Assembly (NCBI GenBank): GCA_030605565.1
Contig: JAUWIB010000089.1
Span: 12,197-76,196, forward strand
Reading direction: 5' to 3'
DNA: 64,000 bases
Source of the DNA: a bacterium
Lineage (GTDB): Bacteria > Zixibacteria > MSB-5A5 > GN15 > FEB-12
The position numbers and the translations under genes are program-made. The notes beneath the pieces are model-generated. The model ran no database searches, was not told the DNA's origin, and was given only the letters and a program-made list of their open reading frames with translations. Within the stretch, counting starts at the first letter, position 1, and the number at the start of each line of letters is the position of its first letter. Of this stretch, positions 1-64,000 are shown in pieces.

Positions 1-1
1 G

Positions 2-571
2 ATATCCTACGGCGCCGAGGGTGTCATCTCCAATAGGGATCCCAATTGGAATCCAAAAATTGAATTCAATGTCAAGTTTCGCATCATCGATGAGATAGAG
101 GTCTTCCCGGCGGTGACGATCGGTTTTTGTTCGCAGGGATTGGGCGCCTGGAATTCAGATATGGATCGATATGCTTTCAAGTCGCGTGGGTTCTATGGTG
201 TCGTCAGTCGCAGTTTCTACTTCTATGACTGGACTTCGGGGTGGCATGCCGGGATAAACTACTCGATGGAGAACGACATCGACGAAGAGACCGACGTTAA
301 CATCTTCGCCGGGTTCGACGCTACTTTCAAGTACAACCTGGCGCTTATGATCGAATACGACGCCGCGCTGAATGACAACAAGTCGAAACTGCCCGATGGG
401 ACCCCGAACGGGTTCGCGGGGCATGGTCGTGGGTATCTCAACAGTGCGATCAAGTGGTTGGTCACCGAGAACCTTGAAATTGAGTTTCTGATGAAGGACC
501 TTTTCGTCAATCGCCGCGAAGCGGACACGTTCACCCGCGCCGTGCGACTGACGTATATCGAGAGGTTCTGA
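2..571 (+). CDS. Outer-membrane beta-barrel-like protein, 5' end outside window
   Basis: The frame is open from nt 2 (ISYGAEGVISNRDPNW...) and runs into the listed ORF 113..571. It shows an alternating beta-strand-like pattern and ends ...RLTYIERF with a terminal Phe, as in OMP barrels. I did not recognise a family. Confidence 0.45.
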   Translation: MSYGAEGVISNRDPNWNPKIEFNVKFRIIDEIEVFPAVTIGFCSQGLGAWNSDMDRYAFKSRGFYGVVSRSFYFYDWTSGWHAGINYSMENDIDEETDVNIFAGFDATFKYNLALMIEYDAALNDNKSKLPDGTPNGFAGHGRGYLNSAIKWLVTENLEIEFLMKDLFVNRREADTFTRAVRLTYIERF

Positions 572-628
572 GGGGGGGCGGGGTGGTGGCGCATGGACGA
601 CCATGTCTGAGAAACCTATACATTGTGA

Positions 629-1534
629 GTGAATGTGATGAAGAGGAGTCGTTTCGGAATCGGTGAGTGGTTCGGACGGTCTTTCGTGCATATGAGCCAT
701 GGTGACAGGATTGCCATAGCGAAAGGTTTGGACTCACCTAAGAATGAGCAACCACGCAGACCTTGTCCTTTTCTGCCAAGTGGAGATTGTAACAAGGCTG
801 GAGGAGTCTGCTCGATCCGTCTGTACGAACAACTGTGTCCAGGAGAACCCGCCGTCACTCACCGCGGAGAGAAAGGAATGTTACGGGCAGTCTGTCCTCA
901 GAGATTTTGGGAGGCGAACACTATATTTGAGTTCGTCGGAAGTACGATTCTCAACAACCGCGATCCTATCATTGTTAAGGAGGTCGGATTTCTGCAGAAA
1001 GTAGGAAGTGATAGTAGCGGTGGCCGCAGAGACGAGGTCGGAAGGATTGACTCGATCCTTGTCGACTCCAGTTCAAAAAAACTCGAATGGTGTGCATTGG
1101 AAATCCAGGCAGTCTATTTTTCTGGGAGCAAAATGGGGCAAGAGTTTCAGGCTATCAGGCGGTCCAGTTCTCGGGAGTTGCCTTTTCCGGTGGCGCAGAG
1201 ACGTCCAGACTATAGGAGTAGTGGTCCTAAACGTCTAATGCCGCAACTGCAAATAAAAGTGCCTACGCTACGCAGATGGGGCAAGAAAATGGCTGTGGTG
1301 ATAGACAGTTCTTTCTTTGGCTCGATAGGTGATATGGACAGCGTCAGTGATATCTCTAGTTGTGATATAGCTTGGTTTGTGATGAAGTTTGAATCGACCG
1401 GTGAGCGGTACAAACTTCAACCAGACTTCGTTCACTATACAACTTTGGAGGATGCCGTGGAAGGATTAACCGGAGGAGTTCCCTTGACGCTATTGGCATT
1501 TGAGGAGCGGATACGGCAAAAACTCAATCGGTAG
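629..1534 (+). CDS. NotI-family type II restriction endonuclease
   Basis: The N-terminal Cys4 layout (CPFLPSGDC-x6-GVC ... AVCPQRF) and the LEIQAVYFSGS block parallel the NotI metal-Cys4 and core motifs (CPF..C..GVC..VCPNR, LEIQTMDFHGS). The start is GTG at 629 or ATG at 638. The gene is convergent with, and overlaps, a DNA methyltransferase gene. Confidence 0.75.
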   Translation: MNVMKRSRFGIGEWFGRSFVHMSHGDRIAIAKGLDSPKNEQPRRPCPFLPSGDCNKAGGVCSIRLYEQLCPGEPAVTHRGEKGMLRAVCPQRFWEANTIFEFVGSTILNNRDPIIVKEVGFLQKVGSDSSGGRRDEVGRIDSILVDSSSKKLEWCALEIQAVYFSGSKMGQEFQAIRRSSSRELPFPVAQRRPDYRSSGPKRLMPQLQIKVPTLRRWGKKMAVVIDSSFFGSIGDMDSVSDISSCDIAWFVMKFESTGERYKLQPDFVHYTTLEDAVEGLTGGVPLTLLAFEERIRQKLNR

Positions 1535-2384
1535 GCCTGAGCCAACTGAGATCCCTTCCGACAAGAAGCTCTACTTTGCGAGCGTGGTGAGTGTTCTTCA
1601 TAGGCACAGTAGCCACTTGGAAGCCAAATTCATCTGCCATGGTACGAATTTCAGGGGCGTCATCATAGGTCATCAAGAAATCGCCGGCTGATCTTGCAGT
1701 AAGCGCAAACAGGCTCCGATGGTCGATATTAGAGTATTTGTATAAACGGCGCCCTGCCACAGTGTAGGGCGGATCGACAAAAAAAACGACGTTGTAACTG
1801 CGAAGATTCTCTCTGATGACTGGAATCCCGTCCCCCTGAATAAACCTGAATCGGTTTTTCATCTGCACAATGGACAGTATTCGTTTGCGGAGAGTATCCG
1901 GATACCACCTAGATAACAGGCCCTTACCATTCTCTCCTGTTTTCACAACACCAGCGCCAGGGGCCAAGATACCGCCCCGGTTTATGCGATTTCGGAGAAT
2001 AGTAATGAAGGCGTGCTCGCGCAGGGAACAACCGGGGTAGTTTGCGAGCCGGTCAGCCACATTCTCATGTGTCATTGCGAAGTTCGAAATCTGGTTGCTC
2101 AACCACGCACCTTGACCGTTTAGAATGGTGCGCCATACCGAAGCAATATCTTCGTCCAATTCAACCATAGTAGCTGTCTCAGCCAGATTCTCGAATACCG
2201 CGGTGAGACTGACAACACCTCCGCCCGCAAATGGTTCAATCAACTCCTTGACCGGATACGCGCATGCCTTCAACCATTTCCTGATGACTGGAATTAGCCA
2301 AGTCTTGCCCCCAGGATATCGAAAGGGGCTTCGTTGTGGCACTGACGCTACGTTTACTACATTCATCACGAGAGAACTCCACAC
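1524..2384 (-). CDS. D12-class (Dam-like) N6-adenine DNA methyltransferase
   Basis: Motifs FRYPGGK, EPFAGGG (SAM motif I) and FFVDPPY (motif IV) occur in alpha-class order. The track start at 2384 is GTG. The ATG at 2366 with GGAG about 10 nt upstream is the more likely start. Confidence 0.9.
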   Translation of the reverse strand: MWSSLVMNVVNVASVPQRSPFRYPGGKTWLIPVIRKWLKACAYPVKELIEPFAGGGVVSLTAVFENLAETATMVELDEDIASVWRTILNGQGAWLSNQISNFAMTHENVADRLANYPGCSLREHAFITILRNRINRGGILAPGAGVVKTGENGKGLLSRWYPDTLRKRILSIVQMKNRFRFIQGDGIPVIRENLRSYNVVFFVDPPYTVAGRRLYKYSNIDHRSLFALTARSAGDFLMTYDDAPEIRTMADEFGFQVATVPMKNTHHARKVELLVGRDLSWLRPTD

Positions 2385-2565
2385 ATGCCGTTAAGGGAAC
2401 TATAACGCCAACAGTGGTTGGCCGCAATCACATTTTGCGGTTGACCGATCACTTTTTTTGTGCGGTATTGTGATGGGAAAGATGGCAACCATATAGGAAC
2501 AATGTAGAAATGTCTAACTCCTGCCCGGCAAGTATGTGCAATCCAATATAGAGGTAGCATAAAGA

Positions 2566-3282
2566 ATGAAACCCTCACCCTTCATCACCCATCTCGCCAA
2601 GGAACTCAAGAAGTACAAGTCGCGCAAGTATCGCATCAACGCCCAACGGTTCTTCAAAGAAAAGCTCGATCAACCCTGGATGCTCAAGGGTGCGATTTTC
2701 AAACAGTTGGCCAACGATGCATGGCAGGGGATCAAAGGTCGTCCCAAGAAGGAGGTTTTTGAGCTGTGCGAGGAGTTGCTTGAGAGCGACCTCGAGGCGC
2801 ATGTCGGTTTCGCCTTCGACTTCGCCTATCGTTGCCGCAAGGATTTCACGAAGTCCGATTTCGCACGGTTTGAACGGTGGGGCAAGACGTACTTCACCAA
2901 TTGGGGCAATGTCGACAACCTCTGCTGCCGTGCGTTGGGGCATCTGATCTACATGTACCCGGAACTGATCCCAAGGACCAGGAAGTGGGCGCGCTCCAAG
3001 AACATGTGGATGCGTCGCGCCTCGGCGGTATGCTTGATCGTATCCCTTCGGAAGGGTCAGGCGCTGCCGGATGCTTTCAAAGTTGCTGATATCCTCATGA
3101 TGGATGAGGAAGACCTGGTGCAGAAGGGGTACGGCTGGATGCTCAAGGAGGCGACCCACGAGTTCCGCGACGAAGTTTACGAGTACGTGCTGAAACATCG
3201 CGCTGTCATGCCGCGGACGGCGCTACGTTACGCGATCGAGAAACTCCCCAAAGAGATGCGCAAGGAGGCGATGAAGAAGTAG
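2566..3282 (+). CDS. DNA alkylation repair protein (AlkD-like HEAT-repeat family)
   Basis: AQRFFKEK..., WMRRASAVCLIV and DLVQKGYGWMLKEA match the signature blocks of the DNA_alkylation family. Confidence 0.75.
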   Translation: MKPSPFITHLAKELKKYKSRKYRINAQRFFKEKLDQPWMLKGAIFKQLANDAWQGIKGRPKKEVFELCEELLESDLEAHVGFAFDFAYRCRKDFTKSDFARFERWGKTYFTNWGNVDNLCCRALGHLIYMYPELIPRTRKWARSKNMWMRRASAVCLIVSLRKGQALPDAFKVADILMMDEEDLVQKGYGWMLKEATHEFRDEVYEYVLKHRAVMPRTALRYAIEKLPKEMRKEAMKK

Positions 3283-3502
3283 TGGTGTCGTTGTGGGATT
3301 GTCAGGTCCACAAGGGACCTGACCGTCGAGTGGTGGATATTCAATCATCCTTCGACTCCGCTCAGGATGAGGTTGTGCCGCTCAGGATGGGGTTGTGGAA
3401 CCTGTTTAGGATATCGCCCTTTTCGCAATATCAGGATGACACGGTCAAGCCGCCCATAAATGGGTTTCATGCGCTACGCGCGCCACAAAACGTAGGTCAG
3501 GA

Positions 3503-4237
3503 TCACAGCCCCTGTTCGCGCCAGCGCTTGAGCACCAACTCGGCGAACTCGCCGACGGCAGCGATGACTTTGTCGCGATACTGCCGGGACTTTTCCGCAT
3601 CGTATTCCGGCAGCCCTTCGCCCTCTTTGTACAGCAGGATTGAACCGGGGACGGGGTAGACATCGGCGCCGGGGCGGAAAAACCATGCTTGCTTAGGATC
3701 GTAGGCTTCTTTGTCGACCAGCGTCTCATCGATGGCCTGAACCATCGCGCTTTCGTCGGTGCCGGCATGACCGCCGACGTGCCCGAAGAACTCCTCAGTC
3801 ATCTCAGCGCACAACTCCCACCAGTGGATGACACAGATATTGAGGCCGTGGTCGCGGTGCCAATCATGCGCCACGGTCTTTAGCACGCTGTTGTTGCCGC
3901 CGTGACCATTCATGATGATCACGTTTTTGAAGCCGCTGTGTCCGAACGATTCGACAATATCTCCAAGGCACTGTGCAAATGTGTCCGGCCGCAGAGTGAC
4001 GCAGCCGGAGTATCGGTGCAGGGATTTCGTGATCCCGAACGGCAGGGTCGGGGCGATCAGGGCGTTGATACGCTCCGCGATTCCGTGCGCGATATTCTCT
4101 GGAATGTAGTTGTCGGTACCGAGGCAGTCACTGCCATGAGCCTCAACTGTGCCCACCGGCAGGATGACGGTGTCGATCTGACTGGGAACAAGGTCGCGGA
4201 CTTTCAGCCAACTGAGTTTCTGCAGTTCGCGTTCCAT
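3503..4237 (-). CDS. Creatininase-family amidohydrolase
   Basis: ILPVGTVEAHGSDCLGTDNYIPE and IIMNGHGGNN are the metal-ligand motifs of the creatininase/MftE/ArfB family. The start codon abuts the stop of the upstream gene. Confidence 0.85.
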   Translation of the reverse strand: MERELQKLSWLKVRDLVPSQIDTVILPVGTVEAHGSDCLGTDNYIPENIAHGIAERINALIAPTLPFGITKSLHRYSGCVTLRPDTFAQCLGDIVESFGHSGFKNVIIMNGHGGNNSVLKTVAHDWHRDHGLNICVIHWWELCAEMTEEFFGHVGGHAGTDESAMVQAIDETLVDKEAYDPKQAWFFRPGADVYPVPGSILLYKEGEGLPEYDAEKSRQYRDKVIAAVGEFAELVLKRWREQGL

Positions 4238-4987
4238 CTAATTTCCCAGCTTAGCCAGCAGCCGCTCCATGACTTTTTCAGTTTCGACGGCTGTCGTATC
4301 GTCCCCTTCGTAACGGTACTGATTGATGTCGCGCACCATCATTTCAAGTTCATCGGTGGTTTCAACCGCGTACCAGATTTCCTGCTCCGCCCAGGCCAGA
4401 CCTTCACGATCAAGGGCATCAACCACCTCGGAATAGATTGACGGCGACTTCCAGTCGAAATCGCTGAGATTGATGTGTGCCGCACCGGACATGCCGATAA
4501 TATAGTAACGACCCTCCGGCGTCGGTCCAAACACAGCATCCGACTTCTCAAGCATGTGCAAGGACGCCTTGAGCGTAGCGGGGCGAATGGTGGGTGTGCG
4601 ACTACCGATGACGAGGACACTCTTATATCCGGCCTGAAAGCATTCGGCGAACACTTGTTCGATTCGGATTCCCCAGCGTTCTTTGGCTTGTTCGTGCAGA
4701 CTGAAGCGCTTACTGAAAGCCGTTGCCCGCTTCCCATTCAGCTTCTTCGCCAGGTAGTCGTTGATGATCTGAACAAACCGCTTGCGATCGGGATCATCGA
4801 TATAGTACAACCGTGTGTCGGATGAGTCGAGATCAAGAGCGTGTGTAATGGTGTCGGAAATAAATGCTTGATGCAGAAAACGCAGATCGTCGCCCTGAAT
4901 GGAGCCAAGGTCCATACAGGATCCATCCTCAAACGGTTCCTGCACGCAGACAGCGATAACGGATGAGTTCTTACGGCTTGGTGACAT
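4238..4987 (-). CDS. DUF2064/TIGR04282-like protein (divergent)
   Basis: The central block VLVIGSRTPTIRP...AVFGPTPEGRYYIIGM resembles the DUF2064 core (GSDCP...GPa.DGGYyLiG). The usual N-terminal K.P.PG.VKTRL motif and the DCP motif are not conserved. Confidence 0.5.
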   Translation of the reverse strand: MSPSRKNSSVIAVCVQEPFEDGSCMDLGSIQGDDLRFLHQAFISDTITHALDLDSSDTRLYYIDDPDRKRFVQIINDYLAKKLNGKRATAFSKRFSLHEQAKERWGIRIEQVFAECFQAGYKSVLVIGSRTPTIRPATLKASLHMLEKSDAVFGPTPEGRYYIIGMSGAAHINLSDFDWKSPSIYSEVVDALDREGLAWAEQEIWYAVETTDELEMMVRDINQYRYEGDDTTAVETEKVMERLLAKLGN

Positions 4988-5109
4988 GTTCCTTCTATCA
5001 AACAGTGTTCATCAAATCGGCGTCAATATAAAGTCGCCCCCAGGCGGAGTCAAGAAGGCCTCGGTAAAAAAGTGACGAATGACGAAGAATCGGGATCGAA
5101 AGAACGTTG

Positions 5110-7023
5110 TCACTTCACCCGACGCATTTCGGCTATTATGTCGTCCGGGGGGATCACGCCTTGTCGGATCATTCGCACCTGGCCGTTTGAGTCGAGCAGC
5201 AGGGTTGTGGGCAATGAGTATTGCTTGAGCCCGAAGTGTTCCATGAAGTTCCTGGTGATTTCGGAGTCGGCCTTTTCCAATTGTACTCGTATCGCCATGA
5301 AGCGCTCCGCCTCGCGGATAACGTTGGGATGACCGAACGTCTTTTTCTCCAGCACGCGACAGTTGGCGCACCAGGTTGCCCAGGTGTCGATCAACACCGG
5401 TTTGCCCTCGGCCTTGGCGCGCGCGAGTCCATCGTCCAGCCCGGATACCCAGGTGATACCGTGCTCAGTTTGCTCGGAAGTTCCCTGAGAGACTGTCGGA
5501 AGCCATTGGGAAGCGGGGGGCAGGATCAACCCCTCCCGGAGGACGGTCCCTATGAGCAGATAGGCGCCAATGAGAAAAGCGACGAAACCGAGGAATTTCT
5601 TCAGGCGCGCGAACATGCCCGACTCGGCGGTGAGACGATCCAGTCCGCCTCCAAAGACACCAAAAGCCAGCAGGACCAGACTGGTCAGGATAGCTAAGAT
5701 GACCGGCGATATGATCGTTCGAAGGAAGAACAGCGCCATCAACAAAAGGACGAAGCCGAAAAACTTCTTGACGGATTCCATCCATTCGCCGGCGTGAGGC
5801 AGCGAGTTGATAGCTGATGAAAACGTACCGATGATGAGAAACAGCGTGCCCAGCCCCAGGGCAAAAACGAACAACACCAAAAATCCGACAATCGGCGAGC
5901 CGTGCGTTGCGATGTACAAGAGGATGCCGGCGACAAACGGTCCCACGCACGGCGACACCACCAGCGCAGCCACCACACCCAGGACGATGGCCCCACCGAT
6001 CCCACCCCCCCCCTTGGTAGTCCCCAGTTTCTGTCTCAGGAACATCGGTACCTGCAACTCGTACAGCCCGAACATAGATAACGAGAACACTACAAAAACC
6101 ACCGCGATCCCGATTACGACGGGTGTGCTGGCCAGCCAGGCGCCGAAAACACCGCCCACCAACGATACGATCAACCCCATGATGCCATACACGACTGCCA
6201 TGGATCCCACATAGAAGAGAGACATGATGAAACCGCGCCCAAGCGAGCGCTGCTGTCCGGCGAAAATGCTGACCGTGATAGGGATCATCGGATAGGTACA
6301 GGGGGAGAACGACAGAAGCAGTCCGGTCACGAAAGCCAGTCCCAGGGTGAGGAAGTATCCCCAAAACCCGTAGCGGTCGACCAGCCGCTGGAGATCGTTT
6401 TCCGGTTCAACCACGCCGGCGGCATCCACCGGAGACTCCTCTGTCTGTTCACCACCGGCGAAAATGTCGGCGTGGGTCGGTGGTCCCAGTTGACCGACAG
6501 TTATCTCGAGGGTTGCCTCAAGGGTTTCGGGTGCGCGGCATGTTGAATCATCGCAGGCCTGATAGGTGAAACTGAGCGGCAACTGGCGCCTGCCATCGTC
6601 CATATCCACATCCAGCGTCACGGCAAACATCACCACCACGCGATCACTGTAAACAGACATCTTCTCATCTAACAGCGCGGCGTCATGGCCCGCCGGATAC
6701 TTGATGTCGTGAGGCGTTACACCGCTGATGGTGTCACACGAAAGCTGTACCGGGATCAGCCAATCCTGGTACGGCTGAGCCGAATTAATGTGCCAACCTG
6801 GTTTTATGTCCGCGATCAGTGCCGCCTGATAGGTTTCGCCGGCCTCAATGCTCTCGAATGAAAGAGCCGTTGCTATCTCAACCAGTTGTTCTTCTTCGAT
6901 CTGTTGAAAGCCTGAAAACTCTACTTCAGCTTGTGTAGTGCTGTAAAGCAGGTAAAGCGAAAGAAGTGCCGATGCCGCGACCATTCGGAGGCGCAGCCCG
7001 TTGCAGCTTTTCATGATTTGCAT
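5110..7023 (-). CDS. dsbD: Thiol:disulfide interchange protein DsbD (three-domain)
   Basis: There is a signal peptide, then an N-terminal DsbD-alpha-like domain (KPGWHINS, YQACDDSTC). A multi-TM core carries SPCTYPMIP and SPCVGPF. The C-terminal thioredoxin fold carries WATWCANC. Confidence 0.85.
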   Translation of the reverse strand: MQIMKSCNGLRLRMVAASALLSLYLLYSTTQAEVEFSGFQQIEEEQLVEIATALSFESIEAGETYQAALIADIKPGWHINSAQPYQDWLIPVQLSCDTISGVTPHDIKYPAGHDAALLDEKMSVYSDRVVVMFAVTLDVDMDDGRRQLPLSFTYQACDDSTCRAPETLEATLEITVGQLGPPTHADIFAGGEQTEESPVDAAGVVEPENDLQRLVDRYGFWGYFLTLGLAFVTGLLLSFSPCTYPMIPITVSIFAGQQRSLGRGFIMSLFYVGSMAVVYGIMGLIVSLVGGVFGAWLASTPVVIGIAVVFVVFSLSMFGLYELQVPMFLRQKLGTTKGGGGIGGAIVLGVVAALVVSPCVGPFVAGILLYIATHGSPIVGFLVLFVFALGLGTLFLIIGTFSSAINSLPHAGEWMESVKKFFGFVLLLMALFFLRTIISPVILAILTSLVLLAFGVFGGGLDRLTAESGMFARLKKFLGFVAFLIGAYLLIGTVLREGLILPPASQWLPTVSQGTSEQTEHGITWVSGLDDGLARAKAEGKPVLIDTWATWCANCRVLEKKTFGHPNVIREAERFMAIRVQLEKADSEITRNFMEHFGLKQYSLPTTLLLDSNGQVRMIRQGVIPPDDIIAEMRRVK

Positions 7024-7101
7024 TCCCCGAATGACATCCTATGATGGGGTCAATGTCGTTCCAATGTTGATTCTATTTGAGTGCAGGGGCATCCTGGTCC
7101 A

Positions 7102-8355
7102 TCAAGCCTGCCCTTGCTTTTTCCGTGCCGCCTGAGCCATGATTTCGGTCTTCAGCAGAGCGAGCAACTTCTCCCCGTCGATTTTTGCCGCGATTTTCTC
7201 TGCAATCCTCTCGGCGAGGGTATTGACGAATTCTTTCGTAAACCACTCGATTCGGTCCGGTGCAATCTTCTCAAGCGAATTCTCCCAGTCGTGGTCAGCG
7301 TCGGTCGACGAGGCCGACTGTTGATCCGCTTCGACCAGGATGCTCTCCGGCTCGGAGTCGTGAATCTTCTCGACTTCCTTCTTGAACTCGTCGATGAATT
7401 TCTCGACTGCTTGCCCAGGACTCGGCGGCTGCGATCCGACCGGCGAATCGGGCGGCGGTGTGATCGGATCTACGAAAGACGACGGTTCGGCTGTCGTCAG
7501 TTCCGGCTGCTGCGAGGCCGAAGAAGTGTCGGCCGGCGGTTGCGACTTGGCCTCTTGCTGCATTTCATTGATGAACCATTCATAATCGTGGGTCCGATCA
7601 GCGACGCCGGGTCCCGGCTGATCCGGATTGGACATTCCGTACTGATCGGAGGCGTTTAGGATGTCGAGCTTACCGGATGCGGCTGGGTCCGGACGCGCAC
7701 TGTGGCTATTCTTAGCCGGCGCGATATCGGCGGACTCATCGTGGATCATAATACTCTCAATCCGAGAGGAATCGGTCAGGTCGGTATCGGTATTATCGAC
7801 ATGGTTATAACCGACCATCTTCTCAGAGACCTTCACTTTGCCGGTCCGACCGGTCCGTGTCTTGTCCATCACCTCCGAATCGGTAACCTCGATACGGTCC
7901 AGACCCAGGGCGGCATCAAGGGTGGCATCCTCCAGGCCAATGCCTTCCAGAGGGTTGGTGGTCTCAGTCGACGGCGATCGTGGAGCAGCAGGCGGAGCCT
8001 GCGACGGACCGGTATAGGCATTAACCCGGTCAACGAACTCTTTGGGGTCGAAAGGAAGGTCGATCACAACGTCCGACGGAAACGGCAACCGTGGCTGACC
8101 AGGCTCTGCGAACAACAACATTGGTGTCGATGCAAAGCGATGGTCGGCGCTGACCCGTTCGTAGAACAGCGAACCACTGGGATCAGCGAGCGTCCCACCC
8201 ACAATCAACAGATTGGGGCGAGTGTGATTGAGAACTTCCATCGCCTTTTGAGCAGTGCCAACAGATATCACCTCGAGACCGTTCTGTCTGAGAACGGTGG
8301 TGGCGACACCGCGAATGGTATCCGATGCTTCGGCCAGGAGAATTCGTTTGGGCAT
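7102..8355 (-). CDS. Receiver-domain-like protein with a long P/S/D-rich linker and C-terminal helical region (pseudo-receiver)
   Basis: The N-terminal ~120 aa follow the CheY-like pattern (KRILLAE..., PMLLFAE). The acidic pocket is EASD rather than (D/E)DD. The phospho-acceptor position reads NLLIVGGTLADPSG instead of DLxxLD. Confidence 0.55.
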   Translation of the reverse strand: MPKRILLAEASDTIRGVATTVLRQNGLEVISVGTAQKAMEVLNHTRPNLLIVGGTLADPSGSLFYERVSADHRFASTPMLLFAEPGQPRLPFPSDVVIDLPFDPKEFVDRVNAYTGPSQAPPAAPRSPSTETTNPLEGIGLEDATLDAALGLDRIEVTDSEVMDKTRTGRTGKVKVSEKMVGYNHVDNTDTDLTDSSRIESIMIHDESADIAPAKNSHSARPDPAASGKLDILNASDQYGMSNPDQPGPGVADRTHDYEWFINEMQQEAKSQPPADTSSASQQPELTTAEPSSFVDPITPPPDSPVGSQPPSPGQAVEKFIDEFKKEVEKIHDSEPESILVEADQQSASSTDADHDWENSLEKIAPDRIEWFTKEFVNTLAERIAEKIAAKIDGEKLLALLKTEIMAQAARKKQGQA

Positions 8356-8363
8356 AATACCAC

Positions 8364-9191
8364 TCAGTCCTTGATTTGCTTGTCGGCCAGTTTCGAGGAT
8401 GCCTCCTCAAGAAATTTCCGGTCGGCCTTGCTGATATTATCAATGCCGACTTCGTTGATCTTGTCGAGGATAGTATCCACTCGTTTCATTATATCCTGCG
8501 CCTGATGACGGTTTTTCTCGAGCTTGGCGCTCTGACGTTGATAGCGATAATCCTTGATCTTTCTGCCCAGACGCATCCATCGCCAGTCCAGTTTGAGATA
8601 GGCCAGTCCGAACAAAGCGCCGCCCAGGTGCGCCCAGTGGGCAACGTTGCCGCCGGAAAAGAGAAATCCCAAAAGCATCATGCCGGGGATAGCATATTTG
8701 ACCTTCAGCGGGAAGAGGAAGTAAATGTACAAGAGACGGTTGGGAAACATTATCCAGTAAGCCATCAGCATGCCGTAGATTGCCGCCGACGCTCCGATCA
8801 CCGGGAAGGGTTGCCCGGGGTTAATCGTCATGGTCAGGAGCGCTCCGGCCAGCCCCGCCAGCAGGTAGAAGCGACCGAAATTCCTGCTACCCCAGGTCCG
8901 TTCGATCTCGGTTCCAAACATCCAAAGCACAAACATATTGAAAAATATGTGACCGAACCCGCCGTGCAGAAACATATAGGTCAACGGCTGGTAAAAAAGG
9001 TTCGGGAATTCGCTGAAAAACCGGGCCGGGGTCAGACCAAGCGCGGTGGTCAGTGGCGGGTGAAGATACTGAATGAGATAGAGAACGCCGTTGGATATCA
9101 GCATCAGCTTGATAAACGGCGAGATACCTCCGGGGCCAAACCGAAAACCACCGGCGCGTGGCTGATTATTGAACTGAAATGGCCTCATCAT
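8364..9191 (-). CDS. Rhomboid-family intramembrane serine protease
   Basis: It has multi-TM topology with GASAAIYGMLMAY (catalytic Ser motif) and HWAHLGGALFGLAY (catalytic His), plus HGGFGHIFFNM. A charged C-terminal tail follows. Confidence 0.85.
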   Translation of the reverse strand: MMRPFQFNNQPRAGGFRFGPGGISPFIKLMLISNGVLYLIQYLHPPLTTALGLTPARFFSEFPNLFYQPLTYMFLHGGFGHIFFNMFVLWMFGTEIERTWGSRNFGRFYLLAGLAGALLTMTINPGQPFPVIGASAAIYGMLMAYWIMFPNRLLYIYFLFPLKVKYAIPGMMLLGFLFSGGNVAHWAHLGGALFGLAYLKLDWRWMRLGRKIKDYRYQRQSAKLEKNRHQAQDIMKRVDTILDKINEVGIDNISKADRKFLEEASSKLADKQIKD

Positions 9192-9299
9192 GCTATTTAT
9201 CGGTTGTTACGGACAAACCATTCACCGGCCATCATCGCCGTTTTGGCTGTCTTGTCCACTTTTCTTATCTCCCTCCGGGAGATTCTGCGGGCCGACGCC

Positions 9300-9395
9300 T
9301 CATCCTCCGGCTCCATATCGGGGCAGCACTACTTTCACCAGCAGCACGCCCAGGGCCAAAATCACAATCCAGGAAACCAACTCGTGCCAAACCAT
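9300..9395 (-). CDS. Candidate 31-aa single-TM micro-protein
   Basis: An internal ATG of ORF 9300..9485 has AGGAG 8 nt upstream (plus-strand ctcct at 9404-9408). The product is MVWHELVSWIVILALGVLLVKVVLPRYGAGG. It lies 108 nt upstream of the rhomboid gene on the same strand. There is no homology evidence. Confidence 0.25.
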   Translation of the reverse strand: MVWHELVSWIVILALGVLLVKVVLPRYGAGG

Positions 9396-9521
9396 TAACA
9401 CTTCTCCTGACCGGCATGTTACCGATCTATTATACGCAAAACCATCATAATCTAAAACGGATTTTTGGGCCAAAGGCTCCCGCACCTACCGAGATTCTGG
9501 CATAGTATGCCAGGAAATGAT

Positions 9522-9543
9522 CGGCAGATGTCCACATCTGCCG
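9522..9543. repeat. 22-bp perfect palindrome, family A (cggcagatgtSSacatctgccg)
   Basis: The sequence cggcagatgtccacatctgccg was read directly. It is intergenic. Confidence 0.9.
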
Positions 9544-9553
9544 GAGCCTGGGT

Positions 9554-9602
9554 CTTGTAGGTCAGCCCTCAGTCCTGCAGTTAGGTTCCTTGCGAACCTG
9601 AC
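9554..9602. repeat. Family B hairpin repeat (cttgtaggtcagg..ttcc-ttg-..aacctgac) with an 18-nt insertion
   Basis: cttgtaggtcag[ccctcagtcctgcagtta]ggttccttgcgaacctgacg. Compare 35694-35748. Confidence 0.75.
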
Positions 9603-9785
9603 GAATTCTTGCTCCAGGAAGCTTCCAAGAACTACCGGGTGGTGGTTATTCCTTTGCTGTGGGCGGCAGACGTCCTCGGCTGCCCCTTGATTACCTTGGA
9701 TACGTCCTTCAAACGGGCAGACCGGGAGGTCTGCCCGGGCCGCGCACGATATCATGGGTTTTTGGAAGGTCCCTCTACCACGGAT

Positions 9786-9850
9786 GTCGAAACCCGTCCT
9801 TCGACTACGCTCAGGACGACCCTTCGGGTCAGGGGTTTCGACCTACAAGA
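9786..9850. repeat. Family C long hairpin (gtcgaaaccc...cttcgactNcgctcagg...gggtttcgac, then ctacaag)
   Basis: gtcgaaacccgtccttcgactacgctcaggacgacccttcgggtcaggggtttcgacctacaag. It lies directly 3' of trxA. Confidence 0.8.
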
Positions 9851-10189
9851 TTAAGCCAACACCTTTTGCAAACGGTCGGTCAATTGCCCCTTGGGCACGG
9901 CGCCCACAATCTGGTCAACCACTTCGCCGTTTCGGAAAATTAACAGAGAGGGGATAGACATGATATTGTACTTGCCAGCCGTCTGGTTATTGGAATCAAC
10001 ATCTAACTTGGTGACTTTCAGTTTGTCGCCGTATTCGCTCGCAATTTCCTCAAGGACCGGCGCAATCATCTTGCACGGGCCGCACCAGGTAGCCCAGAAG
10101 TCGACGATAACGGGGATATCTGACTGAAGTACTTCGGCCTCAAAACTGTCGTCGGTAATCACAATGGGTTTGCTCATCGGTTCCTCCAA
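9851..10189 (-). CDS. trxA: Thioredoxin
   Basis: It has [10 protein letters not shown] and is 112 aa, with a typical TrxA layout ([13 protein letters not shown]...[12 protein letters not shown]). Confidence 0.95.
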
Positions 10190-10274
10190 TATCGGTCAAA
10201 AACTCGTTTCTTCTTTTCCCTTCAACGTCGGTTGCCCGGCAAGGTTCCTGGTGGGTGGCGCCCTCAAACTACTC

Positions 10275-10382
10275 GTGCCCGCTGAGTCTTCAGACTCAGC
10301 GGATTCATGGCCGAGTCTGAAGACTCGGCCACCACAAGAAACCTGCCACCCGTTGCGGCAGATGTGGACATCTGCCGGGCAC
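10275..10382 (+). repeat. Composite hairpin repeat, copy 1 (three stacked palindromes)
   Basis: It consists of gtgcccGCTGAGTCTtcAGACTCAGCg, 7 nt, GGCCGAGTCTgaAGACTCGGCC, accacaagaaacctgccacccgttg, and the family A palindrome plus ggcac. Confidence 0.9.
10356..10377. repeat. 22-bp perfect palindrome, family A
   Basis: cggcagatgtggacatctgccg, followed by ggcac. It is part of composite repeat copy 1. Confidence 0.9.
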
Positions 10383-10813
10383 AGAGTAGCCGAGCTTACA
10401 TATTGGATTCCAATATACGCGCTAATGATTCAAGGGAAAGGACTTTATCTCTGCGTCCAGACCACGCCCAGTGCGGGGTGGAAGTGTGGCGTGCATAATT
10501 GTGGGGTCGGGCGGGGTCGCCCGACCCCTGTGATCGAACTGGGAGACTGTCAGGCGAGTTGCCTGACAGCACCTGAAAAAGTCGTTTGTGAAGGGTGCGG
10601 GCAAACCGGCTGAAAGTATAGTGAAAGACATTGGTACCCCACCTAAAGCGCAGCGACAGGTGGGATCCCCAAGCGCGATGCAAACAATCCCACCCGACGC
10701 TGACGCTCTGGGTGGGGTACCGAACCGGTCACAACGTGCAAGGGCGTCTAATTGTAGTCATTGCGAGGAGCGAAGACACTCGTGTCGTAGCGAACGCGGC
10801 AATCTCATCCTTT

Positions 10814-10941
10814 GTGCCCGCTGAGTCTTCAGACTCAGCGTGGCAGGCGTAGCCTGTCTTTCTTGTGGCCGAGTCTGAAGACTCGTCCACCACAAGAAGC
10901 CTGCCACCTGTTCGCGGCAGATGTGGACATCTGCCGGGCAC
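10814..10941 (+). repeat. Composite hairpin repeat, copy 2 (direct repeat of copy 1 with a 26-nt instead of 7-nt internal linker)
   Basis: It has the same three palindromes in the same order, with a few substitutions (actcgtcc, aagcctgccacctgttcg). Confidence 0.9.
10915..10936. repeat. 22-bp perfect palindrome, family A
   Basis: cggcagatgtggacatctgccg, followed by ggcac. It is part of composite repeat copy 2 and lies just 3' of satP. Confidence 0.9.
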
Positions 10942-10969
10942 AATGAACATCAGGTCTTCAAAAATCGTG

Positions 10970-11581
10970 CTATTTTTTCAAAATACCCAAAGGAAGTACT
11001 GTTTTTCCATAGACCTCATTAAGCACCTGCGCCGTGGCGGCATATATGGCTGAGCAGCCGCACAGGATTCCCTCATAACCAGCGATACGGGTTATGAAAA
11101 CATTGCCGGTTACGTGACCAAGAGATAGAAGCCAAAACAGGATTGTTAAAGAGGCGAACACAACCTGAGTAGCACGGTTAAGTTTCAAAGTCCCAATAAA
11201 CATGATAAAGGTAAACAAACCCCACAAGAACAGATAGGCAACCATAGCTCCATTTGACGGTTCGTCAGCCCACCCCATCCTGGGTAGAACTATGAGCGCA
11301 ACGAGGGTCAGCCAGAAGAACCCAAAAGATGTAAATGCGACCGTGCCGAAGGTATTGTTCTTCTTCCATTCCATCATACCAGCAATAATCTGTGCAATGC
11401 CCCCGTAAAATATCCCCATCCCGAGTATCATAGCATCAAGTCCGAATAAACCGGCATTGTGAAGATTCAGAAGCACAGTTGTTATTCCGAAGCCGAAAAG
11501 CCCCAGAGGTGCTGGATTCGCAGTGTTATCTTTGATACAAGTAACTGTTTCCATGGTCTGACCTGCTACCTTCTTTCGCAT
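10970..11581 (-). CDS. satP: GPR1/FUN34/YaaH-family acetate/succinate channel
   Basis: It has the [11 protein letters not shown] signature and six predicted TM segments. The true start may be the second Met (METVTC..., nt 11554). Confidence 0.85.
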
Positions 11582-11787
11582 TGTTATATTGGCCTACAAA
11601 ACAACGGCCAACATATTGATAAATTCGTTTTCTTTCCGGGAGAGAGTCCTCCTGAAAAGCTTTCACAGATGCGAATAAAACGGCTGTCTTATCACAGTCA
11701 AGGGATTTCGGACTTTCCCCAAAAAAGTTATGAGTTGAAGAGGGACACTTGGTATTTGTGGCCGGTGTACGTTTTCGTGCGGCGGCC

Positions 11788-14700
11788 TCACACCCGCTGC
11801 GTCGCCCGCTTGGCCAACCCCTGTGAGAAGGATTTGACCTGCTCGGCGAAGGCCTCAAGGCGCGTGTCCTCCCCTGAGTCGCGCAGACCCTCGTAGCTGA
11901 TGTTCAGCCAAGGAATAGAATCGTAGTCTTCGGAAATTTTCTTGGACAGCGAACTGACCACCGTGCCCGGCATACAGTTGAACGGCATCGCATTCACAAT
12001 CCCGCCCGCACCCTCAAGCGCCATCTCGATAGCTTTGCCGACCGACAGCAGCGCCTCGCCCTTGTAGTCACGCGGCAGATAGACCGAGGCCAGATCAAGC
12101 GTCTTGGTAGTAGTGTACTCGTGGCCGAGATCGAGCTTTTGGGAGGCGGCTTTGATCAGTTTGTGTTCCTGCCGCTGCTGCATGTATATTTGAAGGCTGC
12201 CTTTCAGCAGGCCCCTGTAGTCACGCTTCAGCCAGGCATCGCGGCGGAAATCGAGCGAGGTGTACATCGGCCACTCGCAGAATGAGGCCAGCCAAACCTC
12301 GAGCCCAAGTTTCTCAAGCTTCTCGATCAGGAAATTATTCGAGAATCGGTTGTTGCGAAGGTATATCTCTCCCACCACGCCGACTATCGGACGGTGTTCC
12401 TGCGAAGTCTTGATCCGGCTGAATTCGGTGGCCGCCTCCACCAGCACTTTATCGAGCGGCTCGTCATTGAGGATGGCCTGATCCATCCGGCCGATATAGT
12501 GGTAATACAGTTTCTCTGCTTTACCACGGGTCGATTCGTAAGGACGGGTCCGGTACAGCATTTTGGCCACGCAATCCACGAACACCGCGCCACTCCAGGC
12601 GAGTTTCCGAAACGGTGTGTTCTCCAGTCCAAACTGGCTGTACCCATCCCGCGAATTAGGGGAGAAGATCGGCACGTCTTTGTAACCCAGATCGTCCAGC
12701 ACGATTCGATGGTACTGGCTGTACAAACCGAAGCGACAGGGTCCGTCGGCGCCCGGCATGAAGAAAACCGCGCGCGACTGGTCGACCTCGCCGGATTTGA
12801 GTTTCTTGATCATGTCGCCGGTGGTGACCAGACAGGGGAAACACTCTTTGCCGGAGGTGAATTTTTTGCCGTACTCGACCGTCAAGTCATCCGGCTCGTC
12901 GAGCACCTCGGCCGTCAAACCACATCGTTCCATCGCCGACCGCACGGGATAGGCGTGGTCGCACATGTTGGGGATGTAGATCGTCTTCTCAAACGGACGG
13001 AACTCATCTTTGGCGATGTTGAACGTCGTCACCGGTGGGCTGAATTCGTAGAAGCGCAAGGAATCAATAAACGCCTCGCATCGTGTGATCATGCCGGCGT
13101 CGGCTGAATGTTCGTCCAGTTCCAGCAGCAAGTATGGTTTGCCGGACATCTGTTTGCGGAAGAAGTGCGTAATGAACGAATCCGGGCCGCAACCGAAAGA
13201 CGTGATGTAAATCGCGAACAGATTGGGATGTTTGCGAATCCGGTCAGCCGCCCCGAGGATGGTCCGACCGTAGCGCCAGTACATGTCCGGGATTTCCTCG
13301 TCGCCGTTCGCCGGCAGGAAATCAAGCGGCAGCGCCTTAAGGCCGAGGTTACGGACCTTGTCCGGTAACTCCAGTGACAGTCGGGGATCGTAACCGTTGT
13401 ACGGACGGCTGATAATCACCAGCACTTTCTCGTCCGGGGTAAGTTCCCTGAGGACTTTTTCACCCTCAGCATGAAGTTCCTGCTTGTACGCTTTGTAAGC
13501 CCGCCGGCCGCATTCCACAGCGCGGCTCAGTTGGCGATTGGACAGCTTGAATTCACTGGCCACCTGTTTGAGGCCATGCTTGAGGTTGGCCACATCCGGA
13601 CTCAGACGAATAGCCGGCGTGATCAGTTTTACTCCCTCAGCCTCAAAGTCAAAGGCCGGCCTGATTGATGAACCAATTGCCTGGACGTAGGGACAGATGT
13701 ACGCGCCGTCCTTGGATTCGTCGATTTCTTCGGCCACTTTTATCAGGGACGGCAGGAAGATGCAATCGACGTCCTTTTTCAGCAAATTGGCCACATGGCC
13801 AAAGACGATTTTAACGGGAAAGCAGGTCTCGGCGCTGAACAGTTCAAGAGCATCCTCGACGATAGCCTGATTGGAGACATCGGAGTTGACGACGCGATAG
13901 CCAAGCGACTCGAAGAAAGCCAGCCAGAACGGATAGTACTCCATGAAATGAAGCACCCTCGGTATGCCGATCCGCCCACGAGGCTTGGCCGGTTTCTTGA
14001 ACTTCAGATAGCGGCGGTACTGGAGCTTCTGACGGATTTTGACATAGTCCGGCGGCAGGTCCTCTTTGGATTTCTGGGTAACATCGTACTTTTCGCAGCG
14101 ACTACCGTAATACAACGGCTCCTCACCCTCCAACTCCACCTTATGGATCTCACATTGGTTGGAGCAGTCCTCACAGGTGAAACCGCTGACGGTGTACTTT
14201 CTCTTATGCAAATCGAAACCGCGAAAAGTAGTCTGGAAACCGGGCTGGTCAAGTTTTTCCATGGCCAGGATAGCTGCTCCGATGGCCCCGGTGACATCGT
14301 GGTGGGGAGGCACGGTGATAGTCTTGCCGATCAGTTTCTCAAAGGCTGCCACCACTGCTTTATTCCAGGCCACCCCCCCCTGGAAAAAGATGTTATCGCC
14401 GATGCGCCGGTCCCCCACCACTTTGGTGAGGTAGTTGCTCACGATTGAATACGCCAACCCTGCGATCAAATCGTCTTTGCAGGCGCCGGTGCGCTGATGC
14501 GCCACCAGATCGGATTCCATGAACACCGTGCAGCGTTCGCCGCAGCCGACCGGACACTGTGCCTTCAGAGCCCTCTCGCCGAATTCATGCTCGATCCTTA
14601 TGGCCAGTTTTTCCGCTTGTTCCTGCAGGAACGATCCGGTACCGGCGGCGCAGGCTTTGTTCATCTCGAAATCGATCACGGTCCGCTTGTTGATCGAAAT

Positions 14701-15987
14701 ATACTTGGAGTCCTGGCCACCGATTTCAAAGATAGTGTCGACGTCGGGATTGATGGCGACAGCCGCCGTGGCCTGAGCAGTGATTTCGTTGCGGACGACA
14801 TCACCGCCGACGAAATCGCTGGTCAGGTAACGCCCGGAACCGGTGGTCCCGACGGCCAGGATGTTAACACGATCGCCTACCTCTTCGCCGATTTCGGCCA
14901 GTCCGCGGCGGACCGCCTCAATCGGACGGCCCTCGGTCATAAGGTAGCGCCGGGCGATGACGCGCTGGTCTTTGTCGATCAGCACTAAGTTCGTTGAGAG
15001 TGAGCCGACATCGATGCCCAGGAAGACATCCAGGTTGTCAATATCCTGCGGTCTGGCCGCCAGTGTGATGTCGTAGTGTTTGGTGTCGGGGAAATTGAAC
15101 GAAAGCGCCTCACGCCCGGAGTCCGGCACCTGACGGTACTTAAGGTAGGCGTCGATCTTCGCCGGATCGAAATTCTCGACTATGGTTTTCTTTTGTTGGG
15201 CCAATAGTGCCGCCCCCAGAGCGCAGATCGTGTTGAAGTGTTCGGGGACGATCAGTTCGCCCGGCTCGAGTTCGAGAATCTCAGTGAAGGCACGCACCAT
15301 CCCAGGGTTGGCGGCCACGCCGCCTTCGAAGGCGATTGGCTTAATGAATTTCTTACCGCGAGCGATCGAACTCTTGAAATTCCGCGCGACGGCAAAACAG
15401 AGACCGGCCACGATGTCATAGTCGGGCGTGGCCACCTGCTGCAAGTGGATCATGTCGGTTTTGGCGAATACCGAACAGCGCCCGGCGATGCGCGGCGGAT
15501 TCTTCGATTTCAGCGCCAGTTGACCGAACTCTTCCTCAATGCTGATCTTCAGCCGCCCGGCCTGTTGATCCAAAAATGAGCCGGTCCCGGCGGCGCACTG
15601 TGCGTTCATGGCAAAATCGACAACCAAGTGTCGTTCGCTGTCGAGAAGCAGCAGCTTGGAATCCTCGCCGCCCATCTCGATAACGGTCTTTGCTTCGGGG
15701 ATGATCCGGTAGTTACCGGCAGCGAGGGCGCCGATCTCACCAAAGAAACGACCACCCAACACTTTCTGGGCGGTCTTGCCGCCGATCCCGCTGGCGCCCA
15801 GACAGAATGACTGTGCAGTGAGATGACCAAACTGCTCATCCAGCAGTTCTCTGAGCGTCTCGAATGGATTACCCTGAAAACGACGATAAGCCGAGGTTAC
15901 GATTTTGTCGTTCTCGACCAGAACCAACTTCACCGACACCGAACCGATGTCGATCCCTAAAGACCTGCTGCGTGCATCCATGCGCAC
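11788..15987 (-). CDS. Fused double BadF/BadG/BcrA/BcrD (HgdC-like) activase ATPase with dehydratase-component-like and DUF2229-like C-terminal domains
   Basis: There are two actin-fold ATPase units (LGIDIGSVSVKLV...GGEDSK and LGIDVGSLSTNLV...GGQDSK, each with AAGTGSFLDQQA/AAGTGSFLQEQA). About 750 aa follow that resemble 2-hydroxyacyl-CoA dehydratase-related domains. The ~1,400-aa size is typical of acyl-CoA dehydratase activase-related proteins. Confidence 0.8.
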   Translation of the reverse strand: MRMDARSRSLGIDIGSVSVKLVLVENDKIVTSAYRRFQGNPFETLRELLDEQFGHLTAQSFCLGASGIGGKTAQKVLGGRFFGEIGALAAGNYRIIPEAKTVIEMGGEDSKLLLLDSERHLVVDFAMNAQCAAGTGSFLDQQAGRLKISIEEEFGQLALKSKNPPRIAGRCSVFAKTDMIHLQQVATPDYDIVAGLCFAVARNFKSSIARGKKFIKPIAFEGGVAANPGMVRAFTEILELEPGELIVPEHFNTICALGAALLAQQKKTIVENFDPAKIDAYLKYRQVPDSGREALSFNFPDTKHYDITLAARPQDIDNLDVFLGIDVGSLSTNLVLIDKDQRVIARRYLMTEGRPIEAVRRGLAEIGEEVGDRVNILAVGTTGSGRYLTSDFVGGDVVRNEITAQATAAVAINPDVDTIFEIGGQDSKYISINKRTVIDFEMNKACAAGTGSFLQEQAEKLAIRIEHEFGERALKAQCPVGCGERCTVFMESDLVAHQRTGACKDDLIAGLAYSIVSNYLTKVVGDRRIGDNIFFQGGVAWNKAVVAAFEKLIGKTITVPPHHDVTGAIGAAILAMEKLDQPGFQTTFRGFDLHKRKYTVSGFTCEDCSNQCEIHKVELEGEEPLYYGSRCEKYDVTQKSKEDLPPDYVKIRQKLQYRRYLKFKKPAKPRGRIGIPRVLHFMEYYPFWLAFFESLGYRVVNSDVSNQAIVEDALELFSAETCFPVKIVFGHVANLLKKDVDCIFLPSLIKVAEEIDESKDGAYICPYVQAIGSSIRPAFDFEAEGVKLITPAIRLSPDVANLKHGLKQVASEFKLSNRQLSRAVECGRRAYKAYKQELHAEGEKVLRELTPDEKVLVIISRPYNGYDPRLSLELPDKVRNLGLKALPLDFLPANGDEEIPDMYWRYGRTILGAADRIRKHPNLFAIYITSFGCGPDSFITHFFRKQMSGKPYLLLELDEHSADAGMITRCEAFIDSLRFYEFSPPVTTFNIAKDEFRPFEKTIYIPNMCDHAYPVRSAMERCGLTAEVLDEPDDLTVEYGKKFTSGKECFPCLVTTGDMIKKLKSGEVDQSRAVFFMPGADGPCRFGLYSQYHRIVLDDLGYKDVPIFSPNSRDGYSQFGLENTPFRKLAWSGAVFVDCVAKMLYRTRPYESTRGKAEKLYYHYIGRMDQAILNDEPLDKVLVEAATEFSRIKTSQEHRPIVGVVGEIYLRNNRFSNNFLIEKLEKLGLEVWLASFCEWPMYTSLDFRRDAWLKRDYRGLLKGSLQIYMQQRQEHKLIKAASQKLDLGHEYTTTKTLDLASVYLPRDYKGEALLSVGKAIEMALEGAGGIVNAMPFNCMPGTVVSSLSKKISEDYDSIPWLNISYEGLRDSGEDTRLEAFAEQVKSFSQGLAKRATQRV

Positions 15988-16103
15988 AAATCAACACCTG
16001 TCCTATATGGAATGCAAGTGATTTATACTATTCTTACGCCAACTTTCTAAATCCGTTTGTCTTTGACCGGCAATGCCGTATATTCAGCGCTCAAAGGAGT
16101 GTA

Positions 16104-16547
16104 ATGCGGCTGGTAGTACAGAGAACAACAGGTGCCGAGGTTTTAATCGACGGCAAAACGCATAGCGCGACATCAAAAGGATTGCTGGTGCTGTTCGGGA
16201 CAAAACGTGGCGACCAGGAGGCATCGTGCTCTTGGCTGGCCGACAAGCTGGTCAATTTGCGCATCTTTGACGACGACGACGGCAAGATGAATCTCTCAGC
16301 GGTTGATGTCGGCGGTGAGATCATGATCGTCTCACAGTTCACCCTGTACGCCGATACGCGCAAAGGGAGACGGCCCTCCTACAACGATGCCCAGGAACCA
16401 AAAGAGGCCGAACGGCTGTACGAATGTTTCATCGAACAGGTAAGACGATCCGGGTTGAAGGTGCAAAGCGGCGTGTTTGGCGCTCGGATGGATGTTCGTT
16501 TCGTGAATCAGGGACCGGTCACGATCATCATTGACCATGATGTATAA
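16104..16547 (+). CDS. dtd: D-aminoacyl-tRNA deacylase
   Basis: MRLVVQRTTGAEV...SQFTLYADTRKGRRPSY is present. AAAGGAG lies upstream of the ATG at 16104. The track ORF starts further upstream at 15864, in frame. Confidence 0.9.
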   Translation: MRLVVQRTTGAEVLIDGKTHSATSKGLLVLFGTKRGDQEASCSWLADKLVNLRIFDDDDGKMNLSAVDVGGEIMIVSQFTLYADTRKGRRPSYNDAQEPKEAERLYECFIEQVRRSGLKVQSGVFGARMDVRFVNQGPVTIIIDHDV

Positions 16548-17139
16548 GCGCCTCCTGCTCCTGGCCGAGCGCTACCGGTTGGTGCTTGGCTCCCGCTCAC
16601 CACGGCGGGACAGGCTACTGTCTGAAACCGGTGTTTCCTTCGATCAGATCATACCCGGAATTGATGAACATTGTCGACCTGACGAGAAACCGTACGATTT
16701 CGCCGAGCGGATTGCAGGGGAGAAGGCAATCTGGGTGTCCCATCGTACCGATAAAGAACGCGTCGTCATCGGTTGTGACACTATTGTGGTGCTCGATAAT
16801 AAACTGCTGGGTAAACCTGTCGACGAGCCGGATGCTATGCGCATTCTGACGGCACTGTCGGGTCGGCAGCACACGGTCTGTACAGGGGTGGTGCTGGTTC
16901 GACGTGGAGAGGTAGTCGCCTCCGGCTACGAGTTGACCGATGTATTCTTTAATGACGTCGGCAGCGAGCAGATTCGAACGTATATCGACAGCGGCGAACC
17001 GATGGACAAGGCGGGAGCGTACGGTATTCAGGGGATGGGGGGCTTTTTAGTTGACAGAATCGAGGGTCGTCTGGATAATGTGATCGGTTTACCACGTCTT
17101 TTGCTGGATGAGCTGGCGGGACGAGTATTGAAGTTGTAA
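16531..17139 (+). CDS. maf: Maf-like nucleoside triphosphate pyrophosphatase
   Basis: LVLGSRSPRRDRLL, GCDTIVVLD, GKP and AGAYGIQG are present. The gene overlaps the dtd 3' end by 17 nt. Confidence 0.9.
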   Translation: MTMMYKRLLLLAERYRLVLGSRSPRRDRLLSETGVSFDQIIPGIDEHCRPDEKPYDFAERIAGEKAIWVSHRTDKERVVIGCDTIVVLDNKLLGKPVDEPDAMRILTALSGRQHTVCTGVVLVRRGEVVASGYELTDVFFNDVGSEQIRTYIDSGEPMDKAGAYGIQGMGGFLVDRIEGRLDNVIGLPRLLLDELAGRVLKL

Positions 17140-17161
17140 CGGCAGGAACGCGCGTACGACC

Positions 17162-18148
17162 ATGACGGAACTATACGTGAAGATTGGAAAGCTGCTCCAG
17201 ATGGAACGGACGCGGCAGGATGTAAAGCTGGACGATCTGGCTGCGGAGTTGAAAATCTCTCCGGCTCATCTTGAGGCGATCGAGAATGGTGACAGTACCA
17301 GCCTGCCGTCGGAGCTTTACTTCAAACTGTTTGCCAAGTCCTACGCCGAAGCGTTGGGGATCGACTACGAGGCCACCGTCGAGGCAATCGAACAGGATTT
17401 GACATCATCCGAGCAGCCTGCCGCCGCTACGGCGGACGATCCTGAGTCTGAATCCGTATCCGGCGAAGCTGCTGAGGAATGGGCCGAAAGTGCGACTACG
17501 AATGGCTCACGGCGGCAAGTCTCCCGATTGGTCTACCTGCTGGCTGCGGTGGTGGTCCTGTTTGTAATCGTAGTGGCCGTGAACGAACTGTTCCTCAAGG
17601 AATCTGAAACAGAGGCGGTAGTTGACTCCACCGAGGCGGCCGACGTGGAACCACTGACGATCACACCGTCCGTGAGCGATGAGTTGGCCGGTTACGACTG
17701 GAATGTCCCGGTCTACGCGGAGCCGGTTGCCCTGACGTTGGTCCTTGTCGCTCGGACGGAAAGCTGGGCCACGGTGCTCTCGGACGGTGATACCGCCGTT
17801 TACCGCACCCTGACGCCGGGTCGACGATACGAAGTGACGGCCAGGTACAGAATGAGAGTCTCGGTGGGGGTGCCTTCGTCCGTATCGATTGAACTCAACG
17901 GACAACCGGTCAATCTTCGCAACCCGGAATCAGGTCGCATCGCCGGCATCGAAATCGATCAGATCAACCTCGATCGATTTCTTGCCCGACCGTTAACGAC
18001 CTTCCGCAGCACGAGGCAGCCATCGGTAAGTGCAACACCACCGTCGCTGACTAACCAGCCGATGCCTGCAAGTGAAGACACCACCGATAGGACGATGGCC
18101 ACCGAGGAACCATCGTTGTCCGATGATGAACCGCAGGATAGTATTTGA
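17162..18148 (+). CDS. RodZ-like cytoskeleton protein (HTH, TM and DUF4115-like domains)
   Basis: The N-terminal XRE-type HTH (IGKLLQMERTRQDVKLDDLAAELKISPAHLEAIENG) is followed by an acidic linker and one TM segment (LVYLLAAVVVLFVIVVAV). The C-terminal beta domain reads ESWATVLSDGD...SVSIELNGQPV. Confidence 0.7.
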   Translation: MTELYVKIGKLLQMERTRQDVKLDDLAAELKISPAHLEAIENGDSTSLPSELYFKLFAKSYAEALGIDYEATVEAIEQDLTSSEQPAAATADDPESESVSGEAAEEWAESATTNGSRRQVSRLVYLLAAVVVLFVIVVAVNELFLKESETEAVVDSTEAADVEPLTITPSVSDELAGYDWNVPVYAEPVALTLVLVARTESWATVLSDGDTAVYRTLTPGRRYEVTARYRMRVSVGVPSSVSIELNGQPVNLRNPESGRIAGIEIDQINLDRFLARPLTTFRSTRQPSVSATPPSLTNQPMPASEDTTDRTMATEEPSLSDDEPQDSI

Positions 18149-18157
18149 GATAGGCGG

Positions 18158-18739
18158 GTGAGTATGAGTTTCAGATCACTGGTCGGCCGTATCAAACTGA
18201 ACCAACTGAAGAACCGCATGGAACCGCAGCAGTTGGCTTTTCCATCATCATTGGTCAAGCCAAAACATATCCTGGTCTGTCTGCCGGGCGGCTTGAGAGA
18301 ACTCACTCTTCTGAAACAGTTCCTGCCGACCATCAAGGAAATGTTCAAGGCGACCGAGATCACTCTGCTGTCGCAACCCGGCGTCAGAGTCAACGACATT
18401 TACCCCCGCCGGGGGTTTCATATACTCTCGCCGTCAGTCGACCAGATGACCTGGACAGGCCTGCCCAAGGGGAGCTATATCAAGATGCTAAAGGAATACG
18501 AGTTTGACCTGGTGCTCGATCTTAATCTGGAACCATCGCCGTTTACTTCGGCGATTCTGCTGAGTTTTCCCGCGGCGGTGCGGGTGGGTCGCGGAAACCA
18601 ACTGGGGGAACCGTTCTACAACCTTGAGATCAAAACCAGATATCTGCGCGACGAGCGAAACATCTATCGTTCCATGCTGAAAACCCTTTCAATCATAAAG
18701 TCTGCCGGCGACCCGTCCTCGGTCGGGAGCGCCAACTGA
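18158..18739 (+). CDS. Hypothetical protein resembling only the N-terminal half of GT9 glycosyltransferases
   Basis: KHILVCLPGG...YEFDLVLDLNLEPSPFTSAILLSFPAAVRVGRGN parallels the GT9 N-domain pattern (ILVI..LGD...yDlviDL....SAll..lsgA..RIGf). The LGD motif and the whole C-terminal catalytic half are missing. Confidence 0.45.
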   Translation: MSMSFRSLVGRIKLNQLKNRMEPQQLAFPSSLVKPKHILVCLPGGLRELTLLKQFLPTIKEMFKATEITLLSQPGVRVNDIYPRRGFHILSPSVDQMTWTGLPKGSYIKMLKEYEFDLVLDLNLEPSPFTSAILLSFPAAVRVGRGNQLGEPFYNLEIKTRYLRDERNIYRSMLKTLSIIKSAGDPSSVGSAN

Positions 18740-18755
18740 TCAATTCGGAGGCACT

Positions 18756-21700
18756 GTGTATCTAAAGCGGCTCGACATCCTCGGTTTCAAATCATTCGCA
18801 AATAAAACGGCATTGCATTTCTCTACCGGCATAACGGCCATCGTCGGACCAAACGGTTGCGGCAAGACCAACATACTCGATGCTATGCGCTGGGTACTTG
18901 GTGAGCAGCGCGTCAGCCTCCTGCGCGGAAACAAGATGGAGGAGGTCATTTTCAACGGTACGCGCGATGTGAAATCGCTCGGCATGTCTGAGGTGACCTT
19001 GTCTCTGATCAACAACCGTGGTGTTCTGCCAACCGAATACAACGAAGTGCAGGTGACGCGGCGGCTGTTTCGCTCTGGTGAGTCGGAGTACTTGCTGAAC
19101 AAGGTTCCCTGCCGACTTCGTGATATCCATGACTTGTTCTACGACACGGGGATGGGCGCTCATTCGTACTCCGTTATTCAGCAGGATATGATCGATGCCG
19201 TCATTTCCGACAGGGCCGAGGAACGTCGTTTCCTCTTTGAAGAAGCGGCCGGCATCACCAAGTACAAACAGCGTAAGAAGGCGGCGTTGCGCAAGCTCGA
19301 GGCTACTGAGGGCGATATGCTGCGCCTGAATGATATCTACTCCGAGGTGCAAACGCAGGTTCGTTCGCTGAACCGACAGCAAAAGAAGGCACAGCGATAT
19401 CAGAATCTGCTTAATGAAATCAAGGACTGGGAACTGTACTTGAGCGGCGTTCGTCTGGCCAATGCTCAAACGGAAAAGCAGCAGTTGCGAGATGAATTAG
19501 GCACGCTGACCGACCGCCGCATGGAGCGAGAGGCGCTGGTCAATCGCGTCTCGTCTCAACTGGAGAACGACCGCAAGGAACAAATCGACCTCGAACAGGA
19601 CCTCAGTTCCATCAGCAACGAAGTGTTCGACGTTTCCGAGAAAGCTCATGGTCTCGAACGCGAGATATCCGTTCTGGTGGAGAAGCGGGCCAATGCCCGC
19701 TCACTAATCGAGCGCAATCACAACGATATCCAGGCTCTCAAGGCGCGCACTGAGATCCTTACCGAGCAGACTCAACAGAGTCATCAGGACTTGATCGACC
19801 AGAAAACGGAGCATGAGAATCGTGCCGAACGATTGACCGAGGCTGAGAGTGCACAGGCTGTCGCCGACCGGGAACTGCTTCAGGCGCGCGCGGTCAAAGA
19901 GGATGACAACAAGAAGCTGATTGACCTGGAGGGCAAGCTCTCCTCCGGGAAGACGGCAGACGACAACCTGCGTCGACAAGAACAGGAGATCGGCGAGATG
20001 GTGGCCGACCTGCAGCAACAAGTCTCACAGCAGCAGGCCCATCGTTCCCAGTTGCAGGCCCGCCTGGTCGAGGAACAACAAGCTCTGGCCGACCTCAAGG
20101 CCGACAAGGATGTCACTGAGGAGTCTGAAGCGGCGGTGTCGGAACGTATCGAACAGTTGATCGAGAAGGGGGAGGAGCTTTCGCTTGAGTTGTCCAATTT
20201 GGGCGCATCGTTGGAGGCCTGTCAGGCACGACGCAATTTGCTCGAGGACATGATTCTGCACTATGAAGGTTACGCTACCGGCGTGGTGGAGGTCATGGAG
20301 ATCAAAGACCGTTTTTCAGGCATTCACGGCACGGTCGCCGAGAAGTTTGTGCCGGCGGAAGGGCTTGAGGCGGCTATGGAGGCCGCCCTGGGTGAAATGG
20401 CCGGGTTCATCGTCTGCGACAATCGTCCGCACGCCGAACAGATCATCGAGTATCTCAAGACCGAGGGCAAGGGCAAGGTCGGCATCCTGGTGCCCGACAC
20501 CGGTACTATCAACCCGCTGGTGAAGCGGCCGGAAATCGAGTCGGAGAGTTTCCTCGGCTGGCTGGACCGCTCCGTTACAACGGATGACGAACTCAGACCG
20601 CTGATGCAGGCCGTGCTCTCACGCACCGCCGTGTTCAAAGCCGGCGCCGACCCGAAAGAGATACTTGAACGACTGCCGTACGGGTTCAGCGCCGTTTCCA
20701 CCGACGGTGTGCGTTACAGCCGAAACATCATTGCCGGCGGGGCTGAGGAAAAGTTTCCGTTGTTCCGCCGCGAGGAAAAGTTGGCTGAGCAGGACCGCAT
20801 GATTGCCGCGATTACTGAAAAGCAGGAGCTTGCACAGAAAAGCAAAGATCGCAACAATGCCGAGATAGCTGCCGCTCGCGCCGAGTCGACGCAATTGGCC
20901 GACAAGTTAGACAGCCTTACCGAAGAGCTTAACAAGGCCGGGCAGAAGACCAGCGAGACCGAGTACCGGTTGGGCACGATTGGGGATGAGCTCGCTCGGC
21001 TGGAAAAAGAACGCCGCAACCAGTCGGACAAACTCGAGAGGATTCGTAGTCAGCAGTACACGCTGGGCATCGACTTCGACCAACTGGCCGACCAGAAGCA
21101 GACGCTGGTCGGGAGCATGTCCAAAGCCGGCAACGATCTTGAATCTCTGGAAGCGAAAGTAACGGTTCTTCTCGATCAGGTGTCGAAGCTGCAAGTCGAG
21201 ATGGTCGAATCGCGCAGCCGCACCGAACAGATCGAAAGCAAGATATCCCACCTGACCGAGTTGAAGCTTGAAATCGAGAATACGACCGGCGCTAAGCAGA
21301 ACGAGATAGAGCGCGCCGATCTGGACATCACGAATGCTGATGAAAGAGTATCCGAACTTGAGCAGACTCTTAAAACAGTGTTCCGCAGTCGCACCGAGGC
21401 CACCGAACGTCAGAACCGGCTGCGAGGCATTCAGGCCGATGTCATGGCCCGCGTCACGCAGCGCGAGGAACAACTGAAGGAAGTCCGCACCGATAAGGAC
21501 TCGTTGAGCGAGCAAATACACCAGATCGAAATGCGTATCAACACCTTTGACTCCGAGATAGGTGCTGTCCGGCAGCGCATTCGTGATGAGTACGAACTTG
21601 ACATCGAAACTGTCGAAATAGTGCGACCCGACGACAAGCGTACCGATGAGGAAGCACGCGCCTACCTCGCCGACCGGAAAGAGCGGTTTAAGAACTTCGG

Positions 21701-22472
21701 CGCCGTCAATCTGCTGGCGCTGGAAGAGTACCGCAAGGCGTGTGAGAGAGAGTCGTTCCTCTCCGAGCAGCTTAATGATCTGACCACAGCCAAGGATGAC
21801 CTTAAGACAACTATCTCGAAGATCAACCAGACCGCCAAGCAGCTCTTTCTGGAGACGTTCGAGAGAGCCCGCGGCAATTTCAAGAGACTTTTTGTGGATC
21901 TCTTCACCGGGGGCGAGGCCGATATCTACCTTGAGTATCCATCCGAACCGCTGGAATCGGATATCATGATTATCGCCAGGCCGCGCGGTAAGAAGCTGCT
22001 GTCGATCACTATGATGTCCGGCGGTGAGCGCGCCCTGACCGCGATTGCGCTGCTGTTCAGCCTCTATCAGGTCAAACCCTCGCCGTTCTGCATCCTTGAT
22101 GAGATCGATGCACCCCTTGATGATGCCAACTGTCGGCGTTTTCTGAATATCATTCACAAGTTCTCTCTGCAAACCCAGTTTGTCATCATCACGCATAATA
22201 AAATCACTATGGAGACGGCCGAAAACCTCTACGGCGTGACCATGGAGCAGGCGGGTATCTCACAACTTGTGGCCGTCAAGTTCAACGATGTCGCCGAGGA
22301 TGCGCAGACCGGTCATCTGGTTATCAATGTTGCTGAACCTTCAGGTGAGGCGGTGGCGCCCCGGCCTGATCTAACGCTGACACACGAAGTCGACACCGTG
22401 TTGCCGGACAACGTCGCCGAACGGATGGACCCTGACCTCAGCATGGCCGACGACAAGAAGACCGACGACTGA
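18756..22472 (+). CDS. smc: Chromosome segregation protein SMC
   Basis: It has Walker A (GPNGCGKTN), long coiled coils, a hinge (GYATGVVE...), the signature LSGGERALTAIALLF and Walker B (ILDEIDAPLDDAN). The start is GTG with GGAGG 6 nt upstream. Confidence 0.95.
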   Translation: MYLKRLDILGFKSFANKTALHFSTGITAIVGPNGCGKTNILDAMRWVLGEQRVSLLRGNKMEEVIFNGTRDVKSLGMSEVTLSLINNRGVLPTEYNEVQVTRRLFRSGESEYLLNKVPCRLRDIHDLFYDTGMGAHSYSVIQQDMIDAVISDRAEERRFLFEEAAGITKYKQRKKAALRKLEATEGDMLRLNDIYSEVQTQVRSLNRQQKKAQRYQNLLNEIKDWELYLSGVRLANAQTEKQQLRDELGTLTDRRMEREALVNRVSSQLENDRKEQIDLEQDLSSISNEVFDVSEKAHGLEREISVLVEKRANARSLIERNHNDIQALKARTEILTEQTQQSHQDLIDQKTEHENRAERLTEAESAQAVADRELLQARAVKEDDNKKLIDLEGKLSSGKTADDNLRRQEQEIGEMVADLQQQVSQQQAHRSQLQARLVEEQQALADLKADKDVTEESEAAVSERIEQLIEKGEELSLELSNLGASLEACQARRNLLEDMILHYEGYATGVVEVMEIKDRFSGIHGTVAEKFVPAEGLEAAMEAALGEMAGFIVCDNRPHAEQIIEYLKTEGKGKVGILVPDTGTINPLVKRPEIESESFLGWLDRSVTTDDELRPLMQAVLSRTAVFKAGADPKEILERLPYGFSAVSTDGVRYSRNIIAGGAEEKFPLFRREEKLAEQDRMIAAITEKQELAQKSKDRNNAEIAAARAESTQLADKLDSLTEELNKAGQKTSETEYRLGTIGDELARLEKERRNQSDKLERIRSQQYTLGIDFDQLADQKQTLVGSMSKAGNDLESLEAKVTVLLDQVSKLQVEMVESRSRTEQIESKISHLTELKLEIENTTGAKQNEIERADLDITNADERVSELEQTLKTVFRSRTEATERQNRLRGIQADVMARVTQREEQLKEVRTDKDSLSEQIHQIEMRINTFDSEIGAVRQRIRDEYELDIETVEIVRPDDKRTDEEARAYLADRKERFKNFGAVNLLALEEYRKACERESFLSEQLNDLTTAKDDLKTTISKINQTAKQLFLETFERARGNFKRLFVDLFTGGEADIYLEYPSEPLESDIMIIARPRGKKLLSITMMSGGERALTAIALLFSLYQVKPSPFCILDEIDAPLDDANCRRFLNIIHKFSLQTQFVIITHNKITMETAENLYGVTMEQAGISQLVAVKFNDVAEDAQTGHLVINVAEPSGEAVAPRPDLTLTHEVDTVLPDNVAERMDPDLSMADDKKTDD

Positions 22473-22485
22473 TCGGTACCGCAGT

Positions 22486-23397
22486 ATGTTCAATGCTTTT
22501 CAGAAGCTGAAGGATTCCCTCAGTCGCACCAAGGACAATATCCTCGGAAAGATTTCGGAGGTCGTTCTTCGGCGGCGCATTGATGATGATCTGCTCGAGG
22601 AGATCGAGGAGATCCTGATCGAGGCCGATGTCGGGGTGCCCGCGACCATGAGACTGATCGAAAGCGTCAAGAAGAGAGCGCGCGAGCGGAAATTGTCTGA
22701 GGGGAGCGAAGTTGTGGGGCTGTTGAAAGAAGAGATTGCCGCCATCCTGACGCAGAGTCAGGCGGTCGGTTCCGCCGATTCTTCCGGGCCGGTCATCTGG
22801 TTGATCGTCGGTGTCAACGGCGTCGGCAAAACTACCACGATCGGCAAACTGGCTACGTTGTTTGCCGCTGAAGGCAAGAATACGATGATTGCCGCCTGCG
22901 ACACATTCCGGGCGGCGGCGATTGAACAGATAGCTATCTGGGCGGAACGCAGCAACGTCGAAATGGTTCGCTCTCAGAGTGGCTCCGACCCTGCAGCCGT
23001 GGCTTTTGATGCCGCCAAAGCGGCGAAGGCCAGAGGCGTCGATATACTTTTGGTTGATACGGCCGGCCGTTTGCACACCAAGGCAAATCTGATGGAAGAG
23101 TTGAAAAAGATCCGTCGAGTCGTCAACAAGGCGGCGCCGGATGCGCTGGTTTGCAGCAAGTTGATTATCGATGGTTCCACCGGTCAGAATGCTCTGTCAC
23201 AGGTCAAGGTGTTCACCGAGGCGGTCGGGTGTGATGGGATCATCGTGACCAAGCTGGACGGCACGGCCAAGGGTGGCGTCATGATCGCCGTCTCCGAGGA
23301 ACTGGGTGTCCCGGTGGAGTTCATCGGACTGGGAGAGGGGATCGACGACCTGCAACGGTTTGACCCGGAGAAGTTTGCTGAGGCGCTGTTCGCATGA
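22486..23397 (+). CDS. ftsY: Signal recognition particle receptor FtsY
   Basis: GVNGVGKTTTIGKLA, DTAGRLH and TKLDGTAKGG are present. It is a short form without a long A-domain. Confidence 0.95.
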   Translation: MFNAFQKLKDSLSRTKDNILGKISEVVLRRRIDDDLLEEIEEILIEADVGVPATMRLIESVKKRARERKLSEGSEVVGLLKEEIAAILTQSQAVGSADSSGPVIWLIVGVNGVGKTTTIGKLATLFAAEGKNTMIAACDTFRAAAIEQIAIWAERSNVEMVRSQSGSDPAAVAFDAAKAAKARGVDILLVDTAGRLHTKANLMEELKKIRRVVNKAAPDALVCSKLIIDGSTGQNALSQVKVFTEAVGCDGIIVTKLDGTAKGGVMIAVSEELGVPVEFIGLGEGIDDLQRFDPEKFAEALFA

Positions 23398-23792
23398 AAA
23401 CACTAACGGTCGAGACGCAAGTGCGGCGGCAGATGATCGATGTTACGGCGCGGGTGCAGGAGATTGTCACTGAGAGCAATCGCCCCTCAGGCCTCGTCGT
23501 CTGTTTCGTCCCGCACACAACTGCCGCCATAACCATCAATGAAAACGCCGACCCGGATGTTGCTCGCGACATTCTGTACAAGCTGGGCAAAGAGATTCCG
23601 CCGGACGACGGTTACCATCACCTCGAAGGTAACTCGGACGCCCATATCCAGGCGTCACTTTTGGGCGCTTCGCAGCAGATACTGTTTGAGAATCGTCGCC
23701 TGGTGCTGGGACGCTGGCAGGCTGTTTACTTCTGCGAATTCGACGGGCCTCGACAGCGCCGCCTGATTGTCGAGGTTATGCCGTTTGCTTAA
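23394..23792 (+). CDS. yjbQ: YjbQ/UPF0047-family protein (secondary thiamine-phosphate synthase-like)
   Basis: HTTAAITINENADPDV, HLEGNSDAHIQASLLG and LGRWQAVYFCEFDGPR are present. It overlaps ftsY by ATGA. Confidence 0.85.
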   Translation: MKTLTVETQVRRQMIDVTARVQEIVTESNRPSGLVVCFVPHTTAAITINENADPDVARDILYKLGKEIPPDDGYHHLEGNSDAHIQASLLGASQQILFENRRLVLGRWQAVYFCEFDGPRQRRLIVEVMPFA

Positions 23793-24255
23793 GGTCCACC
23801 TTATCTGTGTGGGGAAAGATAAGGATGCATGGATCACCGACGGGTGTGCTCATTTCAAAAAGTTGCTTTCGCGGTATGCTGAGGTTTCCTGGCGCGTCCT
23901 GCCTGCGGAGAAGTCCGGTTCCGGGTTGTCGGCTTCCGAAGTGAAGAAGCGAGAAGCGATCCGCATACTGAAAGCTCTCGACAAGGGGTTCCATATCGCT
24001 TTGGCGGACAAGGGTACTGACCTGGATTCGCACGGACTGGCCCGACAACTGGAAAACTGGCAGACGCGCTGCGGCGGTTGTATTGAGTTTATCATTGGTG
24101 GGGCTTACGGTCTTGATGAGTCTGTCCTGAATCGCGCGGATTTGGTACTGTCGTTGTCGCCGCTTACTTTTTCGCACCAATTGGTGCGGCTGGTTCTGCT
24201 GGAGCAGCTCTACCGCGCCTTCTCTATTCTGCACAACACCGACTATCACAAATAG
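23785..24255 (+). CDS. rlmH: 23S rRNA (pseudouridine1915-N3)-methyltransferase RlmH
   Basis: (M)LKVHLICVGK..., FIIGGAYGL and LSLSPLTFSHQLVRLVLLEQLYRAFSI are present. The start is uncertain: TTG at 23785, or the track start TTG at 23767. Confidence 0.85.
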   Translation: MLKVHLICVGKDKDAWITDGCAHFKKLLSRYAEVSWRVLPAEKSGSGLSASEVKKREAIRILKALDKGFHIALADKGTDLDSHGLARQLENWQTRCGGCIEFIIGGAYGLDESVLNRADLVLSLSPLTFSHQLVRLVLLEQLYRAFSILHNTDYHK

Positions 24256-24256
24256 A

Positions 24257-24284
24257 AACGTCCGGCCGTGTGCGACCGGACGTT
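24257..24284. terminator. Hairpin between convergent rlmH and the giant gene (possible terminator)
   Basis: AACGTCCGG-ccgtgtgcga-CCGGACGTT. A T-rich run follows only in the minus-strand direction (tttctattt). Confidence 0.35.
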
Positions 24285-24311
24285 ACAGGGAAAAAGATAC
24301 GAGGTGGAGAT

Positions 24312-27300
24312 TTATTTCAGCAGAACCATTTTCTTGGTATCGGTGAAGCTGCCGGCATCGAGGCGATAGAAGTAAACGCCTGATGCAGCCGTGCCGCCAC
24401 GGGAATCGAGACCGTCCCAGGTTATCGTCTGATGACCGGCCGGGGCGTGCCCGCTGAAGGAGCGCACCAGCTTACCGGTGACATTGTAGATGTGAAGCGT
24501 CCAGTCGGCCGTCTGCGGCGTGGAGAAGCTGATTGAGGTCGCCGGGTTGAACGGATTCGGGTAGTTTTGCGACAGTGAGAACTCGGTCGGCAACTCGCCG
24601 CCCTTGTTGACACATCGGTAGGGCCTGCCCTGGTAGTCGACGATCTCCTTGCGCTTCAGAATCGGCGCCGTGTCACCGCTATACGTAATCTCAACCAAAC
24701 GGTGCTCGCCGGGTTCGATTAGGTCCGTTCCGAGATTCCAGATGAGGATCCGCAGTTCGCCGTCAACAACAGCGTGCATGAGATTCATATCTTCGGCGGC
24801 AGTTGCCAATTGAGGTATGTCGATTGTCGTCGCGTCGTTCACGTCGAAGACGAACAGAGCCGCGCCGATTTCGCCGACCGCATCAGTGGATACACTAAGG
24901 TGACCGTCGCTGTATTCGGTCGTGACAAACAACTCCTCCGGATAAGGGCTCAACTTGGGAATCGGGTCGGCATCGCCAATGATGACCCGGATTAAGAGCA
25001 CCAGGTCGGCTACGCTGAGGGTGACACCGTCGGCGTTGACGTCGGTGGCGGCAATCTGACCGGCCACATTCACCACGAACACGCTTAGGCCCTTGACGAA
25101 GTAGTTGGAGAAGACTACCGCGTCGGCGATCTCGTAAGCCACGCCGTTGAGGTTGACGTCACCGCGATCGTCCAGCGAATCGGGATGGGTGACGCAGATG
25201 CCGCCGTTGATATACTCGATACAGCGGATCGGGTCGATCTTGCCGCCGCCGAAACAGTCATCACGGGTACCCATGCCGAAGGGACGAGACGACTCCGGGT
25301 AGTTGATGTCGTCGTTTTCATCCCAGATCATCGAACCCTCGAAGTTGAGAATACGTACATCCACGAACAGATCGTAACCGGAGGTGTCGGAGAAAGCATT
25401 GTCGGCGCAGGAATACCATGCAAAGTTGATCGGCAGGAACTGATCGCCAAGGTTCTGGTCATTGGCCACCTGGAATTGCATCTCGACCAGGACACCGTTC
25501 GGGAACAAAGTCTCGTGCGGAGGGTGATTGGGACCGTTGTTTATGTCGGCGATTCCGACCAGACGAACCAGACCGGAAGGGCAGGAGGCGCCGCAGTCAG
25601 CGGCGCCGATGCGGTACTCGAAGTACTCCCAGCCATCCACCGCAGAACCTTCGATGCCGGCATAAGTGAACGCCATTACCGAGGCGTCGTAGGCCAGCAG
25701 GATGTCAAAGCCGCCCAGCCACTCGCGCGTCTCGATGTTCAGGTCAACGGTCTTAAGAAGACCGACCGGGGTGCAACTGCCGCCGTCGATCGACACCCGC
25801 ACGCAGACGTCGCAGTCCTCAAGTTCCTGAATGTCGACGAAGAAAGACCCGACAGTGATGTTGCAGCCGTCGTCCACTTCGAAGCAGAACTCGTACAGTC
25901 CGAAGGCGTCCGGCAGGAAGCAGACCCGACCGCTGTCGTCGGTAATCAACTCGAACCCATCAGGGCCGCAGGTTTGTGTCAGGGTCACGCTGTCTTCAAG
26001 ATCGGTGGCGTAGATGCCGTCGACGCAGACCAGGGTCGTGTCGTCGCTACAGCGTTCAAATACCAGCGTTTCTTCCGGCAGGAACAACTGAGGCGCCTGA
26101 TCACCGGTGACGTTGATTGTCGTCACACAGGTGTCGGCATCGCAGCGCCCGGTTGCAATCAGGGTGATATCATAGGAACCGGGCTGGTCGATTATCACGC
26201 AAACTTCGCCATCGGCATAGGATCCTTCGGGTTCCACGGTGATTATCGGATCAGTTCCGGTCACTGTCACCGGATAGCACAACTCAACCGGATCGGTCAG
26301 GCAGAGCAGGGTGTCAATGATGCCGGGGCAGGTGATGACAGGGGGCTGGGGCACCTGAATATCGAGATCAAACTCGCAGGTGTCAACGCCGCACTGGGCT
26401 TCGGCTGTCACCATAATGTTATACAGTCCGGTCTCATCGATATAAACACACAGCTCGCCGGTGGCGGGGTCGTATGAACCGTTCGGCAAAACCGTTACGA
26501 CCGCATCGCCTGGACTGATCGGCATCGTGATGCAAATGGAATCCGCTGTACACAGAGTGTCGTATACCGTCGTGGGAGGACAAATGATCAAGGGTGACCC
26601 ACCCGGCAAAATAGTAACAACCGTCGTGTCGCAGGCTGTTTCACCACAGGCGTCACGCACGGACACTACGACAGTGTGAATACCGAAGTCGGTCGGGATG
26701 AAACATACTTCATCTTCAACGATCTGACCGTGCGAAGATGACACCTCTATTATGTTATCATCAACATCACTATAGGTGATAGGGATACAGACCTCGTATG
26801 GCTCGCACACGGTCAAACTGGTGTCCGGGCCGGAAACAATCTCCGGAGGGCTGTTGAAGTCCGCGGTAACCGTAAAGCTGCAAGTGTCGGAGTTGCAGAT
26901 CGACGTAGCGATCATCGTGATCTCAAGTGACCCGGCCTCGAGCACCGGTACACAAACCTGATTCTCGCTCAGGTACGCCGGTTCCGTCACACTTACCATT
27001 CCTACGGATGCTGAGACTGTATAGTCCAGACACAGGGTGTCGGGACCACAGACCAGCAGAGCGGTGTCGGCGGGGCAGGTGATTACCGCCTCGTCCGGAA
27101 TGGTAACCTCAACATACACCACGCAGGTATCACTGTTGCACTCGGCATTGCCGATCACCGTGATCATGTAGATACCGGCAGTGTCCGCCGGGAAGCAGAG
27201 TTCGCCCTCGCCGTAAGTGCCGATTGACGAAGTGACGGTGAAGTTATTGCCAATGATTTCAAGTGGTACGCAGACTTCGGTCGGACCGCAGATCGGTTCG

Positions 27301-30300
27301 GCTTGTAAGGTATCCTGCGGACAGTTGATCTGCACGAATTCACCGATGTTAACCGTGACACAAGCATCCAGCGTGTCGGCCAGACCGCATACATCGATAG
27401 CTATAACCTCGACGCAGTAAAACCCGGAGCTTTCGGCGGTGAAACATATTTCGCCGGTCGCTTCGTCGTAGTAGCCGATGTCGGTCAGTACCTCAACCAG
27501 ATTGTCTTCGGCGTCACCAAATACTATAGGTACGCAGATGTTGGGCTGGCAGGTGGTGATAACAGAGTCGGCCCAATCGTAGATGATAAACGGCGCAGTA
27601 TTGAATTCAATCGTGACCGCCATAGTGTCGCTGTCCTCTTCGCCGCATTCATCGACAGCCGTCACGATCAGGTTGTAAACGCCGGCTGTGTCAGCGGTGA
27701 AGCAGACGCGGCCGTGCAGCGGATCGTACAAGCCGCCGGTGACCATGACATCAGCGATATTTCCGTCCGGATCGTACACACCCACCGGCACGCAGACCTC
27801 CGACGGATCGCAGAACATGATGCTGCTGTCGGGTGGCAGGAGAACGAGGGGATCGTGGTTGCACTCGATTGTCACTGTGAAACTGCAACTGAAGCTGCCG
27901 CAAGGGGTGACAACCTCGAGGGTGACTTGGTTGGTATTACCACACTCGGAGATGAAACAGACAGATTGCAGTTCATCATCGAACCAGGTGTTGATGCCGG
28001 TCACGTTGACGGTTGCTATCTCAGGGATGCCGCCGATCGGCAGGCAAAAAGTGTCACCGACACAAGTGAAGATAGTCGTGTCGTTCGGACAGACAAGCTC
28101 TATCCCCTGGTCGGTCAGGATTGTCACATAAGCGGTGTCGGTATCGACCATGTTGCAACTGTCGGTAACCGTCACGATAATCTCGAAAGTGCCACTGTCG
28201 TAAGGTGTGAAACAGACCTGCCCGTCGCTGTACGAACCGCGGTTGACATCAATACTCTGGATATTGTCATCCGGATCGGAGATGTCTATCGGCAGGCATA
28301 TCGCCTGCGGATAGCACAGGTATACCGTTGTGTCGGGCATTCCTGTCGCGACCGGCGGGCTGTTGATGTCCACGCTTATGTTGATGGTGTCGGCGGCCGT
28401 CAGGTCGCACGTATCAACCACTGTCACGATCATGGTGTAATTGCCCGGTCCGTCAGGCATGAAGCAGACTTGCGAGGTAACCTCATTGTAGATACCCAGG
28501 CTGGTTGTTAATGACTGGTAAACGCTGATCGTGTTGACATCGACGCAGATTTCGCCCAGTTCACACAAGTCGAGATCGAGATCGTCACCAAGATCGACAA
28601 ATGGCGGCGCGCCGGAGGTCACAGTGACTGTCACCGTATCCGCCGCCGTTGCACCGCACTCGTCGGTGGCTTCGACGATCAACTCGTAGGCGCCGTCATG
28701 GTCAACCTCGAAACAGACCTTGCCGGTCTGCGGATCGTAACTGCCGAGATTCGGAGTTACGCTAAGCAGGTTGCCGTCCTCGTCACCAACGGTAACGTCG
28801 ACACAAACTTCGGTGAGGCCGCACAAACCGACCTCGAAATCGGCGCCAAGATCAACATACGGCGGTTCGTTCAGGTCAACCGTGACCACCGTTGTGTCAC
28901 TTGCAGTAGCGCCGCAGGAATCGGCCGCAGTGACGATTATCATGTAGCTGCCGGCAGTGTCGGCGTTGAAGCAGACCTGCCCGGCGTCGCTGTCATATGT
29001 CCCATTATTGACTGTGACAGTGAGAACATCCATGTCGGCATCCGTGACGGCGACATCAAAGCAGATTTCCGACGGTTCGCAAAGGAACGCTGCAAAGTCA
29101 TCTGCCGTGGTGACACTTGGCGCGTGGTTGCCCTCGATTGTCACCGGCACGATGCAGGTGTCGGAGTGGTCACAACTGTCCACGACCTCAATGACGATGT
29201 CAAACTGGTCATTGCCGACGGCATCGAAGCAAACCGATCCCGCGTCGTAGATTGCATTCTGCGAGAGGATGTTCACCGTCAGGTCCGGATCGCCGGGGTC
29301 GAAGTCAAAACAGAGTGTCTGCGGTTCACATATCGAGAACAACTGAGGTTCCGGACACTCAACGACCGGGGGGCGGTCGAGCAGTATGGTAATCCTGATC
29401 GTATCCGGATCGCACGGCGGACACTCGGGGCATGCTTCGCTGTAAATCTTGGTGCCGGTACAAGGATCGGTAACACAATATTCAAATATGTATGTGGCTG
29501 AGTCGACGTCGTCCGGCATGAAGCAGGTCTGTCCGGAACTGTCGGTCAACATCGTAAACCCGCCCGGACCGGATTCCTGGGTGATGCTAAGAATATCGCC
29601 GTCAGCATCGGTTGCGACAACGTCGAAACAGATCTCCTGAATGTTGCACAGATAGATGGTAGAGTCAAACGTCAGGAGAATCGGCGGACTGTTTATTGCT
29701 ATCGTGTCGTAGACAAAACCGGTATCGCCGGCGCAAGTGTCATAGGCCGCCACTTCAAAGGTGTAGACACCGGATGTATCCGGGAAGTAACTGATCAATC
29801 CCGTCTGGGTATCGACAGTGCCGACGCCGGACAGCATGATGAAGGTCATCGGGTCGCCATCGGCGTCAAAAGCAGTAACGCCAACCTCGCGGAGTTGGTC
29901 GGGTTCACACAAGGTCGCTGAGGTAAACCGATCATAGACAATCGGCGGTGTATTGATCTCGATGGTCACTGTGAATTCGGCGTCACAGTAGGCGCCGCAA
30001 CTATCGAAGCAGCGGACAGTGATAGTACCGCCGACGCTCTTGTCCGGAGTATAGCACCAGTAACCGTCAACGATTTCACCCACACCGGAGAAGACCTCAC
30101 AACGATCGAAATTGCCGTTAGGGTCGGTAGCCGACACCGGTAGACAGATTTCTTCAGGTTCGCAAAGGACGATAGTGGTATCATTCGGCGGGTTGCAGAT
30201 GGGCGGGTCGTTGAGATCAACGGTCACGATAGTCTCACAAGAACTCTCGGCGCCGCAAGCGTCGAGAGCTGTCAGGACGATGACGTTAGGTCCTTCAATC

Positions 30301-33300
30301 GGCGTGAAGCAGACAGTGCCGTTAGCCATATTGACCTGAGCGCCGTTGACTGTTACGATAACAGACTCCAGCGCACCCTCCGGGTCGGACGCCGCAAAGC
30401 CACCGATGCAAACGTCACTCATGTCGCAGGTCCAGAGGGTGGTGTCACCGGGGCAGGTGACTATCGGCGGCTGATTGATTTCAAAGGTAACGGTGAATGT
30501 CTGGTCGCAGTAGGCACCGCATGAATCGCTGGCGCGAACTGTGACCGTGACTGTTTCGGCGCCTACTGGCGTGTAGCACCACTGGTCGCCGTTGATAGCG
30601 CCGGGACCGGAGATCAGTTCCCATCCGTAGAGGTTGCCGTCCGGGTCATCGGCTACGAGTGGCAGGCAGAGTTCCTGCGGGCCGCAGTTGAAGAGGGTGG
30701 TGTCGGTTGGCATCAGGCAAACCGGCTCGCTGTTGAGAATAACCTCGATGACGGCATCGCACCAACTGGTATCACCGCAATCATCAACGGCATAGAGAAT
30801 CATCGAGTTGGCGCCTTCGGTCGGCGCGAAGCAGACGCTGTTTTCGATGACCGGGTAGTCGCCGCCGTTGACGGTGACCCATATAGTGTCAAGATTCCCG
30901 TCCTCATCTATCGCGCCAAAACCCTCGACACAGATTTCATCATCCAGGTTGCATACGAAAACCGGTTCGAGGAGATCGACACAGGTAACCGCCGGTGGTG
31001 CGTTCAGGTCGAACGTTACGGTGAAGCTGCTTTCACAGGTAGCGCCGCATTCATCGGTGCACTGGATTGTGACGGTGATAGTCTCATCGCCGGACGGAGT
31101 GTAAGTCCAGAGTCCATTGATGAGTTGTCCCGGACCGCTGACGACTGAACAACCGGTCAGGTTGCCGTCGATGTCGTCGGCACTAATCGGCAAGCTTACT
31201 TCGGCCAAATCACATTGGAAAATCGTAGTGTCGTTCGGTGTGTTGCAGGTCGGCGGAGTATTCGGCAGAATCGGGACAACCGACTGACACTGGTCCTGAG
31301 CGCCGCAGCTATCAATTGCTGTCACCACAATGATATTGTCACCGGCCATCGGCGTGAAACAAATCTGTCCTTGATCCCATGTGACCGGCACTCCGTTGGC
31401 GGTAACAGTAACGCTGGCCAGATTTCCGTTGGCATCAGAGACCAGGAAGTTATCCAGGCAAATCTCGGAGAGATCGCAGACCAATACAGGATCAGGGAAG
31501 TCGGGACAGGCGACTGTCGGCGGCTGGTTCATCTCCAGCGTTACGGTGAATGTCTGGTCGCAGTATGCGCCGCACGAATCCAGAGCGCGCACGGTGACAG
31601 CTAATTGTTCCGCCTTATCTCCGCCATAGCACCACTGGTCACCGTTAAGGTAGCCGGGACCGGAGATGAGATCCCATCGGTCAAAGTTTCCATCGCCATC
31701 GCCGGCCGTCAGCGGAAGGCAGATTTCGATCAAGTCGCACAGGAATAGTGTAGTGTCGTTCGGACCTTCGCAGACCGGCTCTGAGTTGAGGGTAACATCA
31801 ATAACTGCACTGCAGATGCTCATGGCGCCGCAACTGTCGGTCGCCAATAGCTGAACTTCATTGAAACCCTCTATCGGCGGGAAGCAGATGGAACCATCAC
31901 TAAGTGGAGTCGACTCGCCATTGGCTATGGCAATTACGGACTCAAGATTGCCGTCCTCGTCAGTAGCTGCGAAACCGCTGAGGCTGAGGCAGAGTTCTTC
32001 AAGGTTGCACACCAGAATCGGATCGAAGGTGTCAGGACAGGTTACCACGGGATGTGCGTTTAAATCAAAGTCGACCGTAAAGCTGCTCTCGCAGGTTGCG
32101 CCACAGTCGTCGGTGCACTGTATTGTGACAGTAACAGTCTCATCACCGTCCGGAATATAGAACCAATTGCCGTCCACAATCTCGCCGGGACCGCTCGTGA
32201 TCGTGCAACCGATCAGGTTGTCGTCAACGTCCACGCCCGACACCGGCAACGAGATGCCCACCGCACCACAGTAGAAGATACTCGTGTCGTTGGGGACATC
32301 ACAGACAGGAGCCTCGTTGAAGAGCACGGTCACGAATATCTCATCGGCATCCTCACCGCCGCAGTCATCAACCGCCGTCACCACGACCTGATACGTACCG
32401 GCGGTGTCGGCGGTGAAGCAGACTTGTCCGGTGGCGGCGTTATAGATGCCACCGTCGACTTGGATGTTTGATATATTGTTATTAGCGTCGCTGATGCCGA
32501 CCGGCAGGCAAATAGCGCTCGGACTACACAGCATCATAGTCGTATCCGGCGGCAACAGCACCAGCGGGTCAACGTTACATTCGACCGTCACCGTGAACTC
32601 ACAGGTGTAAGTGCTGCATGGCGTGTGCACCATGATCTGGATGTTGTTCTGATTGGAACACTCAGTGTAAAAACAGACCGAATGCGTGGCGTCGTCGTAC
32701 CAGGTGTTGAGTCCCAGGACGTCAACAGTGATATCATCCGACCGGGGAATGCCGCTCAACGGGAGACAGATGGTATCCTGCACGCAGACAGACAGGGTAG
32801 TGTCATTAGGACATTCGATGACGATATCCTGGTCGGTCATAACGGTGAGGTTGATAGTAGTCGAAGCGGACTCTCCGCATTCATCAGTGGCCGTCACGAC
32901 TATTTGGTAGTTGCCCGCGGCGTAGGGTGTGAAACAGACCAGTCCGTTATCGTAGTAACCCTGACTGGTAGTAATTTCGACAATATTCTGGTCGGCATCA
33001 TTGATATCAACCGGCAGACAGATTGCCTGCGGGAAGCACAGGTAGAAGGAAGTATCAGCGACCGCGCTCACTGTCGGCGCCTGGTTGATCGACACCGTGA
33101 TATCCATCGTGTCCGCAGCCACCAGACCACAGGTGTCGGTGACCTCGACGATCAAGTTGTACAGCCCGTCACCTTCGGGTGTAAAACAGACCTGGCCGGT
33201 CTGAACGTCGTAAGCGCCGAGATTAGTTGTCAGCGATCCGTACTCGGCGATAGTAGTAACGTCCACGCAAATCGATTCCCCCCCGCAAAGAAGGGTATCG

Positions 33301-35162
33301 AAATCGTTCGGCAGAATCACAAACGGATCCACACCGGGATCGGCGGTGATTGTTACCGTATCTACTGCCGTGACGCCACAGGCATCAACGGCCTCGACAA
33401 TCAGATCGTAGGAGCCGGGCTCCTGAATGGTCATGCAGACCTGACCCTCGGCAACGTGCCCCAGGTTGGTAGTAACGTCGACGATGTTGTCATCGACATC
33501 AATCAAATCAAGAGCGATGCAGATATCGCGTGGATAGCAGGGATAGATGGTCGTGTCAACACCCAGCGAAACTTGTGGAGACTGATTGAATGTCACCGTC
33601 ACGGCGACCGTGTCAGACGCTGTCTGCCCGCAGGTGTCGGTCACTTCGACGATCATGTCATAGACGCCGTCCATCTCAGGAGTAAAACAGACCTGTCCGA
33701 CATCAGCGTTATAGATTCCAAGGTTGGTGGTGAGATTGGCGAAGGCATCGATAGTAAGCACGTCGATGCATATCTCAGTTGGCTCACACAAGAATCGCTC
33801 AAAGTCGGGGCCGAGCTCGACAAACACTGTCGGTCCCGGGTCGGCGGTGATGTTCATAGTTGCAACCGAGGTCTCGCCGCAATTGTCAATAACCGTAACT
33901 TCCAACGGGTAATCGCCCGGCTGGTTGATTGTGATGCAAACCTGACCGTTGGCATAAGCACCGATACTCGGTGTAATACTCACGATGTTGTCGTCAACGT
34001 CGGCTACCGTCACCGGCACGCAGACTTCCTTCGGATAGCAGGGATAAACCGTCGTGTCCGGCGGGAGATCGACTGTCGGATCACTGTTCATAGTAATCTC
34101 AAAGGTAGCGGTGCATTGGTCGCTCTGACCTGTGCTGTCGGTTACCGTTACATTGATGTAATAGTATCCGGTAGTGTCGGGGGTGAGGCAAAGCTCTCCG
34201 GTAACCGGATCGATAGTGCACGGCAACTCACCGGGAATCGTGAACAATAGATCGCCGGCGCCGTCATAGACTACGGTCGTCGGTAAGCAAACCGTCTCAC
34301 CGGCGCAGACAAAAAACTGACCGGTCGAACATTCGATCTCAACAGGATCCCAGATTATGTCGAACCTGGTGCAGTCGATCGAGGCGAGAATCTTGACGCG
34401 ATTATCAGGGTTGCAAGCCGAGTTGGGCGGGTCATCCGGTCCCGGCTGATCTTCTCCGGCGTACTTGACGCCGATAGTGAACAGTCCGACCTCGGTCGCT
34501 GTCAGGGTGGCCGTGGCCACGCCGTTCTCGTCGGTGACAGCAGTTGCTGTCGGGTCACCCTCTATCGGTATCCCACATTCTTCCTGGTGGAGGTAGAACC
34601 CGATCAGCCGATCCGGCATTGGGGCGTAAACTCCATCGCAACAGTCCTGCTCCAGCAGAACCGTCACCTCGTATGGCACCTCGGTCATGATCGTAGCCGG
34701 CATTGATATGATGGTCAAACGACTATCGATTTCGGTCAGAGGCGCACTGGCCTCAACATCGTAGCCAGAGGCGGTGACGATAATCGGCAGCCAGGCGTGA
34801 AACTCGTCTTCGACTACCCATAGCGCCTTGATGGCGCCATCGGCAGTAGCCTGGACGTCGAACTGTGCCAGTTCAACGTTGCTGCCCGACTGATTCTGGT
34901 GCAACACCAGTATCGAAACCGTCTCATCGGAGGCAAAACCACTCCCCTCAATGAATACGGTATCTCCCTGGGCACGACCTGCCGACTGCAAGTCCAGTCG
35001 CGGTGATTCATCACCGACGACAGGCAGTGGCGACTCCGATCCGGCTGGGTTGGTATCTCCGGCAGCAAAAACCGGCAAGGCACAAAAGACCAGGCCGATA
35101 GCTATAAACAGTAATCTCTGACACCTCGATCTTATCATCAGGTCCTCCAAAAAATTCATCAA
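24312..35162 (-). CDS. Giant secreted Cys-rich tandem-repeat surface protein with C-terminal cohesin-like domain, dockerin and T9SS C-terminal sorting domain
   Basis: The product is 3,616 aa with a signal peptide (LLFIAIGLVFCALPVFAAG). Roughly 30 modules of ~95 aa share PxDTT..C....(I/V)C(L/V)P...D.D.N...G.VCF.P...G.Y..(I/V)V.(A/V).D.CG. The cohesin-like block reads VRVSIDGG...FDILLAYD. The dockerin has two DVN(L/A)(N/D)G loops. The CTD reads LSQNYPNPFNPATSISF...GVYFYRL. Confidence 0.9.
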   Translation of the reverse strand: MMNFLEDLMIRSRCQRLLFIAIGLVFCALPVFAAGDTNPAGSESPLPVVGDESPRLDLQSAGRAQGDTVFIEGSGFASDETVSILVLHQNQSGSNVELAQFDVQATADGAIKALWVVEDEFHAWLPIIVTASGYDVEASAPLTEIDSRLTIISMPATIMTEVPYEVTVLLEQDCCDGVYAPMPDRLIGFYLHQEECGIPIEGDPTATAVTDENGVATATLTATEVGLFTIGVKYAGEDQPGPDDPPNSACNPDNRVKILASIDCTRFDIIWDPVEIECSTGQFFVCAGETVCLPTTVVYDGAGDLLFTIPGELPCTIDPVTGELCLTPDTTGYYYINVTVTDSTGQSDQCTATFEITMNSDPTVDLPPDTTVYPCYPKEVCVPVTVADVDDNIVSITPSIGAYANGQVCITINQPGDYPLEVTVIDNCGETSVATMNITADPGPTVFVELGPDFERFLCEPTEICIDVLTIDAFANLTTNLGIYNADVGQVCFTPEMDGVYDMIVEVTDTCGQTASDTVAVTVTFNQSPQVSLGVDTTIYPCYPRDICIALDLIDVDDNIVDVTTNLGHVAEGQVCMTIQEPGSYDLIVEAVDACGVTAVDTVTITADPGVDPFVILPNDFDTLLCGGESICVDVTTIAEYGSLTTNLGAYDVQTGQVCFTPEGDGLYNLIVEVTDTCGLVAADTMDITVSINQAPTVSAVADTSFYLCFPQAICLPVDINDADQNIVEITTSQGYYDNGLVCFTPYAAGNYQIVVTATDECGESASTTINLTVMTDQDIVIECPNDTTLSVCVQDTICLPLSGIPRSDDITVDVLGLNTWYDDATHSVCFYTECSNQNNIQIMVHTPCSTYTCEFTVTVECNVDPLVLLPPDTTMMLCSPSAICLPVGISDANNNISNIQVDGGIYNAATGQVCFTADTAGTYQVVVTAVDDCGGEDADEIFVTVLFNEAPVCDVPNDTSIFYCGAVGISLPVSGVDVDDNLIGCTITSGPGEIVDGNWFYIPDGDETVTVTIQCTDDCGATCESSFTVDFDLNAHPVVTCPDTFDPILVCNLEELCLSLSGFAATDEDGNLESVIAIANGESTPLSDGSICFPPIEGFNEVQLLATDSCGAMSICSAVIDVTLNSEPVCEGPNDTTLFLCDLIEICLPLTAGDGDGNFDRWDLISGPGYLNGDQWCYGGDKAEQLAVTVRALDSCGAYCDQTFTVTLEMNQPPTVACPDFPDPVLVCDLSEICLDNFLVSDANGNLASVTVTANGVPVTWDQGQICFTPMAGDNIIVVTAIDSCGAQDQCQSVVPILPNTPPTCNTPNDTTIFQCDLAEVSLPISADDIDGNLTGCSVVSGPGQLINGLWTYTPSGDETITVTIQCTDECGATCESSFTVTFDLNAPPAVTCVDLLEPVFVCNLDDEICVEGFGAIDEDGNLDTIWVTVNGGDYPVIENSVCFAPTEGANSMILYAVDDCGDTSWCDAVIEVILNSEPVCLMPTDTTLFNCGPQELCLPLVADDPDGNLYGWELISGPGAINGDQWCYTPVGAETVTVTVRASDSCGAYCDQTFTVTFEINQPPIVTCPGDTTLWTCDMSDVCIGGFAASDPEGALESVIVTVNGAQVNMANGTVCFTPIEGPNVIVLTALDACGAESSCETIVTVDLNDPPICNPPNDTTIVLCEPEEICLPVSATDPNGNFDRCEVFSGVGEIVDGYWCYTPDKSVGGTITVRCFDSCGAYCDAEFTVTIEINTPPIVYDRFTSATLCEPDQLREVGVTAFDADGDPMTFIMLSGVGTVDTQTGLISYFPDTSGVYTFEVAAYDTCAGDTGFVYDTIAINSPPILLTFDSTIYLCNIQEICFDVVATDADGDILSITQESGPGGFTMLTDSSGQTCFMPDDVDSATYIFEYCVTDPCTGTKIYSEACPECPPCDPDTIRITILLDRPPVVECPEPQLFSICEPQTLCFDFDPGDPDLTVNILSQNAIYDAGSVCFDAVGNDQFDIVIEVVDSCDHSDTCIVPVTIEGNHAPSVTTADDFAAFLCEPSEICFDVAVTDADMDVLTVTVNNGTYDSDAGQVCFNADTAGSYMIIVTAADSCGATASDTTVVTVDLNEPPYVDLGADFEVGLCGLTEVCVDVTVGDEDGNLLSVTPNLGSYDPQTGKVCFEVDHDGAYELIVEATDECGATAADTVTVTVTSGAPPFVDLGDDLDLDLCELGEICVDVNTISVYQSLTTSLGIYNEVTSQVCFMPDGPGNYTMIVTVVDTCDLTAADTINISVDINSPPVATGMPDTTVYLCYPQAICLPIDISDPDDNIQSIDVNRGSYSDGQVCFTPYDSGTFEIIVTVTDSCNMVDTDTAYVTILTDQGIELVCPNDTTIFTCVGDTFCLPIGGIPEIATVNVTGINTWFDDELQSVCFISECGNTNQVTLEVVTPCGSFSCSFTVTIECNHDPLVLLPPDSSIMFCDPSEVCVPVGVYDPDGNIADVMVTGGLYDPLHGRVCFTADTAGVYNLIVTAVDECGEEDSDTMAVTIEFNTAPFIIYDWADSVITTCQPNICVPIVFGDAEDNLVEVLTDIGYYDEATGEICFTAESSGFYCVEVIAIDVCGLADTLDACVTVNIGEFVQINCPQDTLQAEPICGPTEVCVPLEIIGNNFTVTSSIGTYGEGELCFPADTAGIYMITVIGNAECNSDTCVVYVEVTIPDEAVITCPADTALLVCGPDTLCLDYTVSASVGMVSVTEPAYLSENQVCVPVLEAGSLEITMIATSICNSDTCSFTVTADFNSPPEIVSGPDTSLTVCEPYEVCIPITYSDVDDNIIEVSSSHGQIVEDEVCFIPTDFGIHTVVVSVRDACGETACDTTVVTILPGGSPLIICPPTTVYDTLCTADSICITMPISPGDAVVTVLPNGSYDPATGELCVYIDETGLYNIMVTAEAQCGVDTCEFDLDIQVPQPPVITCPGIIDTLLCLTDPVELCYPVTVTGTDPIITVEPEGSYADGEVCVIIDQPGSYDITLIATGRCDADTCVTTINVTGDQAPQLFLPEETLVFERCSDDTTLVCVDGIYATDLEDSVTLTQTCGPDGFELITDDSGRVCFLPDAFGLYEFCFEVDDGCNITVGSFFVDIQELEDCDVCVRVSIDGGSCTPVGLLKTVDLNIETREWLGGFDILLAYDASVMAFTYAGIEGSAVDGWEYFEYRIGAADCGASCPSGLVRLVGIADINNGPNHPPHETLFPNGVLVEMQFQVANDQNLGDQFLPINFAWYSCADNAFSDTSGYDLFVDVRILNFEGSMIWDENDDINYPESSRPFGMGTRDDCFGGGKIDPIRCIEYINGGICVTHPDSLDDRGDVNLNGVAYEIADAVVFSNYFVKGLSVFVVNVAGQIAATDVNADGVTLSVADLVLLIRVIIGDADPIPKLSPYPEELFVTTEYSDGHLSVSTDAVGEIGAALFVFDVNDATTIDIPQLATAAEDMNLMHAVVDGELRILIWNLGTDLIEPGEHRLVEITYSGDTAPILKRKEIVDYQGRPYRCVNKGGELPTEFSLSQNYPNPFNPATSISFSTPQTADWTLHIYNVTGKLVRSFSGHAPAGHQTITWDGLDSRGGTAASGVYFYRLDAGSFTDTKKMVLLK

Positions 35163-35344
35163 GTCGCAGGAGTACGACCTTGTCCGCGGAGCGATGTTGC
35201 GGGTAGATGAACACCTCGTATCTGTTCAGAGGGCGAGTGACCCCCGCTAAGCGCAACATTTACATCTGCTAAGCTCCTACACCGTTTGGGTGACATGTTG
35301 TAGTAAGCTAATGTAGTAAGCAAGCTTAGTTTTTCAAGCATCAT

Positions 35345-35372
35345 AATATAGCCTATCTGGCTGAAAAGTCAA
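35345..35372 (-). promoter_or_regulatory. Candidate sigma70-type promoter of the giant surface-protein gene
   Basis: On the minus strand: TTGACT (35372-35367), a 16-nt spacer, then TATATT (35350-35345). The 5' UTR is about 180 nt. Confidence 0.35.
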
Positions 35373-35640
35373 CCACGCAATAGTCTCACGGCCTATGACG
35401 CAAGAATCGGGCCGAGCCGGTAATCCGTTAAAATGCCGACGGTTACAAGGCTTATCTGAACAGGTTTGCAGCCGTCTGCCTTTTGTATGAAAACAACTTG
35501 CAGGTTTATGCCGATTGGCTGCTCCGGAACTGGAATATCCGAAGGATTTGGGAGCTGATTGACCGATTGGCCCGGAGGCGGGAATCTGCCGGCTGGGTGG
35601 GCTTGGTGGTTCGGTACTCGGCAGTCCCCGTAAGTGGAAA

Positions 35641-35693
35641 CCCCTAGTCCGAAGGACCGCCCTGAGCGGAGTCGAAGCGCGGGTTGCGACAGT
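35641..35693. repeat. Family C element (inverted orientation)
   Basis: cccctagtccgaaggaccgccctgagcggagtcgaagcgcgggttgcgacagt. It is contiguous with the family B copy. Confidence 0.75.
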
Positions 35694-35748
35694 CTTGTAG
35701 GTCAGGTTCCTTGGAACCTGACGCCAAGAAGTAGCTTGCTACCTTGCC
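35694..35748. repeat. Family B hairpin repeat plus tail
   Basis: cttgtaggtcaggttccttggaacctgacgccaagaagtagcttgctaccttgcc. Confidence 0.85.
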
Positions 35749-35916
35749 TCTCGGGATCACAAGAATCTTGACCTGCGAGGCTGACGAACACGAAAACGGT
35801 GGTTTCTCAACGCGCCCGTTCGCGGAAATGACATGGCGTGAACCATACGCAAGAAAAACGGGAGCGACGCGAGACGTCGCTCCCTCAACCATGGGCAGTT
35901 GTCAAACCCCGACGGG

Positions 35917-36726
35917 TTACTGGCCGCCCAGGATGATCGGCAGGCCGTCTTTGCTGTCACCGATAATAATTATCTTCGTGTTGGGTGATTCGGCAATCTT
36001 GATGGTGGCCTCGATCCCTTTCCACTTCAACAGCGAGGGGGTGATACCGGTGGCGACGATTTTCTGGAAGTCGGCGATACCTTTCGCCTCGACCCGTTTG
36101 CGGTCGGCTTCCAGTTTCTCCTTCTCGATCTCGAACATCTTGCGCTGGGCTTCCTGGTCGGCGGTCAGTTTGAAGTTGATCGCCTCGGAAATCTTGGCCG
36201 GCAACTGGACGTCGCGGATCAGCACATTTTCGATTTCGAGGAACTTGTCTGACATGGCCTCCTGCATTTCCGTGACTATCGCAGCGGCCATCTCATCACG
36301 TTTGGTGGAGTAGATCTCTTCAGGTTTGTAGCGACCGGCCACAGCACGAGCTACCGTGCGGATCGACGGCGCGATAGCCACATTGTAGTAGTTTGGGCCG
36401 ATTGTAACCTGAAGCGAGTCAATATGCTGGGCCAGCGGTCTATACAGAATAGACACTTCCATGCGAATAGTGGCGCCATCGGACGACAGCACGACCAAGC
36501 CCTCTTTGTTCTCCTGAAGCTGGGTTTTGTACACGAATATGCTGTTCCACGGCAGGTGCCAATTGAACCCCTCCTGGTAGATCTTACCGAGTTCTGTTCC
36601 CCCGGCGAACTTGTAGTAGAAAACCCCGCGGTGCCCCGAGGGTACCTGGGTACCACAGCCGATCTGGCCGAGTGCAAACGCTGCAACCAGGATCAGTGGC
36701 AACAGGATGCGGTGAGTTTTTGACAT
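35917..36726 (-). CDS. SPFH/Band-7 (prohibitin-like) lipoprotein
   Basis: It has a lipobox (ALGQIGC). VPSGHRGVFYYKF...GFNWHLPWNSIFVY and the QEAQRK/EKEKLEADRKRVEA coiled region are typical of the SPFH family. Confidence 0.85.
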   Translation of the reverse strand: MSKTHRILLPLILVAAFALGQIGCGTQVPSGHRGVFYYKFAGGTELGKIYQEGFNWHLPWNSIFVYKTQLQENKEGLVVLSSDGATIRMEVSILYRPLAQHIDSLQVTIGPNYYNVAIAPSIRTVARAVAGRYKPEEIYSTKRDEMAAAIVTEMQEAMSDKFLEIENVLIRDVQLPAKISEAINFKLTADQEAQRKMFEIEKEKLEADRKRVEAKGIADFQKIVATGITPSLLKWKGIEATIKIAESPNTKIIIIGDSKDGLPIILGGQ

Positions 36727-36833
36727 AGAACCTCCTTGTTATTTTGTTGTTCTTCGATACTGTCTTATTCTCATTGCTACAAGTACCCGGCGGTTTTATT
36801 GATATTCAACAAAAATCGGAGACTGACTTTCCA

Positions 36834-36855
36834 CGGCAGATGTGGACATCTGCCG
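36834..36855. repeat. 22-bp perfect palindrome, family A
   Basis: ccacggcagatgtggacatctgccgggcac. It lies between the lipoprotein gene's 3' end and the SPFH gene's start. Confidence 0.9.
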
Positions 36856-36890
36856 GGCACGGAGCCCACAAGTTGCCGGGTTTGCAGCCG

Positions 36891-37904
36891 CTACTGTGTA
36901 TGATACGGCACACACCAGATACCGCCGGGGCGGTCGACAAACTGAAATTCAAAGAAACAGATGATATCCCAGGTGCAATCGGTGGCTGCCGGAGTTTGGA
37001 TGGTGTCCACATAGTGGGCGGAGTCCGGTCGATGCATCAGACGATAAACCGGGCCATCTTCGGTCTCGGCGGAGATAAACTGGTACACCGAATTGGCATA
37101 GGGTTCTGTCTCCTCATCAACAAACAGATGGTCACCTTTATGAACCCGACCGATCTCATCCAGTAACAAATAGCCCCGTTCGCTCTCGCCGACCATGGTA
37201 TCGAGTGTGACCGAATCCAGGCGATCATCATCTCCGTACCAACTTCTCGTCACGTACATCAGATACCGAAAATCCTGAAAGTGCAGCCCATCGCCTCGAA
37301 ACATCTCGCCGCCGGAGGGTGTGATTTCCATGTAAGCCTCGCGCGGTGTGCCGCCGTTGTAGCCGTGCATATGCCAGCCGCGATACGGCCTATCTTCGGA
37401 ACTGAACCTCAGGAAATAGGCAAACCTGTCCAGCACTCGCTGCTGATACTTGATCGAGGTGTCAGCCTCCTCGACCCGCTGGATACGAACATAAAAGACG
37501 TCACGCACCTGCACTTCGGCGTCGTCGACTATCCCAAACGGTTCACCGTGGTCTTTCTCCACCGTGTCCGCTGTGGTGGTAACATGAAAATGGCGAGTGG
37601 TGGAATCAAGCAGGTCACGGAAAACGGCGTCAGGATCAGTCGGTTTGGTGTACTGAAAGTCTCTGATCAGGCCTTCCGTCCGAAACAGTTCTCTTCCCTC
37701 GGTTGTTTCCTGGATATACCGGATCAATTCGTCGAAGTCATAGGTGTCATAGACGGTCGGCTTGCTGCCGCAACTCGTCTGAAGCAGAGCGACCACTGCG
37801 AAGCCGAGGACAGTAAGAAGAGAAGCCGCACTGACAACGCGCCGGCTGTTGGTAAGCGTGTTTTTTTTCATAACTGATTTCTGATGACGTCGAACGCGAA
37901 TCAC
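36891..37904 (-). CDS. Hypothetical lipoprotein
   Basis: The signal/lipobox [37 protein letters not shown] suggests the real start is the ATG at 37871. The track start at 37904 is a GTG overlapping the uvrB stop (GTGA). I did not recognise a family. Confidence 0.55.
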
Positions 37905-39958
37905 TTGCGCCGACGTTTCTTTTTCATCTCATCCTTTATACGTGCGATCTCGTCGCGAAGCAGAACGGCTGTCTCGAAATCGAGGTTGTCCGCCGCTTTC
38001 TTCATCGCCTTCATCATGAATCCCATCTGATCCTCCCGGCTCATCTGCGCGAAGTTGGACGGCTTGTCGAAAGTTTCCTCCTCCACCGTCCTGGTGTCGG
38101 CAAACTGGGTGGAGCGCAGGATCTCGTCGCGTGTCTTGAAGATAGTCTCCGGATTGATATTATGTTCCTGGTTATAGGCAAGCTGTTTCTTGCGGCGCCG
38201 GTCGGTCTCGTCGATAGCCTTGCGCATGGAATCGGTGATCCTGTCAGCGTAGAAAATGACCTCGCCGTTCTTGTTGCGCGCCGCCCGGCCCGCCGTCTGA
38301 ATCAGCGCACGCGCCGAACGAAGGAAACCTTCCTTGTCGGCGTCGAGAATCGCCACCAGCGACACCTCCGGCAGATCGAGACCCTCACGCAGCAAGTTCA
38401 CGCCGATCAACACGTCGAACGCAGCCAGACGCAGGTCCCGAATGATCTCGGTGCGGTCTATGGAAGCGATCTCGCTATGCAGGTATCGCACGCGCACCCC
38501 GGCTTTGCTGACATAATCGGTCAGTTCCTCGGACATGCGCTTGGTCAGCGTGGTCACCAACACCCGTTCACCTTTGGCCCGGCGCAGCTTGATCTGCTCC
38601 AGAAGATCGTCGACCTGTGTCCCCAGCGGCTTGACAGTGACAATCGGGTCCAACAGCCCGGTCGGTCGGATCACCTGTTCGACGATGACGCCTTCACATT
38701 TCTCCAGTTCATAATCGGCGGGCGTGGCTGAGACGAAAATGCGGTGCTTGATCAGGTTCTCGAACTCCTCGAAATACAGCGGCCGATTGTCCAAAGCCGA
38801 TGGCAACCGGAACCCATGCGCCACCAGCACTTCCTTGCGGCTGCGGTCACCATGATACATCCCTCTGACTTGTGGGATAGTCTGATGTGACTCGTCGATT
38901 ATGGTTAGGAAGTCATCGCCGAGAAAATCGATCAGCGTAAACGGCCGCTCACCCTCCTTCCGATTGGTGAGATGCCGCGAGTAGTTTTCGATCCCCGTGC
39001 AATAGCCTAATTCACGCAGCATCTCCAGGTCGTACTTCGTTCGCATCTCCAGCCGCTGTGCTTCCAGAAGCGAGTTGTTGGCGCGAAATTCCTCAAGACG
39101 CACGGCCAGTTCTTCTTCGATCAATTTGATCGCAACGTTGAGTTGTGGTCGACTGGTGATAAAGTGTTTCGCAGGGTAGACCGCCAGCTTTCTGCGGTCG
39201 GACAGGATTTCGCCGGTCAACGGATTGATCTCACTGATGCGCTCGATCTCGTCACCGAAGAACTCAATGCGGTACGCGTTCTCGTGGTAGGCGGGGATCA
39301 ACTCGATAGTGTCGCCGCGCACCCTGAAATTGCCGCGACTGAAATCGATATCGTTGCGATTGTAATGAATGTCGATCAGTTTACGAATCACCTCGTCACG
39401 GTCCCGTTCCTCACCGACATCCAGAAGCATGAACTGCCGCTTGTATTCCTCCGGCGAGCCGAGACCATAGATGCACGAAACGGAGGCCACGATAATGACG
39501 TCGTCGCGATCCAGCAGCGAGGCCGTGGCGCGCAGGCGCAACCTGTCGATATCTTCGTTGACCGCCGTGTCCTTCTCGATAAAGGTGTCGGTGGTCGGGA
39601 GGTATGCTTCCGGCTGATAGTAGTCGTAGTAGCTGATGAAAAACTCGACGGCGTTGTTGGGGAAGAAGGCCTTGAGTTCACCGAACAATTGCGCCGCCAG
39701 GGTCTTGTTGTGCGACAGCACCAGCGCCTTGCGGCCCCACCGCTGGATGACGTTGGCAATGGTGAACGTTTTGCCGGAACCGGTGACACCCAGCAGCGTC
39801 TGATGTTTGCGGTCAGAGCGCAGTCCCTCGACCAATTCGGCAATCGCCTGCGGCTGGTCCCCTTTTGGGGCGAAGGTCGATTGCAACTGGAAGACACCGG
39901 GAGCGTCGGTTTCTTTAGGCGCTTCGGGTCGTTGGTTTATTTGATCAGTCAGACTCAT
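37901..39958 (-). CDS. uvrB: Excinuclease ABC subunit B
   Basis: [15 protein letters not shown] is present, along with helicase motifs ([22 protein letters not shown]) and the C-terminal UVR domain ([15 protein letters not shown]). Confidence 0.97.
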
Positions 39959-40103
39959 CCACCTCTTAAAACGTGTAACCTTTTAATATATCCAAAAGTT
40001 TCCCAACAGCAATGACAAACAGGCAGGCAAGCCTGTTCTTCGCGCTCCGCGCGTCAAGTACATCTCACTGAACGGTAAACTTCACCTTCGCGGCAAACCT
40101 CAC

Positions 40104-40179
40104 GCTGAGCGGAGTCGAAGGATAAGCTATGTCCGGTAGATCGAAACCCCGATCCGAAGGACTGCCGGCGGGTTTCGAC
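40104..40179. repeat. Family C element (inverted orientation, expanded)
   Basis: gctgagcggagtcgaagg...tcgaaaccccgatccgaaggactgccggcgggtttcgac. Confidence 0.75.
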
Positions 40180-40336
40180 AAAGAGTCACGCATACACTTT
40201 TCCGTCATTCTAGCGAAAGCCGTAATCCAGTTCTGTAGAAGGGACGCACAGCAAGCTATATAGCACACGGTTCTGCCACCTTGTGTGTTGCGGAGGTTGT
40301 TCTGTCAGGAGTCGGAGGGCGACCTGCTATCGTGCG

Positions 40337-40358
40337 CGGCAGATGTCCACATCTGCCG
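40337..40358. repeat. 22-bp perfect palindrome, family A (flanks show inverted orientation)
   Basis: cggcagatgtccacatctgccg. The reverse complement restores the ccacgcggcagatgtggacatctgccgcgcac context. Confidence 0.9.
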
Positions 40359-40415
40359 CGTGGATTGAGACAGCCACCCGATGGCGGATCAGACGCCCGT
40401 GCGTGTTCTATACAA

Positions 40416-41339
40416 TCACGAAGGCACTACCGGCCTGGATGCCTCCTCTTTCCGTTCGCGGTAGAGTTGACCGATTTCGGCCCCTATGATAAACACGATG
40501 GCCGTGTAGTATATCCAAAATCCGACGGCCAGAAAGAGCGCGTAGGCGCCATAGATTCGCTTGAGGGTCACGAAGTGCGACACATAATAACCAAACGCCT
40601 GCTGAGCCACTTGCCACAACAGAGCGGCCGAGAGGGCGCTCACCAGGATCATCTTGAAGTGGGGTCGCTGATGGGGAACGGCCAAATAAACTATCATAAA
40701 GCTGGTAAAGATCAGCAGGAACGAAAGCAGGTGCAGGACCAAACCCTCGGGGAGCCACTGGACGAGAGTGTTCACGGTCTCGTGTTTGAAAGTAAATCGT
40801 TCCATGAGTCGAATGGCGGGGATGATGGCGGTGGACAAAAGGAAATAAATCAGAACCAGGACAATCAGTCCCAAATCGCGCAGTTTGCTGAGCAGGATCG
40901 ATTCGTGCGGGGTAATATTGTACACTCTGTTGAGAGTCGTGCGCATGCTGCTGAAAAGGGAGGTGGCGGCCAGGAGCAAGCCGGTGACACCGATCACACC
41001 GGCCAGACGCTGGTGTCCGACAAACTCGTCGACACGAGCAAACACCATTTCTTTAACCGCCTCGGCATAGTCGGCATACGGAATGGCGTGTTCGATAAAG
41101 GTGGCGATCTGATCCTGAAGCGTCGGCTGCTGCAGCACCATGCCCAATGCGGAGAATACAATCAGCACCAGCGGAATACTGCATACTACCAGCGAGAAGG
41201 CCAGCCCGCTGGCCATAAGAAAAATATGATGCTCGTCAACGCGGTTGTACAGGCCGCCCAGATAGTGTGACAAGAAGGCTCTGGTACCTCGCCACCACAC
41301 CCTCAGATGCGCAAGAGTTCGTAGTCGAGATACCATCAC
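40416..41339 (-). CDS. yihY: YihY/BrkB-family inner membrane protein
   Basis: ASGLAFSLVVCSIPLVLIVFS and GAYALFLAVGFWIYYTAIVFIIGAEI are present with six TM segments. The 329-aa plus-strand ORF opposite is a shadow frame. Confidence 0.85.
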   Translation of the reverse strand: MMVSRLRTLAHLRVWWRGTRAFLSHYLGGLYNRVDEHHIFLMASGLAFSLVVCSIPLVLIVFSALGMVLQQPTLQDQIATFIEHAIPYADYAEAVKEMVFARVDEFVGHQRLAGVIGVTGLLLAATSLFSSMRTTLNRVYNITPHESILLSKLRDLGLIVLVLIYFLLSTAIIPAIRLMERFTFKHETVNTLVQWLPEGLVLHLLSFLLIFTSFMIVYLAVPHQRPHFKMILVSALSAALLWQVAQQAFGYYVSHFVTLKRIYGAYALFLAVGFWIYYTAIVFIIGAEIGQLYRERKEEASRPVVPS

Positions 41340-41505
41340 AGGTTGTTGCCTTTGCCGACCATCACTGAGTTCACATACTCAGCTTTTGGGATTGCGCCTG
41401 ATTTGTCAAGAAGTTTGTTCGGTAATATACATTCTATTGCATTGCAGAGTGGAATACACTCATCATCTAACTTGCCACAAACGGAATAATGACTAAATTA
41501 GGCGC

Positions 41506-42468
41506 ATGTGTCTGTGCAAACGAACCGCTGTTGTCTTGTGTCTCGTTCTGACCGGTCTGAGTTTATCGGCCGCCGAGCCGCAGCCTGTCCAGCGAGAGCA
41601 CTTCACCTTCTATTTCGATAATCCTCGGTATATCGACGCCGCTGACTCGGTGCTGACCCAGACCCGGCGCCGTCTGGCCGAACTACTGGACGACAGCCTC
41701 AGTTACAGACCTTCGATCTACCTGGTGGAGGATATTAAGCAGTTCAAGAAGTTGATCCGGGGACGTTTCCCCGACTGGGGTGCGGCGGCGGCTTTTTCCC
41801 AGCGGCAGTTGATCGCTATCAAGTCTCCGGACAAGTTCAATCTCGGCAAGTCTCTTGATGAATTGTTGGCCCACGAATACACGCACCTGGTAGTGAGTCA
41901 TAAGACCGGATTTCACGAGGCGCCGCGTTGGTTCCATGAGGGGATGGCTATGTTTGTTTCCATGGAGTGGAGATTCTCTGATAATCTGGCCATGAACCGG
42001 GCGGCGATCTTCGGGGATTTCCTGTCGTTTCGCGATATTGAAAACATGAATCGTTTCGGCGAGGGCAAAGCCCATGTGGCCTACGCGCAGTCATACCTGG
42101 CGGTCAAGTACATCTATGACAACTACGGCCGGAAATCACTGGCGGTACTACTTGACGAACTCTCGCAAGGGAAGAACCTCAGAGCCGCCATGCTGGCTTC
42201 CACCGGCGCTACGATGCCGGAATTTGAAAACGAGTTCCACGAATACCTGACCAAACGTTTTAACATAATGACGCTCTTTATGGACACCATGTTCTTCTGG
42301 CTGGGGCTGGCGATGATAGTTATCATCGCGACATTCCTTCGCTATCGCAAGCGCCGTAAGTACTATAAGCAGTGGGAAGAGGAGGAGAAGCTCCACTCGA
42401 CCGACTTCGACTACGGTGACCCCGACAACCCGGAACAGACCGATGATGATGAACCATGGCGAAGCTAA
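41506..42468 (+). CDS. Putative zinc metallopeptidase (HExxH, MA-clan-like) with C-terminal TM anchor
   Basis: It has a signal peptide, LLAHEYTHLVV (HExxH) with a downstream WFHEGMAMF, and a C-terminal TM segment (FFWLGLAMIVIIATFL) followed by an acidic tail. Confidence 0.55.
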   Translation: MCLCKRTAVVLCLVLTGLSLSAAEPQPVQREHFTFYFDNPRYIDAADSVLTQTRRRLAELLDDSLSYRPSIYLVEDIKQFKKLIRGRFPDWGAAAAFSQRQLIAIKSPDKFNLGKSLDELLAHEYTHLVVSHKTGFHEAPRWFHEGMAMFVSMEWRFSDNLAMNRAAIFGDFLSFRDIENMNRFGEGKAHVAYAQSYLAVKYIYDNYGRKSLAVLLDELSQGKNLRAAMLASTGATMPEFENEFHEYLTKRFNIMTLFMDTMFFWLGLAMIVIIATFLRYRKRRKYYKQWEEEEKLHSTDFDYGDPDNPEQTDDDEPWRS

Positions 42469-43334
42469 GCCATGAAATCGAATATCTGTTTACGCTGCTT
42501 GGCGTCAGACTTGCTCAGGCGATGCCGCCTGGTCTGGCCGACTCGTTCGGCGCTACGTTAGGATCGCTGGTGCACTTTGCGCTGGCTTCCCGACGACGGA
42601 TTACGAATGACAACCTCGTGCGCGCGCTGGGTGAAAGCCTGTCCGATACTGAACGCACGTTGATCGTGAAGAATGTGTTTCGGAACACCGGACGAACCTT
42701 GATCGAGTTTGCGCGTATTGGTCGGACTATTAAGGGCGGGCTGGAAGAGATCATCGTCGGGGATGGACTGGATCACTTGAAAGAAGTGCATGACAAAGGT
42801 AAGGGGGGGATCGTTGTGACGGCTCATTTCGGCAGTTTTGAACTGTTCGGCGCCTGGGTCGGAACGCGTGGCTATCCCATGGACTTCCTGACCGGCGTGC
42901 AGCACAATCAGAAAGTAAACAATCTCCTGAACGGTTTTCGTCGGGAGATCGGGGTCGGCCTGGTTTCGATCGATCGGACACTGAGACCGGTTTTCAAGGC
43001 CCTTCGGGCCAACCGCCTTATTGGGTTGATCGCTGACCAGCACGCGCCGTCCGGGGTGGTGGTCGATTTCTTCGGACGTCCGGCGGCCACGCCAAAAGGG
43101 CCGGCGGCCTTTGCTGTCAAGGCAAAGGCGCCGATTCTGCCGTTTGTCATGCGACGCGAGCGGTACAATCGCCATGTGGTCATGGCCGGTGATCCCATCT
43201 ACCCGCCCGCGAGTGGAGACAGCGAACGCGATATCCTCACTATGACAGCCGCTTATACTCGTTTCTTCGAGGACTGTATCCGCGAGTATCCGGACCAATG
43301 GCTCTGGACGCACCGTCGCTGGAAAGTCGACTGA
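42456..43334 (+). CDS. LpxL/HtrB-family lysophospholipid/lipid A acyltransferase
   Basis: GGIVVTAHFGSFE, LIADQH and YPDQWLWTHRRWK are typical of Lip_A_acyltrans. It overlaps the upstream gene by 13 nt. Confidence 0.8.
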   Translation: MAKLSHEIEYLFTLLGVRLAQAMPPGLADSFGATLGSLVHFALASRRRITNDNLVRALGESLSDTERTLIVKNVFRNTGRTLIEFARIGRTIKGGLEEIIVGDGLDHLKEVHDKGKGGIVVTAHFGSFELFGAWVGTRGYPMDFLTGVQHNQKVNNLLNGFRREIGVGLVSIDRTLRPVFKALRANRLIGLIADQHAPSGVVVDFFGRPAATPKGPAAFAVKAKAPILPFVMRRERYNRHVVMAGDPIYPPASGDSERDILTMTAAYTRFFEDCIREYPDQWLWTHRRWKVD

Positions 43335-43461
43335 GTCCGTTGCGCCCAAGCGCAACTTTGCGTACCTTCGAGAGTACATAGTTATGTCGGTCGGGTGCGA
43401 TTGCTGCCATCAGCAGCCTGAATGTCGACAGAACAAAACCGATTTTTTGGCGAGGATTTGG

Positions 43462-44715
43462 ATGAAGAAATATGTCTATATCGGTATCGTTATCGTGGTC
43501 GTGCTGGGTGGGTACTATGGTGTTAACGCCATCTTTTCTACCGGCGTCGACATTCCCACGACTTTCGTTACGCACGGCGAATTCGTCATAGCCCAAAATG
43601 CCAACGGTACGGTCGACGCCAAACGCGCCTACACGCTCAGCGCCCCGCGCATCCGCGGCTTGCAGATAACCTGGCTGGCCCCGGAAGGTTCCACCGTGGC
43701 CGAGGGTGACCCGGTGATAAAATTCGACGCTTCCCAACAGACAGCCAAGGTGACCGATCACCGGTCCGAATTCAAGATCAAGAAATCGGCTCTGGAACGG
43801 GCCAAGAAGGAATACACTATTCAGGAAAAGCAACTCCGACTCAATCTGGAGAAAGCACGCCGCAATTACGATGAGAAGAAGCATGACGCACCCCGTATCG
43901 CCCGTGAAGCGGAGATGGAAAAGGAACTGGCCGAACTTAATTTCGATGCTAAGCTTGACCAGTTAAAAGGTGATGTCGAGAAAGCCGAAGTGGAAGTGCA
44001 ACGGGCGCAGGACAACCTTGATCAGGCCCAGAAGGAACTTGACCAGTTGACAATCACCGCGCCTATTCCGGGTTTGGTTGTCTACCTTGAGATTTGGAAG
44101 GGAAGCGGCATGAGCAAGGTTCAGGAAGGAGACTCCCCCTGGCCCGGGATGGGGTTGGTCAAACTGCCGGACCTTACCGAGATGATCGTCAACAGCATGG
44201 TGTCGGAGGTCGACGCCTTTAAGGTCGATTCCGGCCAGGAAGTGGTGGTGACACTCGACGCTTTGCCGGACAAGAAATACGCAGGCCTGGTATCGAAGAA
44301 AGGCACTCTGGCGCACAAGAAAGAGTTCGGCTCCAAGATCAATGTTTTCGATGTTGAAATAGCCATCCTCGATCACGACGAGAATCTGAAGCCGGGGATG
44401 TCGGCCTCTTGTGACGTTATTATTGAGCGGATTCCAGATGTGGTATCGGTGTCGCTGGAGGCAGTCTTTGAGGAAGAGGGACAGACGGTAGTCTATCTTG
44501 GCAACAAGAAGAAACGGGAAGTCGAGGTAGGACGTCGTAACGATGTGGCCATTGAGATTCTCTCCGGGCTGGAAGGCGGCGATGAGGTCTGTCTGCTGAA
44601 CCCGACTTTGGATAAGCAGGGATTGCCCGGCGACAAAGCGACCGAGCCGGAACTGAACAAGGGTCGCATGTCGAAGCCGCCGGCTGGCGGTCGTCGCGGA
44701 CGAAAAGGGAATTGA
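43462..44715 (+). CDS. HlyD/MacA-family efflux periplasmic adaptor
   Basis: There is an N-terminal TM segment (MKKYVYIGIVIVVVLGGYY), a long coiled-coil hairpin, ITAPIPGLVVY and beta-barrel/MP domains. The ATG at 43462 has GAGGA upstream. The track ORF starts at 43384. Confidence 0.85.
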   Translation: MKKYVYIGIVIVVVLGGYYGVNAIFSTGVDIPTTFVTHGEFVIAQNANGTVDAKRAYTLSAPRIRGLQITWLAPEGSTVAEGDPVIKFDASQQTAKVTDHRSEFKIKKSALERAKKEYTIQEKQLRLNLEKARRNYDEKKHDAPRIAREAEMEKELAELNFDAKLDQLKGDVEKAEVEVQRAQDNLDQAQKELDQLTITAPIPGLVVYLEIWKGSGMSKVQEGDSPWPGMGLVKLPDLTEMIVNSMVSEVDAFKVDSGQEVVVTLDALPDKKYAGLVSKKGTLAHKKEFGSKINVFDVEIAILDHDENLKPGMSASCDVIIERIPDVVSVSLEAVFEEEGQTVVYLGNKKKREVEVGRRNDVAIEILSGLEGGDEVCLLNPTLDKQGLPGDKATEPELNKGRMSKPPAGGRRGRKGN

Positions 44716-44734
44716 GGCTGGGTGAACCGCTCTG

Positions 44735-46042
44735 ATGAAGTACTCGCGCGTTTCCCAAATATCGTTTGACTCTCTCCGAGAGCACAAAATGCGGACGTCG
44801 CTCACTATGTTAGGCGTGATTTTCGGCGTGGGGGCGGTGATCGCCATGCTCTCAATCGGTGAGGGAGCCAAGCGGGAGGCGCTGGAGCAGATATCGATCC
44901 TTGGCATCAACAATATCATCATCAATGCCAAGGCGCCGGATCAGGAACTCAGTTCCGACCAGGGGCTGGCCCGCTCGCAAGGTCTGTCGTTAGCTGATGG
45001 AGAAAACATCGCGTCCTTTACCGAGTTGGTCGACAATGTCGTGCCGCAACGGTTCGAAGCAGCCCAGAAGGTTTACTACGGGTCGGAGGAGGCGCCGGTG
45101 AGGGTGGTGTCGACGTACCCCATCTTTGTGGAATCGTCATCTATCGAGGTTGAGTACGGTCGGTTCATAACTGATTCCGATATCGATTGTTTTGCCCAGG
45201 TGTGTGTGCTGGGGGCCAAGGCCAAACGGGCTTTGTTCGCCTTTGAAAATCCACTGGGAAAACCTGTCAGAATCGACGACCTCAACTTCACCGTGGTTGG
45301 AGTAATGGCGGACAAATATATCGCTCGCGGTAAAGTAGAGGGGTTTGAATTGAAGAACTTCAATGAGGACGTCTACATCCCGTTTACCACTGCTGTCAAG
45401 AAACTCAATCGCCATTTCGCCGGCCAGAAGAGCTTCGGCGGCGGCGGCTTCTATGTGTCCATCAGCACTTCCGACGATCAGAAATTCAACACTCCCGAAA
45501 TCGACCAGCTTACGGTAACAGTGACCGATCTTAAGCATGTTGCCACCGTCACCAAACTGGTGGCTCGACTATTGGAGCGTCGCCATGCCGGAGTGGAGGA
45601 TTACGAGGTGGTGGTGCCGGAATCTTTACTGAGGCAGTCGCAAAAAACGCAGCGGATTTTCAATATCGTCATGGGGGCTATCGCCGGGATTTCACTGCTG
45701 GTCGGCGGCATCGGTATCATGAACATCATGCTGGCGACGGTGCTGGAGCGAACGCGCGAGATCGGGGTCAGGCGGGCGGTCGGCGCCACCCAAAACGATA
45801 TCATGCGGCAGTTCCTGGTCGAGGCGGTGACGATCTGTATGATCGGTTGTGTCATTGGACTGGCCACCGGTCTGATACTGGCCAGGACCATATCCTACTA
45901 CGCCGACTGGCCGACGGTGGTGTCGGCTTATTCGATCGTGCTGGCGGTGGGTGTGTCGACCACAGTTGGAATAGTGTTCGGTTTGTACCCGGCGCGCAAG
46001 GCAGCGAGACTGGACCCGATTGAGGCATTGAGGCATGAGTAG
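44735..46042 (+). CDS. MacB-type ABC transporter permease (MacB_PCD plus FtsX domain), no fused ATPase
   Basis: LREHKMRTSLTMLGVIFGVGAVIAM, a large periplasmic domain and RTREIGVRRAVGATQNDIMRQFLVEAV are present. No Walker motifs occur in this protein. Confidence 0.85.
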   Translation: MKYSRVSQISFDSLREHKMRTSLTMLGVIFGVGAVIAMLSIGEGAKREALEQISILGINNIIINAKAPDQELSSDQGLARSQGLSLADGENIASFTELVDNVVPQRFEAAQKVYYGSEEAPVRVVSTYPIFVESSSIEVEYGRFITDSDIDCFAQVCVLGAKAKRALFAFENPLGKPVRIDDLNFTVVGVMADKYIARGKVEGFELKNFNEDVYIPFTTAVKKLNRHFAGQKSFGGGGFYVSISTSDDQKFNTPEIDQLTVTVTDLKHVATVTKLVARLLERRHAGVEDYEVVVPESLLRQSQKTQRIFNIVMGAIAGISLLVGGIGIMNIMLATVLERTREIGVRRAVGATQNDIMRQFLVEAVTICMIGCVIGLATGLILARTISYYADWPTVVSAYSIVLAVGVSTTVGIVFGLYPARKAARLDPIEALRHE

Positions 46043-46189
46043 GGTGGGTCGGTTGGTTGGGGGAGAATCGGCGGCATCGCAGGGTTCCGTTCTGAAAGCC
46101 TGCATTTCGCGGTGCACGAGGACGTACACCGCGCACAGATAGTGTTTTGGCGGCGATGATGTTGAAAGCATATGAAGGAGCAAGGCGAT

Positions 46190-47689
46190 ATGAATCGGTT
46201 GTTTAAGTGTGTCGCATTCGGATCGATACTGGCTGGACTCGCATTCTCTGCGGTTGCCTCGCGGCAGTTGACATTAGACGAAGCTATCAATATAGCTTTG
46301 AACCGTACTGGTCGTGGCGGCATCATTAAGGGCAACCTTGAGGTGGCCGAGCAGCTGTATTTCGCGGAAAAGATCGGTTTCTACCTGCCGGAAATCTCGA
46401 TCAACGGGCGGTTGCCGGCTTACTCGGTGAACGAAGACTACGATTTCGCCCAGGGCACCGACCTGAAATACTTGATCAAACGCAAGGCTCTCGATTTCGA
46501 CGCCGATATTACCCTCAAGCAAAGCCTGATCACTGGTGGTGAACTGACTCTCCGGGCCAACCTGGTCGACAACGACTGGGAATATCCGGTGCTGAGATCG
46601 TCGGTGGACCCAGTAGACAGTTCCCTGAGCTACTATCTTCAGACGGTTGAAGAGCAAAGACATCGAGGCACTTTCAATTTTGTCTTCGAACAGCCGCTTT
46701 TGAAGCCGTCCGAACCGAAGTACCTGCTGAAGAATCGACGTGACGAACTTCAGATCGCTCGTCTGAAACGGTCCGATGATGCCGCCACTCTCGAAAAGGA
46801 TGTGATTGAGGCCTACTTCGGTATGCTTCAAAGTCAAGTCGAAGTAGAGAAGTCAGAGGACAACCTTGACAGGAGCAGCCTTCAGTTGGGCATTGATTCG
46901 GTCAAACTCTCCGAAGGTGTATTGTCTGAGGAGCAGCTTCTGGAGTCAACTGCCGAGCGCCTCGATGCTGAATTGGAGAAATTCGAGAAAGAATCCGCTG
47001 TCGCCGAACAGAAGCGAGATTTGGCCACACTCCTGGATTTGCCGCCGGCTGATGAAATCGTGCCAATCGTGCCGGAGAATATCGTTCACCTGGACGAGTC
47101 CGCTCAACAGCGCTTTCTCACTCGTTGGGAAGAGTGCGTGCCGCTGGTCAGGGCCAGGCACGAGTATGAAAAGGAGAAGCGTACTTCTGACTACGTGGCC
47201 GGTTCACACGGTTTGACGGGCACGTTGCGCGTCAACTACGGTCTTGATCGGGGTTCGATAGATGACAACCGCTCGGGTTCTATTGCCAGTCGGGATGTTG
47301 AGACCGACAGTTGGGGTGTCTCGGTCAATCTGACCTATCCACTATGGGATGGAGGCGCATCGGGCGCTGCGGTCAAGGCGGCGAGACTGTCAGCCGAACA
47401 GGCCCGTCTGGAGTATGAAAAGAATGAAAAATCGGTGCAGGCGGAAATCGCTGCTCTGATTAACCGGCTCAACGTCAGCTATCGCAAGCTTGATGTGCTG
47501 AAGCAGAAGATAGCGATTGCCCAAACCAAACTGGATATAGCTCACGAACGTATGGATGACGGCCAGATTTCTAAGTTGACCTTTTTGGATAGTCGCGTTT
47601 CTTTTCTGGAGGCCAGGAACAATTACCTGGAGGAATTGAAAACGTACTATACGACCAGAGTGGATCTGGAAAGCAAGTATCTGAACTGA
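46190..47689 (+). CDS. TolC-family outer membrane efflux protein
   Basis: It has a signal peptide (MNRLFKCVAFGSILAGLAFSAVA), LTLDEAINIAL and a duplicated OEP-type coiled repeat. AAGGAG precedes the ATG at 46190. The track start is 46172. Confidence 0.8.
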   Translation: MNRLFKCVAFGSILAGLAFSAVASRQLTLDEAINIALNRTGRGGIIKGNLEVAEQLYFAEKIGFYLPEISINGRLPAYSVNEDYDFAQGTDLKYLIKRKALDFDADITLKQSLITGGELTLRANLVDNDWEYPVLRSSVDPVDSSLSYYLQTVEEQRHRGTFNFVFEQPLLKPSEPKYLLKNRRDELQIARLKRSDDAATLEKDVIEAYFGMLQSQVEVEKSEDNLDRSSLQLGIDSVKLSEGVLSEEQLLESTAERLDAELEKFEKESAVAEQKRDLATLLDLPPADEIVPIVPENIVHLDESAQQRFLTRWEECVPLVRARHEYEKEKRTSDYVAGSHGLTGTLRVNYGLDRGSIDDNRSGSIASRDVETDSWGVSVNLTYPLWDGGASGAAVKAARLSAEQARLEYEKNEKSVQAEIAALINRLNVSYRKLDVLKQKIAIAQTKLDIAHERMDDGQISKLTFLDSRVSFLEARNNYLEELKTYYTTRVDLESKYLN

Positions 47690-48744
47690 TGTCTCGCACT
47701 ATCATCATTCGCACCCCCAACCATCTCGGCGACTGCATTATGGCGTTGCCGATGATCAATGAAACGCGCGAGGCCTACCCCGGCTCCAATGTAACCGTCC
47801 TGGTCCCGGAACACCTGGCCGACCTGTTTGAGTCCAACCCGGCTATCGATCAGGTGCTGAAAATACCGACCGAACACGTCCACGGCTTGATTGCCGTGAT
47901 GAAAATCAAGGACATCATCGCACGGCACAGGTTCGACATTGGTTACATCCTGCCACCTTCGTTCGGTTCCGCTGCCGGGTTCAAGTTAGGTGGGGTCAAA
48001 GAGCGGATTGGTTATATTGCCGATGGTCGCCGCTTGCTTCTGTCGCGCCCCCTACCGCTGTCGACGCCGCTGAGTTCTAGTCACCGTAGCGAGACGTATT
48101 TCAATCTGCTCAGGCGTGGCGCCGGAATCGATATCGAATATGTCCGTCCGAAACTGTTCATCAATGAGGATGATATCGAGGGCGTGACGGCCACGCTGGC
48201 CCGATTTGACGTTTCTGAGAGCGATGCCTATGCGGTGGTTGCTTTCCAGGCGGTGGCGGCCTCGCGACGGTGGGGTCAACAGAAATACATCCAGGCGATC
48301 AAACAGATCATTACGCGCTTCAACCTGAAAGTTATCCTGACCGGTTCAAAAGAGGAAGCAGTGTGCGGTGACGAGATCGCCGCCGCTGCCGGAACCAGAG
48401 AAGTGATCAATCTGGCCGGCAAGACCACTCTGCGCGAGACCCTGGCACTGGTCTCCCGGGCTCGGTTCTTTCTGGGCAACGACTCGGGACCGGCTCACCT
48501 GGCGGCGGCCGTTGGCGTGCCGCTGGTAGTCCTTTCCGGCGCCGATGATCCTGCCGAGACCTCTCCGATCTCCCGACGCAAGCGACTGATCTTCCTTGAG
48601 CATCTGGACTGCATCAGTTGCGTCAAGAATACCTGTCCCCTCAAGGGGGATAGTCACATGCAGTGTATGAATGAGATAAGCGTTGACAGGGTGCTCGACG
48701 AGATCGCTGAGTTGCTTGAAGATACGACGTCACTAGGGCATTAA
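47689..48744 (+). CDS. Glycosyltransferase family 9 (heptosyltransferase-like)
   Basis: IIIRTPNHLGDCIMALPMI, ERIGY and FLGNDSGPAHLAAAVGVPLVVLSG are present. There is a TGATG overlap with the TolC-like gene. Confidence 0.85.
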   Translation: MSRTIIIRTPNHLGDCIMALPMINETREAYPGSNVTVLVPEHLADLFESNPAIDQVLKIPTEHVHGLIAVMKIKDIIARHRFDIGYILPPSFGSAAGFKLGGVKERIGYIADGRRLLLSRPLPLSTPLSSSHRSETYFNLLRRGAGIDIEYVRPKLFINEDDIEGVTATLARFDVSESDAYAVVAFQAVAASRRWGQQKYIQAIKQIITRFNLKVILTGSKEEAVCGDEIAAAAGTREVINLAGKTTLRETLALVSRARFFLGNDSGPAHLAAAVGVPLVVLSGADDPAETSPISRRKRLIFLEHLDCISCVKNTCPLKGDSHMQCMNEISVDRVLDEIAELLEDTTSLGH

Positions 48745-48843
48745 GGGGAATCTCGTGTCAAGTGAACGAGAGATATCGTAGATCAGTCCACCGCGGCGGA
48801 CTGCGCTCCTGACACGCGCGAAGCGCGAAAAGCAGGCTTGCCT

Positions 48844-48869
48844 GTCAGGTTCCAGGGAATCTGACCTAC
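48844..48869. repeat. Family B hairpin repeat (variant)
   Basis: gtcaggttccagggaatctgacctac. It is preceded by cgcgaagcgcgaaaagcaggcttgcctg, which recurs inverted at 40021-40055. Confidence 0.75.
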
Positions 48870-48985
48870 GAGACCTGCCGCGAAGGGAAGAAACTGCTCC
48901 AGGAATGCCTGAAGTTCAGAGCTTTCAGCGACCTGTTACGAGTGCGGGCCCGTCGGCGCAGAAACTGCGTTCTGTAAATTACTGC

Positions 48986-49014
48986 TTGACAAGCGCATAG
49001 TATAGTAGTATCAT
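48986..49014 (+). promoter_or_regulatory. Candidate sigma70-type promoter upstream of the small acidic protein / sigma54 activator genes
   Basis: TTGACA (48986-91), a 17-nt spacer, then TATCAT (49009-14). It lies about 110 nt upstream of the ATG at 49125. Confidence 0.35.
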
Positions 49015-49124
49015 AAAAGCGGCAAGTTATGCGATTTTCGAACTAAATGCGCAGATTACGCGAATTCTTATGTTTCTCTGCCAAGTCGTAAAACGGGTGG
49101 AGCAAACAAAAGGAGGCAAGGCAA

Positions 49125-49460
49125 ATGAAAAGCCCAAGAACGATAGCAGCGATTTTGTTGCTCTCGATCGCTTTTGTATGCTTTATCTCCGCTCCCGTGT
49201 TGTCCGGTGGTGGTGACCCTTGGGATGTCGATGGCGACGACTCAAACGACGGATATGGCGGCGATGATGACGGTCTCGATCCTATTCCAGTTGAAGAAGT
49301 GGATCAGATTGACGGCGGTTTCGGCCCTGATTGGCTGTCCAGCCTGGCTGTTGAGTGGACCTGTCAGTTCATCACGTATGTTCTAGGGGATGACGACAAG
49401 TTCTCTGATTCGATGCGGGTAGTGGTAGAAGAGAGCAGCGGCAATGTAGCCGCTCGATAA
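49125..49460 (+). CDS. Small secreted acidic D/G-rich protein (hypothetical)
   Basis: A strong RBS (AAGGAGG) lies 10 nt upstream. The signal peptide is MKSPRTIAAILLLSIAFVCFISAPVLSG. A DPWDVDGDDSNDGYGGDDDGLDP region follows. I did not recognise a family. Confidence 0.5.
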   Translation: MKSPRTIAAILLLSIAFVCFISAPVLSGGGDPWDVDGDDSNDGYGGDDDGLDPIPVEEVDQIDGGFGPDWLSSLAVEWTCQFITYVLGDDDKFSDSMRVVVEESSGNVAAR

Positions 49461-49514
49461 GTTCAGCGATCGACCGTAGGAAAAAAACAAAGCGTAGGGA
49501 CACCTAAGAGACCG

Positions 49515-52460
49515 ATGAATCTTTCCTCACCAAAGATCAGTTTTGATCATCGGCTGCTGGCGATTGAAGAGCAATTTCGCCAGAGGAAGTATCAACACTC
49601 GGCGCGCGAGTTACGCCAACTAGGCGAGCACGAGTTTGAACCGCGCGCGCATGAAGTTGGTCTGTTTCTGTTGCTGTCTGCTGACGGCAGCTTCTCTGAG
49701 GGTAACTACAAGAGAGCGGTAGAAGATGGGCTTCGGGCGGCCAAAATTCTGGCCGGATTCCCGCTGAATCGACGATATGGCAGAGTACAGTTAGTGCTTT
49801 CTAAAGCCTACCTAATGCTCGGTGATCTGAAGAATGCCGAAATGAGGGGTCGTGACGCTGTAGCGGCCTACCGAAGGGCCAACGAAATGGATGGCCAGGT
49901 GGATTCGTTCAACCAGTTGGCTGGTATCGCATACTTGCGCTGTGATTACGCTGCGGTCGTCGGGTTTCTTGAGAATGCACTGGCTATGACCGGCGACAAT
50001 CCGCGCAAAGTGGCGCAGTTGACCGGTAACCTTGGTCGTACTCGCATTCGCACCGGGCAGTGGGCTCAGGCCGAACTGGACCTGAGCGGCTCGGTGAAAT
50101 ACAGCCATGACAACCATGAGGAGATCTCGGAGGCAATGAATCTGCTGTCGCTGGGACTTCTTCAGGTGCACCGTCGCCAGTTCGTGGTGGCCCAACGTAG
50201 TCTTGACGCGGCGTTAGAAATCGTTAACCGGCTCGACCTGAAGTATGAGCGCGTTGTCTATCTGGAGTACTCCGGTGAGTTGGCCTTCGAGAGAGGGGAC
50301 ATGTTCAAGGCCAAGGCGATCCTCAGCGAGGCGTATCGCCACGGTCTCACTCTTTCGTCGTCGTCGTCGCTGGTATCTCAGTCGGGACGCCAGTTGGCCG
50401 ATGTAGAGTTGGCTCTCGACAATTTCGACGAAGCCATGAAATACGCCCAGATAGCGCTGGAGACAGCGCTGCAACTGGGGGAGAGACTGGAGATCGGTCT
50501 GTCGCGCGCTGTGATTGCGCGTGTTTTCACTGTCCAGGCGGATTTCGAGTCGGCCCTGGAACAAGGCCGGTTGGCGCTTGAAGTTCTCAGAGGGATTGGT
50601 GACCCGTACCAACTGGGGCGTACCCTGTTGGTGTTTTCAGATATCTGTCTGGCCGCCCAGACTGAGGAAAAGGATAAGATACGAGCGGCCCTTGATGAGG
50701 CCCACCGCATATTCAGGAGGTTGAAGCTCAACTACTGGATGAGTGAAGCTAACTTCAAGGCGGGTGTATTCGCCTGTCAGTGTGGCGAGTTGGCTGCTGG
50801 ATTCCGCAAGCTCAGCCGGGCTGAGAAGGGGTTCGCATCGTTGGGCGCCAACACCAGGGTTAAAGCGGTCGCAAACTACTTGCGCACTTTATCGGAGCAG
50901 GCCGTGGCTCTGTCGATCTCGGACGACAACGAATTCAAGATTTTCGGCAACCTGATCAGCCCGGACGAGTTGACCGATCTCCAATCGTCACAGATGGAGG
51001 CGATCCTGTCGGTCTTGTTGGAGAAGACAGGTGGTGAACGAGCACTGATTTACGTGCCGGGTTCTTCAGATAATCCGGTGATTGCCTCCTTCCCGCTCGA
51101 GGGTGGGCAGGCCAAACGATTCACTGGTAGTCTTGGCGGTCTGTTGGGCGAGGAGATTGCCGTTGACCGGCCCACCTTGCTTTTGGACTGCCGCCGCGAT
51201 CCCTTCATCAACGAACTATTCACGGATGTAGCTGATGTTGTGGCCAGTGTTATTGTTGTGCCTTTCAAAACCAGCGATGGCTCGGCTGGGTATCTCTATC
51301 TCGATCGATTGTCACAGGACAACTGTCTTAATCCGTTCAATCAGACACAACTGAATTTTGCGGTCGGCTTTTCCGATCTCATTGCGTTCAAATGGACCGA
51401 GATCCAGAAGAATAAGCTATTAGAGGACAACCGAAGGCTCAAGAGTCAATTGATGGAGGAAGCCGCCTTCCCGAACATCATCACCGGCAATCCCGAGATG
51501 CTGAGAATGCTGTCCCAGGTGAGGCAGGTGGTAGACTCCAACATTTCGCTTTCTATCGAGGGTGAGACCGGCTGTGGCAAAGATCTACTGGCCCGAGCCA
51601 TTCACTACAATTCAATTCGGAAGAACCATCGCTTCATCACGGTTAACTGTGCCGCTCTTCCGGAGTCACTTCTGGAGTCGGAGTTGTTCGGTTATCGCAA
51701 AGGGGCGTTTACGGGCGCCGACCGTGATAAGCCAGGCTTATTCGAGGAAGCCGACGGCGGCACCTTCTTCCTTGACGAAATAGCCGACATGCCGCTCAGT
51801 ATCCAGGCCAAGGTGTTGCGGATACTTGAGGAAAAAGAAATCGTTCGACTGGGTGAAACTACACCGCGTCAGGTCGATGTGCGCATCGTGTCGGCCACCA
51901 ACAAGGATCTGAAAGAACAGATGAGCGCCGGTCTGTTTCGACAGGATCTGTACTATCGGTTGTCCGCGATGACTTTCAGACTGCCGCCGTTGCGCGAACG
52001 TAGAGAAGATATTCTGTTATTGGTCGAACACTTCCTCGCTCCCACGGGCAGGAGATTGTCGCCGGAAGTGGTGAAGGCATTAGTGGATTACAATTGGCCG
52101 GGTAACGTGCGTGAACTCGACAATGAAATCAAGAAGCTGGTGCTGTTGTCCGGTGATGATGAGGAAATCACCTCCCATCTCCTGTCGAGCAAGATTGGCG
52201 AACAGTCTTCTGTTGCTAACGGAGGCAATGGTGACGGCCGGGCGGCTGCGGCGCCTCCGGATGTTATTGAGTTCAACGAACGGTTTGGCCTTTACGACTA
52301 CCTGGCCGACCATGAAAAGACTTTCATCCTGAAGGCTTTGATGGCCAAACGCGGCGTCAAGAAACACGCTGCCGCATTCTTGAATATCCCCGAATCGACC
52401 TTGCGTCTCAAGATCAAGCAGTACGATATCGACCTCGGCCAATTCAAACGTCCTTCCTGA
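49515..52460 (+). CDS. Sigma54-dependent transcriptional activator with N-terminal TPR-like and GAF-like sensor regions
   Basis: The AAA+ core has GETGCGKDLLARAIH, ESELFGYRKGAFTGA and FFLDEIADMP. The C-terminal Fis-type HTH reads AAAFLNIPESTLRLKIKQY. About 450 aa of helical repeats and a GAF-like block (VVPFKTSDGSAGYLYLDR) precede it. There is no receiver domain. Confidence 0.9.
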   Translation: MNLSSPKISFDHRLLAIEEQFRQRKYQHSARELRQLGEHEFEPRAHEVGLFLLLSADGSFSEGNYKRAVEDGLRAAKILAGFPLNRRYGRVQLVLSKAYLMLGDLKNAEMRGRDAVAAYRRANEMDGQVDSFNQLAGIAYLRCDYAAVVGFLENALAMTGDNPRKVAQLTGNLGRTRIRTGQWAQAELDLSGSVKYSHDNHEEISEAMNLLSLGLLQVHRRQFVVAQRSLDAALEIVNRLDLKYERVVYLEYSGELAFERGDMFKAKAILSEAYRHGLTLSSSSSLVSQSGRQLADVELALDNFDEAMKYAQIALETALQLGERLEIGLSRAVIARVFTVQADFESALEQGRLALEVLRGIGDPYQLGRTLLVFSDICLAAQTEEKDKIRAALDEAHRIFRRLKLNYWMSEANFKAGVFACQCGELAAGFRKLSRAEKGFASLGANTRVKAVANYLRTLSEQAVALSISDDNEFKIFGNLISPDELTDLQSSQMEAILSVLLEKTGGERALIYVPGSSDNPVIASFPLEGGQAKRFTGSLGGLLGEEIAVDRPTLLLDCRRDPFINELFTDVADVVASVIVVPFKTSDGSAGYLYLDRLSQDNCLNPFNQTQLNFAVGFSDLIAFKWTEIQKNKLLEDNRRLKSQLMEEAAFPNIITGNPEMLRMLSQVRQVVDSNISLSIEGETGCGKDLLARAIHYNSIRKNHRFITVNCAALPESLLESELFGYRKGAFTGADRDKPGLFEEADGGTFFLDEIADMPLSIQAKVLRILEEKEIVRLGETTPRQVDVRIVSATNKDLKEQMSAGLFRQDLYYRLSAMTFRLPPLRERREDILLLVEHFLAPTGRRLSPEVVKALVDYNWPGNVRELDNEIKKLVLLSGDDEEITSHLLSSKIGEQSSVANGGNGDGRAAAAPPDVIEFNERFGLYDYLADHEKTFILKALMAKRGVKKHAAAFLNIPESTLRLKIKQYDIDLGQFKRPS

Positions 52461-52605
52461 CAGTTAACGGCAGTCGCCCTGGGGTTGTCTCATAAGCTCG
52501 TGGTCCGCGTACGTCCTTGTGCGCCGGCCTTTGGATGCCGGCGCGGTAGACTCAGACGTCCACCGCGCACAGGGCGAGTGTCATTTCGGCGAAAGCCGGA
52601 ATCCG

Positions 52606-52712
52606 GTAGGTCAGGATCCTTGTGATCCTGACAGGCAAGGTAGCAAGCTACTGTTGGCGTCAGGTTCCAAGGATGTAGAGGATCATGAGATCCTTGGAAC
52701 CTGACCTACAAG
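52606..52712. repeat. Two adjacent family B hairpins; the second is the inverse of 35694-35748 with a 17-nt loop insertion
   Basis: The first is gtaggtcaggatccttgtgatcctgac. The second is ggcaaggtagcaagctactgttggcgtcaggttccaagga[tgtagaggatcatgaga]tccttggaacctgacctacaag. Confidence 0.85.
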
Positions 52713-52761
52713 ATGTCGAAACCGCCCTTCGGCTGCGCTCAAGACAGGCTTGGTTTCGACC
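52706..52761. repeat. Family C element
   Basis: ctacaagatgtcgaaaccgcccttcggctgcgctcaagacaggcttggtttcgacc. Confidence 0.75.
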
Positions 52762-52894
52762 TATGATTCCTCCGCTCAGGGTGAGGTGTGGAGCGCAATG
52801 TTGAAGGCGGTCATGGTTCGCGGCAGTATAATCTGTTACTACCAACACACATAACGTGACTGAGTCGCAGGCAAATTTTTTTCTCAACTAACAG

Positions 52895-52922
52895 TTGACA
52901 TTCGGTTGGATTCTGGTATAAT
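52895..52922 (+). promoter_or_regulatory. Near-consensus sigma70-type promoter with extended -10
   Basis: TTGACA (52895-52900), a 16-nt spacer, then TGgTATAAT (TATAAT at 52917-52922). An A/T-rich tract (aaattttttt) lies upstream. Confidence 0.5.
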
Positions 52923-52928
52923 AACGGT

Positions 52929-53006
52929 TGACGAGGACTTGGGTAGATCGTCCACTGGTAGCTCCCTAGCCCCCTCTACCATCGATCTACCCGCCCTCTT
53001 TTTTTT
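52929..53006 (+). ncRNA. Candidate ~75-nt small RNA: one extended hairpin plus U8 tail
   Basis: Paired segments are GAGG(52933-36)/CCTC(52995-98), GGGTAGATCG(52941-50)/CGATCTACCC(52983-92) and TGGTAG(52956-61)/CTACCA(52976-81). The apical loop is C-rich (ctccctagccccct). T8 lies at 52999-53006. There is no ORF with an RBS. Confidence 0.3.
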
Positions 53007-53126
53007 GTGCCCCCAGTTCTTCTGTCTCCCCAACCCGGCCGCATCACAGAGCCGACCGTCGTCTATGGCTGAACTCAACATAACAGCAGTGACTGTCAGA
53101 CCGTGTCAGTCAAAGTTGTTCGCATC

Positions 53127-53148
53127 CGGCAGATGTGGGCATCTGCCG
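53127..53148. repeat. Family A palindrome, one mismatch
   Basis: cggcagatgtgggcatctgccg, with gggc in place of ggac. Confidence 0.85.
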
Positions 53149-53435
53149 TTCACCTAGTTTTTTGTGAGGCGGGATCCTTGCGATCCTGCCGAAACGTCTG
53201 TTTTCCCACAACGCCTTAACTCGAATCGCAGGGTCACAATCCGCCTGGGCGGATCAGGACCCTGCGAAACGGCTTTATGACACAGTCTGGCAGTCGAAGG
53301 GTGGCGTACCCTGTGGGCGGATACTGCGTACCCTGACTTCACAACCGAAGTGCAACAACCTACTAAGGGTTAATCAGACTCGCATTCGGCTGAGCCGGGC
53401 TTGCGTTGTGCCCCGATCATGTGTAATATGTTGCC

Positions 53436-54242
53436 ATGTCCAGGCTGCTCTTCTATCGTCAGTTCGCGTGTGACCCGCATTACAACATGGCCGTCGATGA
53501 GTGGTTGTTTGATCGGGCGCGCAATGCCCCGGGGTCGTTGTTCGTTCGCTTGTACAGTTGGGCTGAGGGAGCGATCACTTTCGGAGTCAATCAGGACATG
53601 GAGCGTGCCTTCGATTCTTCCCAACTGAACGGTACGCCGGTGATACGTCGCGTAACCGGCGGGCGTGCTCTCTATCATGACTGCTCTGAGCTAACCTACA
53701 GCATTGCCGTCAATCTCTCCGGGTGGCATGGTTACGAATGGGCGACGGGTAGGTCGAGTTTCTACCGCGCCGTGGCTGAGGCTCTGGCCGAATTCGTGAG
53801 AGTCATGGGCAAAGACGCAGGCTACTGTCGCCGTTCGGCTGAGAGTAATTCGTGTTCTGATTTTTTCCACAAGGCGGCCTGCTTTGCGTCGGTTTCACGT
53901 TATGAGGTGTTGGCCGAAGGCGGGAAGATTGTGGCTTCGGCGGCGCGCCGAATTGAGGATACCATCTTGCAGCACGGATCGATCAAACTTGACGGCGTGG
54001 CGCAGCATCCGGCGCTCTACTACCCGGCGGTTGACGGCCTCTCGCAATCGGTTTGTTTGCAGCCGCTTAGCGGCCCGCGTTGGGAACTGGCGTGTGATAT
54101 CTTCCCCAATGTGCTTGGTCGCCATCTCGGCATTGATCTGCGGCGGGGTGAGTTCGACCTTCAGGAGTCGGCCGAGTTGGAAGGCCGAGCCAGGTTGGTT
54201 AGTGAAACAGCTCTTAGGCAGAGGATTTTATTAAACAGTTGA
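53436..54242 (+). CDS. Lipoate/octanoate-protein ligase family protein (BPL_LplA_LipB)
   Basis: NMAVDEWLF, VRLYSWAEGAITFG, IRRVTGGRALYHD and KIVASAARRIEDTILQHGSIKLD are present. Confidence 0.8.
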   Translation: MSRLLFYRQFACDPHYNMAVDEWLFDRARNAPGSLFVRLYSWAEGAITFGVNQDMERAFDSSQLNGTPVIRRVTGGRALYHDCSELTYSIAVNLSGWHGYEWATGRSSFYRAVAEALAEFVRVMGKDAGYCRRSAESNSCSDFFHKAACFASVSRYEVLAEGGKIVASAARRIEDTILQHGSIKLDGVAQHPALYYPAVDGLSQSVCLQPLSGPRWELACDIFPNVLGRHLGIDLRRGEFDLQESAELEGRARLVSETALRQRILLNS

Positions 54243-54310
54243 CTACTTTCGGGAGTCTATGGGTGTGGCGCAAGACATTGCGGCAGGCAACGGTTGGCGG
54301 CAAAAACCGC

Positions 54311-54340
54311 TTGACTTTGCCGCCGTCGATGAGCTATTAT
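54311..54340 (+). promoter_or_regulatory. Candidate sigma70-type promoter of the TBDR-like/PorV-like/lipoprotein operon
   Basis: TTGACT (54311-16), an 18-nt spacer, then TATTAT (54335-40). It leaves a leader of about 190 nt. Confidence 0.35.
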
Positions 54341-54533
54341 AGTTGCTTGAAAGCGGATTCCGGTATGGACAAGATGCCCCGGGAATCCTTAGAGTTTGGA
54401 GAGTTCAGGCGGACCGGTAGGTAACGGATCAGGACTGAATCGTTCGATTCTCTCACTGCACAGGGTCGGCTTGGAATCTGATATTATTGGTTGGGAAACA
54501 AGTAGAGTCGTCTCTGCATATATCGTAGGAGGA

Positions 54534-57500
54534 ATGGTAATGCCTTTCGGGCCCAGGAAGTTTTTGATTTCGTTCGTGGTCCTGGTGCTGGCAATAGCGA
54601 TCGGGCCAGTGAACCTTTACGCAGCGGCTGTGGGACAGATTAAGGGGACTATCACTGACAAGGAAACCGGCGAGTTGATTCCCGGTGCATCGGTCATGGT
54701 TGTCGGCCTTGAGGGGGTCGGTGCAATGACCGACTTCGATGGCAAGTTTATTATCCGCCGCATGGAGCCGGGCAAGTACACCGTGCGCATCACGCACCTC
54801 AAGTACAACACTTTGGAGGTCACCGATGTCGAAGTCAAGTCTGATCTGACTGTTGAGGTGACCCAGGCGCTGGAGAAGAAGATCGCTGAGTTAGACAAAA
54901 CCATCACTGTCAGAGGTGAACGGGACATTATCGAGAAATTCCAGACCTCCAACCAGGTCACCATCTCCAAAGAACAGATTATGTCTCAGCCGGTCACTTC
55001 GGTGGATGAGTTGCTGACGCAGGTGGCCGGTGTGGTCACCAACGCCTCCGGTGAGATATTCATCCGAGGTGGTCGCGCCGGTGAGGTTGCGTACATCGTT
55101 GATGGTGTGCCGATCGGCGATCCGCTGGGTGGTCTGGGAGAGATGGGCGCCAATCTTTCGTTGGTTTCCGGTTCGATTCAGGAGTTCACGGTGATTAAGG
55201 ACGGGTTTGATCCGGAGTACGGCAACGCCCTTTCCGGTATCGTCAGGATCACTACGCAAACCGGATCGAGAGACAACACCCGGATTAACATGCAGTTCAT
55301 CACCGATGATTTCGGCGACAAGTCCCTTAACAAGTATTCACGTAACCACGATTACGTGCGATTTTCCGTAAGCGGTCCGGACCCGATTTTCAAGAACAAG
55401 ATTCTTCCGGCTTTGGGTTTGAGCTATATGGAGGATAAGGAGCTTACGTACTACTTCTACGGTGAGGTGGACAAGGATGACGGTATCCATCAATACGAAT
55501 CTTACGACACGCCGATAACTCGTCGGAACTACGGATCGTTCAACCTTCTTGGGTTTGACATTCCGGAGCGTAAGAACAACAAGTACTCCTATGTGAGCAA
55601 CCTCAGGTTCCGCCCCTTGCAGAATTTGAGGTTTATCCTTTCGTACAGGAACACTCAGACGCGGTGGACTCATTTCAATTGGAACTATCGTTACTCACCT
55701 AACACTGCACCGGTGCAGTCGAATCGCTGGGAGATATTGTCGCTGGAGGTTTCGCAGTCTGTCTCCCGTAACATTAGCTACGAGGCGGTTCTGTCCTATT
55801 CGAAGAACAGCGTGACCCGTAAGCCGGGTGATCCCAACAATCCGGGGCATGGACTGGACCCCGATGAATTCCGTCTGAACTCGGAGTGGGAGGACTTTGA
55901 TGATCGTAACCACAATGGTGTTTATGATGCCCCGGAGCCGATCATCAACCTGTTCCCGGACACGGCTATCTACGGATTCGATTTCACCGGTCCCGCCTAT
56001 ACTTTCGGTGAGGAGTCGCTCTGGGAAATCAACCAGCAGGGCGGTTTCGCCTTTCCATCTGATTTCCGTTTCAATGACAACGGTATTATCGACAACCTTG
56101 AGGGTGAGCCGTTTATCGACCTGAATGGGAACGGTGTTTGGGACCAGGGAGATTTCCTCAGGGATAAGAACGGTAATGGGTTGCTCGACGATGATCGTAT
56201 CAGCTACATCAACAACCGTCTGCCCGAGCCGTACATTGATGGTGATTCGATCGTAGGTGAGGATTTCAACGATATTAACGGCAACAACATCTATGATCCC
56301 GGCATCGACCTGTTTATCATGTCGGTCGGTGATGATAACCAGGACCTCAACGACAATGGTAAGCACGACGGTCCGCTGGATCGCTGGGAGCCGCGTATTC
56401 CGTACATCGACCGGAACGGCGACGGTATCTACAACCCTCCTAATGAGCGTTACGATCAAGGCGAACCGTTTACCGATGTGAACGGCAACGGTCGCTATGA
56501 TTACGGTGGTTCTTCGAATTTCCTGAACCCGGGCAATTACGACGAGACAGCAATGTGGCACTATCACAACACGAACACCTATCGGTTGGAGGCCAAGGTG
56601 TTCTGGCAGTTGGGCTCTCACGAGCTCAAGGGTGGTGTTGCGATGCAGGCCAACGAATACGACTACGAAGAAATCGAAAAGCCATACTATCCTTACAGTG
56701 GACGCGACGACGGTGGGCCGTACCCGGGGCGCGGCTCTTTCCGGGATATGTTCCATTATGAGCCGTACCAGGGTACGGTGTACTTCCGCGATAAGCTGGA
56801 GTACGGATCGATGATCGCGTCGCTGGGTTTCCGGTGGGATTTCTTCCTGCAGGATCGCTATGGTTTGGTGGAAGTGGCCAAGCAGGATGATCTGGGCTCC
56901 GGTGTGATCTTGGGTGACCGTCAAAAGTTCTCACCGCGTATTGGTTTCTCCTATCCGATCTCCGACAAGGCCAAAATCCACTTCAACTACGGGCACTTCT
57001 TCCAGCTTCCTTTACTTGAGCGGATGTACCGTCGGAATACTTCCTCGGTGGCTCAGAACGTTGTGATCGGTAACTATAACCTCGATTATCAAAAGACCAT
57101 TCAGTATTCGTTTGGTGTCAAGTACGCGATGTCTGAGAACTATTCGCTGGATGCCCAGGGCTATTTCAAGGACGAATTTGATAAGATTAACTCTGCGCAG
57201 GTTCGGGTTGGTGGTTTGACGCGTCAGCAGTATCAGAACAGTGACTATGGCCGCAGCCGTGGCTTTGAATTCACTCTCGAAAAGCGAGGCGGCGGTTATG
57301 TCAATGGTCAGTTGAGTTACACCTATGCTTTTGCTTTCGGCAAGGCGTCGCAGACTAACCAGAACTACATGAGCGACTTCGAACTCTCACGTGAGCCTCT
57401 CTCCGAGTCGGCGCTCAATAACGATATTCGGCACCGTATTAGTGGCAATATTCAGGTGTTTGTACCCAGGACGGTCAAACCCCGCCTGTTCGGTTTGCCC

Positions 57501-57881
57501 ATCCCCAACGGCTGGACGCTGGCTCTCAATTGTATAATCGAGAGTGGGCGTCCTTTTACTCCTGACCGGTCGTACCCGAACCTGACGTTGACAACCGGTG
57601 AGGACATCCAAACCAACTCGATGCGCAAGCCGGGTATTTTCAATATCGACGTCCGTTTCGCCAAGGATTTCGAGTTCATCGGGATCGATTACAGTGTGAT
57701 TATGTGGGTAGAGAATATCTTTGACAGCCGCAATGTCAATACAGTTTACAACAAAACTGGTCGACCTGATACCCGGCAGAATCAGAGTCAGGTCATCAAG
57801 GGAGGCACGCCCTACGACCTAAACCCATACAACTGGGATTACGGTCGGCAGATCCGCCTGGGACTTGAGGTGAACCTGTAA
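54534..57881 (+). CDS. TonB-dependent-receptor-like outer membrane protein (CarboxypepD_reg, plug and barrel) with a large Asp-rich loop insertion
   Basis: It has a signal peptide and a CarboxypepD_reg-like domain (IKGTITDKETGELIPGASVMVVG...GKYTVRITHLKY). The plug reads FIRGGRAGEVAYIVDGVPIGDP and DPEYGNALSGIVRITT. A long barrel follows. The start is ATG at 54534 or 54540, after TAGGAGG. The track ORF starts at 54396. Confidence 0.85.
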   Translation: MVMPFGPRKFLISFVVLVLAIAIGPVNLYAAAVGQIKGTITDKETGELIPGASVMVVGLEGVGAMTDFDGKFIIRRMEPGKYTVRITHLKYNTLEVTDVEVKSDLTVEVTQALEKKIAELDKTITVRGERDIIEKFQTSNQVTISKEQIMSQPVTSVDELLTQVAGVVTNASGEIFIRGGRAGEVAYIVDGVPIGDPLGGLGEMGANLSLVSGSIQEFTVIKDGFDPEYGNALSGIVRITTQTGSRDNTRINMQFITDDFGDKSLNKYSRNHDYVRFSVSGPDPIFKNKILPALGLSYMEDKELTYYFYGEVDKDDGIHQYESYDTPITRRNYGSFNLLGFDIPERKNNKYSYVSNLRFRPLQNLRFILSYRNTQTRWTHFNWNYRYSPNTAPVQSNRWEILSLEVSQSVSRNISYEAVLSYSKNSVTRKPGDPNNPGHGLDPDEFRLNSEWEDFDDRNHNGVYDAPEPIINLFPDTAIYGFDFTGPAYTFGEESLWEINQQGGFAFPSDFRFNDNGIIDNLEGEPFIDLNGNGVWDQGDFLRDKNGNGLLDDDRISYINNRLPEPYIDGDSIVGEDFNDINGNNIYDPGIDLFIMSVGDDNQDLNDNGKHDGPLDRWEPRIPYIDRNGDGIYNPPNERYDQGEPFTDVNGNGRYDYGGSSNFLNPGNYDETAMWHYHNTNTYRLEAKVFWQLGSHELKGGVAMQANEYDYEEIEKPYYPYSGRDDGGPYPGRGSFRDMFHYEPYQGTVYFRDKLEYGSMIASLGFRWDFFLQDRYGLVEVAKQDDLGSGVILGDRQKFSPRIGFSYPISDKAKIHFNYGHFFQLPLLERMYRRNTSSVAQNVVIGNYNLDYQKTIQYSFGVKYAMSENYSLDAQGYFKDEFDKINSAQVRVGGLTRQQYQNSDYGRSRGFEFTLEKRGGGYVNGQLSYTYAFAFGKASQTNQNYMSDFELSREPLSESALNNDIRHRISGNIQVFVPRTVKPRLFGLPIPNGWTLALNCIIESGRPFTPDRSYPNLTLTTGEDIQTNSMRKPGIFNIDVRFAKDFEFIGIDYSVIMWVENIFDSRNVNTVYNKTGRPDTRQNQSQVIKGGTPYDLNPYNWDYGRQIRLGLEVNL

Positions 57882-57904
57882 GCAGCTCAATGTGAAGAAT
57901 AGAT

Positions 57905-58924
57905 ATGAATGACACAATAGATGAGGATGAAATGCTTCTGAAACACAATAGATCGCTGCCACTGAGACCGCCCAGGTATTTAAGAACAGCGCTTCTCGGA
58001 CTGGTATTGCTTTGTATTGGCGTCGCCTGGATGCCTCACAACGCCTTGGCTCAGGCCAAAGTAGGCACTACCGGCGCCCAGTTCCTGGAGCTTGGCGTCT
58101 CGGCGCGGGCGATGGGTATGGCGGAGGCCTTTACAGCGGTCACGGACGACATCATGGCGGTATACTACAACCCGGCCGGTCTTACCTCGCTCTATGGCCG
58201 TGAGGTGGCATTCACTTACATCGACATGCCGGCCGATGTCGGCTACGGTTTCGGTGCTATTGGTCTGCCGCTGGAATCAATCGGCGGTGTCCTGGGGATA
58301 AGCGCGTACGGCTTGTCCTCCGGTGAAATGATCGAACGCACTTGGAGCAAGGGCCAACAAGAGGGTACCGGGCGGACTTTCGGATGGAACGACTTCGCTA
58401 TGGGTGTCAGCTATGGCCGGTATCTGACCGACCGGTTTTCGGTGGGTTTCACGGTCAAGTTTGTCGGTCAATTCGTTCACGACTACAGCGCCAGCGGTTG
58501 GTGTGCTGATGTCGGCACTATGTACGACACCGGCCACCGCGGCTTCAGAATCGCTATGATGATCAGTAATTTCGGGCCGGATATGACTATGATCAGCCAG
58601 TCCTATCCGTTACCGATCAACTTCAGGTTTGGTGGTTGCATCAACCTGGTTGAACAGGCGGATCACCTGGTGACCTTCGCGGCCGAGGGCTCCCACCCCT
58701 CGGACAACCTCGAGAAGTACAACACCGGTCTGGAATATACCTTTCGGGACCGTTTCTCACTGCGCGCGGGGCGCCGCTTCAACTATGACGAAGACGGCTT
58801 CACGGCCGGCGGCGGTCTTGCCTTGCCGTTTGGAGAAGAGAGTGAGATTCGTATCGATTACGCCTTCCAGGATTTCGGAATCCTGACGCAGGTTCACCGT
58901 TTCAGTATGGCCTTTGCGTTTTAG
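57905..58924 (+). CDS. PorV/PorQ-family outer membrane beta-barrel protein
   Basis: After the signal peptide comes GTTGAQFLELGVSARAMGMAEAFTAVTDDIMAVYYNPAGL, the signature N-terminal block of PorV/PorQ-type barrels. The protein ends in ...FSMAFAF. Confidence 0.7.
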   Translation: MNDTIDEDEMLLKHNRSLPLRPPRYLRTALLGLVLLCIGVAWMPHNALAQAKVGTTGAQFLELGVSARAMGMAEAFTAVTDDIMAVYYNPAGLTSLYGREVAFTYIDMPADVGYGFGAIGLPLESIGGVLGISAYGLSSGEMIERTWSKGQQEGTGRTFGWNDFAMGVSYGRYLTDRFSVGFTVKFVGQFVHDYSASGWCADVGTMYDTGHRGFRIAMMISNFGPDMTMISQSYPLPINFRFGGCINLVEQADHLVTFAAEGSHPSDNLEKYNTGLEYTFRDRFSLRAGRRFNYDEDGFTAGGGLALPFGEESEIRIDYAFQDFGILTQVHRFSMAFAF

Positions 58925-58944
58925 ACAGAGAGTACCAGATAATT

Positions 58945-61086
58945 ATGAGGAATCAAATCAACAAAGCAAGAATAGCAGCAGTGCTGCTGGCGTTGGCCGC
59001 AGTGCTCATAGTGTCGGTAGTACTCACTGTCGGGTGTACAAAACGATTGGACGGCGAGGTTACCGCAAACGAGAAACCAGTCGTCTACTTTGTCAATATC
59101 CCACCCGAAGGACACAGGTTTTCACGTAACCCGGAGGTTCACTGGGTCGGCACCGACCGCGACGGGTTGATCGCCTATTTCCGTTACCATGTGGTTACGG
59201 CGGGTGGTTTGGGTGGACTAGACCCGATGGATTACATCTCGACGGTTCCAAACAGTGCTTGGATCAGGCTTGATGTCGACCCGAAGGGGCCGGACCCGAT
59301 GACGTCGAATATCGTCTCAATGTCGGCTGATCTCACTGATCCGGTACTAACGTACGTGGATCAATACGTCTTCCTGCAGGCGTATGATGAGGAAGGGCTC
59401 GGTTCCGATATCATTTACCGGCTGTTCTCTCGCAACGACCATCCGCCGACCTCATTTGTCTCCGGTTTCTGGCCCACTGATACACCGTTTGTGAATTCGA
59501 TAAATCCGGGTGGGATTATCACTGGTGTCAAGTTGCGCTGGCAAGGCGATGATCCGATTGACTACCCTAGTGATCCGCCACCGTTTGAATTCGACTGGCG
59601 ACTCTACGGTCCGTACTTCACTGAGGAAATGCAGGTCATCCGAGATTCCTTTATGACGTGTGTTTATGTCACTAACGACGGGAGTATATATCGAGTTGGT
59701 GACACGGTGATCCGGTGCGATACTTTCTTTGTTGATGGCGGTCTCGAAGAGGAATGTGATACTCTGATCGTGATTGATTCCACTTTCGATACGCCTTTTG
59801 GCGCTACGGAACCGTACATGAGAGTCGACGATCCGGACTTCCTTGCCTCACCGTATAACAAAATCCAGCAATCCGAAGGCTGGGTCAGCAACGAGGCTGA
59901 TACCTTGTGGAACGTATTTGAGGGCTTTCACTCCGATACGACGGTTCAGATGTCGTTCGTGTTCTGGCTTAGATCACGTGACGATGCTCTGGTTCCCGAC
60001 TTGGTGCCGTACTTTTTGGAATTCCCCGTCATCAATCCCCGCTACGAGCGCGATATTGTCGTCCTTGACTTTAGCAAAATTTTGCCGGCAGGCTTGAATG
60101 ATCCCATCAAGCGTGACACCGTCAAGGCCTACTGGAAGACAACCATCGACGCCTGGGCGGCCAACACCGGTCGAGAAATCGTCTTTGATACCAACGCCAT
60201 CACCGAGGGTTATCTGGCAGACATAGGAGTCAGCGCCGACTTTATCTGTATGACTAACAGTCGTCTGGACCCAGGGGCGCCGATCTCTGAACTCTTGAAA
60301 CACAAAGTGATAATCCTCTATGATGATGTGCTGGGTGTCCCACTGGACCCTCAGTGGACTACAATCTACAAAGCCATAGATGCCGGCATCAACATTTGGG
60401 TGACCGGACGCACTTTAATTATCTCTGGAGGCACAGCACAGGGGCCGACGGGTACCGTACCACCGTTCAATTACAGGCGCTACTTCGGCGTCGACTCCAT
60501 AGGTCACACCGGATGGGCCAGTTACGTGCCGGGACTCGGTGGGAATCCACCACTCGGCCTTTATCAGGATTTCATCGGAACGTTTTCCACTAAACCGGGT
60601 GAGTGGCCTGATCTGGCAATCGATACGGGGTATTTGCACACTCGTTACAAGTGGGACCTGTATGGCCAGATCTCCTACTGGAACGAGGATTGCCCGAGTC
60701 TGCCGGAAGTTGATTGGTGCGTACGGTCGTTCGGTACCGAAATCCTCTATAAGTACAAGTCCTGCTACGGGGCATCACATCCTATGGGTGGGAATCATAT
60801 TTTACACGGTCGCCCGGTAGCGCATCGGTTGGCCACCAGTCTGTTCAAGACGGTGCATTTCAAGTTTACGCCGCTATCGATCGACTCAGCCACAATGCAG
60901 GTGGTGGTCGATTCGGTACTGGAATGGTTGTATGATCCGACGCTCGGTGGAGGTAACGGTCAGGTATCTGAAAACCGTTATCCGGATGCTGCGGTGAAAG
61001 TATCGCTTTCTGAGGCGCGCCGCAACTACGATGCGCGGTGCGAGGAATACGAGAAGAGGCGGCAGGAGGCGATAATTATCGATTGA
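58945..61086 (+). CDS. Hypothetical 713-aa lipoprotein
   Basis: It has a lipobox (VVLTVGCTK), lies 20 nt after the PorV-like gene and is followed by an intrinsic terminator. I did not recognise a family. The C-terminal half has an alternating beta-alpha pattern (DIVVLDFSK...KVIILYDDV...INIWVTGR). Confidence 0.6.
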   Translation: MRNQINKARIAAVLLALAAVLIVSVVLTVGCTKRLDGEVTANEKPVVYFVNIPPEGHRFSRNPEVHWVGTDRDGLIAYFRYHVVTAGGLGGLDPMDYISTVPNSAWIRLDVDPKGPDPMTSNIVSMSADLTDPVLTYVDQYVFLQAYDEEGLGSDIIYRLFSRNDHPPTSFVSGFWPTDTPFVNSINPGGIITGVKLRWQGDDPIDYPSDPPPFEFDWRLYGPYFTEEMQVIRDSFMTCVYVTNDGSIYRVGDTVIRCDTFFVDGGLEEECDTLIVIDSTFDTPFGATEPYMRVDDPDFLASPYNKIQQSEGWVSNEADTLWNVFEGFHSDTTVQMSFVFWLRSRDDALVPDLVPYFLEFPVINPRYERDIVVLDFSKILPAGLNDPIKRDTVKAYWKTTIDAWAANTGREIVFDTNAITEGYLADIGVSADFICMTNSRLDPGAPISELLKHKVIILYDDVLGVPLDPQWTTIYKAIDAGINIWVTGRTLIISGGTAQGPTGTVPPFNYRRYFGVDSIGHTGWASYVPGLGGNPPLGLYQDFIGTFSTKPGEWPDLAIDTGYLHTRYKWDLYGQISYWNEDCPSLPEVDWCVRSFGTEILYKYKSCYGASHPMGGNHILHGRPVAHRLATSLFKTVHFKFTPLSIDSATMQVVVDSVLEWLYDPTLGGGNGQVSENRYPDAAVKVSLSEARRNYDARCEEYEKRRQEAIIID

Positions 61087-61130
61087 GATAGTAATCGTCG
61101 TAGAACGTCGCCATAAGTTTGGCACATACC

Positions 61131-61160
61131 ACGGGACCGAGTTACTCGGTCCCGTTTTTA
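61131..61160 (+). terminator. Rho-independent terminator after the lipoprotein gene
   Basis: ACGGGACCGAG-tta-CTCGGTCCCGT followed by TTTTATT. It overlaps the stop codon of the convergent GT39 gene. Confidence 0.6.
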
Positions 61161-63428
61161 TTGATTGAGTCGAGGGGTAAGCTGTCTTATCAACTCATTA
61201 GTGGGGAAACGTCGGGCGGCTATGATCATCACCGAATCCGCCGACTCTATCTGTCCGGTGTACCGGTAACCACCGGCCAGGTTTACCCAGGCCTCAACCA
61301 GATTCGAGTCGGCTGCAATTGCCTGCCGGTTGTGGCTGATTGCCAGATGATACTTTCCGGACAGGCCGGCCAACAGACCGAGGTGATAATGGGTGCGAGC
61401 TGTCTCGTGGCGTCGCCTCAAAAAGTGGTTGGGGAAATTTCGGTCAAAGGCGCCGTCGTCAGTCTCGATCGGCGGAGGCCGCGAATGTAACGCTCGTTGC
61501 AGCAGTGATTCGGCCTGGGCAGTGTCGCCGCGTCGAAGCAAGAGCAGGGCGGCATCGTTCAGCAGGTAGAGATCATTGTCGGTGCGCTCTGTGGCTTGTT
61601 CCACCCGGGTGACGAAGCTACCGGTCGCTATGCTGTCGATTCCGGCCAGGGCGCGCAGGTAGATCATGTTGGCGGTGACATCCCAGTCGGCCAGGGCCAG
61701 GGCCTTCTCGGCCTGGACAGCAGCTTCAGGGTAGCGACCGTTGATCAGGTGCAGCGAGGCCAGGTTGCTGTGTGTCTTGGGTCGATCGGGGTGCAGTTGG
61801 CGTTCTTGCTCGAGACAGAAAAGCGCTGAATCGGCTATCCCAAGCCGCAGATAACAAGCGCCGATGTTCAGGTTGGTCTCTGCCGGTGGAGGATCATACA
61901 TCCGAGCGGCCTGAAAGTAGCCGAGCGCACTCCGGAAGTCCCCTTTTGCGTAATAATGGATCCCTTTGGAAACGAAGTCCTGCGCCGGCGAACCGGGTGG
62001 AAGTTTCACCATCGGATACCACGAGAACGCCCAGACTGCAACAATGGCCAGCATCATGCCGGCGCCTCGCTTGATATCGGTGGCGAACAAATCCAGAACC
62101 GTCATCGCCCCCACGGCGGCCAGCACCGTCATGAAGGGCAGTACCGGTACGCGAAAGCGGCTGCTGAAAAAGAACAAGGCCATCGTCATCAGGTAGGTAA
62201 GTATCAACCCTATCAGCAGCCGCACACGGCTGCCTCCGTGACGCCATCCGACTAGAGCGCCCACTACAGCGAAGGCCAGTATGATCGAAAACGAGACGGG
62301 GTTGAGTCGCAGCAACGGCATGGCGGCGGAGAATAGTCCCAGGTCACGGTTGTTGGACACTTCACGGTCGCCGATGCTGAGATACAGTTTCTTGAGATAC
62401 AGTTTCACAAATGTACCGGGGTTCCGCACTATCCATTGGAATGCCTGCGATGTCCAATAATCCGAAACTTCGCCAGGTTTGAGACGTCGCGCCGATGCCT
62501 CCTCGGCTGCTCGTACCACCTGTTTGAGACGCCAGTTGTGACCCATCGGTTCCGGCATTCGGGCTGAGACGCCGTCGGCGATTTCATTATTGCCGATATA
62601 GAAATTGATCCCTCCCTGCGATGCTATCAAGACCGGATCATCCGCTACGTAGAGGTTGCGCACGAAGACAGGACCAATCACCAAAGCCAAACCGACGACG
62701 AACATCACCAGCCGCTTCAGGCGGACGACGGCATCACCGGACAAGAGCAGCAACCATGCAAATACCAGTCCAGCCCATACTAAGGCGGTCGGTCGCGTGA
62801 TAGCGGCGACGCCGGTTACCAGTCCGGCCAAAAGGAGAGTGCCCAGTTTTCGATTGTCCCGCCAGCGCCAGACGGTTAGCAATGATATCTGCAAAAGCAA
62901 CGTGAACAGCACGTCCAAAAGCAACTCGGCTTCAAAATAGAGGAAGACGGGGTTGATGCTCTGAACAGCCGCGGCCACAAGGCCGACTTGGTGCGAGAAT
63001 GCTTGTCGGCCAATGCGGTAAGTACAGTATATCGAAGCCAGTCCCACTACCAGGCCGAACAATCGGGCCGCCCACAACGAGGCGCCGAAGAAAGTGTAAA
63101 CCAGGCCCAGGACATAGATGTAGAAAGGCGCCCGGAAGTACGTCGTGTCTCCAAGAATGTTCCCGCCGGCCAGAGTTTCCGCCCAATGATGGTGGTAGTA
63201 GTTATCGACGGTCAACTGGTCCCACTGTGGCAGGTCGGAGTAATTTAGCAGGTAGAGAACCCGGATCACCGTGGCGAATATCAGCAGGGCGGGCAGGAAC
63301 CAGCGGCCTGCCACCGGCATGTCGGACCGTGAACTCATTTGCTCAATATAGACATTAGGTTTGTGGGGGGCGTGTAAAACTTTGCGATAAGAATCCGCCA
63401 AAACGGCAATCCATATCACATTATGCAA
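61158..63428 (-). CDS. GT39 (ArnT/PMT-like) membrane glycosyltransferase fused to C-terminal TPR repeats
   Basis: The N-terminal ~480 aa are polytopic (YFRAPFYIYVLGLVYTFFG, many TM segments). The C-terminal ~270 aa are TPR-like (YYAKGDFRSALGYFQAA, NLASLHLINGRYPEAA...). The likely start is internal, at MSSRSD (nt 63338). Confidence 0.75.
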   Translation of the reverse strand: MHNVIWIAVLADSYRKVLHAPHKPNVYIEQMSSRSDMPVAGRWFLPALLIFATVIRVLYLLNYSDLPQWDQLTVDNYYHHHWAETLAGGNILGDTTYFRAPFYIYVLGLVYTFFGASLWAARLFGLVVGLASIYCTYRIGRQAFSHQVGLVAAAVQSINPVFLYFEAELLLDVLFTLLLQISLLTVWRWRDNRKLGTLLLAGLVTGVAAITRPTALVWAGLVFAWLLLLSGDAVVRLKRLVMFVVGLALVIGPVFVRNLYVADDPVLIASQGGINFYIGNNEIADGVSARMPEPMGHNWRLKQVVRAAEEASARRLKPGEVSDYWTSQAFQWIVRNPGTFVKLYLKKLYLSIGDREVSNNRDLGLFSAAMPLLRLNPVSFSIILAFAVVGALVGWRHGGSRVRLLIGLILTYLMTMALFFFSSRFRVPVLPFMTVLAAVGAMTVLDLFATDIKRGAGMMLAIVAVWAFSWYPMVKLPPGSPAQDFVSKGIHYYAKGDFRSALGYFQAARMYDPPPAETNLNIGACYLRLGIADSALFCLEQERQLHPDRPKTHSNLASLHLINGRYPEAAVQAEKALALADWDVTANMIYLRALAGIDSIATGSFVTRVEQATERTDNDLYLLNDAALLLLRRGDTAQAESLLQRALHSRPPPIETDDGAFDRNFPNHFLRRRHETARTHYHLGLLAGLSGKYHLAISHNRQAIAADSNLVEAWVNLAGGYRYTGQIESADSVMIIAARRFPTNELIRQLTPRLNQ

Positions 63429-63625
63429 AAGCCGACCTCAGGGAGCCCATCCCCGTTCGGGCGTCGGTCGCGTCGACCCCTCCATAATTCCTTGTGATTC
63501 AGTCTGTTGACGCCTGGCGGTGATGGCCGGTTGCATTCGGTTGCGCGGGTCTGATCCGCCTGTATGCTCGATAGGTGCGGCACAACCTTTGCTCAAAGGG
63601 GGTAGGATCAGGTCAAGGAGACAGG

Positions 63626-64000
63626 ATGAACATGAGACACTCATTAATAGCAATAGTCACCGCCGCCCTTCTGAGCACAATCTTCGGTAGCGTGGCTAAC
63701 GCCGATGTGTTGGCCCCGGGTTTACAGAACAGGCTCAATCCGGTCGTACAGACAGCCTCCGACAGTCCGATTTCGGTCGTGGTGTTCATCAATGCTGAAC
63801 CGCCGGTCTCGCTCGGTCTGCTCAAGGCTGCCCCGTCGCTGAGGCGTGATCAGAGAATCAAACTGTTGTTAGGCGAGTTGCTTCACCGGTCGCTGAAGTC
63901 GTGCGACCAGGTAGCTCAGTATCTGAATGAGAATTCATCCGCGCCGGTAACCCGCCATTGGATAGTACCGGCTTTTACAGCCACCCTAACAGTCCAGGCA
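63626..64000 (+). CDS. Secreted protein, 3' end outside window (possibly a peptidase propeptide-like N-terminus)
   Basis: AAGGAG lies 5 nt upstream of the ATG at 63626. The frame is open to the window end. The signal peptide is MNMRHSLIAIVTAALLSTIFGSVANA. The function guess is weak. Confidence 0.5.
   Translation, partial: MNMRHSLIAIVTAALLSTIFGSVANADVLAPGLQNRLNPVVQTASDSPISVVVFINAEPPVSLGLLKAAPSLRRDQRIKLLLGELLHRSLKSCDQVAQYLNENSSAPVTRHWIVPAFTATLTVQA

Follow-up and report, generated by a model that had tools for sequence, protein, structure and literature searches.

The operon described here raises the question of what a TonB-dependent transporter (TBDT) of the outer membrane, a barrel of the PorV/PorQ type and a novel lipoprotein do together, a combination that is undescribed. 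TBDTs are known as importers, and PorF is the only TBDT-like component of the type IX system for protein secretion (T9SS); PorV-family barrels are carriers that partner either the SprA translocon or PorU and PorZ. The operon lies within a 64,000-nucleotide stretch of DNA (the window) from a member of the uncultured phylum Zixibacteria, and an initial annotation of this DNA had suggested that the three products handle or anchor T9SS cargo. The answer favored here is a tentative one, held with slightly less than even confidence: the products of the trio would assemble around a TonB-type barrel into a complex that is linked to the T9SS and anchors proteins at the surface or processes cargo, in loose analogy to PorF together with PorQ-PorZ. 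The function looks tied to the T9SS rather than to ordinary nutrient uptake of the SusCD type, and the alternatives are weighed below where the evidence bears on them.

Results

The three genes form a single transcription unit, because they share a conserved promoter, are separated by short gaps and end at a conserved terminator. The σ70-type promoter at 54311-54340 (+ strand; -35 TTGACT, 18-nt spacer, -10 TATTAT) matches at 10 of 12 positions, a pattern that is weak on its own, with nine sites found versus 6.2 expected from shuffles. It was nevertheless accepted because the phylogenetic evidence is strong: CTTGAC at the -35 position is invariant in all 16 aligned orthologous upstream regions, with an A-rich tract before it and a TAT(T/A)(T/A)T -10 element after it, and the -35 box was found in 58 of 59 distinct orthologous loci, mostly 200-270 nt upstream of the start codon. 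The 5' leader of about 200 nt (54341-54539, +), which is conserved in length and carries GGTTGG(GA) motifs, contains the ribosome-binding site GGAGG at 54528-54532. A riboswitch or other known RNA in the leader was rejected, since the only Rfam match at E ≤ 1 was to a miRNA, within gene 1, and is spurious. Control by σ54 and the upstream activator was rejected as well, as the window shows no -24/-12 element upstream of gene 1 and only 6 of about 60 loci have matches, which are scattered and weak.

The intrinsic terminator at 61131-61160 (+) lies between gene 3 and the convergent glycosyltransferase gene. Its stem (61131-61155) consists of 11 bp, eight of them GC pairs, and is followed by TTTTTATT; of 70 distinct orthologous loci, 56 have a strong hairpin with a T-run 3' of gene 3. 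It is the structure that persists, the stem sequences varying from locus to locus. Promoter and terminator had both been proposed in the initial annotation and hold up. Of the three co-directional genes with gaps of 23 and 20 nt that it described, the order and the 20-nt gap between genes 2 and 3 stand, but the first gap widens to about 50 nt when the start of gene 2 is corrected to ATG 57932. This start is likely because a GAGGA motif precedes it, which explains the 'I-[ND]-E-D-x-M' conserved among orthologues as a translation of the ribosome-binding site; a start at ATG 57905 is possible, though unlikely.

Gene 1 (54540-57881, +) encodes a 1113-aa outer-membrane protein with a signal peptide, which its plug and predicted C-terminal barrel assign to the TBDT family. 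The mechanically called reading frame begins at TTG 54396, but translation really starts from ATG 54540, behind the GGAGG motif, and the exact sequence of the 1113-aa product is on record in public collections. The signal peptide is followed by a CarboxypepD_reg domain (aa 33-111), the segment KTITVRG, a Plug domain (aa 137-233) and a β-barrel, which is the layout first proposed, and all Pfam domains score above cut-off (CarboxypepD_reg 59.7 bits; Plug, PF07715, 42.7 bits versus 23.9; OMP_b-brl_4 43.7 bits versus 30). PF07715 was found in 19 of 19 orthologues and TonB_dep_Rec_b-barrel (PF00593) in 13 of the 19, and a profile of the plug hits those of Cir, YncD and PqqU; sequence matches to solved TBDT barrels are limited to the N-terminal domain and the plug. 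KTITVRG, a TonB-box-like β-strand motif between these two domains, also occurs in other forms, among them ETITVRA and EVITVEG.

The plug, the barrel and the TonB-box-like motif are also what would be expected for TonB-dependent nutrient uptake, the main rival explanation, and public pipelines label the product 'TonB-dependent receptor' or 'Fe transport receptor'. The TBDT would then import a substrate caught by the stalk and binding head of the lipoprotein, and the PorV-like barrel would merely export or anchor the lipoprotein or let in a hydrophobic substrate, an arrangement functionally akin to RagAB/SusCD or to Slam-TbpB-TbpA clusters. We consider uptake somewhat unlikely: no SusC/RagA model occurs among the NCBIfam matches to gene 1 at E ≤ 0.01, the trio has no SusD-like partner, and no nutrient-responsive promoter element, neither a σ54 site nor a riboswitch, was found.

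The barrel of gene 1 carries an insertion of about 220 residues (55860-56531, +; about aa 441-664) with about eight D-x-N-G-N-G-x-x-D loops of the EF-hand/dockerin type. This insertion is nearly invariant, its Asp, Asn and Gly positions being identical over 19 orthologues that share 52-81% identity overall, and its profile weakly matches the EF-hand protein GCAP1. It is presumably a Ca2+-binding domain exposed at the surface, as TBDT topology would predict. An invariant array of Ca-binding loops would also suit a structural or envelope-biogenesis complex apart from the T9SS, for example, a Ca2+-dependent surface-layer anchor or an accessory of outer-membrane assembly comparable to BamG. This explanation appears very unlikely, as the operon contains no BamA or POTRA component.

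Gene 2 (57932-58924, +) encodes a 330-aa FadL-like outer-membrane β-barrel, for which an exact match is on record. Its score on the NCBIfam family profile NF033709 is 197.8 bits (cut-off 90; residues 55-339, full model), and that of the orthologue at locus L085 is 208.1 bits. Matches to Pfam are confined to the PorV family (28.2 bits, barely above the cut-off of 27) and the Toluene_X family, and the sole PDB sequence match is Flavobacterium johnsoniae PorV (6h3i_F, E 3.5e-6), a chain of 402 aa versus about 290 aa in the mature gene 2 protein. The best of the three equivalog models, that of PorQ (NF033711), gives 95.5 bits versus a cut-off of 220, followed by PorV (NF033710; 58.5 bits versus 250) and PorV2 (55.6 bits, below cut-off). 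By these cut-offs, gene 2 encodes a member of the PorV/PorQ family that is neither PorV nor PorQ, probably a short 14-strand barrel that scores nearer to PorQ than to PorV; the PorV/PorQ signature of the initial annotation thus stands at the level of the family and does not extend to the equivalogs. That gene 2 bears this signature, and is not best described as a generic FadL protein, argues against an envelope-biogenesis role of the BamG kind.

Gene 3 (58945-61086, +) encodes a 713-aa lipoprotein, the lipobox Cys31 of which (nt 59035-59037) is invariant in 36 of 36 sequences. It had been described as a lipoprotein of no recognizable family, and indeed it has no match in Pfam or NCBIfam, its profile matches no PDB sequence, and its homologues are restricted to Zixibacteria-type MAGs. 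The AF2 model (pLDDT 85.3, pTM 0.77), searched with Foldseek, predicts three Ig/FN3-like β-sandwiches (aa ~46-375) and a GATase1/GIFT-like α/β domain (aa ~376-665); at the C-terminus, aa 688-712 form a helix that is conserved. The GATase1/GIFT-like label denotes a fold class only, the Foldseek matches of this domain (GH42 domain B, the GIFT domain of IFT52, lin1909) reaching a TM of only about 0.35. An enzymatic role was rejected, as the domain has no conserved Cys and its matches are non-catalytic versions. A SusD-like or other known nutrient-binding family was rejected as well, there being no Pfam, NCBIfam or PDB sequence match, and the predicted combination of β-sandwiches with an α/β domain differs from the all-helical SusD. 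Gene 3 thus encodes a novel, phylum-restricted lipoprotein with a predicted fold that is not SusD-like. Nevertheless, its architecture is a point in favor of uptake and counts against the T9SS reading, since an Ig-like stalk with a globular head also suits surface nutrient-binding lipoproteins.

The trio was found in nearly every sampled genome of Zixibacteria, and the three-gene block is syntenic across about 90 Zixibacteria-type loci, with the genes adjacent wherever the flank suffices. This count includes L089, in which a β-helix gene and the gene for a protein X, described below, lie between the TBDT gene and the PorV-like gene and the identity of gene 3 is about 28%. The initial annotation had named three findings that would speak against it, namely, a lack of synteny in relatives, a failure of gene 2 on PorV/PorQ profiles and a SusD-like lipoprotein, and none of them applies. 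The median identity to locus L001 is 70.5% for the PorV-like protein, 64% for the TBDT and 38% for the lipoprotein, compared with 68% for Fur, 58% for the σ54 activator and 47% for the S8 peptidase. Both barrels are thus about as conserved as Fur, which is unusual for surface proteins, and the operon is a core, single-copy feature of the phylum. Constraint of this degree would befit a machine, which is in keeping with the favored reading.

Substrate-specific receptors are usually far less conserved, and barrels that match a cytoplasmic protein in conservation, even with a large insertion that is presumably at the surface, therefore speak against uptake. Very high conservation and single-copy, phylum-wide occurrence would fit a structural or envelope-biogenesis complex, as would the wealth of envelope genes in the region of the window (lipid A acyltransferase, heptosyltransferase, a MacAB-TolC-like pump and an ArnT-like glycosyltransferase). 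It should be noted that the whole neighborhood of about 20 kb, from EBP to Feo, is collinear across Zixibacteria, so that synteny alone is weak evidence of function.

The genes next to the trio are considered as context only. A membrane glycosyltransferase with TPR repeats (PMT_2 in Pfam, ArnT/GT39-like; 61158-63428, -) converges on gene 3 and adjoins the trio in nearly all loci, missing in L088 and L090. It is followed by the 5' end of an S8 peptidase gene (63626-64000, +), which is cut by the end of the window; in its full-length orthologues, a C-terminal domain (CTD) of the T9SS is present. In most loci the trio adjoins CTD-bearing S8 and M6 peptidases, the orthologues of which are hit by TIGR04183 and, at about E 1e-30, by a CTD HMM of the lineage. 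This adjacency may be inherited gene order, given the collinear block. In many loci, Fur-FeoAB lies just downstream, and secreted peptidases and Fur-FeoAB would both be at home beside an uptake system, for which the T9SS-secreted S8 and M6 peptidases would supply peptides for import.

A giant protein of 3616 aa, encoded 19 kb upstream of the operon (24312-35162, -), has a Por_Secre_tail match of 30.6 bits (cut-off 27), so that the giant CTD protein of the initial annotation is real. Its proposed tie to the trio was dropped, since nothing but distance connects them and the gene lies outside the conserved block in other loci. At the level of the organism, predicted T9SS cargo with a CTD is encoded, as judged from the giant protein and the S8 and M6 orthologues; none of the papers covered by a literature search links Zixibacteria with the T9SS.

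A closer connection to the T9SS comes from the divergent relatives L085, L088, L089, L090 and L091, in which the gene for protein X lies directly upstream of the PorV-like gene. Protein X has about 850 aa and ends in ...FPNPY...IFTLDGDLVR...WDLISRNTQ.V.SGIYLY...GK.VIIK, which by its sequence would be a dedicated T9SS type-A-like CTD. Its TIGR04183 score of 17.3 bits is below threshold, and it also matches the PorZ and PorU models at their CTD ends; all its NCBIfam and Pfam CTD matches are below the curated thresholds. A lineage-specific CTD HMM matches the extreme C-terminus of X in L085, L088 and L091 (five of eight tested, E 7e-8 to 3e-6), and E ≤ 10 was not reached for X of L089, L090 and L025. 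Apart from the sub-threshold CTD, X matches nothing in the PDB or Pfam, and outside the CTD its sequence is not similar to that of PorZ or PorU. In L085 and L091, X and the PorV-like gene form a pair that has undergone tandem duplication as one unit. No homologue of X was found in the window, and most Zixibacteria loci have none within 10 kb of their operon; the operon of the window itself encodes no protein with a CTD.

Discussion

The T9SS link has indirect support from two observations, namely, that X with its CTD adjoins and co-duplicates with the PorV-like gene, and that CTD peptidases are persistent neighbors. The cargo-handling or anchoring link initially suggested is therefore retained for the X-CTD cassette of relatives and the neighboring peptidases, but nothing specific connects it with the giant CTD protein. 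Uptake would leave unexplained why relatives have a gene for a dedicated CTD protein inserted beside the PorV-like gene and duplicated along with it, and the same cassette points to the T9SS rather than to an envelope-biogenesis complex. L089 gives a different hint: it also carries a β-helix lipoprotein of a type known from glycan-degrading loci, which would fit uptake.

In the favored T9SS-linked complex, the trio would be three outer-membrane subunits made from one transcription unit: a plug-and-barrel protein with a periplasmic CarboxypepD_reg extension and a Ca-loop insertion; the PorQ/PorV-like barrel; and a lipoprotein with three Ig-like domains as spacers, a GATase1/GIFT-like head that is non-catalytic, and a conserved C-terminal helix. 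The PorQ/PorV-like barrel would hold a partner protein at the outer membrane, as do its characterized relatives. This partner would be protein X, with its dedicated CTD, in the four-gene relatives, and in the three-gene form it would be either the lipoprotein or CTD proteins encoded nearby. A TonB-type barrel beside a PorV-like assembly might then give a gated, energy-coupled passage. The analysis establishes the structure of the operon, the families of its products, their conservation, the predicted lipoprotein fold and, in relatives, the cassette of a CTD protein and a PorV-like barrel. From these we infer the physical complex of three proteins, together with its topology, its substrate, the direction of transport and the dependence on the T9SS.

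Several observations count against the T9SS reading. Gene 1 shows all the sequence features by which an importer is recognized, namely, a plug and a TonB-box-like strand, and gene 2 is under every T9SS equivalog cut-off. The 64-kb window contains no sprA/Sov, porU, porZ or porK-N genes and no TonB or ExbBD genes. Furthermore, the operon itself is without X, the CTD scores of X are sub-threshold, and the neighborhood is collinear anyway.

Comparison with known systems indicates both likenesses and differences. P. gingivalis PorF (PG0534, Q7MWR1), a predicted TonB-receptor-plug protein, is required for normal T9SS output, and the ΔporF phenotype clusters with those of ΔporQ and ΔporZ (PMC12704123). 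Gene 1 is likened to PorF by description, as an outer-membrane protein of the TonB-receptor-plug type. To our knowledge, no Ca-loop insertion has been described for PorF. The trio resembles PorQ-PorZ and PorV-PorU in that gene 2 is a small FadL-like barrel of the PorV/PorQ family, with PorQ as the best equivalog-level match, and in that relatives encode a large CTD-bearing protein beside the barrel. It differs from them in that gene 2 is far under the equivalog cut-offs, X is dissimilar outside the CTD and missing here, and a TBDT and a lipoprotein are co-transcribed, which are not at that position in Bacteroidota.

A CarboxypepD_reg-type TBDT co-transcribed with a large lipoprotein, with secreted peptidases nearby, is reminiscent of SusCD/RagAB, gingipains being secreted peptidases associated with RagAB. 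However, the trio has neither a SusD-like fold nor a SusC/RagA signature, it includes an extra PorV-family barrel, and its surface regions are far more conserved. Slam (type 11 secretion) clusters, which combine a TonB-dependent receptor, a surface lipoprotein and a 14-strand barrel, have the same three-part gene content, which suggests that the small barrel might display a lipoprotein that works with the TBDT. Unlike Slam, gene 2 is PorV/FadL-like, with no DUF560 or TPR domain in Pfam, and the trio belongs to a different phylum and has no host-iron-protein context.

In the BAM complex of Bacteroidota, BamG is a 14-strand FadL-family barrel that is packed on a larger barrel and binds the surface lipoprotein BamH via loops, and the genes for BamG2 and BamH2 are neighbors (PMC12578637). 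This is a precedent, for the favored complex as well as for an envelope-biogenesis complex, of an assembly composed, like the trio, of a FadL-family barrel, a larger barrel and a lipoprotein. Nevertheless, the large barrel of the trio is a plug-containing TBDT and not BamA, sequence searches show no relationship between gene 3 and BamH, and gene 2, unlike BamG, bears the PorV/PorQ signature.

A further explanation is a TBDT working in reverse, in which gene 1 would export a protein or expose it at the surface, on the model of Oar of Myxococcus xanthus, with the PorV-like barrel as carrier and the lipoprotein, protein X or the adjoining peptidases as candidate cargo. Oar, a large TBDT with a CarboxypepD_reg-type N-terminal domain, is reportedly needed for secretion of the protease PopC. 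The order of CarboxypepD_reg, plug and barrel with OMP_b-brl_4 is that of Oar-type proteins, and secreted proteases are encoded next to the trio. PorV-family proteins are described as carriers of exported proteins (PMC10994853). This explanation is nevertheless improbable in our estimate: the likeness of gene 1 to Oar, both being large TBDTs of the CarboxypepD_reg type, rests on descriptions, Oar has not been described with a PorV-like or lipoprotein partner, and TBDT-dependent secretion has a single experimental precedent. Moreover, the neighboring peptidases bear standard T9SS CTDs, which indicates the T9SS as their route.

To return to the favored T9SS-linked complex, a bolder form of it would be an undescribed T9SS-associated machine, in which a TonB-energized plug-and-barrel protein, a PorQ-like carrier, a CTD protein and the lipoprotein release, process or anchor secreted proteins; we regard this form as unlikely, though worth stating for its consequences. 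It would represent a second energy input for secretion at the outer membrane, and it would offer a genetic and structural handle on the need for PorF in type IX secretion.

If the trio were an uptake system, it would be a third TBDT-lipoprotein architecture beside SusCD and Slam-TbpBA, and would also rank, in an uncultured phylum, among the surface structures with the highest conservation. The TBDT, the PorQ-like barrel and the lipoprotein, joined by a CTD protein in relatives, are co-transcribed, co-conserved and partly co-duplicated, and if the T9SS reading is true, they would provide a concrete complex in which the cooperation of the TBDT and PorV/PorQ barrel families can be tested.

Organization of the operon

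The trio region contains three open reading frames, all co-directional, which encode a TonB-dependent-transporter-family protein (gene 1, TBDR), a PorV-like barrel (gene 2) and a lipoprotein (gene 3; 58945-61086 (+), 713 aa). In the list of open reading frames, gene 1 starts at TTG 54396; the sequence places its start at ATG 54540, which follows a GGAGG motif (54528-54532) and opens a typical signal peptide, and all orthologues (1102-1130 aa) begin at the equivalent position. One NCBI contig in public collections (140,777 bp) encodes the exact 1113-aa product. For gene 2 the most probable start is ATG 57932, which follows GAGGA, and its 330-aa product is on record in public collections as well; the apparently conserved N-terminal 'I-[ND]-E-D-x-M' of orthologues is the ribosome-binding site of gene 2 read as protein. 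With this start, the intergenic gaps are ~50 nt (genes 1 and 2) and 20 nt (genes 2 and 3), so that of the gaps of 23 and 20 nt in the initial annotation only the second stands.

As a bare pattern, the promoter at 54311-54340 is unremarkable, with nine sites found and 6.2 expected. When the upstream regions of 16 orthologues were aligned, the -35 box CTTGAC proved invariant, with GGAAAAA ahead of it and TAT(T/A)(T/A)T at the correct distance behind it; 58 of 59 distinct loci have CTTGAC, in most cases 200-270 nt ahead of the start codon. The terminator (61131-61155) consists of an 11-bp stem and a T-run, and 56 of 70 distinct loci have an equivalent, with stem sequences that differ among them. 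The proposal of a single transcription unit was thus borne out: this is a bona fide operon with a conserved promoter, short gaps and a conserved terminator.

The leader of gene 1 (54341-54539 (+)) comprises ~200 nt, a length that is conserved across orthologous leaders. It contains no Rfam family and no σ54 promoter that would account for the linkage to the σ54 activator gene. Of the 59 distinct loci, 45 have a GGTTGG(GA) motif ~135-180 nt ahead of the start codon of gene 1, and 38 have AGTCTAT ~45 nt upstream from the -35 box.

Protein families

In Pfam searches, gene 1 exceeds the cut-offs of CarboxypepD_reg, Plug and OMP_b-brl_4, in agreement with the layout originally described, and 13 of 19 orthologues match the classical TonB_dep_Rec_b-barrel family. 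Among solved structures, the family profile matched the plugs of Cir, YncD and PqqU, and no barrel. A TonB-box-like strand, KTITVRG, lies ahead of the plug, and the barrel region includes a stretch of ~220 residues with about eight D-x-N-G-N-G-x-x-D loops of the EF-hand/dockerin type, the Asp, Asn and Gly of which are invariant phylum-wide. Judged by sequence, gene 1 belongs to the TonB-dependent transporter (TBDT) family, but not to the SusC/RagA type.

The PorV/PorQ signature reported for gene 2 held in profile searches, in which it scored 197.8 bits on the PorV/PorQ family model NF033709 (NCBIfam; cut-off 90). On the equivalog models it reached only 95.5 (PorQ), 58.5 (PorV) and 55.6 bits (PorV2), all far below the cut-offs, and the only solved structure that it matched in sequence was PorV of F. 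johnsoniae. These scores identify gene 2 as a member of the PorV/PorQ family, yet as neither PorV nor PorQ.

Gene 3, for which no family had been recognized initially, indeed has no sequence match in Pfam, NCBIfam or PDB; its homologues are full-length 'hypothetical proteins' of Zixibacteria MAGs, its lipobox Cys31 is invariant, and it represents a new family. The AlphaFold2 model (pLDDT 85.3, pTM 0.77) has three β-sandwich domains, an α/β domain and a long C-terminal helix, in this order. The β-sandwiches matched generic Ig/FN3 arrays only. The α/β domain, modelled separately (pLDDT 81, pTM 0.85), resembles non-catalytic class-I glutamine-amidotransferase-like modules, including GH42 domain B, lin1909 and the IFT52 GIFT domain, with a modest TM-score of ~0.35. 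A SusD-like identity, named at the outset as a refuting outcome, is ruled out by the lack of a family match and by this fold.

Distribution and gene neighbourhood

A profile search with gene 3 against 1.84 billion representatives yielded 554 matches. Scanning a single genome for each species gave 134 relatives, all of them Zixibacteria/GN15-type MAGs, some of which carry placeholder taxonomic labels. Many operon-bearing MAGs (loci L015-L079) have record titles such as 'uncultured Ignavibacteriales', 'Calditrichota' or 'Acidoferrum', which are probably placeholder labels or mis-binned contigs. The public annotation of the trio proteins consists of generic names only.

Conservation of the neighbourhood, proposed earlier as a check, was found at every locus with enough flank, in the order σ54 activator, LplA-like protein, TBDR, PorV-like barrel, lipoprotein and a convergent PMT_2-TPR glycosyltransferase. 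Beyond the latter usually lies an S8 peptidase with a type IX secretion system (T9SS) C-terminal domain (CTD), frequently an M6 peptidase that has a CTD too, and thereafter Fur-FeoAB. The window ends within the S8 gene and covers its 5' end (63626-64000 (+)); full-length S8 orthologues have CTDs of the FlgD_ig/Por_Secre_tail type. The block is collinear throughout, and the trio's synteny therefore says little about function by itself. At the divergent locus L089 the identity of gene 3 is ~28% and the upstream gene content differs, and the three genes are still together, which is stronger evidence.

The TPR-containing σ54 enhancer-binding protein (49515-52460 (+)) and the short LplA/LipB-like protein, which comprises the catalytic domain only (53436-54242 (+)), directly precede the operon at most loci with a recovered upstream flank, and the LplA-like gene also adjoins the operon in the distant loci L087, L088 and L090; in L085, L089 and L091 the sequence breaks off within the TBDR gene. 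The 1-kb non-coding gap between the two genes (52461-53435) contains several GC-rich inverted repeats, for example CAGGATCCTTGTGATCCTGAC and GGGATCCTTGCGATCCTGCC, the arms of which have GGATCC in common. It also harbours a candidate small RNA (52895-53010 (+)) with a perfect TTGACA-17-TATAAT promoter (52895-52922) and a transcript of ~80 nt with a long hairpin fold (-27.6 kcal/mol, z = -4.5) and eight consecutive U at its end. The body of this candidate is 100% identical in three related loci, with variable promoter spacer and flanks, and has no Rfam match. At the other end of the window, a NotI-family restriction endonuclease (629-1534 (+)) and an open reading frame with a weak Dam-type methyltransferase match (1524-2384 (-)) probably form a restriction-modification pair.

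Sequence conservation

The median identity relative to the orthologous locus L001 is 70.5% for the PorV-like barrel, 68% for Fur, 64% for the TBDR, 58% for the σ54 activator, 47% for the S8 peptidase, 45% for the glycosyltransferase, 42% for the LplA-like protein and 38% for the lipoprotein. Both outer-membrane barrels are therefore conserved to the degree of a cytoplasmic regulator, the large presumed surface insertion included, and look more like machine parts than like a substrate-specific receptor. This extreme conservation, together with the CTD cassette in relatives, argues against TonB-dependent uptake, in which the lipoprotein would capture a substrate and be displayed by the small barrel, like in RagAB or Slam-TbpBA. 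The TBDT hallmarks of gene 1 and the lipoprotein layout of gene 3 speak for such a system, and the neighbouring peptidases are compatible with peptide harvesting; uptake is the main rival explanation, though a less likely one. Oar-like export through the TBDT is improbable, and an envelope-structural role has an equally small chance of being correct.

A fourth gene in divergent relatives

In the divergent loci L085 (2894-9968), L088 (5388-8015), L089 (5823-8807), L090 (6106-8976) and L091 (2862-9967), a gene for a protein of 844-994 aa, termed X, is located between the TBDR and the PorV-like gene. The X-PorV-like pair is duplicated in tandem in L085 and L091; in L085 the PorV-like copies are 98.7% and the X copies 69% identical. 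In L025 (1690-4311) and L029 (373-3018), from ordinary Zixibacteria, the X gene is relocated to a site flanked by the σ54 activator and LplA-like genes, and no X homologue was found in the window or, in most loci, within 10 kb of the operon.

Outside its C-terminus, X has no recognizable domain except an FN3-like segment. The C-terminus is conserved in all X proteins (...FPNPY...I(F/Y)TLDGDLVR...WDLISRNTQ.V.SGIYLY...GK.VIIK) and gave sub-threshold matches to TIGR04183 and, at their CTD ends, to the PorZ and PorU models. A lineage CTD HMM built from the neighbouring S8 peptidases, with E-values from a small set, matched the extreme C-terminus of X in L085, L088 and L091 (E 7e-8 to 3e-6), while X of L089, L090 and L025 fell short of the threshold of E ≤ 10, and M6 peptidases and the giant protein of the window reached ~1e-30. 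By these profile and motif matches, X is a new protein family with a distinctive, highly conserved T9SS-type CTD. The X-PorV-like pair is like PorU-PorV and PorZ-PorQ, in which a large protein with a specialized CTD is encoded beside its own small barrel. The same pairing of a large CTD protein with a small barrel is found in SprB-SprF.

The giant protein (24312-35162 (-); 3616 aa) is rich in Ig/PKD domains, and its T9SS CTD, matched by the lineage HMM at E 1e-29, is much like the CTDs of the S8 and M6 peptidases. Its gene is not in the conserved block around the operon at other loci.

Possible function of the trio

In its characterized role, as described in PMC10994853, the PorV family keeps CTD proteins at the outer membrane. 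In the Bacteroidota BAM, FadL-like barrels dock surface lipoproteins beside a larger barrel (PMC12578637), and PorF, a protein of the TonB-receptor-plug type, is required by P. gingivalis for normal T9SS output, with a ΔporF phenotype similar to that of ΔporQ and ΔporZ (PMC12704123). For these reasons we tentatively favour, at somewhat less than even odds, that the trio forms a T9SS-linked anchoring or processing complex around the TonB-type barrel. To the observed operon, families, conservation and CTD cassette in relatives, such a reading would add a physical complex with its topology, its substrate, the direction of transport and a dependence on T9SS. A literature search retrieved no paper connecting Zixibacteria with T9SS. 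The trio would represent a predictable and testable complex that joins two families of barrels; how such barrels cooperate, as PorF does with PorQ/PorZ, is still unexplained.
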